Part shown: positions 1 to 64,000 of the stretch, piece after piece
How the letters are laid out: the number at the start of each line of letters is the position of its first letter
How positions within the stretch are numbered: position 1 is the stretch's first letter
Assembly (NCBI RefSeq): GCF_030684315.1
Contig: NC_081369.1
Span: 41,692,630-41,756,629 of the forward strand
Reading direction: 5' to 3'
Length of the DNA stretch: 64,000 nucleotides
DNA from: Stegostoma tigrinum
Taxonomy: Eukaryota
Translations under genes and position numbers: made by a program
The notes under the pieces: model-generated
What the model was told of the DNA's origin: nothing
Seen by the model: the letters and a program-made list of their open reading frames with translations, nothing else
Databases searched by the model: none

Positions 1-272
1 ACCAGAGGAGGAGGTTTCAGTTAGGGATTTCGAGGGAAGAGTGTATGCTTCGTAAATGCCATAGGCAATTGTCTTTGTCTGTTTGCCTGGTTCCCATTGG
101 GCAAAAAAGATTAAAATTATCTGTAAACCCTTCTGTTGATGGCTGATAGATGACAAATACATAATTATGCAAAATAGTATACATTATGTTAAACCACAAT
201 GTCTTTATGATCTTTATATTTAAAGAATCCCCTCTCCTAAAAGTTGACTGTGTGGTATAGACAGTATGATCT

Positions 273-900
273 TGTTATGGACCAGGCCAAATTCCCTTAA
301 AATATTTTAAGAAGGTAGGCTAGACCCTAACTTTTTCTTATTTTTAGGGTAGATGTGAAGTGGGTGTACCAGGTGTGGTGCAACTGGTTAAACCACTTGG
401 CATCAAGCGAAACACAATTTATTTAAACACCATAGTTAAAACACGAACGAAAGAAAGCAGAATTTAGAATAACTTAGCTATTAGAAAATTTAATTGAATA
501 CTCGATACAGTAATTTAACTAATCAACTATTCCAATATAGTAGCATCCCATAAACACACCTCTTGGCAAAAAGGTAAATTGGAACACAGATTCTTACAGG
601 CAGGAGGGCACAATATCCAGGAAGACTTCAGGGAAAGTCACTTTGGAATCCTTTACAAAAGCTTGCAGCCCTTTAGGACTCAAAACATCTTGTGACTGCT
701 ATAGCTAAAAAAGAACTAGAAAGCCTGAACTGGAAGAACTGCCACTCCCCTATCATTGTAGAACTGTTTTTAAAAAAACTGAAAAGGCTTTCTCTGTTGA
801 CTTTGGCAGTCTCTTGTAGCCACTTTTCCATCTCTGCCTTTACAACCTCTCTTGAAAAAGTCCCCAAACAAAATAACTTATTAAAAATGACATTGTCACA
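273..900. mobile_element. Solo LTR (Gypsy-like, inferred)
   Basis: Begins TGT(tat), ends (gtc)ACA; flanked by a perfect 4-bp TSD ATCT (269-272 and 901-904); 628 bp; no internal coding region. Confidence 0.75.
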
Positions 901-1089
901 ATCTTTGCTCAACAAAAATTGTTCAGCTCATCTGGGCAACTTTTGTTCTGAGCAAACCTGAAATCTCCAAGCAGCAAAGTTTCTTTTGGCCCTTTCCTGC
1001 CAATAGTTCTTCTGATTTTACTTATCAAAGAAATATCCCTAGCAAGAGTGTCAAATTTCTAAGCAAAGTTACTATTAAAAAGGCAACGT

Positions 1090-2680
1090 TGTGCATCTTA
1101 AAAATTGTTAGGATAGCTAAGTTCCCCGGTCCTGATGGGATCTATCCCCGAATATTGAATGAGGTAACAGAATAAATTGCTGGAGCATTGACAGACATCT
1201 TTGTATTCTCTTTGGCCATAGGTGAGGTCCCAGAGGACTGCAGAATAGCTAATGTTGTTCCATTGTTTAAAAAGGGTAACAGGGATAATCCAGGAAATTA
1301 CAGGCCTGTGAGCCTCAAGTCATTGGTAGGGAATCTATTGAAAAAGATTCTCAGATCTACAAGATCTATAAGCATTTAGGAGCAAATAGACTGATTAGCA
1401 ATAAACAGCATGGTTTTGGGCAGGTGAAGTCATGTCTCACTAACTTGATTAAGTTTTTTGAGGAAGTGACGAAGATGACTGATGGAGAAACGGTTGATGT
1501 TGTTTACATGGACTTCAGTAAAGCCTTTGACAAGGTCTATCGTGGCAGTTTGGTACAAAAGGTGAAGTCAGATGGTATCAGGGATGAGCTGGCAAGATGG
1601 ATACAGAACTGGCTTAGTCATAGGAAACAGAGGTGGAAGGATGCTTTTCAGAATGGAGAGCTGTGGCTAGTAGTTTCCACAGGGATCAAGCTGGGACCTC
1701 TGCTGTTTGTGATCTACATAAGCGATTTGGAGGAAAACGTAGCTAGTCTAATTAGTAAATTTGTGGATGATACAAAGATTGGTCGAGTTGCAGATAGTGA
1801 GGAGGATTGTCAGAAGATACAGCAGGATAATAGATCAATTGGAGGCATGCGCAGAAAAATGGCAGATGGAGCTTAATCTGGACAAATGAGAGGTGATGTA
1901 TTTTGGAAGGTCAAATACAGCTGGAAATTATACATGAATGGCAAAACCCTTAGGAGTATTGATATGCGGTGGGATCTGGGTGTGCAGGTCCATGAATCAC
2001 TGAAGGTGGCAGTGCAGATAGATAAGGTAGTAAAAAAGGCCTATGTCTTCCTTTCCTTCATTGGAAGAGGCATTGAGTATAAGAATAGACAAGTTATGCT
2101 GCAGCTTTTTGGAACTTTGGTTAGGTTACACTTAAGATTTTGTGTACAGTTCTGATCACTGCATTACCAAAAGGCCGTGGATGGTTTGGAGAAGGTACTG
2201 AAAAGGTTTACCAGGATGTTGTCTGGTATGGGGGATTTTAGCTATGAAGAAAGGTTGGATAGACTGGGTTTATTTTCACTGAAACTCAAAAGGTTGAGGG
2301 GTGACCCAATAGAAGTTTATAAGATTGTGAATGGCCTAAATAAGATTGGAAAGGGTGAAGCTTTTTCTGGGGTGCAGGGTTCAGTTACTAGAGAATACAG
2401 GTTTAAGGTGCAAGGTGGGGAAGGAGAAATTTAAGAGATGTGCAAGGCACGTTTTTCACACAAAGGGTGGTGAGTGCCCAGAATGCATTGCCAGAGGTGT
2501 TGATGGAAGCAGACACAATAGCAGCTTTCAAGAAGCCACCTGGACAAATAGATGAGCAGTAAGGCAATAGAGGGATATGGATCATGTAAGTGAAGACACT
2601 TTTAATATGGGAAGGGGAAAATGTGTTGGTACAGGCTTAGAGGACCGAAGGGTCTGTTTGTGTGCTCTATTGTTCTTTGG
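1090..2680 (+). mobile_element. CR1 LINE, 5'-truncated and frameshifted RT
   Basis: ORF pieces ANVVPLFKKG..PGNYRPVSL, SCLTNLIKFFEEVT, YMDFSKAFDKV, SKFVDDTKIG, RLRGDPIEVYKI, followed by the CR1 3'UTR. Confidence 0.92.
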
Positions 2681-3645
2681 AACACCATATCGGGGGGGGG
2701 TGAATAAAGTTTGAACAAGATAGGGTATGCCCCATTTTTATGATACAAATGCCAAGTTACATTTGTTTAAAGATCCATTTCTTGAGTACAGATTTGTAAA
2801 TGGGTGAGTAGGTAAGTGGGTGGTTGCAAGGTAGTTTAGTCAGGGTGAGTCAGCTGGCCAGGAGATGCTGGGTTCAATACTGTGGTTATTAGATCCACTT
2901 GGTAGAATAATTGGATGGGAGTTGTGACAGGTCATAGGATTTTGAGTGCAAAGCCAATAGGCAGATCAGGTCAGAGGGAGAGATTGTGGAATGATCAAGG
3001 TATCGGCAGGTCAGGGAAGGAGTTGGGCAATCACTTAGTTGATTGGGGGGAGTGGAGCTGTTTGTGGGCTTATCCAGTTGATTTACCAGATTTCAATTGA
3101 TCATTTTCTATATAATCATTAAAGGTAGCTCCTGTGGATTTGACCAAAGTTTCTGATTTTGGTTCAGAGTTGAAGGTAAGCTTGTGCTGAGTCTTGGGAA
3201 GCAAGGAATTTGATGAAAGGTTTAAACTTCCTGGACAATTCCCATGTTGTTGTGTGTTAGGATTTCTGCTGTGTCTTGACATACCTATCACTGTTGGAGA
3301 CCAGGTGCACAATAATCAAGAGGGACTGGAAGATCTTGGCCATTGTTTAAGGTCACTTATATTTCATCAGACTCAAATACTTTACTCCTGTTAGTAATTC
3401 TGCCAATGTAAGATTTGTCAATTCAAACAGCAAACCTAGTTATATAAATGCAAGATTTTACACTTCAATAAGAGATAATTCACTAATTTCTCTTGTTAAC
3501 AAGTGAAGCTATGTGCACCTCAGGTTTTTTGGATCACTTTTACCTGATGACAATCTCAAATGTACTAATAACAACTTTCATTGTGTCTTGTAAAGTACAA
3601 TTTCACTGATTCTTCAAAATAAAAATATCTGCATTAGCTAAATAG

Positions 3646-4942
3646 AGATAATGGGAACTGCAGATGCTGGAGAATCCAAGAAAACAAAGTGTGGAGCTGG
3701 ATGAACACAACAGGCCAAGCAGTATCTCAGGAGCACAAAAGCTGATGTTTTGGGCCTAGACCCTTCTTCGAGAGGGGGATGGGGAGAGAGTTCTGGAATA
3801 AATAGGGAGAGAGGGGGAGGCGGACTGAAGATGGAGAGAAAAGAAGATAGGTGGAGAGGAGAGCGGAGGGAGGGGATAGGTCAGTCCAGGGAAGACAGAC
3901 AGGTCAAGGAGGTGGGATGAGGTTAGTAGGTAGGAAATGGAGGTGCGGCTTGAGGTGGGAGGAAGGGATGGGTGAGAGGAAGAACAGGTTAGGGAGGGGA
4001 CAAACTCCGACACTTCTGCCATCTACAATCCGACCCCACCACCCAATACATTTTTCCATCCCCACCCTTGTCTGCCTTCCGGAGAGACCACTCTCTCTGT
4101 GACTCCCTTGTTCGCTCCACACTGCCCTCCAACCCCATCACACCCGGCACCTTCCCCTGCAACCACAAGAAGTGCTACACTTGCCCCCGCACCTCCTCCC
4201 TCACCCCCATGCCAGGCCCCAAGATGACTTTCCATATTAAGCAGAGGTTCACCTGCACATCCGCCAATGTGGTATACTGTATCCATTGTACCCGGTGTGG
4301 CTTCCTCTACATTGGGGAAACCAAGCGGAGGCTTGGGGACCGCTTTGCAGAACACCTCCGCTCAGTTCGCAATAAACAACTGCACCTCCCAGTTGCGAAC
4401 CATTTTAACTTCCCCCCTCCTATTCTTCAGATGACATGTCCATCATGGGCCTCCTGCAGTGCCACTAGGATGCCACCGGAAGGTTACAGGAACAGAAACT
4501 CATATTCTGCTTGGGAACCCTGCAGCCCAACAGCTTCAAAATCTCCCCTTCCCTCACCGCATCCCACAACCAGCCCAGTTTGTCCCCTCCCCCCCACTAC
4601 ATTCCAAAACCAGCCCAGCCTGTCTCTGCCTCCCTAACCTGTTCTTCCTCTCACCCATCCCTTCCTCCCACCTCAAGCCACACCTCCATTTCCTACCTAC
4701 TAACCTCATCCCACCTCCTTGACCTGTCTGTCTTCCCTGGACTGACCTATCACCTCCCTACCTCCCCACCTATCTTCTTTTCGCTCCATCTTCGGTCCGC
4801 CTCCCCCTCTCTCCCTATTTATTCCAGAACCCTCACCCCATCCCCCTCTCTGATGAAGGGTCGAGGCCCGAAACGTCAGCTTTTGTGCTCCTGAGATACT
4901 GCTTGGCCTGCTGTGTTTATCCAACTCCAAACTTTGTTATCT
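3646..4942. mobile_element. Penelope-like element with inverted pseudo-LTRs and a GIY-YIG endonuclease fragment
   Basis: ORF 4068+ gives CNHKKCYTC...NVVYCIHCTRCGFLYIGETKRRLGDRFAEH. About 330-bp terminal inverted repeats. TSD gcattagct(a/g)aatag at 3631-3645 and 4944-4958. Confidence 0.92.
4850..4877 (+). ncRNA. Minimal hammerhead ribozyme core in a Penelope pseudo-LTR
   Basis: CTGATGA-A-GGGT(cgag)GCCC-GAAAC-GTC: catalytic core motifs, a short stem II and the palindromic ACGT typical of PLE hammerheads. Only about 2 bp of stem I are visible. Confidence 0.65.
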
Positions 4943-7329
4943 TGCATTAGCTGAATAGTTTTGCAATAATGGCAATTTTGAAGAACTCCTCCCTGAGAAT
5001 TTTTATTCACTTGCAACATGTTTATGAATGTGTTCTATATGTTTGTAGAACTAAGAGAAAATTTAGGTGGGAGAAATTGTTATAAGTTGGATAAGCCCTC
5101 AGTGAAATTTTAAATTCATCAAAATTAGAAGTGGCAACAGAAACCAAACATCACTTTAGTACTTAGTTGCTATAAATGAAAACTGACAGTAGAATGATAT
5201 AGCACACGAAGTAGCACTCTCTGACCATAAATGTTGTTATGAGAAGCTTTCAGAATGATTTGCCAAAATTTCCATGACTACAAGCAATCACTTCTGGGTC
5301 ACTGACTGTTACCATAGAAAGTCTGGATGTCGAATTAGGTAATGAACTCTCAGAACACTTAACAAATCTGTGCAATGTGTATGAAGTGTTGCTGCACTAG
5401 ATGTGGCAATTATAAGGCCGAAATTGGGCCACGGATCTAATATAGTAAGCATGTTCACATTTGGACTGGTAAACATCTGTTCCCATTAGTATTACCGATT
5501 TTCATCTGCAGAAACCAGACCAAATATTTTAAAATAATTTTTCCACTTCAGAGAACAGGAGAATGATTTACATTTCCAACTACTCATTTTGACAAGTTAA
5601 GTCTGAAGTTGTTCACTTCATCCCAATTTCAGATGCATTTCTTTTCCCTTCCAATTGAAAACTTATGCACAGATTATTTCTTTTCTTATCACCTCAAAGC
5701 CATGCAGATAATTGGCAATTTGTTTTGCACTCAGTAAATTCCAAAAAAAAAGCGATGAAATTATTCTCCTATTAATCTGATCTCTAGTTGTGTCGGTTGA
5801 GAAAGGTCACTAGGACAGGATTCTGAGCTCTGGCCATGGTCAGAAATGGAGGTAGAAGGGAGATAGCTAGCTAGCATACTGGTTCCTGATTTGGGTCACT
5901 TTGTGGAGATGGGGCTGGGTGCATGACTGCAGACCCATGTGGAGCATCTAGCCAAAATAGTTCAATAAAACTTTATAGAGGGTAATTAAATGAGGCAGAC
6001 TGGGATTTTCCATTTTGTTTCAAGCTCCATGCAAGTGATAATGGTCAGTTCAGAAACCTGAAGCTTTACAAACCTGGGGCCAGCACTCCACACAGGCTTT
6101 GACCCATCAGTTACGTGTCTGGATACAAGAGAAACCACAAGATCCACTTTTCAAAAAAAAAATGTAAAAGTTTGGAGAAATTGTCTCCTTTTCGAGCCAG
6201 CATCTCCTTTTACTTATCTGCTATTCATTGTAGGGTTGTTTTAAATGGGATGTGGGTACCGCTTGCAACGTCAGCATTTTTGCTCTTCCCAATTTTTTTT
6301 CTTTAACCGAGTAGTATTATAGGCCACTTCAGAGGGTGGTTGCCTTTCAAGCTGCAAAGTCTGAAGTTGGCCCTTGGGCTTCACTATCCTATTTGTCACG
6401 TTGAATTGAAAGTGAACCCAACTTCAGATCACTTAAAAGTGCACACCCCTGTAAAAATCAACGCTGATAGGGGAGTTCAACACCCGTAACTTCCCAACAT
6501 GTTTCTTGCCCCTAGAGTGAAAATCAAAGTTCAGAACTTCCTTTTTAGATGTCACATCAGAAGAACATTTAAGTTTCTGCTCTTAATTATTTTTCATGAT
6601 GTGTATTACAACCCTAAGACATGCCTGAGGTTCCTATTTTTGCTACTGTTGGTCAACCTACCAATGAGATCCCACTCCTTACTAAAACAATAAAGTTGAA
6701 ATGCATAAGAATCAAAATGGAAAGCATCCAGATATCTCAAATTTTAGATTTCTAATTGGAGTCTCCCTTCCCTATTTCATGTCCCAAACTAATAAAAGTC
6801 TCAAATTGGTTAAGGCAAATTAAATACAGTACATTTACTTTGAGTCCCATGCACAATAATGAATGGAATTCCAAAAATGTGCCAAAAATTAAACTCAGTT
6901 TTAAAACTGGCAGAATTTCTGTAACATGTCATGGCCAGGGTAACTTTAAGAGAAAAGCTCATTATATCATCACTATCAAAGCACATGACATGACTCAAGA
7001 GTATAAAGGTTTCAGGCTTAATCTTAATCAGTCATTTGCAGCATGACACATTGAAAAAAGCATTACAACTTTGTGTAACTGATTACCTGATGACATTCAC
7101 AGATAAGAAGTGCTGCTAGTGCAAACCATCAGAACTAGCGGTTAGGTTATACACATAAATGGAGTCATCACTGTAATGCCCAAATTTGCTGTGAATTCAA
7201 ATTTCTTTACACATCATCAGTAAGAACGTCACGGACAGAGAAAAGTTCTGATGACCAGGAAGATATTGTAAGTGTGGGCCGGCAGTGTTTAGAAGAATAG
7301 CCTCCATGAAAAGCAGCTGTGGCAGCCAG

Positions 7330-10300
7330 GTCACCATGACTGGCACTGTTGTACAGCAAATAGGGTTAAAGTATAAGTGAACAGTAGTGACAAGGACTCT
7401 CTACAGTTAGAGGCACAGATAAACATTTCTGTGGCTACGAGCAAGATTCCAGAATGGTGTGTTTTCTCCTGGGTATTGGGATGTTTCTGAGTGGCTACAG
7501 GATATTCCGAAAGGGGCAGTGAGCAATCCTGGGCAGAGAGTCAGATGAGATCCTGCAAAGGGAATTCAGGGAGTTAGGTAGGAAGCTGAAAAGCAGGACC
7601 TCCAGGGTTGTAATCTCAGGATTACTTCCTGTACCACGTGCCAGTAAATCTAGGAATAGGAAGATAGCAGTTAAATAGTTGGCTAAAGAGCTGATGGAGG
7701 GAGGGTTTCAGATGTATAGATCATTGGGATGTCTTTTGGAGTAGATGAGATCTATACAAGGATTGGTTGCACCAATATCCTAGTCGAGATGTTTGCTAGT
7801 GTCAATTGGGAGAGTTTAAACTAGTGTAGCAGGGGATGGAAACCAGAGCAGTGGTTCAGTGAAGAAAATGACCAAAGGAGAGTCAGAGACTAAAATCAGT
7901 AAGGCTAAGGCGAAGAATAGACAAGGAAAGGTTACTGAACATGGCAGCACTGACAGTCTGTATTTGTTTTAATGTGGGGAGTATGACTGTTAAGGCAGAT
8001 GAACATCGATTAGTACATATAGCTATGATGTTGCAGCTATTACAGAGACTTAGTTGAGAGAGAGAAGACTGGCAGCTGAGCATTCCAAGATTTAAATATT
8101 TCAGGTGAGACAGCGAGGGATGTAAAAGAGGTGGGGGAGTTGCATTACTGATAAGGGAGCATATCACAGCCCCGGACTGAGGGAGAGCTCATTCAGCGAT
8201 GCCATGTGAATCGGCTCAGGATCAGGCAGAGGGTGCAATTACTTTTGATGGGATTGTACTACAGGTCTCCCAAGAGCCAGCGGATGACAGAAAAACAGAT
8301 ATCTGAAGATTATGGATAGGTGTGAAAACAACAAGATTGTTGAGTTGGGTGATTTATCATCCCCTATTGACTGGAACTTGCTTAGTGCCAGGGCTTAGAT
8401 CAGTTGGGAGGGTGGGGAAGACTTGTTAGGTGTGTCCAGGATGATTTTTTTGAAACAATGTGCATATAGTCAAAAGGAAGGATGGTACCATTCTAGAACT
8501 AGTCTTGGAGAATGAGCCCAGCCAAGTGATCGAAGTTTCAGTGGGAAGAGCATTTCTGGAACAGTGGCCATAAAACTAAGTTTTAACTTACTTTTGGATA
8601 AGGACAAGAGTAGTCCTCAGGTAAAAGTGCTAAACTGGTACAAGGTTAACTGTCACAACATTAATTAGGAACTGGGGAATGTAGAATGGGGGTGACTGTT
8701 TGAGGGTAAATCCATATTTGGCATGTGGAGATCTTTTAAAGGCCAACTGATTAAAGTTCAGGACCAGAATGTTCCTGTTAAAATGAAGGATGAAGAATGT
8801 CAATATTTGGGAACTTGGATGACAAGGGAAATTGAGGGCTTTTTTGAAAAGAAAAAGGAAGCATGCGTAAGGTTTTGAAGACAGACAGAGCCCTCAAAAG
8901 AATACAAAGGCAGCAGAAAAGAACTAAAACAAGGAATTAGGAGGGCCTAAAAAGGTGCCGTGAAATATCTTTGACAAACAGGATTAAGGAAAACCCTAAG
9001 GTGTTTATTACATATCTAAAGAGCAAGAGAGTAGCTAAGGGGTAGGGTCATTCAAGGACATAGAGGATAATTTATGCACGGAGCCAAAGGAAGTAGGTGA
9101 GGTGCTTAACAAATACTTTGCATCAGTATCCACAAAGGAGAAAGATATGGTGGATGGTAAGTCTTGGGAGGGGTATGTTTACATTCTCTGGCATGCCAAT
9201 ATAAAAATGTGCTGGGTGTTTTGAAAAGATTGAAGTAGACAAATCCCCAGGACCTGATGAGATCTATCCAGAATGCTGAGTGTGAGTGATAATGGGAACC
9301 GAAGATGCTGGAGAATCCAAGATAATAAAATGTGAGGCTGGATGAACACAGCAGGCTCAGGAGCACAAAAGCTGATGTTTTGGGCCTAGACCCTTCATCA
9401 GAGAGGGGGATGGGGTGACGGTTCTGGAATAAATGGGGAGAGAGGGGGAGGCGGACCGAAGATGGAGAGAAAAGAAGATAGGTGGAGAGGATTACAAGAG
9501 AGTTGCAGTGGGAGAGTGATTCCCTGAGGTTGGTCCGGAGGGAGGAGGGTAACTTCTTCAGGTTAGGCATCCCTGGAAGAGGCTTCGCAGTGAGGTTAAA
9601 ATTGCTGAGGGATGGAGGCAGGTGAGGAAATTGCTGGGGTCTCTTATGAATCTTTGTGACCTCTCCTGTAGTTAAAAAGGATACAGAGGTCTGTAGAGTA
9701 GTCAACATCGTTCCTTTAAGATATGCTATAGGGAGAATCCAGGTAATTACACACCAGTGAGCCTTCTATCAGTGGAAGCAAAATTATTGGAGAAGATTCT
9801 TAGGGATACAATTTACTCACATTTGGAAAAATATGGACTTATTAGAAATAGGCAGCATGGCTTTGTGCAGGGATGTCATTTTTGAGGAAGTGATAAAGAT
9901 GAATGATGAGGGTAGGATGGTGGATGTTAGGGTGGAAGCTTTGTCAAGGTCCGTCATGGTAGGCTCATACAAAAGGTGAAGTCACATGGGATTCACGGTG
10001 CGCTGGTAAGATGGATGCAGAAATATTTGGCTTTGTCATTGAAGACAGAGTAGCAGTGAAAGTGTGTTTTCAAATTGGAGATCTGTGACCAGTGGTATTC
10101 TGCAGGGATTAGTGCTGTTTGCAATATATACGAATGATTCGGAGGTGAACGTAGGTTACTTGTTTAGGAAGCTTGCAGATGACACAAAGGTTAAGTGGAG
10201 CTGAGGGTAGTCAGGCGTATTGCCAGAGGCTACAGCTGTATATAGAAGTCTAGAGACATGGCCGGAGAAATGACAGAGTTTAATGCAGACAAATATGAGG

Positions 10301-10750
10301 TGCTAATTTTGAGACGGCAGTATACAGTAAATGTCAGAAACCTTAGTAGTGTCAACATACAGAGGAGTCTAGTAGTAATAAAGGTCCCCATAGAGGTTTA
10401 CAAAATTATAAAAGTTACGGATAGAATGGGATAGAGTCTACTCCCTGGTGTAGAAATGCCAATTAAGAGGGGACACAAGTTTAAGGAGGTAAGTTTAAAG
10501 GCAATATGAGAGGCAGATTTTCTTTTACACAGAGGGTGGTAAATGTCTTAAATGCACTGCCAGAGGTGGTGGTGGTGGAGGCAGAGGCAGATACAATAGC
10601 AACATTTAAGTAGTATCTTGACAGGCATGTGAATAGGCAGGGAACTGAGGGAGACCGACAATGTACAGGCAACAGCTTTTAATTTAGAATGGCATCATGT
10701 GACAGCACAGTCTTCATGTGCCAAAGGGACTGTTCTAGTTTTCTGTTCTT
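7330..10750 (+). mobile_element. Long decayed CR1 LINE (ORF1 esterase region to 3' end), interrupted by a Penelope fragment
   Basis: Degenerate SRVVISGLLPVPRA-like ORF1 at ~7600, endonuclease and RT remnants, and a CR1 3' tail near 10730-10750. Confidence 0.8.
9281..9602 (-). mobile_element. Penelope-like fragment (pseudo-LTR with tail, joined to an internal segment) inserted in CR1
   Basis: Same pLTR sequence as at 3646 and 34529; short duplication tgctgag at 9274-9280 and 9603-9609; the host CR1 reading resumes across it. Confidence 0.8.
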
Positions 10751-10968
10751 TAAAATGTGAAGAGCTCATTTAGTTTGGTTTAATTCTACTTGTGTTTTTT
10801 TTTAAATGAGAAAAGCAAGTTTCAAATATCTGAATGGTCAAACTGATCATTGGAATATCCCTTTAAATACATGCTATACAAATCAAGTAGTTCTAAATTA
10901 ATGCAGGACTCGCAAACTAAACTTGGTGGGGGGGGGGGGAGAAAACCCAGAAAGCTGCAGTTTAACTT

Positions 10969-10974
10969 TTTATT
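10969..10974 (-). terminator. Polyadenylation signal (distal candidate)
   Basis: Minus strand reads tgtaaatt...aacaAATAAAaagttaaactgcagctttctgggttttct, at the end of about 1.4 kb of UTR-like unique sequence. Confidence 0.35.
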
Positions 10975-12429
10975 TGTTTAGATAGTAATTTACAGAAATA
11001 TAATTGTCAAAGTATACAAAGTCCCAACAAAAGCAAAATACACTTAGTTTCAACAATTAAACACCGATGCAAATAATGTTCTCCCAAACCACCAATGTCA
11101 GTGCTGTTAGTAACTATTACTGAAGCATAACAATGATATAATTTGGTGCTGTTTTAAATCACAGCAGGAAAACTTTAAAAGGACTCATTTTGCAAAAAGT
11201 AACAAGTTGTTTCAATTATATAGTGAGTATATATTGGATAACAAAGCCATACTTATACTTTTAAAAACATTTTCTGGCAACATGTGTCTGGATGAGGGAG
11301 CACAATGTTGTTTTTGATCAACTGTGATAACTCTTGAAAGGTACTAGAATTCAGTACACCGACAAAGGACCAGAAGAAGGTCTGAGACTTCTCAAACCTC
11401 CACCAAAAATACTCTGTAGTTACACATAAGAGGTGCTGAAATATGACCTCAGATGGAAACTAGCCGATGTTTTCATTATCATTGGCTGGGAAATTCTGTA
11501 ATTCAAAATAAAACTTCTAACTTTAAACAGAGCTTCTGTCAGCACTTGAAAAGAGAAAAGACCGGTTACCATCTCTGCACCAACCTGAAATAATAATGTT
11601 TTCAAAATTTACTTGCAGTTCTTTTGTCTTCCAGCTGAGATTTCCTCTGTTCAGTTCTGCATTCAACAATTTTGCAGAGATTTGTATCTCATCTTATAAT
11701 GAGGGAGGAGTAAAACTATATCACATGACCAACCCTATTTTCTCAAGTTCTTGTCAATGTTACGCTTTCAGCATGTATAGTAAGCATTTGTATTCCTTCA
11801 AGTCAGTAACTTTACATTTCATATTCAACATGGACCACAATTTTTCAAAAGCAAAGAACAGGGAATCAGAAAGTGTTAGAAAATAATATTTGGCAAAGGC
11901 AAAAAGGAAGAGTTGTGGCAGTACAGTTCAATTATGGAATGTTGGAAAGTTGTTGTCGTCCTTGACAGTCTACATGATTGCAGTTGACAGACAAGAAAGC
12001 TATGATGATCCTTACAATAGTGAGAAAGAGACAGATAAATGGAAATCAGGATTGAGGATAAGATTTTTGTAAAGGATGCAGGAAAACTTCTTTGGTGAGT
12101 ACGCCCTCCATCCAACATGACGATACGCTTTTCTAGATCTTGTGTTAGGGATTTGGATGAACTAATTGCATATGGACAAACATTTGATTTAATGATCACC
12201 ATATTACAAGGCTTGGATTAGAAATGCAGAAAAGCAATGAACAGCCTTAAGTGGAACTCACATGGTTATAAGATCTCGATTCAGGGCTCTATGGAGGTTG
12301 AGGGAAAAGGGAATATGATGAAACAAAAATAAGTCTGTATTATACACATCAAATGAATGCTTCAAGCAACAATCAGGCTAAATAAAATAAGTTGAAGGGA
12401 GATATACAACTGGCTGAGTAAAGAATCAG

Positions 12430-13500
12430 AACAAAATGGCAACTAATATTAGAAGGGAACAAAAACTTCTATTAGGATGCAAATGGATAGTAAGAGATAA
12501 TAGGGTTGGCCTTTTTATGAACAAAGAGGGTGATGTGTGTTTTGAGCTCCGGGTCAGGCAGGAATAATTACAGCACTCTTATCCAGTGTTTAGTAAAGTG
12601 GAAGATGCTGACAAAACATCAGAAGTGGGGATAATAGAGGTAATGAGCGGCATGAAAATTGTTAGGCATGAGCAGCTAGAAGGGCTAATTGTGGTGAGTT
12701 AGTAAGTCACTTGATCCTGATCGCTCACATTCCAGGTCACTAACGGAATGAGGGTAGAACGAGCTGAAAGGCTTGCCATAATCTTTCAAATTTTGGTTGA
12801 TACTGGGCAAGTGCCTGAGTTTTGGACAGCGAGTGGCAAATAGCTTTCGGTGGGGATGATTTCAATTAACAAGGCACACTGGCAAAATGGGCAGACAAGA
12901 AACATATGGAATTTGATACAAGTGTGAGGTAATGTATGCAGAAGCAATAAGGAGAAGCATTTTTGATTTGTGGAATCAAGTCTAAAGAGTTATGCAAGTG
13001 CAGAGGGCTCCGTGAGTTCATGTGCACAGAAAGTGGCAGGGCACACAGAGTGAAACTTGTACTTCATAAGTCTGAGTGCAAAAGCAAAGAAATTGGGCCT
13101 TTATTTTAAAAAAAACACTATTTAAAGTAGTGTGTCCAGTTCTGCTTACCAAATTTTAAGAACACTGAGGATCCTTCAGAAGGTGCAGAGGAGATGCACC
13201 AGAATGGTTCCAGGTTTCTGGGATTTGAGTTATTAAGGGTATATCCTTGGAGTGAATTATATTTAGTAAATCTTACGAGAGGCTTAGACAAGATGCACAA
13301 GCAAAGACTGTTCCCATTCATTGGCTGGGTAAAGAATAAGGGACACAGATTTACATTATTGGGCAAGAGATGCTGGGGGATGTAATAAATAAACTTTTAC
13401 GCAATGAGTGCAAATTCGATGCAAACTTAAGGAAAACAAATTTACAGCATCACAAGTGGAATGTGGGATTAGATTAGAAACAGCAGGCATGGTCTGCTAA
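12430..13500 (+). mobile_element. Highly decayed CR1 LINE
   Basis: Weak remnants resembling YCVQFW and RRFTRMVP, plus a CR1-like 3' region. Confidence 0.6.
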
Positions 13501-15259
13501 TATTCCAAATAACAATGAAGACAACACTTTGCATTATTAGCCGTCGTATCACAATAAAAGGAAGTGTGTTTACATTAGTTCTTTCAAAAACTGCTAATAT
13601 AATGATGTAATTAATTATAGCAAACTTTTTAAATAGTCATGAATCAGTTGTTATAATGAAGTATCAAAACCTTCTGTAAAGTTAACACTGTTTAAATATT
13701 TGAATGTCTCATTTAAAAAATGAAATTCATGATACTTGGAGCTCTCCTGCAACGTAGTTTTGGTGACTCAAACTGGTTTCCAATTTGTTGATTGCAGAAA
13801 CATATCCCAGAGCAGCCTTACTGATTCACCTACTAGTTCAAATTTGACTCAAAAGATATATTAACTCTATTTCTCTATCCACAATTGCTGCCAGACCTAC
13901 TGAGTATTTTCAGTGCTTTGTTTCTGTCAGATTTCCAGCATCCAAAGTATTTTCCTTATTGCTTTATAAACTTCATCCAAATACGAAACAATTCTTTAAA
14001 AGAAAAACTTAAGCACATTATCACCGAAGCATTTCTTTAAAAATGTGAAGTGAAATCAAACATTAATGAGGCATTTCATATCCATGTTTCTGTCCATACA
14101 AAAAACCTATATTATTTCACAGTCTTCACTTGGCAGTATTAGTGAATATGAGACAAAACTCTGCCTTGGCGATGAAAGAGTGAAAGAGACATGAAAACAA
14201 GAAAAAAAATGGAGAACATCTTGATAAACAAAGGTTGAAGTAAAGTCAACTATTAACTGTATCAAGAGTCAACACAAAAGCATCGCAGGCTCAATTTAGC
14301 TGTCTAGAACAACATTTCTTGCTTATTTGCTAAATAAATTTTGAACACTTAATTTACACATTACATCTTTTCTGATGATTATATACCGTTTTCATTATAT
14401 ACCAAATTACACAGGGTACTGGAATATATGCTGTGCTCGATCAGAACATCTACTGATCTAAAAGTGCAATACACTATCTGTAACTTACCTAAAGAAATCT
14501 ACTGCAAAAATATTCAACATTCCTCATACTTTGCAGAAAACCATGTTCTACTACATTTGAATACCGCAGAAATCACAAAAATATGCAGATTTCATCTATT
14601 ATGGGCAAATTTAAATAGCTGTGCTATTCTTAAACAAAGTGCACTAATTTTAGGATTAAAAAATTGTGGACTTGATCTTTCCTATACCTACTTTTGGATA
14701 AAAGTACTGGAAGTAGTGTCTGCGCAAACATTTCAGTCTGCATTATTCCTACAGTTGTGACGAGACAAGGTTAATATCTGTTGCCCTCAATTAACAATGA
14801 GCAAAACCAGTCTTCATTGATTACAAATACAATAGGCATTTTTTTCCCCCCAAGAAATTGCTGAAGATGAATCTGGATTGGGATAAAGGTTTATGTCAAA
14901 ACAATCTCAGCGGCAAACAGCACCACCCCACCATCCAAAAACAGCTTGTTCCCCGGCCTCAGTAATGCCTTCTAGATTATTCAAAAGCCAGAAATTGCTT
15001 ACTTTTACCAGGCAGATTTGTATGCCAGATTGAGTTATATATCAGAAAAAAATTACATTAAATTTTCTCAACCTTAAAACTAACAGGCATGAGGGCAACT
15101 AGGGTCTAGACCAAATGGCCGTGAATTTTGTTGCTTATAATAGGTGATTTTTGTATAAACCCAGCAAAATCACAAGATTGGTGATGTGCTGTGCACATCC
15201 AAGCTTTTTCAGGTGGGTGAAGCTAAGTAACCTACAGGAGAAGAATAAAAATGAAACAA

Positions 15260-18200
15260 ACCATGACAGAAATGCAACTTTTTATTAAAAAGCATATATA
15301 AAAATCGAGCTTCATTATTACAAGAATGTCAAAAATTACTGTCAAATCATAAGGGCTTCTTGTATTTCTACACTAACGTTTAGCATGTGGAATATCAGCA
15401 CTATTTTAAAAAAAAGGTCATTATCAGGAACATGTAAAGGAAAATTGTGCAAAAAATAAAGAAAGTGGAGGGGTGACCTTAAAGGAAGCAAAAACAAAAC
15501 AGTGGGCTAAGCTAATTTGGTGATCTGTAAGTATTGAAAATGTGGCATCAGTAAACTTGCCATGTGAACTTTCTAAATAAACCACACAACATAAAATATC
15601 AATATTATGGAATAACATAAAAATAAGTTTCAAATGAAAAAACAGTACTAAAACTCTCATTTCCATAAAAGCTGATAACTTGTGCAAAGTTCTGGTTCAA
15701 TTACTGTCTATTAGAGGGGTGCAATAATGTTCCAGATCTTCCATTGAACTACTGGACGTCTTAAGAAGTCAACTGTTTAGCAACAAAGCTTTATTTCAAT
15801 CAAACTACCAAATATTCCAGGTATGGAAGCTCTGTTAATAATCCTTATCTTGTTGCACAAGATGCCTGTCACCCTCACTTTATCCCTAAATACTCATTTA
15901 GTGAAAAACAATTCCATTTAAAGTTCAAAACTAAATAAAATCTTAATAAATTTGCAATGATCCAGTGTGCAAAAACAAGAATGACATTCCAATTTCTTTC
16001 AACACAGTACAAAAGTATTCAGATAAAATCAGCTGAGCAAACTACAATCTTCAATTACTGAACAGGGCATTCCAAAGCTGACCAATACCAGTAAGATGAC
16101 GGATAATGAAAGACAGGCAAGCAATAACAGTGTTGCTTTAGGCTCCCTGACTACATGAACACTAAAATTATTTGTACCCAGATTTCCTATCCATTAGCTT
16201 TTAATTAAAAATTCATGCAATTGGAAGCATGTTAGTTAAGTTTGTTTGTTCCACAAGTCTGACAATTATGTTGGTTTAATCACCAGAAGTTGCAACCTGT
16301 GGATATGGATGAATTAAATATATAGATTTATTCTGACAAAACAGAATAAGTAAGTTGAAAAGCTGGGAGTAGACAAGGAGGACACAAACAGCTTCCTGAT
16401 AGAAGCCTCTTAACTGTGTATTTAAGGATCCATTTTAAAAAAAAGTACCTTCAGTTTTAGCTACCCGATGTCTTTTAAATATAAAATAATCAAATAAAAC
16501 TCAACATTTTGTAATATTAATCTAAAATATTTATAGTTCATCTTATCATTCAATTACATTTGTTAAAAATACTCAGTAAAAAGCAAAATTAATGCTAATT
16601 TGACGTGCGGTAAGAAACAAATGTGATCTGAAGTTATATTACTGCATAGAGAAATTTACAATAATATAAATTGAATAGGATGTTGCTGAACAAAAATAAG
16701 ATTACAGACAGACAGTCATAAATCTTAATATGAATGTGAAGAATTAACAATGCACTTTAAATTCAGGTTTTTTTAAGCCAGTAACATGAATTCATTTTTA
16801 CATATTTAGGCTACCACTGCATGCTCCCATGATAATAGGCAGTAATAGAATCAGAATAGTACATGACAAAATGGTACTCAGTATAAATAGTGAACATCTA
16901 CGTAATTTTTTAAATCTGATTTTCGGTGTGCTAAAATCAAAAAAAAGAATACTTTCTCATTCAGCATTATCTGTTTGTGGTTTCTCATGAAAAGTCATAT
17001 TTAATATACATTTAGCCCTATTACTTCACAGTATGCCCCATAAATATTTGATTTCCTTTGAAAACAAGTATTTAAATCAGTTAAAAACGGTAGTAAAGAT
17101 GCCATTTTGAACTAATTTTGACAGTTTCACACAGCTACCACAAAAACATGTGGTAAAGTTATCATTTGATTGTACTCAGTTAGTACATATAACAAAATAT
17201 TATACCATTTCATAGATATTTGTGTGTATATATACATGTACACATATATATAAAAAATGAACCTTTCCAAAAAATGAAACTTACAATAGATATAAACCAT
17301 ACAAATCTGAATAGAAATTCTGCATTTAAAACAACTGACCCAAAAGCTGGTCAGGCAACTGAAGCTCCCTTCAGAACAAGCCTGTACTACCAAAAACATC
17401 CTCAATGAAGGGAAGTAGCTGCTTATCTTTTGTTTTTGCACGGTTCAAAATATGCACAGTAAGAAAATAGTTTCAATATTTACAGTAAACAGAACAATTT
17501 TATACACATAATACTCTTAAGTTGTACAGTGGACAATTGACTGAAAAATATCACAAATATTAAGGGGAATTACTGGTCACAATATTAGCTGAATAAAGTG
17601 CTGGATATTTCACTAGTGAAGAACATTTGCCAAAATTTTCCCTCAAGAGTTTTATACTCCCAGAAGGAAAAATAGTTACTTCACTTACATTATCCAGCTC
17701 ATCCCAGAAGTGCTAACAAGAGTGCCACAAAAAAGTAAAAACAAAGCTTTTTTGTTGGTAAATATACAGACCTCTCAAGTATTGTCTTACATCCATTTCT
17801 GCTTCACAAAGATATGTTTGTCTTTTTTAAAAAATGTACAATCATATCCACACTCTATTGAGATAATCACTTTAATTATTGGGCATGGATGAACATTTAT
17901 TCAGTCGCACTAGGAACCAGTAATTGTCAATAAATTCTGGTAAAGTTGACAAATAATTAAATTTTACAGAAAATTGTGATTTTTTTTTAGTGAGGGTGGT
18001 TAGATTTAGGCCAAGTGTCCCTAATCAGGTATTTTGTCACTTCAGGAAATTGCTGTAGAAGTACCTTGCACCAAGGAAACCTGACTTGCCACCTGTAACA
18101 TAATACTGACATCATGATGTTAATCTATTTTCAACTGTCCCAAAAATGTAATATTTACATTAAATCTGTATAATACTCAAGTAGCTTTTACAGGTTTATT

Positions 18201-20712
18201 TTAAATTAGGAAAGTATAAAGTTATGGAATATATTCAAATTCTGATACATATTAACATCATAAGCTTAACACTGTCAAAATCCAAATTTAATTTTTGGTT
18301 AGCTGTTACAAGTATATAACAGCAAATAGCTGTTGAGATTAGATTTCAGGGGAAAATGTTCCCAATGATCTAAAAATTGCACTGGCTTCCAGATAATTTA
18401 CAACGCGTAAGTAATAAATCGGGAGATTATACAAGAAACGATTTCACTTTCATCACCACGATTGTTGCACTTAGTTTCAGAATTCCTCTCAGGCACACAA
18501 TTTTTAATCATGTATTTGGCCTCTATCAATGTTCAGTTACTAAAATTGAGAACGAGATCTTGCATATAGTGGGCAACTTATTTATAATTCAATTACAAAT
18601 GAAAGTAACTGAGTAAGATAAGGAACTTCTTCAGTGGCACTAGTTAATACTGGGAATCTCACAGTATCAGAGAAACAAAAACATAAAATTTTCTTCAAAT
18701 AGGCTGAGGGTTTTGCTAGATTTGAGCCCTATCGGAAACAGTACCCCAAGCACACAATCCCCTAAACTGAATAACAATGAGGGCTATTACCCTCCTCTTT
18801 TCAAAAGAAAAATCTCGATAAGGAGAATGGTACTCAGGAAGGTTAAACTAAAAAAACAAGGCACCAATTACTTAGATTAGGGTGGGAGGTTCCAAATAAA
18901 GAAACTGCACCCCTTGAATTACTGAATGGTTACTAGAAATCTCCTGATAGGTTTAATTCCAGTTGCCACCTAGGTGAATACAGATGACATGATGCCCACT
19001 TACTCAATGTCAATCCTGGAGGTCCAAATCAAATCAGTATGAAACATATTTATTTGTTAAGTGGCAATGATACATTCAAGCTCATCATCCAGAAACAAGG
19101 TAGATAGCAATCTCTGCAAGTGAACATGGGCGAAATCGTCCAAGCGCGTATTTCCACAGCAGACAACCCAGCTAGTGGGTCTCTATGAGATTGTTTACAT
19201 TAAAAAAAACAGTGATTGCTCCTATGCTTGCAATCCTGTAAAAGTGAATACAGACTAATCAGTAACTATAGCATAGTGTTGCTTGAAAGTTTTATTAAAC
19301 CATGCCTCCTAATTCTTAAATAACACATCAGGTGGATCGATGACCCTAAAATTCAGATTAACCAGCAAACAAGAGAAGGAATTTGCAGGTCCTTTTTGAA
19401 TGAAGTAACAACGTAGACCTGTTCAACCAAAGTAACTGATTCCTTAATTGCTGCCTGATAGACTATCCTCTGTTAATGAGTGGAAAAGTCATCTATTTGA
19501 TTGCTGTTAAGAAGATAACTTTATGATGCGGATGGAGCAGGCTACAGGCAGTGAGCACAGATATAAAAGGACTCTGGTTTAAAATTAACAGTCTCTGGGT
19601 AGAGACAGAAAAAGTTATTTTCCCTTTATGGGCTAATGAATCATTACATGTACTGTCAATGAAAATAATCAAGAGAGCTGTCACTTAGTTCAAAACAGAA
19701 TTGGAAGTAATAACTACAGCTAAATCTGACATGATGCTTCAGAAACTAGTGTGTATAATATCTCAACACAGAGCCTGCCATGTCACTCACATCAATGATG
19801 CCATTTATTCCATGCAGGTGGACTAAGCTGCTCCAATTTTTGCAATAGTTATATATTCATGGATTTGGTGAGCACTGTTTCCTGATAGGAACATAAGGTA
19901 AGGTCTCTTGTTTCTATGTTTACTACGTAAAACAGAATAGGACGAAGTCAACTGAAGACTCATTCCTGCGCTTACGGCAGGGCAGTAAAAATAAGCTCTG
20001 CAGACCCAATGGAGAAATATAGAGAGATTGCTAACCTTCCCATATCCTGTGTATAAGTTCACTGTCCATTAGGATTATAGATGTTCAAAAATGTCCAGCA
20101 TAGATAAAATACATAAAATAAATAAATGTGTACCCACTTGCTGAATATCTCCCATTATTGCTAGAATGGATCCTAGCCTAGATGAATAGTCTTTTATATC
20201 TCCTAGTCTGTGCTATATTCTGAAGTGGTTTGCCAGAGTGCATTGCCTTTTATTATTCTATGGATTCACATGCTTTGTGGACGGTGCCCATACGCAGATC
20301 ATGCATTTTCTGATGGCGATAACAAACTTTTTAATTTGTTGTTAGCATCCTCAATTTCTTAGCTAACCTACAATTACTGTGGGTTTATTGAGAATCATAA
20401 ATGTATACTACTTAATTCAAATTACACCAAAGCACTTTTAATTGTAGATTTGCACTTTGTAAGATAACAACTTTTGGAGTGAGATGCTAACAAGTAATGG
20501 AGTTATTAAAAATTTGCATTAACGTACTCAAAAGGTTTGGAAATGGAGGACATGAACTGGCTTAAAAGCTGAAATGGATATAAGCAATATCAACGCTTTA
20601 AGTTTCCCTTCATAGAACAATCATGCAGTCTGCGTTCCCTTCATACAGTAGCATTCTAGTTTCAAAGTCCAGTATTTCTTCCTATCTTCTTAAACTGGCA
20701 TTGTACAAAACT
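15260..20712 (-). other. NFAT5: Probable NFAT5 terminal exon (long 3'UTR)
   Basis: Strong acceptor ttatttcttgtcttttag| at 20713-20730. About 5.4 kb of AT-rich sequence with no recognisable CR1 fragments, unlike the flanks, ending at an AATAAA with a GU/U-rich downstream element. Mammalian NFAT5 also has a 3'UTR intron and a very long last exon. The 3' end is inferred. Confidence 0.7.
15281..15286 (-). terminator. Polyadenylation signal (proximal candidate)
   Basis: Minus strand reads tttAATAAAaagttgcatttctgtcatggtttgtttcatttttattctt: canonical hexamer followed by a GU/U-rich tract. Confidence 0.6.
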
Positions 20713-21499
20713 CTAAAAGACAAGAAATAAGTTAATCAATTTGCACAAATCAGTCTTGTTATTCACTTGAAAAATGCTGCACTTCTTGAAATAGCAGAAC
20801 AAGTTAAAATCAATTATGCTGTCTTGTGAATATTTAGTACATTTTATATCAAGTTGCTTTCTCTAACATTTTAACAGTGAACAATATATTCAATAATAAT
20901 TTTTCCCTATCATCACTTTGCAGAATGATTCACACTTATGGAATTACACTATCATAATTTATATCATGATGTTTGGGAATAAAACCTGCACAAACGTGTA
21001 CTAATTAGTACTTCCTTCTCTCAATCATAAAAAAAATTAAAGTCAATACAATGCATAATTTGCATAGTCATGTTTTAGTAAATCAACATGTGATTTTTAA
21101 ATTTTTAATTACTTCAAGTCAAACTGAAAGGCCAGATTGCATTAAGTGCAAATTGAATAGTGTTATGTAGGCAGCTGGTCAGGTGACCTGATGAGACAGA
21201 GCTTATGTCCAGTCTAGAACCGGTTGTGGAGGTATAAGCATCAGTAAGGTGTTCCTGTTCAGATTTACCATTTTTCTACCTAGTTCCAAAGGGTGTACCA
21301 ACATAACAGCTTACTTCTGTCTCTAAAAATGAATACTTTTTTTGAGTTTTCTTTGAATGACAAAGCAGGATTCTGAAGTACCAATTAAAGGCTTACAGGA
21401 TAACAGATACTTGTGAAGTAAATGTATTAATAGACACAAAGACAAATGAATTGGTATTAATGGAAAAACTTGTCACTGTGAACAAAAATGGTTAAGCAG

Positions 21500-23110
21500 T
21501 GTGTGTTAGGCAATAGTAGAAGGGAGGGTGGGCTCATACAGTGCATTCAGAACAACTTCATAGAATCGTACATTCTGGAACATATTAGGGAACAGGCTTT
21601 TTTTGGGCTTGGTAGTGTGCAATAAAACATGATTATTTAAGAATCTCAAAAAGGTAGGATCCTCCAGGCAAGACTAATTGTTTCATCATAGAAACTGAGA
21701 TGTGGGTGTTGGGCTAGTATCTTAAAGTCTAAAGGCAATTCGAGGATATGAAAGCAATGATAAAGTGGATAGGAAAATTTGTTAGAACTGAAAACAATGG
21801 AGAAGCAGTGGTAGACATTTAAGGAGATATTTCATAATTCTCAATAAAGATACATTATAATAGAAAGAAAGAAGGATCACCATCCATGGCTAATTAATAA
21901 TTGCAAAGGTGATATCAACTTGAAAGAAAGGGTGTACACTACCATGACAAATAATGATATTTGATTTGAAGATGTGAAGTTCAGGAATCGGCAAAGCATG
22001 TCTAAAAAAGAAAGAAAAGTACGAGAGGAAACTATATATACGTTATGCAAACAGACAGTAAATTCTTCGACAAGTAAATAAGAAGAGTAGTTATAGTGAG
22101 CATTGGTCACCTAGGGGATGAAACTGGGGAATTACTAATGGGACACAAGAAGAGGCAGAAGCTTTGAACTATTTTGCATTTGTACTCTAGTGATTGGAAC
22201 AAGGGCCAGGTTGATCTCACTGACGGATCTTTGATTGGGGTTGCTAACCTGTACCCATCAAGAGTCATGACTGACAGATAAACGGGAGATTCAGACAGTA
22301 TCCTTGTTCTAGGAACTGGCTCTTAACTGGCTGGTCAGAACCCATGCACTGTCCATATGTAAATAAAAGGTGACTTGGTGATGGGATACTGGCCTTTGTG
22401 CAGTTATTTCATATCCATAGAAGATCTGTGAGAAGCATTCTAAACTGAAGAGATGAAAGGGGTGGAGAAATTAAAACAAATTAATGTCACCAGAGTAAAA
22501 GTGATGGGGAAACTAATAGAACTTAAGGTTGATAAGTTCCCCAAACCTGATAACCTGCCACCACACACCTTAAAAGTAGCTGCAGAGATAGCAAATGCAT
22601 TGTTTATAATCTTCCAAAATTTCCTAAATGGTGGAAAGGTCCCAGCATACTGGAAAACCACAAATGCAACATTGTTCAAGAAAGGAGGTAGATAGAAATG
22701 GGAAACTATAGGTCAGCTATTCTAACATTCATTATCGGCAAAATGTTAGAACCATTATTCATGGGATAAATTTAGAAAATCATGAGAGATGGTTGCCTGG
22801 TTGTGTGAAAGGAAATTTATATTTGACAACTCTAAGTTCTTTGAAGATAAAGGGAAAACTGTAGATGGAATATTTATGGATTTTCAAAAAGCATTCAATA
22901 AGGAGTTACGCAAGTTTCTACTAGAAAAGCTAAGAACCGATGATGTTGGCCGTGATAGATTAGCATGGCTAGAGAAATGGCTAACTAACAGGTAAACATC
23001 AGGATAAGTGAATAATTTTCAGGTTGCCAAACTATAACCAGTAGATTGATCCAAGAATTGTGACCTCAACAATTTATATTCATGACTTGGATGAAAGGTT
23101 AACATAGATA
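21500..23110 (+). mobile_element. Decayed CR1 LINE
   Basis: ORFs 22453 (KVDKFPKPDNL..LKVAAEIANALFIIFQ) and 22789 (MDFQKAFNK). Confidence 0.8.
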
Positions 23111-23380
23111 CATGAAAAACAGGAGTAAGAGTAGGTTATTCAACCTACTTCAAGCCTGCTTCTTCATTCAATATGATCACAGCTGCTCATCAACTCAGTA
23201 CCCTGCTCTCACTTTCTCCCCATACCCTTTGATCCCTTTAGTCTTAAGAACAATATCAAACTCCTTCATAAAAATATTTAATGTTTTGGCTTTGACTGCT
23301 CTCTGTGGCAGAGATATCCACAGGCTCACCACGCTGAAGAAATTTCAGTTCTAAATGGCTTATCCCATAAACTTAGACTG

Positions 23381-23593
23381 AGAGAGATAGTAGGTACTGC
23401 AGATGCTGGAGAATCAGAGATAACAAGGTGTAGAGCTGGATGAACACAGCAGGCCAAGCAGCATCAGAGGAGCAGGAAGGCCGACGTTTCGGGCCTAGAA
23501 GGGTCTAGGCCTGAAACGTCAGCCTTGCTGCTCCTTTGATGCTGCTTGGCCTGCTGTGTTCATCCAGCTCTACACCTTGTTATTTCTTATTTT
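23381..23593. mobile_element. Miniature Penelope-derived fold-back element
   Basis: Two inverted pLTR 3' ends meet at the hammerhead stem II region; TSD cttagactg at 23372-23380 and 23594-23602. Confidence 0.85.
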
Positions 23594-24332
23594 CTTAGAC
23601 TGTGACTTTGGTTCTGGAATCCCCTAACATCCCTTTTGCATTTACTGCCAATGATCCTGTTAGAATTTTCATAGCTTTCTATGAGTATTTCCCTCTGCCC
23701 CTCATTCTTCTAAACTCCAGTGAATATAGTCCTAACCAATCCTCATATCAGTTCTGCCATCACAAGAATCTCTTTGGTAGTCATTTGTCGCAATTCTTCC
23801 ACAGCTAGAACATGGTCTCTCAGATAAAGGAGACTAAAACTGCAAACAATATTTCAGGTTTAGTTTCCACAAAGCTCCATGCAACCGCAACAAAACATTG
23901 CTGCTTCTGTCCTCAAATCCTCTACCCATGAAGGCCTACTTAACAATTCTTGTTCAATGCCTGCTGCACCTGCATACTTACTTTCAACGACTCACATAAA
24001 AGGACACCCAGGTCTCAATGCACCTTCCTGTTTCCCAATCTACCACCATTTAGATAGTAATCTGTTTTCCTGTTTTTGGTACCAAAGTGGATAACCTCAC
24101 ATTTAAGCACATTACAATTTATCAGCCATGCATTTACAAACTCACTCAACTTGTCCAAACATCCTCCCCGCAAAGTTAATCTTCCCACAATCTGCAAATT
24201 TGGAGCTGTTACATTTACTTTCTTTATCTGAATCATTAATGTATATCATCAATGTCTGGGGTCTGAGCACTGATCCCAGCTGTACCCCTCCAGTTATTCG
24301 CTACCACTCAGGAAAATAAAACCTGTTTATTA

Positions 24333-24705
24333 GGTCTACAAAATCATGAGGGGTGTAGACAGGGTGGACAGCAAGAAGCTATTTCCCCCCCAGAGTGGGG
24401 GACTCAATTGCTGGGGGTCATGAGTTCAAAGTGAGAGGAGGAAAGTTTAAGGGAGATATGCCTGGAAAGTTCTTTACACAGAGGGTGGTGGTTGCCTGGA
24501 ACGCGTGCCAGCGGAGGTGGTAGACGCAGACACATTAGCATCTATCAAGATATATTTGGACAGGTACATGGATGGGCAGGGAGCAAATGGACACAGACCC
24601 TTAGAAAATAGATGACAGGTTAGACAGAGGATCTCGATCGGTGCAGGCTTGGACGGCCGAAGGGCCTGTTCCTGTGCTGTAATTTTCTTTGTTCTTTGTT
24701 CTATT
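24333..24705 (+). mobile_element. Younger CR1 3' fragment nested in the minus-strand CR1
   Basis: VYKIMRG..FFTQRVV..WN-like coding end, CR1 3'UTR and a (ttctttg)n tail. Confidence 0.85.
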
Positions 24706-27209
24706 TCTATAAAGCAGAAATTGTTGGAAAAACAAAATTGCTGGGTATTCCTACTCTTCGTTTCTTATCTGCCAGCCATTTCTCTATCCATGTCAGCACA
24801 CTACCACCAATACCATGTGCTTTAATTTTACATTCTAATCTCTTGTGTGGGACTTTATGGGAAGTCTTCTGAAAGTCTACGTAAACCATATCCATTGTCA
24901 ACGCTACTAACTGCATCCTCAAAAATTTCAGTTAGTCTGTAATACATGATTTTTCTTTCATAAATGAGGACTCTGAGCAATCCTCTCACTGTTTTCCACG
25001 TTCTCTGCTAGCAAATGTGTTATAATGGGCTGTAACACTTCTTCTGCAAATCAATGTCAGGCTAATTGGTCTCTTCTTATTTTGAGCAGTAGAGATACAT
25101 TAGCTAACTTCCAATCCATAGGAATTGTTCCAGAGTCGATAGACTCTAGAAAGATGACCACCAAAGCAGCCAAATTTCTAAGGCCACTTTCCTAGGTACT
25201 CACAGATGTAGATTAACAGGGTTAACCGGCCTTTAATCCCATCAATTTCCCTACTAATACTAATTTCCTTCCGTTCCTCCCTCTCGCTGGATCCTGTGTT
25301 CCCTAACACTTTTGGGACATTATTTGTGCCCTCCCTTGTGAAAACTGAATAAATGTATTCAATTAGTATGCCATCTCTTCGTTGCCCATTATAACGTACT
25401 CTGTTTCTAACTGTAAAAGACCTAGATTTGACTTCACTGATCTATTTCTCTTCACACACCTATAGAAACTTTTACAACAGTTTGCATCTTCCCCCATTTA
25501 ATCAATCCCTTCGACCTCTTTTGCTGCAATCTACTACTCCCAATCCTCAGGTCTGCCTATTTCTTTTGGCCAATTTATATGCTACTTCCTTGGATCTATG
25601 CTACCCTAATTTCCCTTGTTAGCCATGGCTGTGCTAACTCTCCAGTTTTAATCTTTGTGCCAGACAGTAATGAAGAATTGTTGTCGGTCCTCCTTGTACT
25701 CTTTTTAAATTATTGGCTTTGTCCAAGATCCCTTTAAGTAATGTTCTCCAATTTACTATAGCCAATTGCACCTTGTACCATCACAGTATCCTTTATTGAG
25801 ATTCAGTGCATAATCTCTGAATCAAAGATGTCACTCTCCATTGTAATGAACAGTCTATCATATTATGGGCATTCTTCCTCAAGGGGCCTCACACAGCTAG
25901 GTTGGTAATTATTCCTTTCTCATTATACAATACCCAGTCTAGGGTGGCCTGTATTGATTCCTCGATGTACTGATCCATCAAACCATCTTGAACACATGCG
26001 ACGAATTTCTCCTCTACACTATTGTTATTGATTTGATTTGCTCAATCTATATTCAGATTAAAGTCTCCCTTAATTATAGCTGTACCTTTTTATTGCTAAT
26101 TTCATGTATAATTTCTTCCCTAATACCATTACAGTTTGATGGTCTATATACAACTTCCACTATCATTTTCTGCCCTGAGTGTTTTTAAGCTCTTCTCATA
26201 CAGATTCAGAGCTAATATCTTTCTTCAATATTGTGTTAACTTCCTCTTTAACCAGCAATGGTACCCAACGTTTTCATTTTTGTCTATACCTCCTAAGAAC
26301 TGAACATTTCTGGATATTCAGTTAATATCCCTAATTACCCTGTAGCCACATTTCAGTAATCCCAACTACATAATTCGTTTTACAGCTATTTGCACAACTA
26401 AGTCATCTACTTTATTGTGAAAGCTCCATACATTAAGACACAGGACTTAGTCCTTGTGTTTTGCACTTTTAGACCTGTTACATTATTTTGCACTATGGCT
26501 CTGTTTGATTCTTACCCTTGGAATCTCTGCCCATCACCTTTCTTATTTCACATTCTGTTTCTGATTTAACTCCGGTTTTCCTCTCTTCTGGCTCCATATG
26601 TAGTTCCCAAACCCCTGTCTTTTTAGTTTGAACTCTTCCCAAATGCACATGCAAATAGTCCCCCCCGACATCAGTTTCAATCCTTAACTGGGTGCAACCG
26701 ATCCAGCTCGTACCTGAACCCCCGAAGAAATGTTCCCAAAATCCCAGGAACATGAAATCCTTCTCCTTGTACCATTTCTCCAGCCACACATTCCTCTAAT
26801 ATATTCTGCTATTCCTACTTTGGCTAGCATATGGCATTGGAAACAGTCACAAGATCACTATCTTCGACATCTAACTTTCTAAACTTACTTCCTAACTCCC
26901 TTTATCCAGCTTTTAAAATCTCATCTCATTGATGATGTGTACCATGACTATAATGTAATAAAAGTTGCTCATGATATAAAGATAGGGTTGAAGGTCAGTG
27001 AGCATAGTTAGTTAGACGTTTGGTTTGTAATCCAGAGTGATGCCAACATGTCAGTTCAATTCCTTGTATTGGCTGAAGTTACCATGATGAATTCTCCTTC
27101 TCAACCTTTCCTTTCTCCTGAGGTGTGGTGATCCTCAGGTTAAATCAGTCATCTCTCTATAATGAGAGAGCAGCCCTACAGTCCAGTAGGATTATGACGA
27201 CCTTACCCC

Positions 27210-28460
27210 TGGGAGTCAATGGCCTAGTGGTTATTATCATTAGACTATTAATCCAGAAATTCAGCTAATGTTCTGGGAACATGGCTTTGAATACTGCCAC
27301 AGCAGACGGTGGAATTTGAATTCAATAAAAACCAACCTCTAAGAATTTAATGATAACCATTGTTGATTGTCCTTCCGAGAAGAAAATCTGCCATCCTCAG
27401 CTGGTTGAGCCTACATTTGATTTCAGACCCACAGAAATGTGGTTGACTCTGAACTGCCCTGCGAATTGGCCTTGCAAACCACTCTGCTGTAACAATCACT
27501 ACGAAGGAAGAACCCACACGTCAGCAAAAAAGGCTAAAGCATTTGCAATGATCTTCAGCCAGAAGTGCTGAATGGATGGTTCACCTGGGCCCACTCCAAT
27601 GGTCCCCAGCATCACAGATCCAGACTAATGGACTGACTCCACATGATACTAAGAAAGAGGTACTGGATACTGCAAAGGCTAAAAAGGTCTGACAATATTC
27701 CGGCAATAGTATTGAAAACTTGTGCAACAGAACTTTTTGCACCCCTAACCAGGCTGTTCAGTACAACTACAACACTGACATCTACCCAGCAAATGTGGAA
27801 AATTACCCTGGTATGTCCTGTGCACTAAAAAGCAGCACAAACCCAACCCAGCCAATTACTGCCACATCAGTCTGCTTGCCGTCATCAGTGAAGTGATAGA
27901 AGGTGTCATCAACTGTGCTATTAAGCTGCACCTGCTTGGCATTAACTTGCTCACCTGACACCCAGTTTGGGTTCTGCCAGGGCCACTCAGCTCCTGACTG
28001 CATTACAGCTCTGGATCAAACATGATCATGAATTCCAGAGAAGAGTCAAGTGTGACAGCCTTTGACATCAAGGGCCCCATTTGACAGATAGTGGCATCAA
28101 GGAATCCTGCCAAAACTGGAAGCAATGGGAATCAGTCTCTCCACTGGTTGGAGTTATACCTGGTATATAGTGAGGTGTTTCTGTTTGTTGGAGGTCAGTC
28201 TCATTTCCAGGGCATCTATATAAGACATCCTCAGGGTAGTGGCCTAGGTCCAATCATCTTCGGCTACTTTGCCAATGACCTTTCCTCCATCAAAAAGTCA
28301 TAAGGGGATGTTCAGATCCATTCATGACTCCTCAGGTACTGAAGCAGTCCATAGCCAAATGCAGCAAGAGCCAGAAAATAGGGTTGAAAAAGCAGCAAGT
28401 AATATTAATGTCACACAAATATCAGGCAATGATTGTCTCTAACTGGAGACAATGTAATTA
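27210..28460 (+). mobile_element. LINE (CR1/L2 group) RT remnant preceded by a tRNA-like head
   Basis: A-box-like TGGCCTAGTGG at 27220-27230; RT remnants SAKKAKAFAMIFSQKC, DNIPAIVLKTCATEL, PQGSGLGPIIF. Confidence 0.65.
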
Positions 28461-28469
28461 TCACTCCTT

Positions 28470-29870
28470 AATGTGAGCAGGCAAAGATTTAGCATAATGT
28501 AGGAAAACATCCTGTGTAGAATGCCATGGAAAAAAAAAGACAGACCTGTGTATCTTTGTACATTAATCATAGGTGATCAGTGTACAGGTACAGCAGCTAA
28601 TCAAAATAACACACAGAATGTTGGTCTTTATTGCAAGGAGGATGGAGTATAAAAGTAAGGAAGTCTTGCTTCTATAATATAGGTCAACAGTGAGACTAAA
28701 CCCGGAGTACTGCGTGCGGCTTTGGGTCACCTTAAAGTGGGACATACTTGCATTGAAGACAATTCAGATAAGTGATGCTTGAAAATAAGTGTTTCTTATG
28801 AGGAAACTTGATAAGTGAGCTTATACTCACTGGAGTTCAATAAACACAAAGGTGATCTTAATAAAACACAAGATTCTGTGGGGACTTGACAGGATAGATG
28901 TTCAGGGGATACGAATACAACACTGTTTCGGTCTTAACTAACTTTTCTTTTCAATTCTGGATGCTGATAGAAAGAATGCATCAGCATTGCAAAGGGTGCA
29001 AAACAATTTATGGAAATGGTTCCACAGACAAGAGACGTCTGGGTTGCTCTTCATAGAGAGATGATTGAGAGGAAATTTAATAGAGGTGAACAAATTCATC
29101 AGTAGAAAAGTATTGGAATCGAGAAGGAAGTAATAGCAGAACATTTGAAAAATCATAACCTAATCAAGCAGAGTCATCATGGCTTCATGAAAGGGAATTT
29201 GAGTAATTTATGAGAAAGTCTCAAACAAAGAGGATAGTGTGAACCAGCAGCTGTGTTGTATGTCTGCTATTACTTATTTAATAATTGATTGCAGCACTTT
29301 TCCAACAATAGATCTTAGACTAATTGGCCAACAGTTGATCACTTTTTGCCTCCCTCCCTTTCTCAATATGGTGTCATATTAGCAGTTTTCCAATCCTCCT
29401 GAAATACTCTGGAATCAAAGGATTTTTGGAAAATTACAATGAAATGCATCCACTATCTCCAGAGCAACTTCTTTTTGGATCCTAGGATGCAGGCCAGCAT
29501 GGCCAGGGGTCTTGTCTGCCTTTAGTCCCATCAGTTTGTCTAATATTATTCTCTTGTGATGTTGAAAGCACTTAATTCAACAACCCTCCCCCTTATTAAG
29601 GATAAATGGGATGTTCTAAGTATCTTCCATCATGACTAATGCAAAATATCTGTTTAACTCCTCTGCCATTTTCTTGTTCCCCATGATTTATTTTCTCAAG
29701 GGCCTATTTAGTTTGACCTCTCTCTTCCTTTTTATATATTTAAAAGAAGCTCTTATCATTTTATATTCCTCACCAGTTTGCACTCAGTTTATTTCTCTCT
29801 CTTTATTATGTTTTTAGTCCTCAGTTGTTGGATCCTGAATTTGTCCCAGTGTTCATGGTTACCACCAATT
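28470..29870. mobile_element. Patchwork of short decayed CR1 fragments on both strands
   Basis: Recognisable pieces such as FIARRMEYKSKEVLL (+), QSHHGFMKG (+) and MAEELNRYF (-). Confidence 0.65.
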
Positions 29871-29899
29871 AGCAGTGAAGCACTTTGCAATGTCTTGAT

Positions 29900-31415
29900 A
29901 ACACTAAAGAGGTTATAAAACATAAACAGAAATTACACTCCCGGGACCTGATGAGGTGTACCCTAGAATTCTGTGGGAAGCTAGTGATGTGATTGCTGGG
30001 CCCATTGTTGAGATACTTGTATCATTGTTAGCTACAGGTGAGGTGCCAGAAGACTGGAGGATGGCTGGTGTGGTGCCACTATTTAAGAAAGATGGTAAGA
30101 AAAAAAACGGGGATCTATAGACCGGTAAGACTGACAATCAGTCGTCGGCAAGCTGTTGGAGGGAATCCAGAGGGACAGAATTTACATGTATTTGGAAATA
30201 AGTTTTTTTGAAGAAGTAACAAAGAGGATTGATGAGGGCAGAACAGTGGACATAATCTATATGAACTTCAGTAAAGCATTCGGCAGGGTTCCTCATGGTA
30301 GACCGGTTAGCAAGGTTAGATCACGTGAAATACAGGAAGACCTATCCATCTGGATACAGAACTGGCTCAAAGAAAAAAGACAGAGAGTGATGATGAAAGG
30401 TTGCTTTTGAGACTGGAGGCCTGCAACCAGCAGTGTGCCACAAAGGTTCAGTGCTGGGTCTACTACTTTTTGTCATTTATATGAATAATTTGGAATGTGA
30501 ACATAGGAGATACGGGTAGTAAGTTTGCAAATGACACCAAAATTGGAGGTGTAGTGGACAGCAAAGAAGGTTACATCAGAGTACAATGCAATCTTGATCA
30601 GATGGGACAATGGGCTGAGGAGTGGCAGGTGGAGTTTATTTTAGATAAATGTGATGGGCTGCTCAAAAGACATATCAGGTATAACTTATACACTTAATGG
30701 TAAGGTCTTGGGGTATGTTGCCGAACAAACGGACTTTGGAATGCAGGTTCTTAGTTCCTTGAAAGTGGAGTCGCACATAGATAGGATAGTGAAGAAGGCA
30801 TTGGTATGCTTGCCTTTATTAGTCAGTACATTGAGTATAGGAGTTAAGAGGTCATGTTGTGGCTGTACAGGATATTGTCGGCCACTTTTGGAATACTGTG
30901 TGCAATTCTGGTCCCCCTGCTGTAGGAAGAATATTGTGAAACCTGAAAGGGTTCAGAGAAGATCAACAAGGATATTGTCAGGTTTGGAGGGTTTGAGCTA
31001 TAAGGAGAGGCTGAATAGTGTGGGGCTATTTCCCCTGGAGTGTTGGAGGCTGAGGGATGACCTTAGAGCTTTATAAGATCATGAGGGACACGGACAGGGT
31101 AAACAGACAAGCTCTTTTCCCTCACAAACTACAGGGCATAGGTTTAAGGTGACAGGCAAAAGATTTAAAAAGGATCCTAAAGGGCAATTTTTCATGCAGA
31201 GGGTGGAGAATATATGGAATGCACCAGAGAAAGAGGAGGAGGCTGGTACAGTTAATGTTTAAAAGGCATCTGGATTGGTATATGAATAGGAATGGTTTAG
31301 AGGGATATGGGCCAAATGCTGGCAAATAGAACTAGATTTATCTAGGATATCTGGTTGACGTGGACAAGTTGGACCGAGGGTTCGGTTTCTGTGCGTAAAT
31401 CTTTATGACTCTATG
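29900..31415 (+). mobile_element. CR1 LINE, 5'-truncated RT
   Basis: ORFs 30156, 30497 and 30651 (YMNFSKAFGRVPH, SKFANDTKIGG, LEYCVQFWSP) with a (tctatga)n-type tail. Confidence 0.92.
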
Positions 31416-32423
31416 ATGTTTTTTAAAAAAGATGCATCAGGCTTGACAGACGGAACAGCCTATTCCTGTTCCCATTGCCATTATTTACTAAACCTGAATC
31501 AAAATTAGGAATAGGGATATGTTTTGTATATGGTTGCATTTGCTCAATTTTATCAGTGGGAAGAACATGAAATAAATGTGAAGTTTTAAAAAATTCCTCA
31601 TCTTTCCTAATTATTGTTAGTGGTATTATTATTCAAAACTTGGAAGTGATCTTTCCGCCATTCAAAACCAGCCAAAATCTCAACAGAGAGAGCCCGTGAG
31701 TGCAAAGCAGAGAGGGAGAGCTTTAGAGTGCGATTACTAGCAAAAGAGAAAGCAAGTGACATTGAGCAAGACAAAAAAGTACGTGAAAATGCATATGTAT
31801 GAATTCTTGACTATTTCCAGGCTACCTTGAAAGGAATACAAGTTCTGTTGGTCTTTTAGAAGTTAAATGATGGACAAGGATGCAGACAAGATGGAGATTT
31901 CTACATCAGGAGCTCCTATTTCTGACTCTTGAAGGGGTTTTTGAGTGGCTAGTACATTAACTTGAGGTCTAGACTCTTAATTAGGGTTAATTTTTTTTGA
32001 GGAAATATGCAGGTTGCCCCATTATTCGACAAATTCAAAGGCATCTATAGGGGCAGTGCAGGTTAACCCTATCCAATCACATTCCCCAAAGAAGCCAAAT
32101 TAAAGTATGACAAACAAAGTTGTAGAATGCGGTGGGTTAGCGGCGGGTTAGCGGCATTTGGAACCACTGGTTCACAAGTTAAGTAAGTAGCATTTGCAAA
32201 TCCTAGATATGCAGTTGGGATTTATCCTACGTACATTTTTGTGTTCCATATTTTTGCATGGTACATTCATGATCAGAACAAAAGGAGCTGGACAAATGAT
32301 ATAGTCTGCATTCACACGAATACTGTTGAAAGTTAAGACCTCTGCCTAAATCTGGCATCAATATTATTTATTCATCACAGTGGGAGAAAAATGCCTTTAA
32401 TACAGTACCCAAAGTCATCCTAC

Positions 32424-32692
32424 CTATGGATTAAAAGATCGGCTGATGTTGCTTCCTTGGTTCTGTAAAGTTACAAGGATGTCATCAATTTTTTCCATGT
32501 TCTCTTCTGTAGTGATGGTTGATGACAGTTGCCTTGTGTCAGTCATCTGCTGGGGGAGAAGTGTAGAAACAGCTTGTCCCTCAGTCTGTGCCTGTCCTGG
32601 CTGGCTCATCACAAGCAGTTGATCAGATAATGTTGTTGGTCCAGTAGGACATGGCTGGGATACATCTGTTATATTCATTAACTGTCCACAAT
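32424..32692 (-). CDS. NFAT5: NFAT5 last coding exon, including the stop codon
   Basis: Acceptor ttccacag|, phase 1. Translates DCGQLMNITDVSQPCPTGPTTLSDQLL...NMEKIDDILVTLQNQGSNISRSFNP*. The TAG is immediately followed by a GTAGGA donor. Confidence 0.95.
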
Positions 32693-34260
32693 CTGTGGAA
32701 ATAAGATTTTGTGTATATTTCTGTGATTATACATGGTTATGTTATATTCCTTATTTGAAGTTCAAGACATTTTTATTCTCCACACCCCTCCCCTGCCATC
32801 TTTTCCTGCCCCTCCTCTTATTAAGAAGCTGTTACATCTCTTTTTCCAGTTCCGATAAAAAGTTTGACTTGAAACATAAACTCTGTTTCCCTCACTCTGG
32901 ATGCTGCCTGAACTGTTGACTGTTTCCAGCATTTTCTATTTTCCATGTTGAAAATAAACAATGGATGCAGGTAGAATATTTCTCTGCACACAAGAAAAGA
33001 ATGCTAATTTGTCAGAATATGAATTGGCGTTTCAGAAACTGTTAACTGTCTATCTTATTTAGCTGAATACATGCAGGTGGGTCAGATAAACTGATTAGTC
33101 AGGGCATTACACTGGACAATATTGCAGGATTGACAGTCTCCATAATTCTTCCCCTACCAAAAAAATGCAATATATGGTCACATTCTTTTTGCTTAAGAAG
33201 AAAAGGGTCCAGTGTAGAAACACAGTTCATGCTACCAGAACATGCAAACATAAACCGAAAATTTCAAATTAGTTTCCTGTGTTATTCTGAACATTGTCTA
33301 CACTACTTAATAAATGTTGTCCATGACCAGAATTATGGACTAGTTCTAGTGTTTCATTACTAGTGTAGAGACAGCCTTAGTTCAGTAGCAACTAAAAGCA
33401 CCAGTCAATCCCTTCGACTGTCCACAATGGACAGAGTCCTGATTATGCTCAATTAGGTCATGCTTACAAAGCACAGAACAACACTTATGATATAAGATGT
33501 GATTCTCCTGTTCATGAGCATTTAATAAATAACCGTGTTGAAAATGACACAAAAACTAATTTAAGATTATCAGTTGCATTTTCCGTGAGATTCATTTACA
33601 CTGCTAGAAACTACATATATTCACACATGGATTCTTTACCTCACTGGGAAAAGGAATATCAACATATCTTACTCATGAGGAAAGGGATGTGGAAATTGCT
33701 GTTTCCACACTCTCCATGGCAATGCCATGGCTAATGAGAATCCACCTCCCTGGTCGGAATTTAAGCCTGCGTTTGCTGACACTGATGCATGCAAGCTATG
33801 TGCTGCCGTGAATCCCACACCTGCAGATTTCAGGGAATGCAGCTGAAGTTGGGTGCGAGATTTGGAAGACCCAGGAAGAGGGAGGGGTAGGGAGATATTG
33901 GGATCCAGGAGAGAACGGTGAGGTTGAGGTGTGACAACACCAACGGCCCAAGAGCTGGAGGAAAAACAGAAGACAGACATCTTTGGCTGCTGGGCTCCTC
34001 TTCCCTTCTCACTCCTTTCCCACCATCCCCATTCCGTGCGCAGCATCCCTCTCTGCATCAAATTGTGGATGTTTCCCGGTGCATGCGCAGTAATACAACT
34101 GCCTGTGATATCACATGTAAAGTGGATGTGATGATGTCCATGCTTAGAACTATGTGTTCCAAATGAGTATGCATGTGCAGTTACCCAGAGTTGGTGATGT
34201 CAAAAATCACTTCTGGAGTTAAATCAGCTATGACTGATAGTTAATATCTACATCACCACA

Positions 34261-34287
34261 CCAACCAACCAACCAACCAACCAACCA
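34261..34287 (+). repeat. (CCAA)n microsatellite
   Basis: About 6.5 tandem CCAA units. Confidence 0.9.
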
Positions 34288-34592
34288 GCATCTGCATCTA
34301 ATACTGTATAAACTGTTCCTCCCTTAATAGGTTTGGTTTCTTGCAACATAATCCTGGTGAATACAAGGTGAAAAGCTTTGCCTTCTTGTCTCATTTTAGT
34401 AAAGCTTGAACTTCCAAGAGTACTACAGGCAAGGGTCTAGATTGTTTGTAGATATTGCAGAGAATTGTGCAAGTTGTCAGGTGATGAGAAGCAAGTGTAA
34501 GACAAAACCAAAGGAACTTTCAAATCAAGATAATAAAATGTGAGGCTGGATGAACACAGCAGGCCAAGCAGCATCTCAGCAGCACAAAAGCT

Positions 34593-34620
34593 GACGTTTC
34601 GGGCCTAGACCCTTCATCAG
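34593..34620 (-). ncRNA. Minimal hammerhead ribozyme core (PLE), sense to the NFAT5 pre-mRNA
   Basis: Minus strand CTGATGAAGGGTCTAGGCCCGAAACGTC with intact core nucleotides. Confidence 0.65.
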
Positions 34621-35973
34621 AGAGGGGGATTGGGAGAGGGAACTGGAATAAATAGGGAGAGAGGGGGAGGCGGACCGAAGATGGAGAGTAAAGAAGATAG
34701 GTGGAGAGAGTATAGTTGGGGAGGTAGGGAGGGGATAGGTCAGTCCAGGGAAGACGGACAGGTCAAGGAGGTGGGATGAGGTTAGTAGGTAGATGGGGGT
34801 GCGGCTTGGGGTGGGAGGAAGGGATGGGTGAGAGGAAGAACCGGTTAGGGAGGCAGAGACAGGTTGGACTGGTTTTGGGATGCAGTGGGTGGGGGGGGAA
34901 GAGCTGGGCTGGTTGTGTGGTGCAGTGGGGGGAGGGGACAAACTGGGCTGGTTTAGGGATGCAGTAAGGGAAGGGGAGATTTTGAAACTGGTGAAGTCCA
35001 CATTGATACCATTAGGCTGCAGGGTTCCCAGGCGGAATATGAGTTGCTGTTCCTGCAACCTTCGGGTGGCATCATTGTGGCAGTGCAGGAGGCCCATGAT
35101 GGACATGTCATCTAGAGAATGGGAGGGGGAGTGGACTTTCCCCCCACAGTGATCGAGAACGCCCTTGACCGCGTCTCCCGTATTTCCCGCAACACATCCC
35201 TCACACCCCGCCCCCGCCACAACCGCCCTAAGAGGATCCCCCTCGTTCTCACACACCACCCTACCAACCTCCGGATACAACACATCATCCTCCGACACTT
35301 TCGCCATTTACAATCCGACCCCACCACCCAAGACATTTTTCCATCCCCATCCCTGTCTGCTTTCTGGAGAGACCACTCTCTCCGTGACTCCCTTGTTCGC
35401 TCCACACTGCCTCCAACCCCACCACACCTGGCACCTTCCCCTGCAACCGCAGGAAATGCTACACTTGCCCCCACACCTCTTCCCTCACCCCTATCCCAGG
35501 CCCCAAGATGACATTCCACATTAAGCAGAGGTTCACCTGCACATCTGCCAATTTGGTATACTGCATCCACTGTACCCGGTGTGGCTTCCTCTACATTGGG
35601 GAAACCAAGCGGAGGCTTGGAGACCGCTTTGCAGAACACCTCCGCTCAGTTCGCAACAAACAACTGCACCTCCCAGTCGCAAACCATTTCCACTGCACCA
35701 CACAACCAGCCCAGCTCTTCCCCCCCACCCACTGCATCCCAAAACCAACCTGTCTCTGCCTCCCTAACCGGTTCTTCCTCTCACCCTTCCCTTCCTCCCA
35801 CCCCAAGCCGCACCCCCATCTACCTCCTTGACCTGTCCGTCTTCCCTGGACTGACCTATCCCCTCCCTACCTCCCCACCTATACTCTCTCCACCTATCTT
35901 CTTTACTCTCCATCTTCGGTCCGCCTTCCCCTCTCTCCCTATTTATTCCAGTTCCCTCTCCCCATCCCCCTCT

Positions 35974-36001
35974 CTGATGAAGGGTCTAGGCCCGAAACGT
36001 C
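35974..36001 (+). ncRNA. Minimal hammerhead ribozyme core (PLE)
   Basis: CTGATGAAGGGTCTAGGCCCGAAACGTC, identical to the inverted copy at 34593-34620. Confidence 0.65.
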
Positions 36002-37794
36002 AGCTTTTGTGCTCCTGAGATGCTGCTTGGCCTGCTGTGTTCATCCAGCCTCACATTTTATTATCTTGGAATTCTCCAGCATCTGCAGTTCCCATTATCT
36101 CTGAACTTTGAAATCAATCTGTTCTCCCTATTTAAGAATAAAGTTATTATTTTGGATAAATTATTTTGACAAAATTGTCAAGGAAGAATTTACAGTAATC
36201 CAGTCTGTATTTAGCCTTTATTAAGAAAACATTTTAATTAATGCTCGAATCCTTTGCAAACTTTTCAAGTTTGAAGAGGTTACCAAACTAGTTGGATGAT
36301 TGCTTTCTTTCTCTACCAATAATTGAGACACTAAAACTGACTACACCTTTAATACAATTTGTTGGGTGACAAGGGATCATGGATAAATTTAACTTTTTCA
36401 CAGGTGTCAAAGCTATGTGAAAAACACACGCACCATTCTATATCCCTTATTGTAAATTTCAGTTTACCAGGCAGTCCTTTGCACTTTGACTTCAAGTCAA
36501 ATAGTAATAAATGATCTCAATTGAAATAACATGCCCTTACTAATGTTTGTGCACTATTCCATAGTCTATTTTATCCAATGATTACTCAACTGGTTGCTTT
36601 AGTAATTTTATGCACAGAATGGGAATTTTGACATTCATTTGGTATTGCATTTTGTAAATTTCTTTTCCTAGGAATATTACTTTATCTTGTGCAACCCCAT
36701 ACATTTATTTGTACAGTTTGTTAAACTTTGGAATACAAAGATGTGAAAATGAAACAAAACAGATCTTGTAAAAAAAAATGGACTGTTCACTTTAAAAATT
36801 CAACAGATGTTAAGGATTCTGTTTATTGAAAAAAAAATCACTGACCCAAAACATCAGTTTTATTCACCAATGATCAGTATTTCCCACTGTCATTCACAAA
36901 TGATCCATTCTTCGCAGACATAACCATAATTTTCACAATACTACTACTGGAAAAAAAAACTAAAAGTAGGAAAAAGAAAATCAATGAAATGCAGTACTGG
37001 TCAATCAGCCGAGTGATAAAATAGTTTTACCTCATATGTGAGCTTCTGTGGGATTTGTTCTCAGTCTAACTTGAGTTTTAATTGCAACTAAACAGTAAAT
37101 AAAATATGAAGTATGAGTTCCTGGCCCTGCACCCAAATCTGTAGATTGTAGGGACAATTAAGTTTGGAGCATATCAAATTATGTTTTTTCATTGTTTCAG
37201 ATTACACAGGAAATGCTTGTTTGAATAAATATGCAGCCAGGTCATCGCCTGTAATGTCAAAATAGAACTGATAATGAAGAAATTCTTACATCTTTTAAAG
37301 AGGATAGGGAAAATCAGAGGTTAGGTAGTATTTTGTACTTCTGTCCTCCCTTCACCCCCACCCTCTGACCCCGTGCAGGCCCTGAATCATGGAGCTTTGT
37401 AACTGAGGGCAATACATAAACTAGCATCTATCATTCAAGTCCCTCTTGGCCCTTTTAGTGAATGTTGTACAAGTGTGAATAACAGTGTAAAGTTAGGTAC
37501 TGATTTTTTCCAAGAGCAGGGGATTTAACTCTGCCTATATTGCACAATACCATCACAAAGTATTACAAGAACATAACATGACACATGATTTGAACCTTCA
37601 CTTCTCCACCTAACAACTTTTTTTTATTATTAGGGTAATATGGAATACAAAAAATATTTGTTTAGTGACCTCATCCATGTACTTGATGTGCAAATCCTTT
37701 GGTCCCCAACTGGCTACTACACTTCTTTTTCCTACTCTTAATTCATATAGCTAAGGGAATATTTTGGATTGCCTTTATGTCAAGAAGAAATATT

Positions 37795-38210
37795 GTATTT
37801 AAATAGCACTTTCTTCAACAACCAGACTCTCAAAGCACTTTATAGCTAGTGAAATATTTTTGAGGTGTGGCCACAGAACTGGTATAGAAAACATGGCAGT
37901 TAATTTGCACACAGCAAATTTTCTTATCAATATGACAGTCACCACATGGTTTGTTTTGTCACGTTGATTAATAGATAAAAATACTGGCCAGGGCACCAGG
38001 ATAACTCACCTGCTCTTTTTTTAAAAGAGTGCCATGGGAATTTCTTTACATCCATCCAAATAGGTAAACAGGACTTTAATGTGGGAGCTAAAAGATGGCA
38101 CTTCCAACAGCTTAGTACTCCTTAGTACTACAAAGGAGTGTCTGCTTTGATTTTTGTGCTCATGTCCTGGATTTGAATCCGGAAACTTGAGATTCACAGG
38201 TGAGGGTTCA
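37795..38210 (-). mobile_element. Deu-domain SINE (SacSINE1/AmnSINE-like)
   Basis: Minus strand ggatgtaaagaaattcccatggcactcttt..gagcaggtgagttatcctggtgccctggccagtattt resembles the Deu core; tail ..taaagtgctttgag. Confidence 0.7.
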
Positions 38211-38339
38211 CAAAATATTAGAATGCAATGAAATTAACAAGGATTTAGGACAAAAAAATACAATGTTTAAATTTTTAATTTGGTGGGCAAATATCAACTT
38301 TGTTGACAGAGTGAAATTTAATTCTTAGATTACACTTAC

Positions 38340-40851
38340 CATTTTGAATTCCAAACAAGTACAAGCCAGTAGGTTGCTGAGCAGGTGCAGGTGTACTTTG
38401 AAGCTGGTTCATAGTTCCTTGTGAGCGAAAAAGTGTACTTTGTTGTTGACTTGGTACAGATGTGTTGGTCTGAAGGACAGACATATTATTTTGTGGATTA
38501 AAAATAGTGGACTGTTGCATCTCTTGTTGATTTATATCATTCTGTAATGCAGACATTGAAGTCTGGGAAATGAACAGTGTGACTTGCTGACTTTGGGCAT
38601 CTCCTGAACTCTGGACTAACTGCATTTGAGGTTGGCCATGAAAAACTGATGGTTGTTGTTCATCCGTCTGAGCTGTTCCACTGTTTTGAAGTGTTGAAAC
38701 TGTGGTCTGATTTTGGAACTGAATGGATGATTGTTGTTCTTGATTAACAGCCACCATATTAGGTTGAGTATGAAAGAGAGTTTGGTTTTGCTGCTCCTGG
38801 GGAGCCAAATTTGTACTCATTGGAGGCATGGTACTCTGAGAATTGAAAAGGACATTCTGTTGTTGCTCCCGGGATGTCATGCTGCTATTTAATGGAGAAA
38901 TGGCATTTTGAGAGCTAAAAAGAACATTCTGAGATTGATCTTGAGGTGAAGTGCTGTTGTGCAGAGTAGCTATTGAATGTTGGGTCTGAAACATTGATGT
39001 CTGCTGATTTTGAGAAGAAGTGTTAGCCTGGGGAGAGGGCATTGTGACCTGATGTTGAAAAAGACTCTGTTGTTGGTGTTGCTGCTCTTGAGGAATCATG
39101 GTACTCTGAATCTGAGACATGTGTGTCTGGGTCTGAAAGACATTCACGGATTGCTGCTCAGAATCTCCTGAACTCTGGAGTGCTTGGATTGAGCTTTGGG
39201 GTGAATAGAAGTTTATCGGTTGCTTTTCTTGTGAAATGTTGCTATCTTGAAGTGAAGGCAAAGAGTTTGGAGAAAGAAAGAGTGCACTTTGTTGCTGGTC
39301 TTGGCCAATTGAAGAACTTTGAAGAACTGCCATTGAATTTTGAGGATGGAACAATGTTGACTGTACTTGATCCTGGGAAGCAGCATTGTTCTGATGTTGT
39401 AGCACAGTACTAGGGCAATGATAAAGTCCAGACTGTGATTCTTGTGAATGGCCTGTACCTTGAACTTGATTTAGAGAATTTTGTGGATGAAACAATTCAG
39501 ATGATGGATGTGATTGCTGCAGGAAGTTTCCAGGTTGCATTGAAATCATTTCCCCACCCTGTTGAAAAATCCCAGATGGCTGTGAAGAGCCACCAGTTTT
39601 TAGATGCATCATACCATCTGTATTAGAAAACAAAGTTACTTGAGGCTGGTTATCTCCACTCTGCTGCATCTGTACAATAGACTCAAACATATTGGTTTGT
39701 CTCTGGTTCGACTGCACAGAGGTCTCTTCCACAGTAACCATGGTGTTAGAGCACTGAAAGACACTTGGGGAAGAAGTTGGTTGCTGAGGATTTCCTTTGT
39801 TTTCTTTCCCTGCAACAGTTGTAGCAGGTGAAAACATTGCACTGTGGGATATTTGATGCTGGTTTTCCTCACTGGACTGCAAACTAGACATAGCATGAGT
39901 GGGCTGCTGAAAAATATCACCTTGCTGGAGGGTTCCATTTAAAGAACCCTGGGCACTCATTACTTTAGAGGATTGGTACATGTCTGACTGGAGTTGTCCT
40001 GTTCCAGGGCATATGTTCTGTTGCATTTCCATCAAAATGCCTGTCGAGGATTCTAGTACTTGTTGATTGGACAATGAGTTCTCAGGTCCAGACAGAACAT
40101 TATCTGATCTAGGAAGCGATGTGTTGTCAGAACTTGAAAATAAACCTTGCGTGAGAGAGCTCTGCATAGAATTTACCTGGTGGAATAAATCTGCATTCAT
40201 CTGGTCTTGTACCTGTTCCACAGGTTGTTGCATTGTCTCAGATGGACTAGATCCAGTAAATAAAACAGAAGTTAATTGCTGCTGACTTGCCTCCAGAGCT
40301 TGTTGAACAATACTAACATTGTCACTTCTGCCACTGTTACCATTTGTTTGGAAGTTTCTTTGTTGCATCGAGTGCAAAGCATTCTGCAACTGAGATACAT
40401 TGCCACTTGGTTGAAATAAGTTTGGTGAATGCTCTTGCAGGGCCTGCGTCTGTGTCGTTGATGGTTGCTGTTGCTGTTTCTGTTGTAGCGCAGAGTCGGG
40501 CATTGGGGATAAGGATATCTTTGCTGCATCAGACTGCAAAACTTCTCTTGTTTGTACCTCCCTTGAGTCTAGCAATATGTGAGCATTGTGAAATTGGGTT
40601 GTTTGTTGAAGCAAGCCTTCATTATTCTGGACTTGGCTGGAACATTTAGATGCTGGAAAAGCACATGGCTGAGAAATGTCTTGTTTTTGTACAGTTGTCA
40701 AAGCTTCTGTATTTGAAAACATACTCGATTGAATTTGCTGGCACTGTTCACTATCCCCCCCTTGATGAGCTACAGATACAGAAAATGGCGCATTTGCTTT
40801 GACGTTAGAAGAAATTTCCAAAGGTGGCTGTCCTGCTCCCATATCTTGACT
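38340..40851 (-). CDS. NFAT5: NFAT5 giant exon: Q/S-rich transactivation / prion-like domain
   Basis: 2512-nt open exon inside ORF 38275..40881; acceptor tttgttcag|, donor |gtaag, phase 0-1. Contains NFAT5 hallmarks such as EALTTVQKQDISQP, VQMQQSGDNQPQVTLFS, QQVTLFISQTSMSALQ and LYLFGIQN. Confidence 0.97.
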
Positions 40852-41149
40852 CTGAACAAAAACAAAAATCATGAAACTCACTCAAAGCAATATTTTTCTA
40901 ATCAACCAACTCAGATGATTTCACACACCTCTGGAACAGGTTGGACTTAAATCCAGGCCTCCTGGTCCACAGATACATCTATTAATTGTTTTAAAATTTA
41001 AAAGATCTTCGTATTTTACATCGCTGCGCAGTTAAACCTGTTTGATAGTTTAGAACACACTGCAACTGATAGTAATTGTCTAATGTCAGATGGAAAATGT
41101 GTAGATGCATAACTAGATGTCAACATTAACACACTGACAGATCAGGATA

Positions 41150-42060
41150 TAAATAGAAACAGAGACTCAGAAAACATGAGCAAGTACAAGCTATTCAGCC
41201 CTTCGAGCCTGCTCAACCATTTAACATGATAATGGCTGATCATCAACTTGGTACCTGTTCCTGTTTTCTCCCCATACCCTTTAAGTTTTAAGATGAAGAA
41301 TCATACCTAAATCCTTCTTGAAAATATTAAATATTTTTGCTCCAACTGCTTCTGTGGCAGAGAATTCCACAGCCTCACCACATTGAAGAAATTTATCTTC
41401 ATCTCAGCCCTAAACGGTCAACACTATATCTTTAGACCGTGACCGCTGGTTCTAGACTCCCCAGTTATTGGAAACGTCCTTCTTGTGTTTATTGCCTAAT
41501 CATGATAGAAACTCAAAATTCTATGAGATGTCCCTTCACGCTTCTAAACTCCAGTGCGTTTAGTCCTAATTAATCCAGTCTTTCTTTATACATCAGTTCC
41601 ACAATCCCAGGGAATCAGTCTGGTAAACCTTTTTGCAATCCCTCCACAGCAAAATATCCTCTCTCAGTTGAGGAGACTAAAACTGAACACAATACTCCAG
41701 GTGTAGTCTCACTAAGCCCTAGCATAATTACAGCAAAATATCCCTGTACTTTAATCCGATACTTATGAAGGCCAACATACCATTTGCCTTCTGGATGACG
41801 TGGATGTTTACTTTCAGCAACCAGTGTACACACAGGCTTTTGTGCACCTTTCGCTTTCCCAATACATCACCATTCAGATAATAATTTGGCTTCCCATTTT
41901 TGCGATCAAACTGGGTAACCCCATATTTACATTATACTTCTGCTGCCATGCAGCCACCTACTCATTCAACTTGTCCAAATGACATTAGAGCATCTCTGCA
42001 TCTTCTAACCAGCATCTGCAAACTTGGAGGTATTTCATTTACTTCCCTCATCTAAACTAT
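41150..42060 (-). mobile_element. Decayed CR1 3' fragment
   Basis: CR1 3'UTR (cagcccttcgagcctgct) and RT C-terminal remnants. Confidence 0.8.
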
Positions 42061-42344
42061 ATTCAACTCATAATCAACTTTCCCAAAATCTGAGGCAAAT
42101 GTTGATAGCTCTCCGTAAATCAAAAGTTTAATTATAAGATCACAACAATGTTACTGAAATGTATTAAGTAAGACTAAACATGAGAAGCCGAAACTGTGAA
42201 GTATCATGATTCAATGTGCTACTAATCAAGGAAAAAAGGACTAAAGATATGCTTCCAAAACAAAGCAAAGCATTCTACACAAAGACTTTTCTCTACTCAT
42301 TTAAAAACTGCGTTGCCACCCATGGGTGAATATAAAAATCATAC

Positions 42345-42484
42345 TTCAAAAGCTGCAGATGGTGTCTGATCCATTGGAGTCGTTGCCTCTTTCTTAATCA
42401 CAACTGATGGCAGTATGGGTGATAACAAAGTAGTAGGGAGATCCACTTCTTCCAAGGAACAGCCTGCGACTTTCATTCCCGAAG
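42345..42484 (-). CDS. NFAT5: NFAT5 coding exon (linker, IKKE motif)
   Basis: Acceptor cttcttcatag|, donor |gtatga; 140 nt, phase 1-0. Translates ASGMKVAGCSLEEVDLPTTLLSPILPSVVIKKEATTPMDQTPSAAFE. Confidence 0.92.
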
Positions 42485-43584
42485 CTATGAAGAAGTTTTT
42501 TTTAAAAAAAAGTCATACTTAATCCATACCTAAGAAACCAATTTTTGTCAGTTATACTGATAGTATTGATTACATTGCCTTGACTAACATTTAAGGTATA
42601 AACGAGTACATTCAATGCATTTGTTAAGATATTCTACCCACTAAACTTAGTGGTTTTTCTGCGGAACAAAAGCAAACTCTTTCTTACTGTTGCCACCTTA
42701 TTTTCAGATTAATTCTTGCCCAGAATTGCACAGTAATCATAATGTCAATACATAACAATTTTGATCACAAAATTTCAAATTGAACAATAGTTTTCATTTA
42801 TGTGGTGTCTTTTACTTAGAAGAAATGCAGAGTGTAGCTAAAATGACAAACCATGAGCAGGTTGAGAGGCCAGTAACAGGCTGAAGGAACTGAATAAATT
42901 TCTTAAAGTAGGATCAGAATGGTAGAATGGTGTGCCACGTATCGTGAAGCAGAGGCGGAAGAGAGGCACTGCCACACATTATGGAGTAGAGGGAGAAGGG
43001 AAGCACAGGACAGGACAAAATGGAGTATGGTGATCAGATAGGCTGATACTGTGGTGATCTTCATGATGGCCTTGCTTTGCTAACTGCCCCCCTTGGTTTC
43101 TTGAAGCCGCTGCCTCCACAGATTCTTCAGAGCTTCTTAAAAGCCCTTTTTCATACTCTGATGGATTGACTTCTCCAATTGCATCTTTATTTCTTTTGTG
43201 CTCCTGAGCTCTTGAGACATTCCTCTGATGAATTTGTGGGTTTAAACTTCTTCCTCCCCAGACCTTTACTGTTCACTGGCACTACTCCATCATCCTCTCT
43301 TGGAACATGAAATTCACTCTTTAATTCTACTAATACCTGAAATCACTATTTATATTTACTGCACTCCTGGATCAGCTTCTGCAGGCTCAACATAAGCCTT
43401 CAGAGATTGTTTTGACTACAACACCCAGCAGTGGGTACACAGAAACTCTGCTCCTTGAACAGCATGAGGATCACCTGTACTCCCTTCAAAATGTCTTTGA
43501 ACTTGGATAAAGTGTCAAGATGCTCCATCCCATTATTGCTCATCTCCTAAATAAGCATAAATTGTAAGAGAAAGAATTGTTTGT

Positions 43585-44113
43585 CAGGATTTGGAATGTT
43601 GTGTACAGTTCTGGTCTCACTTGGAATATTGCATGCAGTTCTGGTCACCCCATTACAGGAAGGATGTGGAAGCATTGGAAAAGGTGCAGAGGAGATTTAC
43701 CAGGATGTTGCCTGGTCTGGAGCGAAGGTCTTATGAGGAAAGGCTGAGGGACTTGGGTCTGTTCTCATTGAAGAGGAGGAGGCCAAGAGGGGATTTAATA
43801 GAGACATACAAGATGATCAGAGGATTAGATAGGGTGGACAGTGAGTCTTTTTCCTAGGATGATGATGTTGGCTTGTACGAGGGGGCATAGCTGCAAATTG
43901 AGGGGTGATAGATTTAAGTCAGAGGCAGATTCTTTACTCAGAATGCCTGCCAATGTAGTTAACTCAGCCACACTAGGGGTATTTAAACAGTCCTTGGATA
44001 AGCATATGGATGATGAAGGGATAGTGTAGGGGGTGAGCTCAGATTAGTTCACAGGTCGGTGCAACATCAAGGGCTGAAGGGCCTGTTCTGCGCTGTATTG
44101 TCCTATGTTCTAT
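43585..44113 (+). mobile_element. Young CR1 3' fragment
   Basis: ORF LEYCMQFWSPHYRKDVEALEKVQRRFTRMLPGL..RGDLIETYK and a (tatgttc)n tail; a ~30-nt diverged duplication at the 5' end. Confidence 0.92.
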
Positions 44114-44519
44114 GAATATCCCCCTTCCCAAGATGTAAACAAGGGGAGTGCAAATATCAGAATATGACAAAAGTTGTCACACTCAAGAAAACACCACCAG
44201 GAAGAAGCAAATCACGGGAACAGAAAAACAAAACTGCTCGATTGTGCAGACTAGATTGTGTTTGATAAAGGCAGTGAAGCCAAATAAAAATAATAGTTAT
44301 AGGAACTATAAGAACAAGTGATCAAAATAAATGAAGGATCTGAATCAAATACATCTGGGTTCTTGACACCTCCAGCTTCTAAATCAAATAAACAGCTTGG
44401 TCTGAATTTCATACTTGGACTCAGAAAAACTTGCAGCACCTTTAGCGAATCTATTACAAAATAGTAACAGTACTGGCATTCATTCAACAAGATAGAAAAT
44501 GTGCTGTCCACAAAAAGCA

Positions 44520-45190
44520 GGACAATCAAAATCAAATAATTATTGACCCATCAACCTCAATCATCATCACGTGAGGCAAGGTATTACTGACAGTGCTATC
44601 AAGTAGCACTCAGCTCACCAATAAGCTACTCACAGAAGCTCAGTTTCAGACATCATTCAAACACCATTACAAAGATGGAAAAGAAAGCTAAACTCCAGAC
44701 GTATGCAGAGGGTGACTGCCCTTGACATCAAGACAGCATTTGACTGAATATCAAGGAGCTGTAACAAATGTGAAGTCAGTAAGAATCTAGGAAAAATTTA
44801 CCACTACTTGAAATTATGTCTTCCACAAAATTTGTTGGAGGCTAATCATCCCAAGACCAGGACATAGACACAAAGTTCTTCAGGTAACATCCTATGCCAA
44901 TGATTTTCAGGTGTTTCATCAGTGACATTCTTCTATCATAAGGTCAGGGGCAAGCATACTGACGATTATGGCAACTACTCAATATTGAATGTATGTTAAG
45001 ACCTGGACAATATATCACTCTTGACTGCTAAGTGACAAGTAACATTCAATTGCCTAGTAATAACTACCCTCAAGGACTGAATCATCTCCCAATTATATTC
45101 AATAGCATTACCAGCCCTGTCATCAATATCTTGGGGGTTCCTAATAACTTAACTGAATCATCTATCTAGATACTATGGCTACAAGAAGAA
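44520..45190 (+). mobile_element. Decayed LINE RT, same group as 27520-28460
   Basis: Shared motifs such as gtgactgcccttgacatcaagacagcatttgac. Confidence 0.6.
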
Positions 45191-45497
45191 AACAATGGCC
45201 TGCAAAAGATGGCTTTGGATTGGGGGAAGGCAAATTTTATGACTATAAAGCTGGATCTCGCCATAGTAGACTGGAAACAACTCCGTGCAGATCAATCCGC
45301 AGGGGGACAATGAGGGTACATTTAAAAAGGAGCTGTGGTGACTATAGGTCTAACATGTACTCTTCAGAGGGAAATGTAGGAGCAATAATTTCAGAGGACC
45401 CTGGATGTTTAGGACAAAAACTCGACTGGATAAAGAGGAGGAGTAGGACTTTTAGCGAGTCCAAAGGGTGCATTTCAGCTGCAGCCCTAGGGAAATA

Positions 45498-48347
45498 GAC
45501 AATAGACAATAGACAATGACAGGTGCAGGAGTAGGCCATTCAGCCCTTCGAGCCAGCACCACTACTCATTATGATCATGGCTGATCATCCACAATCAGTA
45601 TCCTGTTCCTGACTTATCCCCATAACCCTTGATTCCGATATCTTTCAGAGCTCTATCCAGAGACTTAGCCTCCACTGCCTTCTGGGGCAGAGCATTCCAT
45701 ATATCCACCACTCTCTGGGTGAAGAAGTTTTTCCTCAAATCTGTTCTAAATGGCCTACCCCTTATTTTTGAACTGTGTCCTCTGGTTCTGGACTCACCTA
45801 TCAGTGGAAACATGCTTCCTGTCTCCAGAGTGTCCAATCCCTGAATAATCTGAAACATCTCAATCAGATCCCCTATCATCCTTCTAAACCCAAGTGTAGA
45901 CAAGCCCAGTCACTCCAATCTTTCAACATGTGACAGTCCCGCCATTCTAGGAATTGACCTCTTGAACCTATGCTGCACTCCCTCAATAGCAAGAATGTCC
46001 TTCCTCAAATTTGGAGACCAAAACTACACACAATACTCCAGGTGCAGTCTCACCAGGGCCCTGTACAGCTGCAGAAGGATCTCTTTGCTCCTATACTCAA
46101 TTCCTCTTGTTATGAAGGCCAGCATGCCATTAGCTTTCTTCACTGCCTGCTGTACCTGCGTGCTTGCTTTCATTGACTGATGTGTACAAGAACACAGAGA
46201 TCTTGTACTTCCTCTTTACCTAACTTGACTCCATTTAGATAGTAATCTGCCTTCCTTTTCTTGCCAAAGTAGATAACCACATTTATCCACATTAAACTGC
46301 ATCTGCCATGCATCCATCCGCTCACCTAGCCTGTCCGAGTCACCCTGTATTCTCATAACATGTTCCCCACATTTCACACTGCCACCCAGCTTTGTGTCAT
46401 CAGCAAATTTGCTAATATTACTTTTAATGCCTTCATCTATATCATTAATGTATATTGTAAATAGCTGCGATCCCAGCACCAAACCTTGTGGTACCCCACT
46501 GGTCACTGCCTGGCATTCTGAAAGGGACGCGTTTAACACAACTCCTTGCCTCCTGTCAGCCAGCCACTTTTCAATCCAACTCAGTATTTTGCCCCCAATA
46601 CCATGTGCCTCATTTTGTTCACCAATCTCCTATGCGGGACTTTATCAATGGCTTTCTGAAAGTCCAGGTATACTACATCTACTGGTTCTCCCTTGTCCAT
46701 CTTCGTAGTTACATCCTCAAAAAATTCCAGAAGATCAGTCAAGCACGATGTCCCCTTCATAAATCCATGCTGACTCTGACCTATCCTGTTACTGCTATCC
46801 AAATGAGTCGTAATTTCATCTTTTATAATTGACTCCAGCATTTTCCCACCACTGACGTCAGGCTAACTGGTCTATAATTTCCTGTTTTCTCTCTCCCTCC
46901 TTTCTTGAAAAGTGGGACAACATTAGCCATCCTCCAATCTGCAGGAACTGATCCTGAATCTATAGAACACTGGAAAATGATTATCAATGTGTCCACGATT
47001 TCTAGAGCCACCTCCCTAAGTACCCTGGGATGCAGACCCTCAGGTCCCGGGGACTTACCAGCCTTCAGACCTAACAGTCTATCCAACATCATTTCCTGCC
47101 TAATACAAATTCCCTTCGGTTCATCCATTACCCTAGGTCCTTCAGCCACTATCACATCTGGGAGATTGCTTGTGTCTTCCCTAGTGAAGACAGATCCAAA
47201 GTACCTATTCAACTCTTCTGCCATTTCCTTGTTTCCCCCATAATAAGTTCGCCCATTTCTGTCTTCAAGGACCCAATTCTAGTCTTAACCATTTTTTTTT
47301 CTTTTCACATACCTAAAAAGCTTTTACTATCCTCCTTTATACTTTTGGCCAGTTTTCCTTCGTACCTCATTTTTTCTCTGTGTATTGCCTTTTTAGTTAT
47401 CTTCTGTTGCCCTTTAAAAGCTTCCCAGTTCCTCCGGCTTCCCGCTCATCTTTGCTATGTTACACTTCTCTTATCTTTATACAGTCCTATCTTTATACAG
47501 TCCTTAACTTCTCTCGTCAGCCATGGCCGCCCCTGCCTCCCTTAGGATCTTTCTTCCTCTTTGGAATGAACTGATCCTGCACCTTCTGCATTATATCCAG
47601 AAATACCTGCCATTGTTGTTCCACTGCCATCCCTGCTAGGGTATTGAACCACTGAACTTTGGCCAGCCCCTCCTTCATATCTCCACAGTTCCCTTTGTTC
47701 AACTGCAATACTGACACTTCCGATTCTCCCTTCTCCCTCTCAAACTGCAGATTAAAATTTGTCATAGTATGGTCACTACCTCCTTTACTTTGATGTCCCT
47801 GATCAAATCCGGTTCATTACACAACACCAGATCCAGAATTGCCTCCTCCCTAGTAGGCTCCAGTACAAGCTGTTCTAAGAATCCATCTCGGAGGCACTCC
47901 ACAAACTCCCTTTCTTGGGGTCCAGTACCATCCTGATTCTCCCAGTCTACCCACATGTTGAAATCTCCCATAACGACTGTAGTAATACCTTTGCGACAGG
48001 CCAATTTCAACTCGTGATTCAACTTACACCCTACATCCTGACTACTGTTTGGGGGTCTGTAGATAACTCCCATTAGGGTCTTTTACGCTTAGAATTTCTC
48101 AGCTCTATCCACACTGACTCCACATCTCCTGATTCTACGTACCCCCTCGCAAGGGGCTGAATATCGTTCCTCACCAACAGGGCTACCCCACCCCCTCTGC
48201 CCATCAGTCTGTCCTTTCGAAAGCACGTATATCCTTGAATATTCATTTCCCAGGCCCTGTCCACTTGAAGCCACATCTCAGTTATCCCCACGACATCGAA
48301 CTTGCCAATTTCCAACTGAGCCTCAAGCTCATCCACCTCATTTCTTA
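45498..48347 (-). mobile_element. CR1 LINE with APE endonuclease and RT, lightly decayed
   Basis: Consecutive minus-strand ORFs: DVVGITEMWL, GVIYRPPNS..MGDFN, NVVPLFKKG..NYRPVSLTS, YLDFQKAIDKVPH, SKFADDTKLGG. (tctattg)n tail; TSD ggaaata at 45491-45497 and 48348-48354. Confidence 0.95.
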
Positions 48348-49840
48348 GGAAATACAGGAAGTGCAGGAAGGAACTTAAGAAAGCAATTAGAAGAGCAAAA
48401 AGGGTGCATGAAAAAGTACCTGCAAACAGGATTAGGGAGAATCAAAAGCTATTTTAATTGCAAGAAGTTAATAAGAAGAGTAGGGGCCAAGGAGGCACCC
48501 TGTGCATGAAGTGCAGTATATTGGAAGGGTGTTGAATGAACACTTCTCTTCGGACTTCACTCTGGTAAAGGATAATCTAAGTATGGAATTCAGGAAAGGG
48601 ACTGTCAGGAACTTGCACAGTTCAAACCGTAGGAAATGAGGAGGTATCGGAGCCTCTGCTGGGCTTAAAAAAAAGTCAAATTCCCTGGCCCGACTGAATT
48701 GCAGCCCAGGCTACTGTGAGAGGCGAAGCAGGAAATTGCAGGATCTCTGACAAATTTTTCAATCCTCTCTGGCCATGGGGAAAGTGTGCCTGAAGACTGG
48801 AGGATGGCTAATGTGGTTACACATTTTAAGAGGAGTGGTAGAGATGAACTAGGAAATTACAGGCCGGTGAATCTCACATCACAGATTAATACTCACTTGC
48901 AAAGGGTTAATTAGGGACAGTCAGCATGGCTTCATCGGAGGGAGGTCATGCCTAATAAAATGTGTTGGAAGTTTCTGAAAATGTGATCAGGTGTGGGGAT
49001 GACAGAAATTCAGTTGATGTAGTTTATATGGATTTTAGCAAAGCTTTTGACAAGGTTCCAGATGAGAGACTGAGAAGGTTAAAGTACATGGAACTGAAGG
49101 AAACTTGGTGAGATGGATCATAAATTGGCGTAGTAATAAGATAAAAATAGTAGTAGTAGAAAGCTGTTTGACTGACTGGAGTCCAGCATCCAGCAATATA
49201 CCACAAGGATCAGAACACAAAGAATATAGATGAAACGAAGAGGGAACGTTCAGCAAATTTGCAGATGGCACCAAGATTGGTAGCATGGTTAATAGCAAAG
49301 AAGATTGTAGGTTGTAGGTTACAGGAAGATATAGATGGTTGGTCAGATGGGTAGATGGTATTTAACCCTGACAAGTGTGAGGTGGTACACTTTGGAAGAA
49401 AAACAAAACAAGATGAGGGAGTATTTAATGAGTGACTGGACAATGGGTAGTTTAGAGAAACAGAGCTATCTTGGAGTAATTATTCACAGATCCCTGAAGT
49501 TGGCAAAGCGCATGAACTGGATAGTTAAGGCAGCATATGGGACACCTGCTCTCATCAGTCATGGCATCGAGTATAACAGCAAGGAGTTAATGTTGGAGTT
49601 TTACACAACTTTGTTCAGGCCACAGTTGGAGTACTGTATGCCGTTCTGGTCAGCTCACAACAGGAAAGATGTGATAACACTAGAGGGGATACAGAGGAGG
49701 TGCACCAGGATGTTGCCTGGGATGAAGACATTGAGGTATAAGGAGAGAACAAGTAGGCTTGGACTGTTTTCTTTACAGCAGCAAAGACTGAGGAGGGACA
49801 TGATTAAGGTGTAGAAAATTATGGGGCGTATGGATAAGGT

Positions 49841-50480
49841 TATTAAGAAAGCATATGGTGTTTTGGCTTTCATTAACAGGGGGATCAAGTTTAAGAGCCG
49901 CGAGGTTATGCTGCAGCACTACAAAACCCTGGTGAGACCACACTTGGAATACTGTGTCCAGGTCTGTTCGCCCTATTGTAGGAAAGGGGTGGAGGCTTTG
50001 GAGAGGGTGCAAAGGAGGTTTACCAGGATGCTGCCTGGACTGGAGGGCTTGTCTTACGAGGAGAGGTTGACGGAGCTCGGACTTTTCTCTCTGGAGAGAA
50101 GGAGGAAGAGAGGTGACCTGATCGAGGTGTACAAGGTAATGAGAGGCATGGATAGAGTCGATAGCCAGATACTCTTCCCCAGGGCAGGACTGACTGCCAC
50201 AAGGGGTCATAGTTTTAAGGTGTTAGGAGGAAGGTGTAGAGGAGTCGTCAGAGGGAGGTTCTTCACCCAGAGAGTTGTGAGCGCATGGAATAGTTTGCCA
50301 GTGGTAGTCGTGGAGCGGAGTCATTAGTGACATTTTAAGCGACTGCTGGACATGCACATGGACAACAATGAATTGAGGGGAATGTAGGTTAGGTTATTTT
50401 GTTTTGTTGTTGGATTAGGATTATTCCACGGCACAACATCATGGGCCAAGGGGCCTGTACTGTACTTTTCTATGTTCTAT
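49841..50480 (+). mobile_element. Young CR1 3' fragment nested in an older CR1
   Basis: Open 168-aa RT C-terminus; TSD gtatgga(t/c)aaggt at 49828-49840 and 50481-50493. Confidence 0.92.
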
Positions 50481-52530
50481 GTATGGACAAGGTGAATGAG
50501 GGCAGCTGTTCCCTTTAGTTGGGGAGTCGGTCACAAGAGAGCATAGTTTTAGGGTAAGGGGTAGAAGATTTAGAGGTGATTTGGTTAAGGAAAAACCTTT
50601 TCACTCATGAGGTGGTGGGAATTTGGATGCACTGCCTGGGAAGGTAATGAATACTGAAACCTCACAACATTTAAAATATTTGGATGAGTATGTCAAGGAT
50701 ACTGGGACAAGTGCAGGAAATTGGTATCAATGGGATATCAATTGGTATATGAATGGGAATTCAGAGGAATTCTAAGGTAAGTAACTTCCCTCAATTTCTC
50801 AAAGCTGATATATCATTTACAAGGCTCAAGGCATGAATGTATTAGAAAACTGTCTGCTTGCTTGGTCAAGTACAGTTCCAATAATATCCAAGAAGCAAGA
50901 CACCATACAAGATAATGCCTTTTTGATTCGTACCTCATGCATAACTAGGAACTTTCACTCCCTCCAGTACCATTACAAACAGTCAGCACTGTATACAGCT
51001 GCGAGCTGCAGTGCATGAACTAATCAATGCTCTTTCAAAAAGTAACATCAAAATCTGCAATCTCTGACACCTAGAAGAAGGGTGGCAGACTTATGGGAAC
51101 ATAAGCCAATCCAAGTTTCCAACCAAGGCACACTCCATCCTGACTTGGAACTACATCAACCTTCCTTCACTAATGCTGGAAACCTTTAACAGTACTGATG
51201 TGCACGCACAAGAGAAGTTGCAGCAATTCAACAAGATGGCTCACCACCATCCTCTCAGGGAAAATTAGAGATGGTGGGCCTGCATTCCAAAGTTAAATAA
51301 AGTAAAATACACAGCCTCATTATAATATTTAAAATGCTAACCTCTCTGGACAAGGAGATATGCTAGAGCCCAAAAACTGGAGTAAAGGGCCCCAGGCGGG
51401 GAAGACACTGTGTTTCGGCAAAGGGACTTGAGCCAAGCTAAGGTGTACAAAACTACAAGGATATAGACAGGAAGAAATTATTCCCCTTAGTAAAGAGTCA
51501 ATAACCAGGGGTCACAGTTTTAAGGTAAGGGCAGGTAGGCTGGAGAGAATTTGATGGGGTAACTTACTGGCTGAAAAGGGTGCTAAGGGCAGGAACCCCT
51601 ACAATATTTAAGAGCTATTTACATGAACACTTAAAATGCCATAACATATAAGGCTATGGGATAACTGCTGGAAAATGGAATCAGAGTAGACACGTGCTTG
51701 ATGAGTGGTCTGGGCATAATGGACCTCTTTCCATGCTGTAAAAACTCCATAACTCCATTATATTGTTTGGAATTACCAACCCTCCTAGGATTTCAGACAT
51801 GTTATTCTCTTTCTTTGCAGAGATGTTCTATAGCAAATATTTAAGTAATTTTTCATAAAGATACAGCTAGATAAGTAACTAAAACTTAAGATATAGCTCA
51901 TCTGAATAACCACTTGTGTGGAACACTAAGCAGATCAGAACTATTTATTTAAAACTTCAAAATAGTTCATCATGGTAGTGGACTTTAATTTAATGTCATA
52001 TGCAGTGACAGAATGATTTATATCAAAACTAAAACTTTAACATTTCATATGCGTGGCAAGCTATGAAGAATATATTATCAAGTTGGCACTTGGGTACAAT
52101 CAGAGAACTTGATCAGTGCGCTATATATGAAATGATCATACATGCAGTGGAAATGTTTAACAGCACTCAATCTTAGATTAAAAACTTGGCCAGCGTTTTA
52201 AATATTAAACAGATTCTGGCCAACGGATATACATTTTTAAAAAAGTCTCTGCACACTTCACGTTCACAGAGGTGTACTGCTAAAGTAGAAAACCCATAGA
52301 TTTACCACTGAAAATGCAGGGTAACAGAGCTCCTCAAAATAATCACTACTGTATAACAGTAACATGTGTACATTTTTACTTCTCAAAAGATTACTTCCTC
52401 ATAGCAGAATTCCTCACTCTCGTGTTGCCGAATTTGATAACTCAGTTAAGATCAATAATTTGTCATGCCTGCAAAACCACAGCCTCAATAGTACATCTTT
52501 TCTTAAATGTGTTATGAAGTACTATTTTAC

Positions 52531-52602
52531 CTTTCATTGTTTCTTCAAAAGAACATGGAGGGACAGGAATTTCTTTCTTCACATTTACGTCTGAGGAACT
52601 TG
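52531..52602 (-). CDS. NFAT5: NFAT5 small coding exon (post-IPT linker, VKKE motif)
   Basis: Acceptor tgtttcag|, donor |gtaaaa; 72 nt, phase 1-1. Translates ASSSDVNVKKEIPVPPCSFEETMK (human counterpart as recalled: [22 protein letters not shown]). Confidence 0.94.
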
Positions 52603-53149
52603 CTGAAACACAAATAGAATACATACTGAATTTTTTCAACACTCAATATTTTGTCCAGTATTCCTTTTGCTAAACATTATAACTATTCACCTTTATACAT
52701 TGCACATTTATTTCTCTATGAAGACAGCACAAACAAGAATCAAATTACTATATAATACTGAAATCATTTAACCAGATATTTGTATTCAGATGAAGCATTT
52801 AAAATATTAAAATAATATTTTCCCAGGTCGTAGATTGTACTTAATACCAAAGAAGTCCATGCTCTTCTACTTTGTGGCTTGATCACAGTCAAACAACCTC
52901 ACAGGGCACGTATAAATACAATATTCCCTTTAACAAGCAAATAATAAGATCAGTTTCTGAATTTCCTGATTTAGGATTTATTTACCAATAGTTTTGGTTT
53001 AGCTCAGGAGGCTGGCCAGCTGGTTTGCAAAGCAGAGTCATGCAAGCAAGCGAGCAACTCTACAACTTCATCCACCACCCAAGCTACAAATCTTCTCAAA
53101 AGCTACTTCAATTTTCACTAAAAATCGTTGTGGTGGGTCCATCAGCAGG

Positions 53150-54300
53150 ATCATGTTATTCTGGAGTAGACTGAGGATGGAGACAAATTCGTGAGCGTTG
53201 CCAAATTTAAGGGTGATACTCCATAAATGTTCAAAATCAGAACAAAGGCATGTGAGAAGTCAAAAAAAAAGGCCATTTGTAGCCAACAGTGATTCCCATG
53301 TTTTTGGGACAAATTCCTTGGCCATGGGGCAGCTGAGGAGCATTCTTGCAATGATCTTCCCTTTAGCAAAAGAAGATATCCCCCAGTTGGACTTGTCACA
53401 TTGATTGAATATAGTCACGTTCACAGCTTCCTTCATTTCCACAACATGCATTTTTTGCTTCTTTGAGTGATATGAAATTGTGCAGCATGCCGGAAGTGCA
53501 TCCCCATTGTGTTTCAAAATTAGAGGAATTCCTACAGCTCAAAGGCTGCATTGTTTTTGAGAAGTTGAAATTCTTTTCAACTTTACTGTAGATTGGAATA
53601 ACACTGAGACAAGCCACAAAGGGTGTTCCGGAATGGAGTTGAGGATTTTTGAGTCAAAGACAGGCCTCTCAGCTTGAACCCTTAAATGTCCTCTCAAGTA
53701 CACAGTGACTGTCTCCCTGTCCTTGATGACCCCCCCTCTATGCTTGGTTGTCAGCAGTGTGGGGTGAGTGCTTGGGACATAAATCATTTTGACAGCATTG
53801 AGGAAGCTGTGTTTCCTTGATGTTTGCAAGTTTTTACATTTCTCACACTTTCAGCCAAGCATTTTTCTGTAATATTGTGCATTTGATGCCATACCACTGC
53901 TTTCAGATGCCTGTATAAATGGAGTTTTAAATAAATGGGCTGTGCAGCTTCCAGTCAATGAAAGCCTTGGGCTTAAACTCAATTAAGTCCTGTAGTTCAT
54001 GGATTATCTTTAATCAAATCAGTCACAATGCTTTCTGACAGATTAGAGCAAATGTCTCTTCTTTGCAAGTGCTGGTTTTGGATGATCTTTGGGCCATTCA
54101 GGCACTATGGGTACACTGTACCGACCAGTGGCTGGAAGTTGAGAGTTGACAGTATGGCACCAACTGAGAAGAGTTGCCGAGGTGAGATTTTCAAGGCCAT
54201 GATAAATTTTAGTGCGGCAAGCTCCAATTGCCTCCATCAATTAGGGTCACACTGATTAAAACAGTAGATCAGATGGGTCAATGTCAGTGCAGCAGTCATT
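53150..54300 (-). pseudogene. Probable decayed hAT/ZBED-type DDE transposase
   Basis: Frameshifted pieces in the expected order: SESIVTDLIKDNP; ETQWGCTSGMLHNFISLKEA (cf. TRWNSTYDMLERFLxLK); IIARMLLSCPMA (cf. hAT dimerisation LARxxLSxPA). No TIRs identified. Confidence 0.5.
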
Positions 54301-54599
54301 ACCACCTATCATTGTGCTAGAAAATCATTGCCTTAGCGCAATCCAGCAATTTAAATGCTAATTCAGGAATTCCCAAACTAAATTTGTCCCTCTCCCATAC
54401 AAAATTCTGTTTGAGTACATGTGTATTCTTCCATGGAATGACTGTCTATTTTCTGAAATGTATCGAATTCCCTCGAGGCAGGGATGAGCTTCAATAATTC
54501 ACATTTCTTGTAAATTTCTCAAGAACTTTAATAAAATAGTCAAATCATCTTCACTGTTCAATCAATGGGCCTCTGTTGTTTCCCTCAAATCCTTTGTGG

Positions 54600-54908
54600 G
54601 ATTAGATTCCCTGCAATGTGGAAACAGGCCCTTCAGCCCAACAAGTCCACACCGCCCCTTGAAGCATCCCACCCAGACCCATCCCCCTATAACCCACACA
54701 CCCCTGAACACTACGGGCAATTTAGCATGGCCAATCCACCTAACCTGCACATCTTTGGACTGTGGGAGGAAACCAGAGCGCCCAGAGGAAACCCACGCAG
54801 ACATGGGGAGAATGTGCAAACTCCACACAGACAGTTGCCAAGGCTGGAATTGAATCCGGGTCCCTGGCACTGTGAGGCAGTGCTAACCACTGAGCCACCG
54901 TGCCGCCC
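54600..54908 (-). mobile_element. HE1-type V-SINE (tRNA-derived)
   Basis: Head gggcggcacggTGGCTCAGTGGttag..GGATTCAATTCC (A and B boxes); V-domain gtgtggagtttgcacattctccccatgtctgcgtgggtttcctc; CR1/HER1-like tail. Confidence 0.92.
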
Positions 54909-55934
54909 AAAATTCGAGTGTTACTGGCAAAGCCAGCATATGCTGATCATCTCCAACTGCCCTTGAATTATGTGCCTTTCCAGAGCAGAGACAATCCAGC
55001 ACACTGCTATGTGTCTGAAGTCACATGTAGGCTAGAAAAGGTAAGTACAGCAGATTTTCTTCCGAAAAGTCATTTGTGAGCCAAATGAATTCTTACGACA
55101 TCAATAATAATTTTATGTCACCATAACTAAGGCTAGTTTTCAATTCCAGGTTGTACTAACTGAATTAAAATTCCATCAATTTCTGTGATATGATTTGAAT
55201 CCAAGTCTTCAGAGTTCAGACTATCTCCGTAGTCTTACAAAATAATTAAATTCCAATTTAACTTAAGTGACACTGCCAAGATGAGAATTCAAAATATATA
55301 TGATATATATGCATATGGATGGAGCCCAAATATATTCCTACAGTTGTATAATCCTTGCAAAAATCTCATTACTAGAGCAACCAGTCCAGGGATACAGGCA
55401 CTACCAGTGTGTCTCAAGACATAAGGATATTAACTGGTTAATTACATCACTTGCATACAATTAACCACAAATATACAATCAACAATTGTCCATGTGCAAA
55501 TAAACCTGATTTTGCCTGATTCAATGTGTGATGAACTAAATGCAATCCACTGGCTATATTTGGTCATTCCTGCCACAAGAGATTTGCCAAATTTAAGAGA
55601 AAAGGAAAAATAATATAGAGATAATGGGGTTTTTGATGGAACCCAGAATATATTAAAGTAAGTTAAGAAAGAATTACCTAGAAGAATTATGTTAAATCAT
55701 ATGTAAAACTTAGTAAATTAGGTTTGTCAAAATGTTGCTATAATCTAGTGACACCAACAGACTGCTGTCACTGCTTTTCCAACTGGCTGCATCAGTAACC
55801 AACTAGGCCAACTAAGGTACTAATCAATTAAATTATCAAATTTATTTGTACTTGATTTATCATGGCCTTTGCTCTCCAAGTTCAAACATTTAAACAGACA
55901 ATGAAGCAAAGACATTGTGTTGAACTTCACTAAC

Positions 55935-56067
55935 CTGGATCAGGGGTGAAAGTGAAAGGTTGCATTTCATGTGACCTTCCAGCATTGGTTACGATATAAA
56001 TTCCAACTGAAACAGGTGATGTAATGTGTGGATTGTGATATGGAGGAACCTTAACAATTAGATGATT
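55935..56067 (-). CDS. NFAT5: NFAT5 coding exon (IPT domain, part 3)
   Basis: Acceptor ttttcaaag|, donor |gttag; 133 nt, phase 0-1. Translates [44 protein letters not shown]. Confidence 0.97.
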
Positions 56068-56549
56068 CTTTGAAAAGAAACAAAACAAAAATCACATACG
56101 GTGAATAGGTAACATTATTAATCTCAAATTCTTTTAAGAATGCATTAAAAATTGCCCATTTAGAGACAAAACAATATAGATAAATGCAACAAATATTGCT
56201 TAAAGGGCAAGAAATACAGTGGAACATTCAGCCTACAAACTTCAAACATGGAAGGGTGTGAAAAACAATGGTCCTAAATATTGGTTGCACAAATAAATAC
56301 AGCTCCATGGAGTGATAATCTGCTGGAGGGATGATCCAGTCAGGCCATGTGGGTTAAACTGATGAACAAAGGGGCAATCATAATGCTGGGAATGTACTGT
56401 AGACCTCCAGAGTGGGAGACAATGAGACAGAAAAGAGATAGACAGTGGAAGTGTTGGAGAGAAAATATACAAATTTCTCAGATGTGCAAATAATAGGGAA
56501 TTTAATCTGTCCTATTACCAACAGAGTCAGAAATGATGTTACAAGTAAG

Positions 56550-57290
56550 ACCATCAGACATAGGAGTGGAAGTAAGGGCATTCGGCCCATTGAGTCCACT
56601 CCACCATTTAATCATGGCTGATTGGCATTTCAACTCCACTTCCCTGCACTCTCCCCGTAGTCCTTAATTCCTTGTGAGATCAAGAATTTATCAATCTCCA
56701 TCTTGAAGACATTTAACGTCCCAGCCTCCACTGCACTCTGTGGCAACGAATTCCACAGGCCCACCACTCTCTGGCTGAAGAAACATCTCCTCATTTCCGT
56801 TTTAAATTAACCCCCTCTAATTCTAAGGCTGTGCCCATGGGTCCTGGTCTTCCCGCTAAGCCATACATTATCTTGTAAGTTTCTATTATATCTCCCCTCA
56901 ACCTTCTAAACTCTAATGAATACAATCCCAGGATCCTCAGCCATTCATCGTACGTTAAACCTACCATTCCAGGGATCATCCGTGTGAATCTCCGCTGGAC
57001 ACGCTCCAGTGCCAGTATGTCCTTCCTGAGGTGTGGGGCCCAAAATTGGGCACAGTATTCTAAATGGGGCCTAACTAGAGCCTTATAAAGTCTCAGAAGC
57101 ACATCACTGCTTTTATATTCCAAACCTCTTGAGATAAACGACAACATTACATTTACCTTCTTAATCACAGACTCTACCTGCAAGTTAACGTTTAGAGAAT
57201 CCTGGACCAACACTCCCAGATCCCTTTGTACTTCTGCTTTACGAATTTTCCCACCGTTTAGAAAATAGTCCCTGCCTGTATTCTTTAAAG
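56550..57290 (-). mobile_element. Young CR1 3' fragment
   Basis: 177-aa ORF QRDLGVLV..LYKALVRPHLEYCAQFWAP..RLRGDIIETYKI. Confidence 0.93.
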
Positions 57291-57923
57291 TGCAATTAGG
57301 TGAATGAGTCCATAACCAACTCAAAAAAGAAGAAAAAAAATAGCTTCAGGAAATGAAGTTAAGCAGGAGCAAAGGATGTCAGTAGGATAATCAGTTAGAT
57401 GTCATGTTTCCCATTCCATAACCACAATGGGCCAGGAATGAAATTTCTTAGTTAGAAAAGGCTAATTTTACTAAGCTGAGAAGTGATTTAGCTAAAGTGC
57501 ACTGGAAAGAGCTACTTGAATATGAAAGTGCAACAGCAATGACAGGCTTTTCAAAAGAAATAGCGATGGTTCAGAACAGTATGTTTTCATAAAGACAAAT
57601 GGCTGGGACTCCCAAATTTAAATCTGCCTGAGTATCAAAGGCAAACGGGTAGAATGAGGTAAAATAGGAAATCTTATGTCAAATACTTAGAACTCAAGAT
57701 TGCAGAAACCTGAAGGGGAAGAAAATGCAGTGTGAAATTAAAAAGGAAATTAGAAAAGCAAAGAGATGTTATGAAAAATTACTGGCACGTAAACGAAGGA
57801 TAATCCAAAAACATTTTTTCAGTACATAAGGATGAGGAGGAGATGGCAATGAGACATTAAAAGGGTGTCTCACTGCTGACAGTGCACTATTATTTATTAA
57901 AGAAAGGGTGGGATAGGTCAAAA

Positions 57924-58025
57924 CTGAGGAAGGGTCACTGGACCCGAAACGTTAACTCTGATTTTTCTTCTCTGATGCTGCTAGATGTGCTAAGCTTTTC
58001 CAGCAACTTATGTTTTTGTTCAGGA
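57924..58025 (+). mobile_element. Short 3' end of a second Penelope family with a hammerhead core
   Basis: CTGAGGA-A-GGGTC(actg)GACCC-GAAAC-GTT: perfect 5-bp stem II, followed by a gatgctg..tttccagca tail. Confidence 0.7.
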
Positions 58026-59353
58026 ATTACAGCTCAGTCACTTTAACACTGCTGGACAAAATACTTGGCAAAAACATGTAAAAAGAAGCAAATAATCAAG
58101 GTCAGTCATAGATTAGTGTAGAGAAGGTCATGTGTCACTAACGTGTAACAGAGATTCAACAATAGCAAAAGTTATTTTGTTTAATGTTGAGATGAGAGTT
58201 GCTGTCTAGGCCAGCATTTGTTGCTCATTCCTAAATACCCTCATGAGGATGGTTGTCTGCATAGATTTCAAAAAGGCTGCTGACACGTCCAACGTATTAA
58301 ACTAGTTAGAAAAATTTTGAATTTCGAGGGCAAGTGGCAAGCTTGTTCCAAAACTGGTTCTGTAACATAAGGAAAAGTCTGTGGGCTAGAAGTGTTTTTG
58401 TGAAAAGGCAGTAAATCCAGAAAATCTTGTCACATTTAAAAAGTGCTTGAATATTCATTTGAAGTACCATAATCAAAGGCTATCAAGCAAAGGTAGAAAA
58501 GTGGGATTTGGTGGATGCATCTTTTGCAAACATCACAAACACAAGCCCTTTCTATGCTTTTAATTCTTATTCTTTGAAATAGGAGTGAAATTCAAAATGT
58601 AAAGAAAGCTAACCAAACACTGAACCTATAGATGTTTAGTACCAGTGAAAGATCAAAACTTGTTCTGTAAAAAAATTCTTATTAGTGAAGAATTAAACAG
58701 TTTTACGACTTGCTACGGTGGAATATGAATCTAAGACCTCTTGGTTGCCAATCTAGCACCCCGACTATGAGGCTGCCATACTCTTACAGTCGGCTTAGAT
58801 GTAGGATTTTGGACAACATACAGCATACAGTGATGATACGGAGATGGCTGTGAGCTATGAACACCAGAACAGTGGTATCCATTAACATGAAAGTCAGAAA
58901 TGCTGTGTGTCGGAGTACTGGCACAGAGATTCTAGTCTGTGGAAAAGAGGAGATGAGATTTCACTGATATAAACCCAGTACATTAATTTGAGCATCTGGC
59001 CTGACAAAAGCAGAATTAACTTATGAGAGGAAGTGGGGAAAAAATAAAGGTATAGTTGCTGAAAGTGGAGTAGGAGCAGGAGGTAAAAGGGGTGGTGTGG
59101 GAACTATAAAGGACTGAAACAAGACAGGCTTCAGCAATAGATGGTGACAAAAACTGGGAAGAAGATGGAAATCATAAACAATTGCATGATGAAGACAGGA
59201 GTAAGAACAGCATAAAGGACTTGGGTAGAAAGAAATGGGGGGGGGGGGTAAAGTCAAATTTAATAATGTACAAGGATGACGGTATAGGTGAAAGCAGGAT
59301 TTGTGGAGGATGAAGACAAAGCAGAAAAAAAATGGCTGAAGGAGAATTGTATC

Positions 59354-59560
59354 AGATCATGGGAACTGCGGATGCTGGAGAATCCGAGATAACGAAGTGT
59401 GGAGCTGGATGAACACCGCAGGCCAAGCAGCATCTTAAGAGCACAAAAGCTGATGTTTCGGGCCTAGGCTTTTCTGATAAGGGTCTAGGCCCGAAACATC
59501 AGCTTTTATGCTCCTAAGATGCTGCTTGGCCTGGTCATCCAGCTCCACACTTTGTTATCT
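59354..59560. mobile_element. Miniature Penelope-derived fold-back element
   Basis: Inverted pLTR ends around a degenerate hammerhead; TSD atggctgaagga(g/c)aat at 59332-59347 and 59561-59576. Confidence 0.85.
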
Positions 59561-59779
59561 ATGGCTGAAGGACAATCCTTCCCCAGTGTTTTTTTTAAAG
59601 AAAAGGCTTTTTCCAGAAATAAGCTGTAAAAGCCTACTGGTACAAATTTGTACCTACCAGACAGATATTCTGAATTCAACAGTCACTCCTTTAAGCAATC
59701 TGCGCACATCTTATTTTTATGGAAATTGACTCTCAGTGCTCTGTATATTGCACACAGGCAGTAAGCAAATAGTTGATAG

Positions 59780-60060
59780 CTGTCAGCCATAGCTGAATCA
59801 GTAGCGCATCCACCTAGTCAGAAATTTGAGGGCTTATGTCCCATTCCAGTTCTTGAGCACAAAAAGAAAGGCTAACATTTCAATGCAGTACTAAGGAAGT
59901 GCTCTACTGTCAATAGTTCTGTTCTTCAGAGATGATGGTATGCTGAGGCCTTTCAGGTGGTCTAGAATACTCCGTGACATTAAGTTGGTGAGCAAGGGGG
60001 ATGTCTCCAGGTCCTGGAGAATAATCAGTCAGTCAACATACCACTGTCTCAGAGCTTGTG
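59780..60060 (+). mobile_element. Decayed Deu-domain SINE
   Basis: cttgagcacaaaaa..ggctaaca..gcagtactaaggaagtgct matches the element at 37795-38210. Confidence 0.55.
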
Positions 60061-60509
60061 GTCATTTAGACTTCCTACCATGATGAGACAAGATGAATAA
60101 ACAATTTCATCTGCTTCATTTAAATTCCAGTGAACATACAAAGTTATAGTTATGATCATATTTACTTGTTTGCAACAACGTAATTTGCACCACATAATCC
60201 AAACAAAATGAATATCAAGTATTACACAACTTTCATGAATAATCTTTCTTGATGTTGATTTTATTTACTATGCCCCTACCGCGATCTTTTTGCACTCAAT
60301 TGCCCATGCTGTCCTTTTAGCTGTGAAATATTCAGATTCAACAGCCAAACACTAGTGTCAGCTTTAAATAAAGTTCAATCTTCTCTCTCTATCCCTGGCT
60401 TCACCACCCCAGCAGTGGAATTCACTGACTTGATCTGAAAATAAGACCCGCTGAATTCCAATGAATAAAGCAAATGCAGCAGAAAAGTGTGTGAACAATT
60501 AGTGGGATG

Positions 60510-60800
60510 TCAGAGAACAGAGAATAGTACAGCACAGTACAGGCCCTTCAGCCCACAATGTTGTGCCACCCTATTATCTTACTAAGATAAAACTACCCTG
60601 CATACCCTACCTTTTACTATCATCCATGTGCCTATCCAAGAGTCGCTTGCATGTCCTTTAATGGATCGAACTCCACTACCACCGCCAGCAGCACATTCCA
60701 CGCACCCACTACTCTCTATGTAACCTACCTTTGACACCTCCCCTATACCTTTCTCCAATCACCTTAAAATTGTGGCCCCTCGGAATAATGTTTTTTTTTC
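60510..60800 (-). mobile_element. CR1 3' end fragment
   Basis: acagtacagg cccttcagcccacaatgttgtgcc, a CR1 3'UTR in reverse. Confidence 0.8.
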
Positions 60801-60868
60801 CCAGGGCGGAAATGACTATCTTTTATTGGATTAATCACTATGAGTTAACACAACCCTTTTGAAGTATT

Positions 60869-60964
60869 CTGAGCAAGGGTCGCCAGACTTGAAACGTTAA
60901 CTCTAATGTTTTCTTCAGATGCTGCCAGACCTGCTGAGCTTTTCCAGAAGCTTAGATTTTTGTT
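60869..60964 (+). mobile_element. Short Penelope 3' end (second family), degenerate hammerhead
   Basis: ctgagcaagggtcgccagacttgaaacgttaactct..; TSD cctt(t/c)tgaagtatt at 60855-60868 and 60965-60978. Confidence 0.7.
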
Positions 60965-61595
60965 CCTTCTGAAGTATTATTTGTAACTGTGAGCTCTGCT
61001 GCCATAAGTACAACACTTGTTAGATAAGATTTGTTCAATAATAATGTTTGAACATACAGCAGAAAAGTTTCCCCCATATCAGAATATGAAAACCTAGAAT
61101 GCAACACTTAGGTAGTTAGGTTGCACCTAACATAGTTATTTATTTTTTAAAAAAGTATACCTCTTTAACTTGAAGAAAATGCACATTCCAGTCATGATTA
61201 GTATTTGTTATTATGTTGTGTTAAATTATTTTAAAAAGTTTTTCTGAAGTCCAAATTTGCTATTATTTTTCAAAGTAATGGGGACTTGAAGTCATAACAG
61301 GGGATATAATAGTCTTATTTGCAATCAGCTGAATGCCTCTTACAGAACTAACAGACCTATTCAATTTAAACTTGAAGGTGTTGTTTGCAGGAATAAATCA
61401 AAAGATAAAAACATATCAACATTTATAGATAGGTGAATGGTATGACAGGCATAGAAAAACAACATAACAAAACAAGGCAATGTAAATTGGCAACAAGTGA
61501 AAAGATTACAGGAACTAAGTACAATACCACAGAATACAGAATGAATATAAACATTCTTTCCCTTTCATGCAAGTGCTGTGAGCATCTAAACTCAC

Positions 61596-61651
61596 CTGAT
61601 GGAAAAGTTCCATGTCAATTTCAGCTTCTGCTTTCCAAGGATTATTCTCCT
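61596..61651 (-). CDS. NFAT5: NFAT5 small coding exon (IPT domain, part 2)
   Basis: Acceptor cttaactag|, donor |gtgag; 56 nt, phase 1-0. Translates EENNPWKAEAEIDMELFHQ in frame with its neighbours. Not in the ORF track. Confidence 0.96.
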
Positions 61652-62093
61652 CTAGTTAAGATAAGCAATTTTGTTAAAAAGTTAATAAATATTATTCCAA
61701 TGTCAGTATTACATGGTATTACTGTATTTCAAATTTTATTGTGACAGTACTTTTCGTGTGAAGCAGCTTGAGTGCATATTGGTGAATGTCATAGTAAGTG
61801 AGATACAGCTGCACATAGCCTTGAATGGAGACTTGGACACTAAAACATACAGGAGCCAAAGAATTCTCCTCACATTAGCCAAAACCTATCTCCCAAAAAA
61901 GTTCCAAACAGATTACCGGGGCCATACTTGGTTATTAATTTTCAGACAGTTACTGCTCCTCAGTGATAATACCACCCAAGGTGCACGTACTTGTTAATTT
62001 GAGCTATTCATAACATAATGAGTTCAGTAGTTGTTATATAAATGAATACAAACATAAATTTGATAGATTTGTTTCATTACAGCACGAGCTTAC

Positions 62094-62228
62094 CCGAATG
62101 ACTCTCTTGAAAAATAACCTTCGTGCCTTTTAAAAAGTTTTTTCCAATCAGAAATAATTCTTCTCCTCCTTTCACCGTACAACTGTGCAAGCTTTTTTTC
62201 AATATCTCGGGTGCTCCAGCTGGTTGAG
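62094..62228 (-). CDS. NFAT5: NFAT5 coding exon (IPT/RHD-C domain, part 1)
   Basis: Acceptor ..tttaaag|, donor |gtaag; 135 nt, phase 1-1. Translates (x)[44 protein letters not shown], closely matching vertebrate NFAT5 as I recall it ([41 protein letters not shown]). Upstream exons are not in the window. Confidence 0.97.
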
Positions 62229-62899
62229 CTTTAAATAAAATGAAAAGCAAATCTGGTTTATAATCTATCAAGTGGCGAGATTAAAGTTACACAGTAACTT
62301 CAAAATCTTGAAGGATTTACAATCCAACAGTACAATGCAGAAACAATTTTCTTTGGTTCTTTCATCTGTCTGCTAAATTGGGTGAAATAAATTTTAAACT
62401 GCTTACAAAAGTTCTGGAGGGGTTTTAATGACAAAAATTAAGGGTAAGAAATTCTGATAAATGACAAATACGTTATAATAAAAACAAATTAGATTCCCCA
62501 TTCTATCAAGATTCCAATGTAAATTGTATTGTACTGAAAGACATGGAAAATAAACTAAACATCTTCCCAAAGAACCTAGAAAATTCTGAAGGAAACTTCC
62601 ATCACATGGATGTTCCTGACCACTTCTTAGAAGATGTTCAGCTACGGTGCTGTAAAAGGCCTAATATCTGATTACCTCTGCAAATTTTATTTTCCTCCTC
62701 AACAATAAATTTGTTTATTACAGAGTCACAATTTTTGGATTCTTAAATAACCTTTCCTTCTTGAACTGTTTTAATGTCAGTCTGCAGAAGCAGATGTTGT
62801 TCACTATGATTTGTATACTTTACCTCTTCAGTAATCTGATTTTGCCTAGCTGCATGGCCCTAAGAATTAGGAATGACGATATTGGAGTTAGCATGCTTG

Positions 62900-63140
62900 C
62901 CAAGAATTTAAGATACAAGCTCTAGCCCAAGTCCACACTTCAGACTAGCACTTTCGTCCAGTACTGTGGGAGTGCTGCACTATTCAGGGTGCTGTCTTTC
63001 AGATAAGGCATTAAAGTGATGCTCATTCTGTTCACCAGTGAGCATAAAAATATTACAACATTCAAGATTGAACAGTTGGAATACAACAGTCCTAGTGTTG
63101 AAAATAACATGAAAATAACTGATGGGAAAGAAGGAAAAAA
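62900..63140 (+). mobile_element. Decayed Deu-domain SINE
   Basis: cagtactgtgggagtgctgcact..ggtgctgtctttcagat..cattaaa, the same family motif as above. Confidence 0.55.
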
Positions 63141-64000
63141 AATCCCAAGCAACATGAATAATGTTTGAGCTCACTGCCTAAGAATAAGCAAGCTGACCAA
63201 GAGCATTTTTCTCTCAGCCACTAGGTCCTGCTCTGCATATGTGTAAATATACATTGAGTCAATATGTAAACAGTGACTGTGAATAAGTGTGTGTATAGTG
63301 TAATTATTTCAAGAGTTCAAATGTGCCTACTGTTGAGTATAGCTCCATATTTGTGAGGAATTGTTTACTTTTTTCATATCACATATTTTTCATATCCAGT
63401 ACTTTCATAATGCAATGTAGAAAATGTCCTGCAAACAAACATTGAATTACTGTACAAATATTGGAGAAGGTAAGCAGTTTCAAGTGTTTCTTTCAAACTA
63501 ACGTAGGAAGAAACAAGTCAATTTGGTAATTCAACCATGAATGATGTGTGTTTTGGAAGGTGCAAGAGAAGCAGTTACATGCCACATTAGTATAGAGCCA
63601 AAAATTAGAATAGAAATAAAAAGTTATTTTACACTATTTTACTCACTATCTTAGGATTGATTAGTATAATTTCCAGTACAAATTTGAATAACCAGCTTCA
63701 AGTAGCAAACACAAATAGCTATATTGAAAACAAGTTTGCTTTTCCCCTCCATTAAATAGTAAGAAAAGCCTGCAGTCATTAATTGTACCATTTAAATTCC
63801 ATAGGCATGCAAGATGTTTGATACCTACACACAATGCAAGGGTACAATTATTGTCCAGTTAATATTTAACAGACAGCATTACGCCATTTCACTTTTATCT
63901 TTAGTGCTAAATTCAGCTTTATGTTTTTGTTGTGTGATATGAAAGACAACACCCTTTAACAAAATAGCCACAATAAGTCATCAAGGAATAAATAGAGTAA

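What the first reader, a model, noticed from the sequence alone, without database searches (positions are those of the whole stretch)
38340..39495. Cryptic ~24-aa tandem repeat array builds the NFAT5 Q-rich/prion-like domain
Seen in sequence: the domain usually called low-complexity parses into 16 consecutive units of 23,24,24,24,23,26,23,24,24,24,19,25,23,24,24,23 aa. Examples: LFHPQNSMAVLQSSSIGQDQQQSA / LFLSPNSLPSLQDSNISQEKQPIN / MFQTQHSIATLHNSTSPQDQSQNV / LFSSQNAISPLNSSMTSREQQQNV / LFISQTSMSALQNDINQQEMQQST / IFNPQNNMSVLQTNTSVPSQQQST. The consensus has hydrophobic+F/Y at positions 1-2, M/I/L/V at 8, L/I/V/M at 11 and Q(D/E)QQ near 18-21. About 6-7 looser units continue upstream to ~39980. 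Established: the mammalian NFAT5 C-terminal prion-like region drives ionic-stress-induced condensates and transactivation. Inference: the exon grew by ancient duplication of a ~72-nt unit, and the evenly spaced aromatic stickers are the functional grammar of the sensor. The slowly evolving shark copy, lacking long polyQ expansions, shows the period unusually clearly. I do not know of a named repeat family for it.
Basis: partly seen in the sequence, partly recalled or inferred. Interest (0 to 1): 0.72.

Follow-up and report, generated by a model that had tools for sequence, protein, structure and literature searches.

The report
Ancient hidden repeat in NFAT5 tail
The floppy glutamine-rich tail of this shark's salt-stress transcription factor NFAT5 consists of 16 worn copies of a roughly 24-amino-acid unit that likely arose by ancient duplication; other jawed vertebrates keep each unit's aromatic residue but not the exact spacing, so the units likely supply a fixed number of sticky spots rather than a precise ruler.

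Summary
The repeat is real. Window 38365-39495 (minus strand), in the large C-terminal exon of shark NFAT5, holds 16 units with the stated lengths. 13 of 18 aromatic spacings are 23-24 aa (shuffle maximum 6), and the period persists with aromatics masked (z 8.1). Serine codon families sort by unit column (p 1.5e-4), favouring ancient duplication. The anchor aromatic is kept in 602 of 608 cells across 38 bony vertebrates, but 23-24 spacing survives in only 2-7 of 16 units, against 11-13 in cartilaginous fish. Lamprey has irregular heads; hagfish and invertebrates lack the unit, yet the fly tail is reported to be salt-responsive. So sticker number, not exact period, is likely what is selected, and the repeat is probably not the sensor itself. 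Even aromatic spacing in human NFAT5 and the need for those aromatics in transactivation are already published (PMC11321997). Not found in my searches: the whole-unit repeat, its age, and a younger 11-aa expansion in salamanders. The scan's index held no NFAT5 note, only analogous KMT2D arrays.

The parts
38340..40851 (-). Large C-terminal coding exon of NFAT5 (837 codons plus one base), encoding most of the disordered C-terminal domain
   Evidence: Splice sites and frame; 96% identical to P0001 residues 564-1404
38365..39495 (-). Array of 16 degenerate units of 19-26 aa (mostly 23-24): hydrophobic + F/Y at 1-2, often H/Q at 3, Q at 5, M/I/L/V at 8, mostly L at 11, Q at 12, Q-D/E-Q-Q-Q at 18-22
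39427..39495 (-). Unit 1 (23 aa)
39355..39426 (-). Unit 2 (24 aa)
39283..39354 (-). Unit 3 (24 aa), the best match to the other units
39211..39282 (-). Unit 4 (24 aa)
39142..39210 (-). Unit 5 (23 aa), double aromatic head
39064..39141 (-). Unit 6 (26 aa)
38995..39063 (-). Unit 7 (23 aa); about where salamanders carry a younger 11-aa array
38923..38994 (-). Unit 8 (24 aa); polyQ insertions fall here in coelacanth and mammals (up to 81 aa)
38851..38922 (-). Unit 9 (24 aa; median 18 in the bony vertebrates aligned)
38779..38850 (-). Unit 10 (24 aa; median 18 in the bony vertebrates aligned)
38722..38778 (-). Unit 11 (19 aa, short in all species aligned)
38647..38721 (-). Unit 12 (25 aa)
38578..38646 (-). 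Unit 13 (23 aa)
38506..38577 (-). Unit 14 (24 aa)
38434..38505 (-). Unit 15 (24 aa)
38365..38433 (-). Unit 16 (23 aa)
38341..38364 (-). Conserved hydrophobic end motif of the exon with two aromatics (a possible truncated 17th head)
   Evidence: highest pLDDT of the model (70-75)
39496..39981 (-). Upstream zone of 8 hydrophobic- or N-preceded F/Y heads at irregular spacing (11-26 aa); weakly unit-like, not periodic
40378..40419 (-). Isolated head that matches the unit profile well, far upstream of the array
   Evidence: score 9.7, 0 of 20,000 null draws as high
55936..62226 (-). Three NFAT5 exons of the Rel-homology dimerisation domain (62226-62095, 61652-61596, 56076-55936)
42345..52603 (-). 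Two short NFAT5 exons between the Rel-homology domain and the large exon (52603-52532, 42485-42345)
32427..32702 (-). Last coding exon of NFAT5

Best explanation
The C-terminal prion-like region of this shark NFAT5 is a degenerate tandem array of 16 units of about 24 amino acids that likely arose by repeated duplication of a ~72-nt segment before jawed vertebrates split, and it likely works as a disordered sticker-and-spacer scaffold in which the number of hydrophobic-aromatic heads, not the exact period, is kept by selection. Shown here: the array, its column structure, one-to-one retention of the 16 aromatics in jawed vertebrates, drift of unit lengths, and absence of the unit in the hagfish and invertebrate proteins examined. 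Shown in print for human NFAT5: the region is necessary and sufficient for salt-induced condensation and transactivation and recruits BRD4; glutamine, histidine and aromatic residues matter, serine does not. Inferred: each head (hydrophobic-F-H/Q-x-Q, then M at 8 and L at 11) is one weak association site, and nearly uncharged Q/S/N spacers keep the chain soluble. Rising ionic strength would strengthen head-head and glutamine contacts until the chain condenses and engages coactivators. The repeat would be a vertebrate way to raise valence and transactivation strength on top of an older salt-responsive behaviour.
For: Periodicity beyond aromatics. Serine codon family (TCN vs AGY) is shared in 83 of 106 same-column Ser pairs vs 58.9 +/- 5.1 shuffled, p 1.5e-4, and p <= 0.002 in five stratified shuffles. 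The anchor aromatic is kept in 602 of 608 cells (16 units x 38 bony vertebrates) and F is the most conserved residue type, 0.90. The region holds 18-20 aromatics in 48 of 48 aligned proteins while unit lengths vary. Coelacanth and lungfish keep 21-25 aa at units 9-10 where most amniotes have 17-21, so about 24 is likely ancestral. Salamanders show that duplication of an F-bearing Q-rich unit happens in this exon: 36, 16 and 13 units of 11 aa. AlphaFold2 gives no fold (pLDDT 45, pTM 0.19). The array is 4.4% D/E and 0.8% K/R. Human PLD is aa 999-1454 (PMC10602047), which covers the array (pangolin unit 1 at 1087, end motif at 1457 of 1540). NFAT5 without aromatics reads 0.19-0.41 vs wild type 4.2-9.2 in a GAL4 reporter (PMC11321997 source data). 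Q>A kills, S>A is neutral, H>F enhances and H>K weakens (PMC11838016 section 11). 6 of 11 PLD histidines in four mammals directly follow the anchor F.
Against: No DNA-level repeat is detectable by TRF; identical codons among same-residue pairs are not above shuffle (p 0.09) and third-position identity is only weakly so (p 0.02). The leucine codon-family test is not significant (p 0.10). The serine signal could partly come from each site toggling with its allowed neighbours (Asn/Gly vs Pro/Ala/Thr). Neighbouring units are barely more alike than distant ones, so no duplication order can be read. The 602/608 count rests on a MAFFT alignment that favours pairing F with F, and the three salamanders were left out of it; their aromatic count is far higher (22-45 between units 5 and 11), so sticker number is not fixed everywhere. 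Strong conservation of spacing among cartilaginous fish (11-13 of 16) and of units 13-14 in nearly all species could reflect selection on length. No experiment on the shark protein and no spacing-scramble of NFAT5 was found.
Confidence: 0.68

Rival explanations
1. The exact 23-24-residue period is the functional grammar of the ionic-strength sensor.
For: Very tight spacing in 10 of 10 cartilaginous fish rows (CV 0.06-0.09); units 13 and 14 stay 23 and 24 in nearly all rows. Aromatic dispersion raises activity in other TF tails, and clustering EGR1 aromatics lowers it (PMC11321997 passages and peer-review file).
Against: Frogs and squamates keep only 2-5 of 16 units at 23-24. Teleost heads are irregularly spaced. 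107 of 118 tails from the fly-query search have no unit head, 11 have one, and none has evenly spaced aromatics at p<0.01. Xenopus, zebrafish and Drosophila tails all keep ionic-stress condensation (PMC10602047).
Confidence: 0.12
2. The period arose without segment duplication, by selection for evenly dispersed hydrophobic motifs in a Q/S-rich tail (convergent patterning).
For: No DNA repeat. Lamprey has hydrophobic-F-Q/H heads at irregular spacing of 9-55 aa, and the upstream shark zone has similar loose heads, so heads can exist without a period.
Against: Many non-aromatic columns across the whole unit are alike, including spacer positions 14 and 18-22. Serine codon families are column-pure (position 7: 6 of 6 TCN; 13: 6 of 6 AGY; 9: 5 of 5 TCN), which protein-level selection does not predict.
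Confidence: 0.12
3. Each unit is a small structured module (a short amphipathic helix binding a coactivator, or a strand stacking in a labile cross-beta polymer) rather than a generic sticker.
For: Hydrophobic residues at 1, 2, 8 and 11 fit one helix face (autocorrelation at lag 7, z 3.4). 1,6-hexanediol but not 2,5-hexanediol dissolves NFAT5 condensates, which the authors link to labile cross-beta contacts (PMC11838016).
Against: No confident structure (310 of 385 residues under pLDDT 50), no PDB sequence match, no Atlas look-alike. Positions 8 and 11 are only moderately conserved in bony vertebrates, with 16-21% gaps.
Confidence: 0.15

Closest known systems
Human NFAT5 IDR as a periodic-aromatic TF IDR (Naderi et al. 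2024, PMC11321997; passages, Extended Data legends part 1 of 3, one source-data part, peer-review passages)
   Same: The orthologous region. 30 aromatics are more evenly dispersed than 1000 of 1000 shuffles (omega 0.124), and removing them abolishes GAL4 reporter activity.
   Different: In the passages read it treats aromatic dispersion only: no ~24-aa unit, duplication origin or cross-species comparison is described, its motif search over all periodic blocks found no motif, and ionic stress or spacing mutants of NFAT5 are not mentioned.
Human NFAT5 prion-like domain as ionic-strength sensor (Khandwala et al., PMC11838016 and preprint PMC10602047; abstract, sections 10-11 whole, passages)
   Same: The same domain (aa 999-1454), Q/S-rich and charge-poor; it condenses and activates transcription with salt.
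   Different: No occurrence of 'periodic' or 'aromatic' in the published main text, and 'repeat' only in unrelated senses. Q, S and H were mutated, not F or spacing. Supplementary figures could not be seen.
Sticker-and-spacer prion-like domains of FUS, hnRNPA1, TDP-43 (as described in PMC11321997); oligopeptide-repeat and FG-repeat regions (recalled, no call)
   Same: Disordered, polar, evenly spaced aromatic stickers that favour reversible condensation.
   Different: Stickers here are mostly F in a Q/S/N background at about 24-aa spacing inside a longer unit with extra hydrophobic positions; no sequence relationship was found.

Membership tests
NFAT5/TonEBP orthologue | Rel-homology DNA-binding and dimerisation domains followed by a long Q-rich C-terminal domain | tested here: met
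   The exon is 97% identical to whale shark NFAT5 P0001 and all named hits among the 82 are NFAT5 or hypothetical. P0001 carries PF00554 and PF16179, and its dimerisation-domain exons map in the window.
Degenerate protein tandem repeat | Consecutive units alike beyond composition, at several positions | tested here: met
   a query of units 3-10 also finds the downstream units of the same exon (E 3e-7, 36%).
Degenerate protein tandem repeat | Common descent of units at DNA level | tested here: inconclusive
   Serine codon families favour it; TRF, identical-codon and leucine tests do not detect it.
Named repeat family (Pfam) or solved repeat fold | Match to a curated profile or PDB chain | tested here: not met
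   0 Pfam families for the exon and array; 0 PDB sequences at E<=1 with the two-unit profile.
Folded solenoid repeat protein | Confident repeating three-dimensional fold | tested here: not met
   pLDDT 45, pTM 0.19 with a 48-row alignment; a low score does not exclude conditional structure.
Coding minisatellite (recent) | Near-identical DNA copies | tested here: not met
   No array found by TRF at score 30; DNA identity at lag 72 is 0.398 vs 0.380 in synonymous shuffles.
Sticker-and-spacer prion-like domain | Polar low-complexity, charge-poor sequence with evenly dispersed aromatics | tested here: met
   23% Q, 16% S, 5% charged, 5% aromatic; spacing CV 0.33 vs 0.90 shuffled.
Sticker-and-spacer prion-like domain | Aromatic-dependent phase separation | not testable with these tools
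   Published for the human domain in part: condensation and aromatic-dependent reporter activity; not for the shark protein.

The most novel reading that the evidence does not exclude
The unit is a dedicated ionic-strength-sensing module invented in early vertebrates. Its F-H/Q head is the salt-tuned contact, unit number sets the osmotic threshold of NFAT5, and lineages retune that threshold by changing the array (intact in cartilaginous fish, diluted by polyQ in mammals, enlarged by 13-36 new 11-aa units in salamanders), giving a natural dose series for how an animal cell measures salt.
Probability: 0.15. Interest if true: 0.72.

Novelty: new member of a known kind. Interest (0 to 1): 0.42.

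Why it matters
How the NFAT5 tail converts ionic strength into condensation is stated as open by the authors who found it (PMC10602047). Reading the tail as 16 alignable units turns a featureless low-complexity region into defined parts, so unit-deletion series, head-only mutants and spacer scrambles can be designed, and natural variants (shark, frog, axolotl) serve as ready tests of number versus spacing. It also offers an origin for the most striking periodic TF tail in a published survey. The weight is moderate because the periodic aromatics and their role in activation are already known.

Tried and rejected
Recent coding minisatellite: rejected. Doubled 12-aa unit: rejected, lag 12 is negative (z -4). 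Higher-order block duplication: no clear signal in the 16x16 unit matrix. Named family or fold: none. AlphaFold2 gave no usable model, so no fold search was run. No complex prediction was run. Same repeat elsewhere in this genome: a protein query of units 3-10 matched only this exon, with 150 of 450 candidates scored, so absence is not shown; a profile search of this genome was not available. No library-wide search with the unit profile was run, so the unit's absence from other proteins is untested. The second homologue search returned only tetrapods and coelacanth in its 120 listed rows. D. melanogaster NFAT was not among the 120 listed hits, and the D. obscura isoform had a 19-residue tail and was dropped, so the fly argument joins a published result on D. 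melanogaster with sequences of other insects. Literature searches listed no paper describing an NFAT5 repeat unit; PMC10167247 (passages) has no occurrence of 'repeat' or 'glutamine'; the original TonEBP cloning paper was not held, and most subscription papers are not searchable.

Full report
Gene. The finding lies on the minus strand in an 868-codon open frame that contains one exon, 40851-38340. Its last 438 residues are 97% identical to whale shark NFAT5 (P0001), 73-89% to eight other sharks and rays, and 36-55% to bony vertebrate NFAT5. P0001 has the two Rel-homology domains, and seven of its exons map in the window in order. The window is therefore an NFAT5 gene of a shark close to the whale shark.

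Observation. 13 of 18 aromatic spacings are 23-24 aa; 100,000 composition-preserving shuffles give a mean of 0.58 and never more than 6. The repeat is more than spaced phenylalanines. With aromatics masked and held in place, autocorrelation still peaks at 24 (z 8.1), 48 (4.9) and 71 (4.0), and summed similarity over the 23 non-F columns is 26.1 against -4.4 +/- 1.0. Strong columns are 1 (hydrophobic), 5 (Q in 14 of 16), 8 (M/I/L/V in 16 of 16), 11, 12 (Q), 14 and 18-22 (Q, D/E, Q, Q, Q). A leave-one-out profile that ignores F recognises 16 of 16 heads. Units are 17-53% identical. The upstream 'looser units' are only weakly unit-like and not periodic. The longest Q run in the exon is 4.

Origin. 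No DNA repeat is visible to TRF, and synonymous positions carry little signal, as expected for an old event. Serine has two codon families that cannot interconvert by one base change (established genetic code). Same-column serine pairs share a family in 83 of 106 cases against 58.9 by shuffle (p 1.5e-4), and this survives stratifying by neighbouring base or residue (p <= 0.002). Leucine families do not reach significance (p 0.10). I read this as favouring descent from one ~72-nt segment (about 0.8), with the caveat that sites toggling between serine and allowed neighbours could produce part of it.

Orthologues. I aligned the array with 47 hand-picked proteins (9 cartilaginous fish, 38 bony vertebrates; most near-duplicate birds and the three salamanders left out). 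The anchor aromatic is kept in 602 of 608 bony-vertebrate cells, and F is the best-conserved residue type; the plain listing shows the same one-to-one order. The region holds 18-20 aromatics in 48 of 48 rows, but units of 23-24 aa number 11-13 of 16 in the 10 cartilaginous rows and 2-7 of 16 in the 38 bony rows. Coelacanth and lungfish keep 21-25 aa at units 9-10 where most amniotes have 17-21, so the near-24 state is likely ancestral and later eroded by deletions and polyQ insertions.

Deeper relatives. Of 153 proteins given to (148 representatives plus 5 controls), 81 had a tail of 300 aa or more after the Rel domain. In the ten jawed-vertebrate rows (three named teleosts among them; two rows unnamed and assigned by 88-89% Rel-domain identity), 64-76% of aromatics follow L/M/I/V against about 20% background. 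Lamprey has 60% and five profile-matching heads, but irregular spacing. Two hagfish proteins have none. The 68 rows under 60% Rel-domain identity (named ones: tunicate, molluscs, horseshoe crab, crustacean, nemertean, insects; many unnamed, some probably NFATc paralogues) have 0-3 heads. Among the 120 listed hits to a fly NFAT5, 118 had a scorable tail: 107 with no head, 11 with one, none evenly spaced at p<0.01. The heads thus appear with vertebrates and the regular array is seen in jawed vertebrates; whether lamprey lost the period or never had it is open.

Salamanders. Axolotl (P0071), Pleurodeles (P0073) and an unnamed relative (P0070) carry 36, 16 and 13 units of 11 aa, each with one F, inserted near unit 7. 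This shows that duplication of F-bearing Q-rich units is a live process in this exon, and that sticker number can rise sharply.

Structure. AlphaFold2 with the 48-row alignment gives pLDDT 45 and pTM 0.19. Pfam, PDB sequences and the Atlas give nothing. The region is best treated as disordered.

Literature. Naderi et al. 2024 (PMC11321997) use human NFAT5 as their example of periodic aromatics (30 residues, omega 0.124, more even than 1000 of 1000 shuffles). Their source data show reporter activity falling from 4.2-9.2 to 0.19-0.41 when the aromatics are replaced; a spacing mutant was made for EGR1, not NFAT5. Khandwala et al. (PMC11838016, PMC10602047) show that the PLD (aa 999-1454) is necessary and sufficient for salt-induced condensation and activation, that Q>A kills and S>A does not, that seven H>F or H>K changes raise or lower activity, and that bird, frog, zebrafish and Drosophila tails all respond, with differing sensitivity. 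In four mammals, 6 of 11 PLD histidines directly follow the anchor F, so some of the tested histidines are probably unit position 3; I could not see their coordinates, which may be in supplementary figures not held as text. Six searches listed no description of the unit.

Mechanism and verdict. Most likely, an ancient duplication array supplies about 16 weak hydrophobic-aromatic heads on nearly uncharged spacers. Rising salt would strengthen their contacts until the tail condenses and recruits coactivators. Selection appears to hold the heads and a roughly even spread, not a 24-residue ruler, and since insect tails lack the unit the array is probably an amplifier rather than the sensor. This is a new member of a known kind, interest 0.42. 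The bolder reading, that unit number sets the osmotic threshold, is not excluded (0.15).

Noticed in passing
P0071 residues about 1107-1515; P0073; P0070 (orthologous to window 38995-39063): Salamander NFAT5 carries a young array of 11-aa F-bearing Q-rich units (36 in axolotl, 16 in Pleurodeles, 13 in an unnamed relative), raising aromatics between units 5 and 11 to 45, 25 and 22.
   Followed up: partly
P0015 unit 8 (orthologous to window 38923-38994): Coelacanth has an 81-aa unit 8 from a long polyQ insertion; some mammals have 29-42 aa at the same unit, a recurrent polyQ site.
   Followed up: partly
P0159 (Styela clava) residues about 1020-1240; P0160: Tunicate-type NFAT5 tails have many short-spaced (7-16 aa) phenylalanines preceded by Q, T, N or S, a different aromatic pattern from the vertebrate unit.
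   Followed up: no
P0221, P0212 (unnamed representatives): Long, aromatic-dense NFAT-family tails with evenly dispersed aromatics (0 of 1000 shuffles as even) but no vertebrate unit.
   Followed up: no
P0174 (Mytilus trossulus) residues about 829-900: A short 10-aa tandem repeat inside the mussel NFAT5 tail.
   Followed up: no
window 45600-48450 and 56790-57350, minus strand: Broken reading frames resembling CR1/L2-type LINE endonuclease and reverse transcriptase in NFAT5 introns (family label recalled, not tested).
   Followed up: no
window 34500-36000 and 3640-4940: Several copies of a repeated element; the frame at 35307-34579 resembles a Penelope-type GIY-YIG endonuclease remnant (label recalled, not tested).
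   Followed up: no
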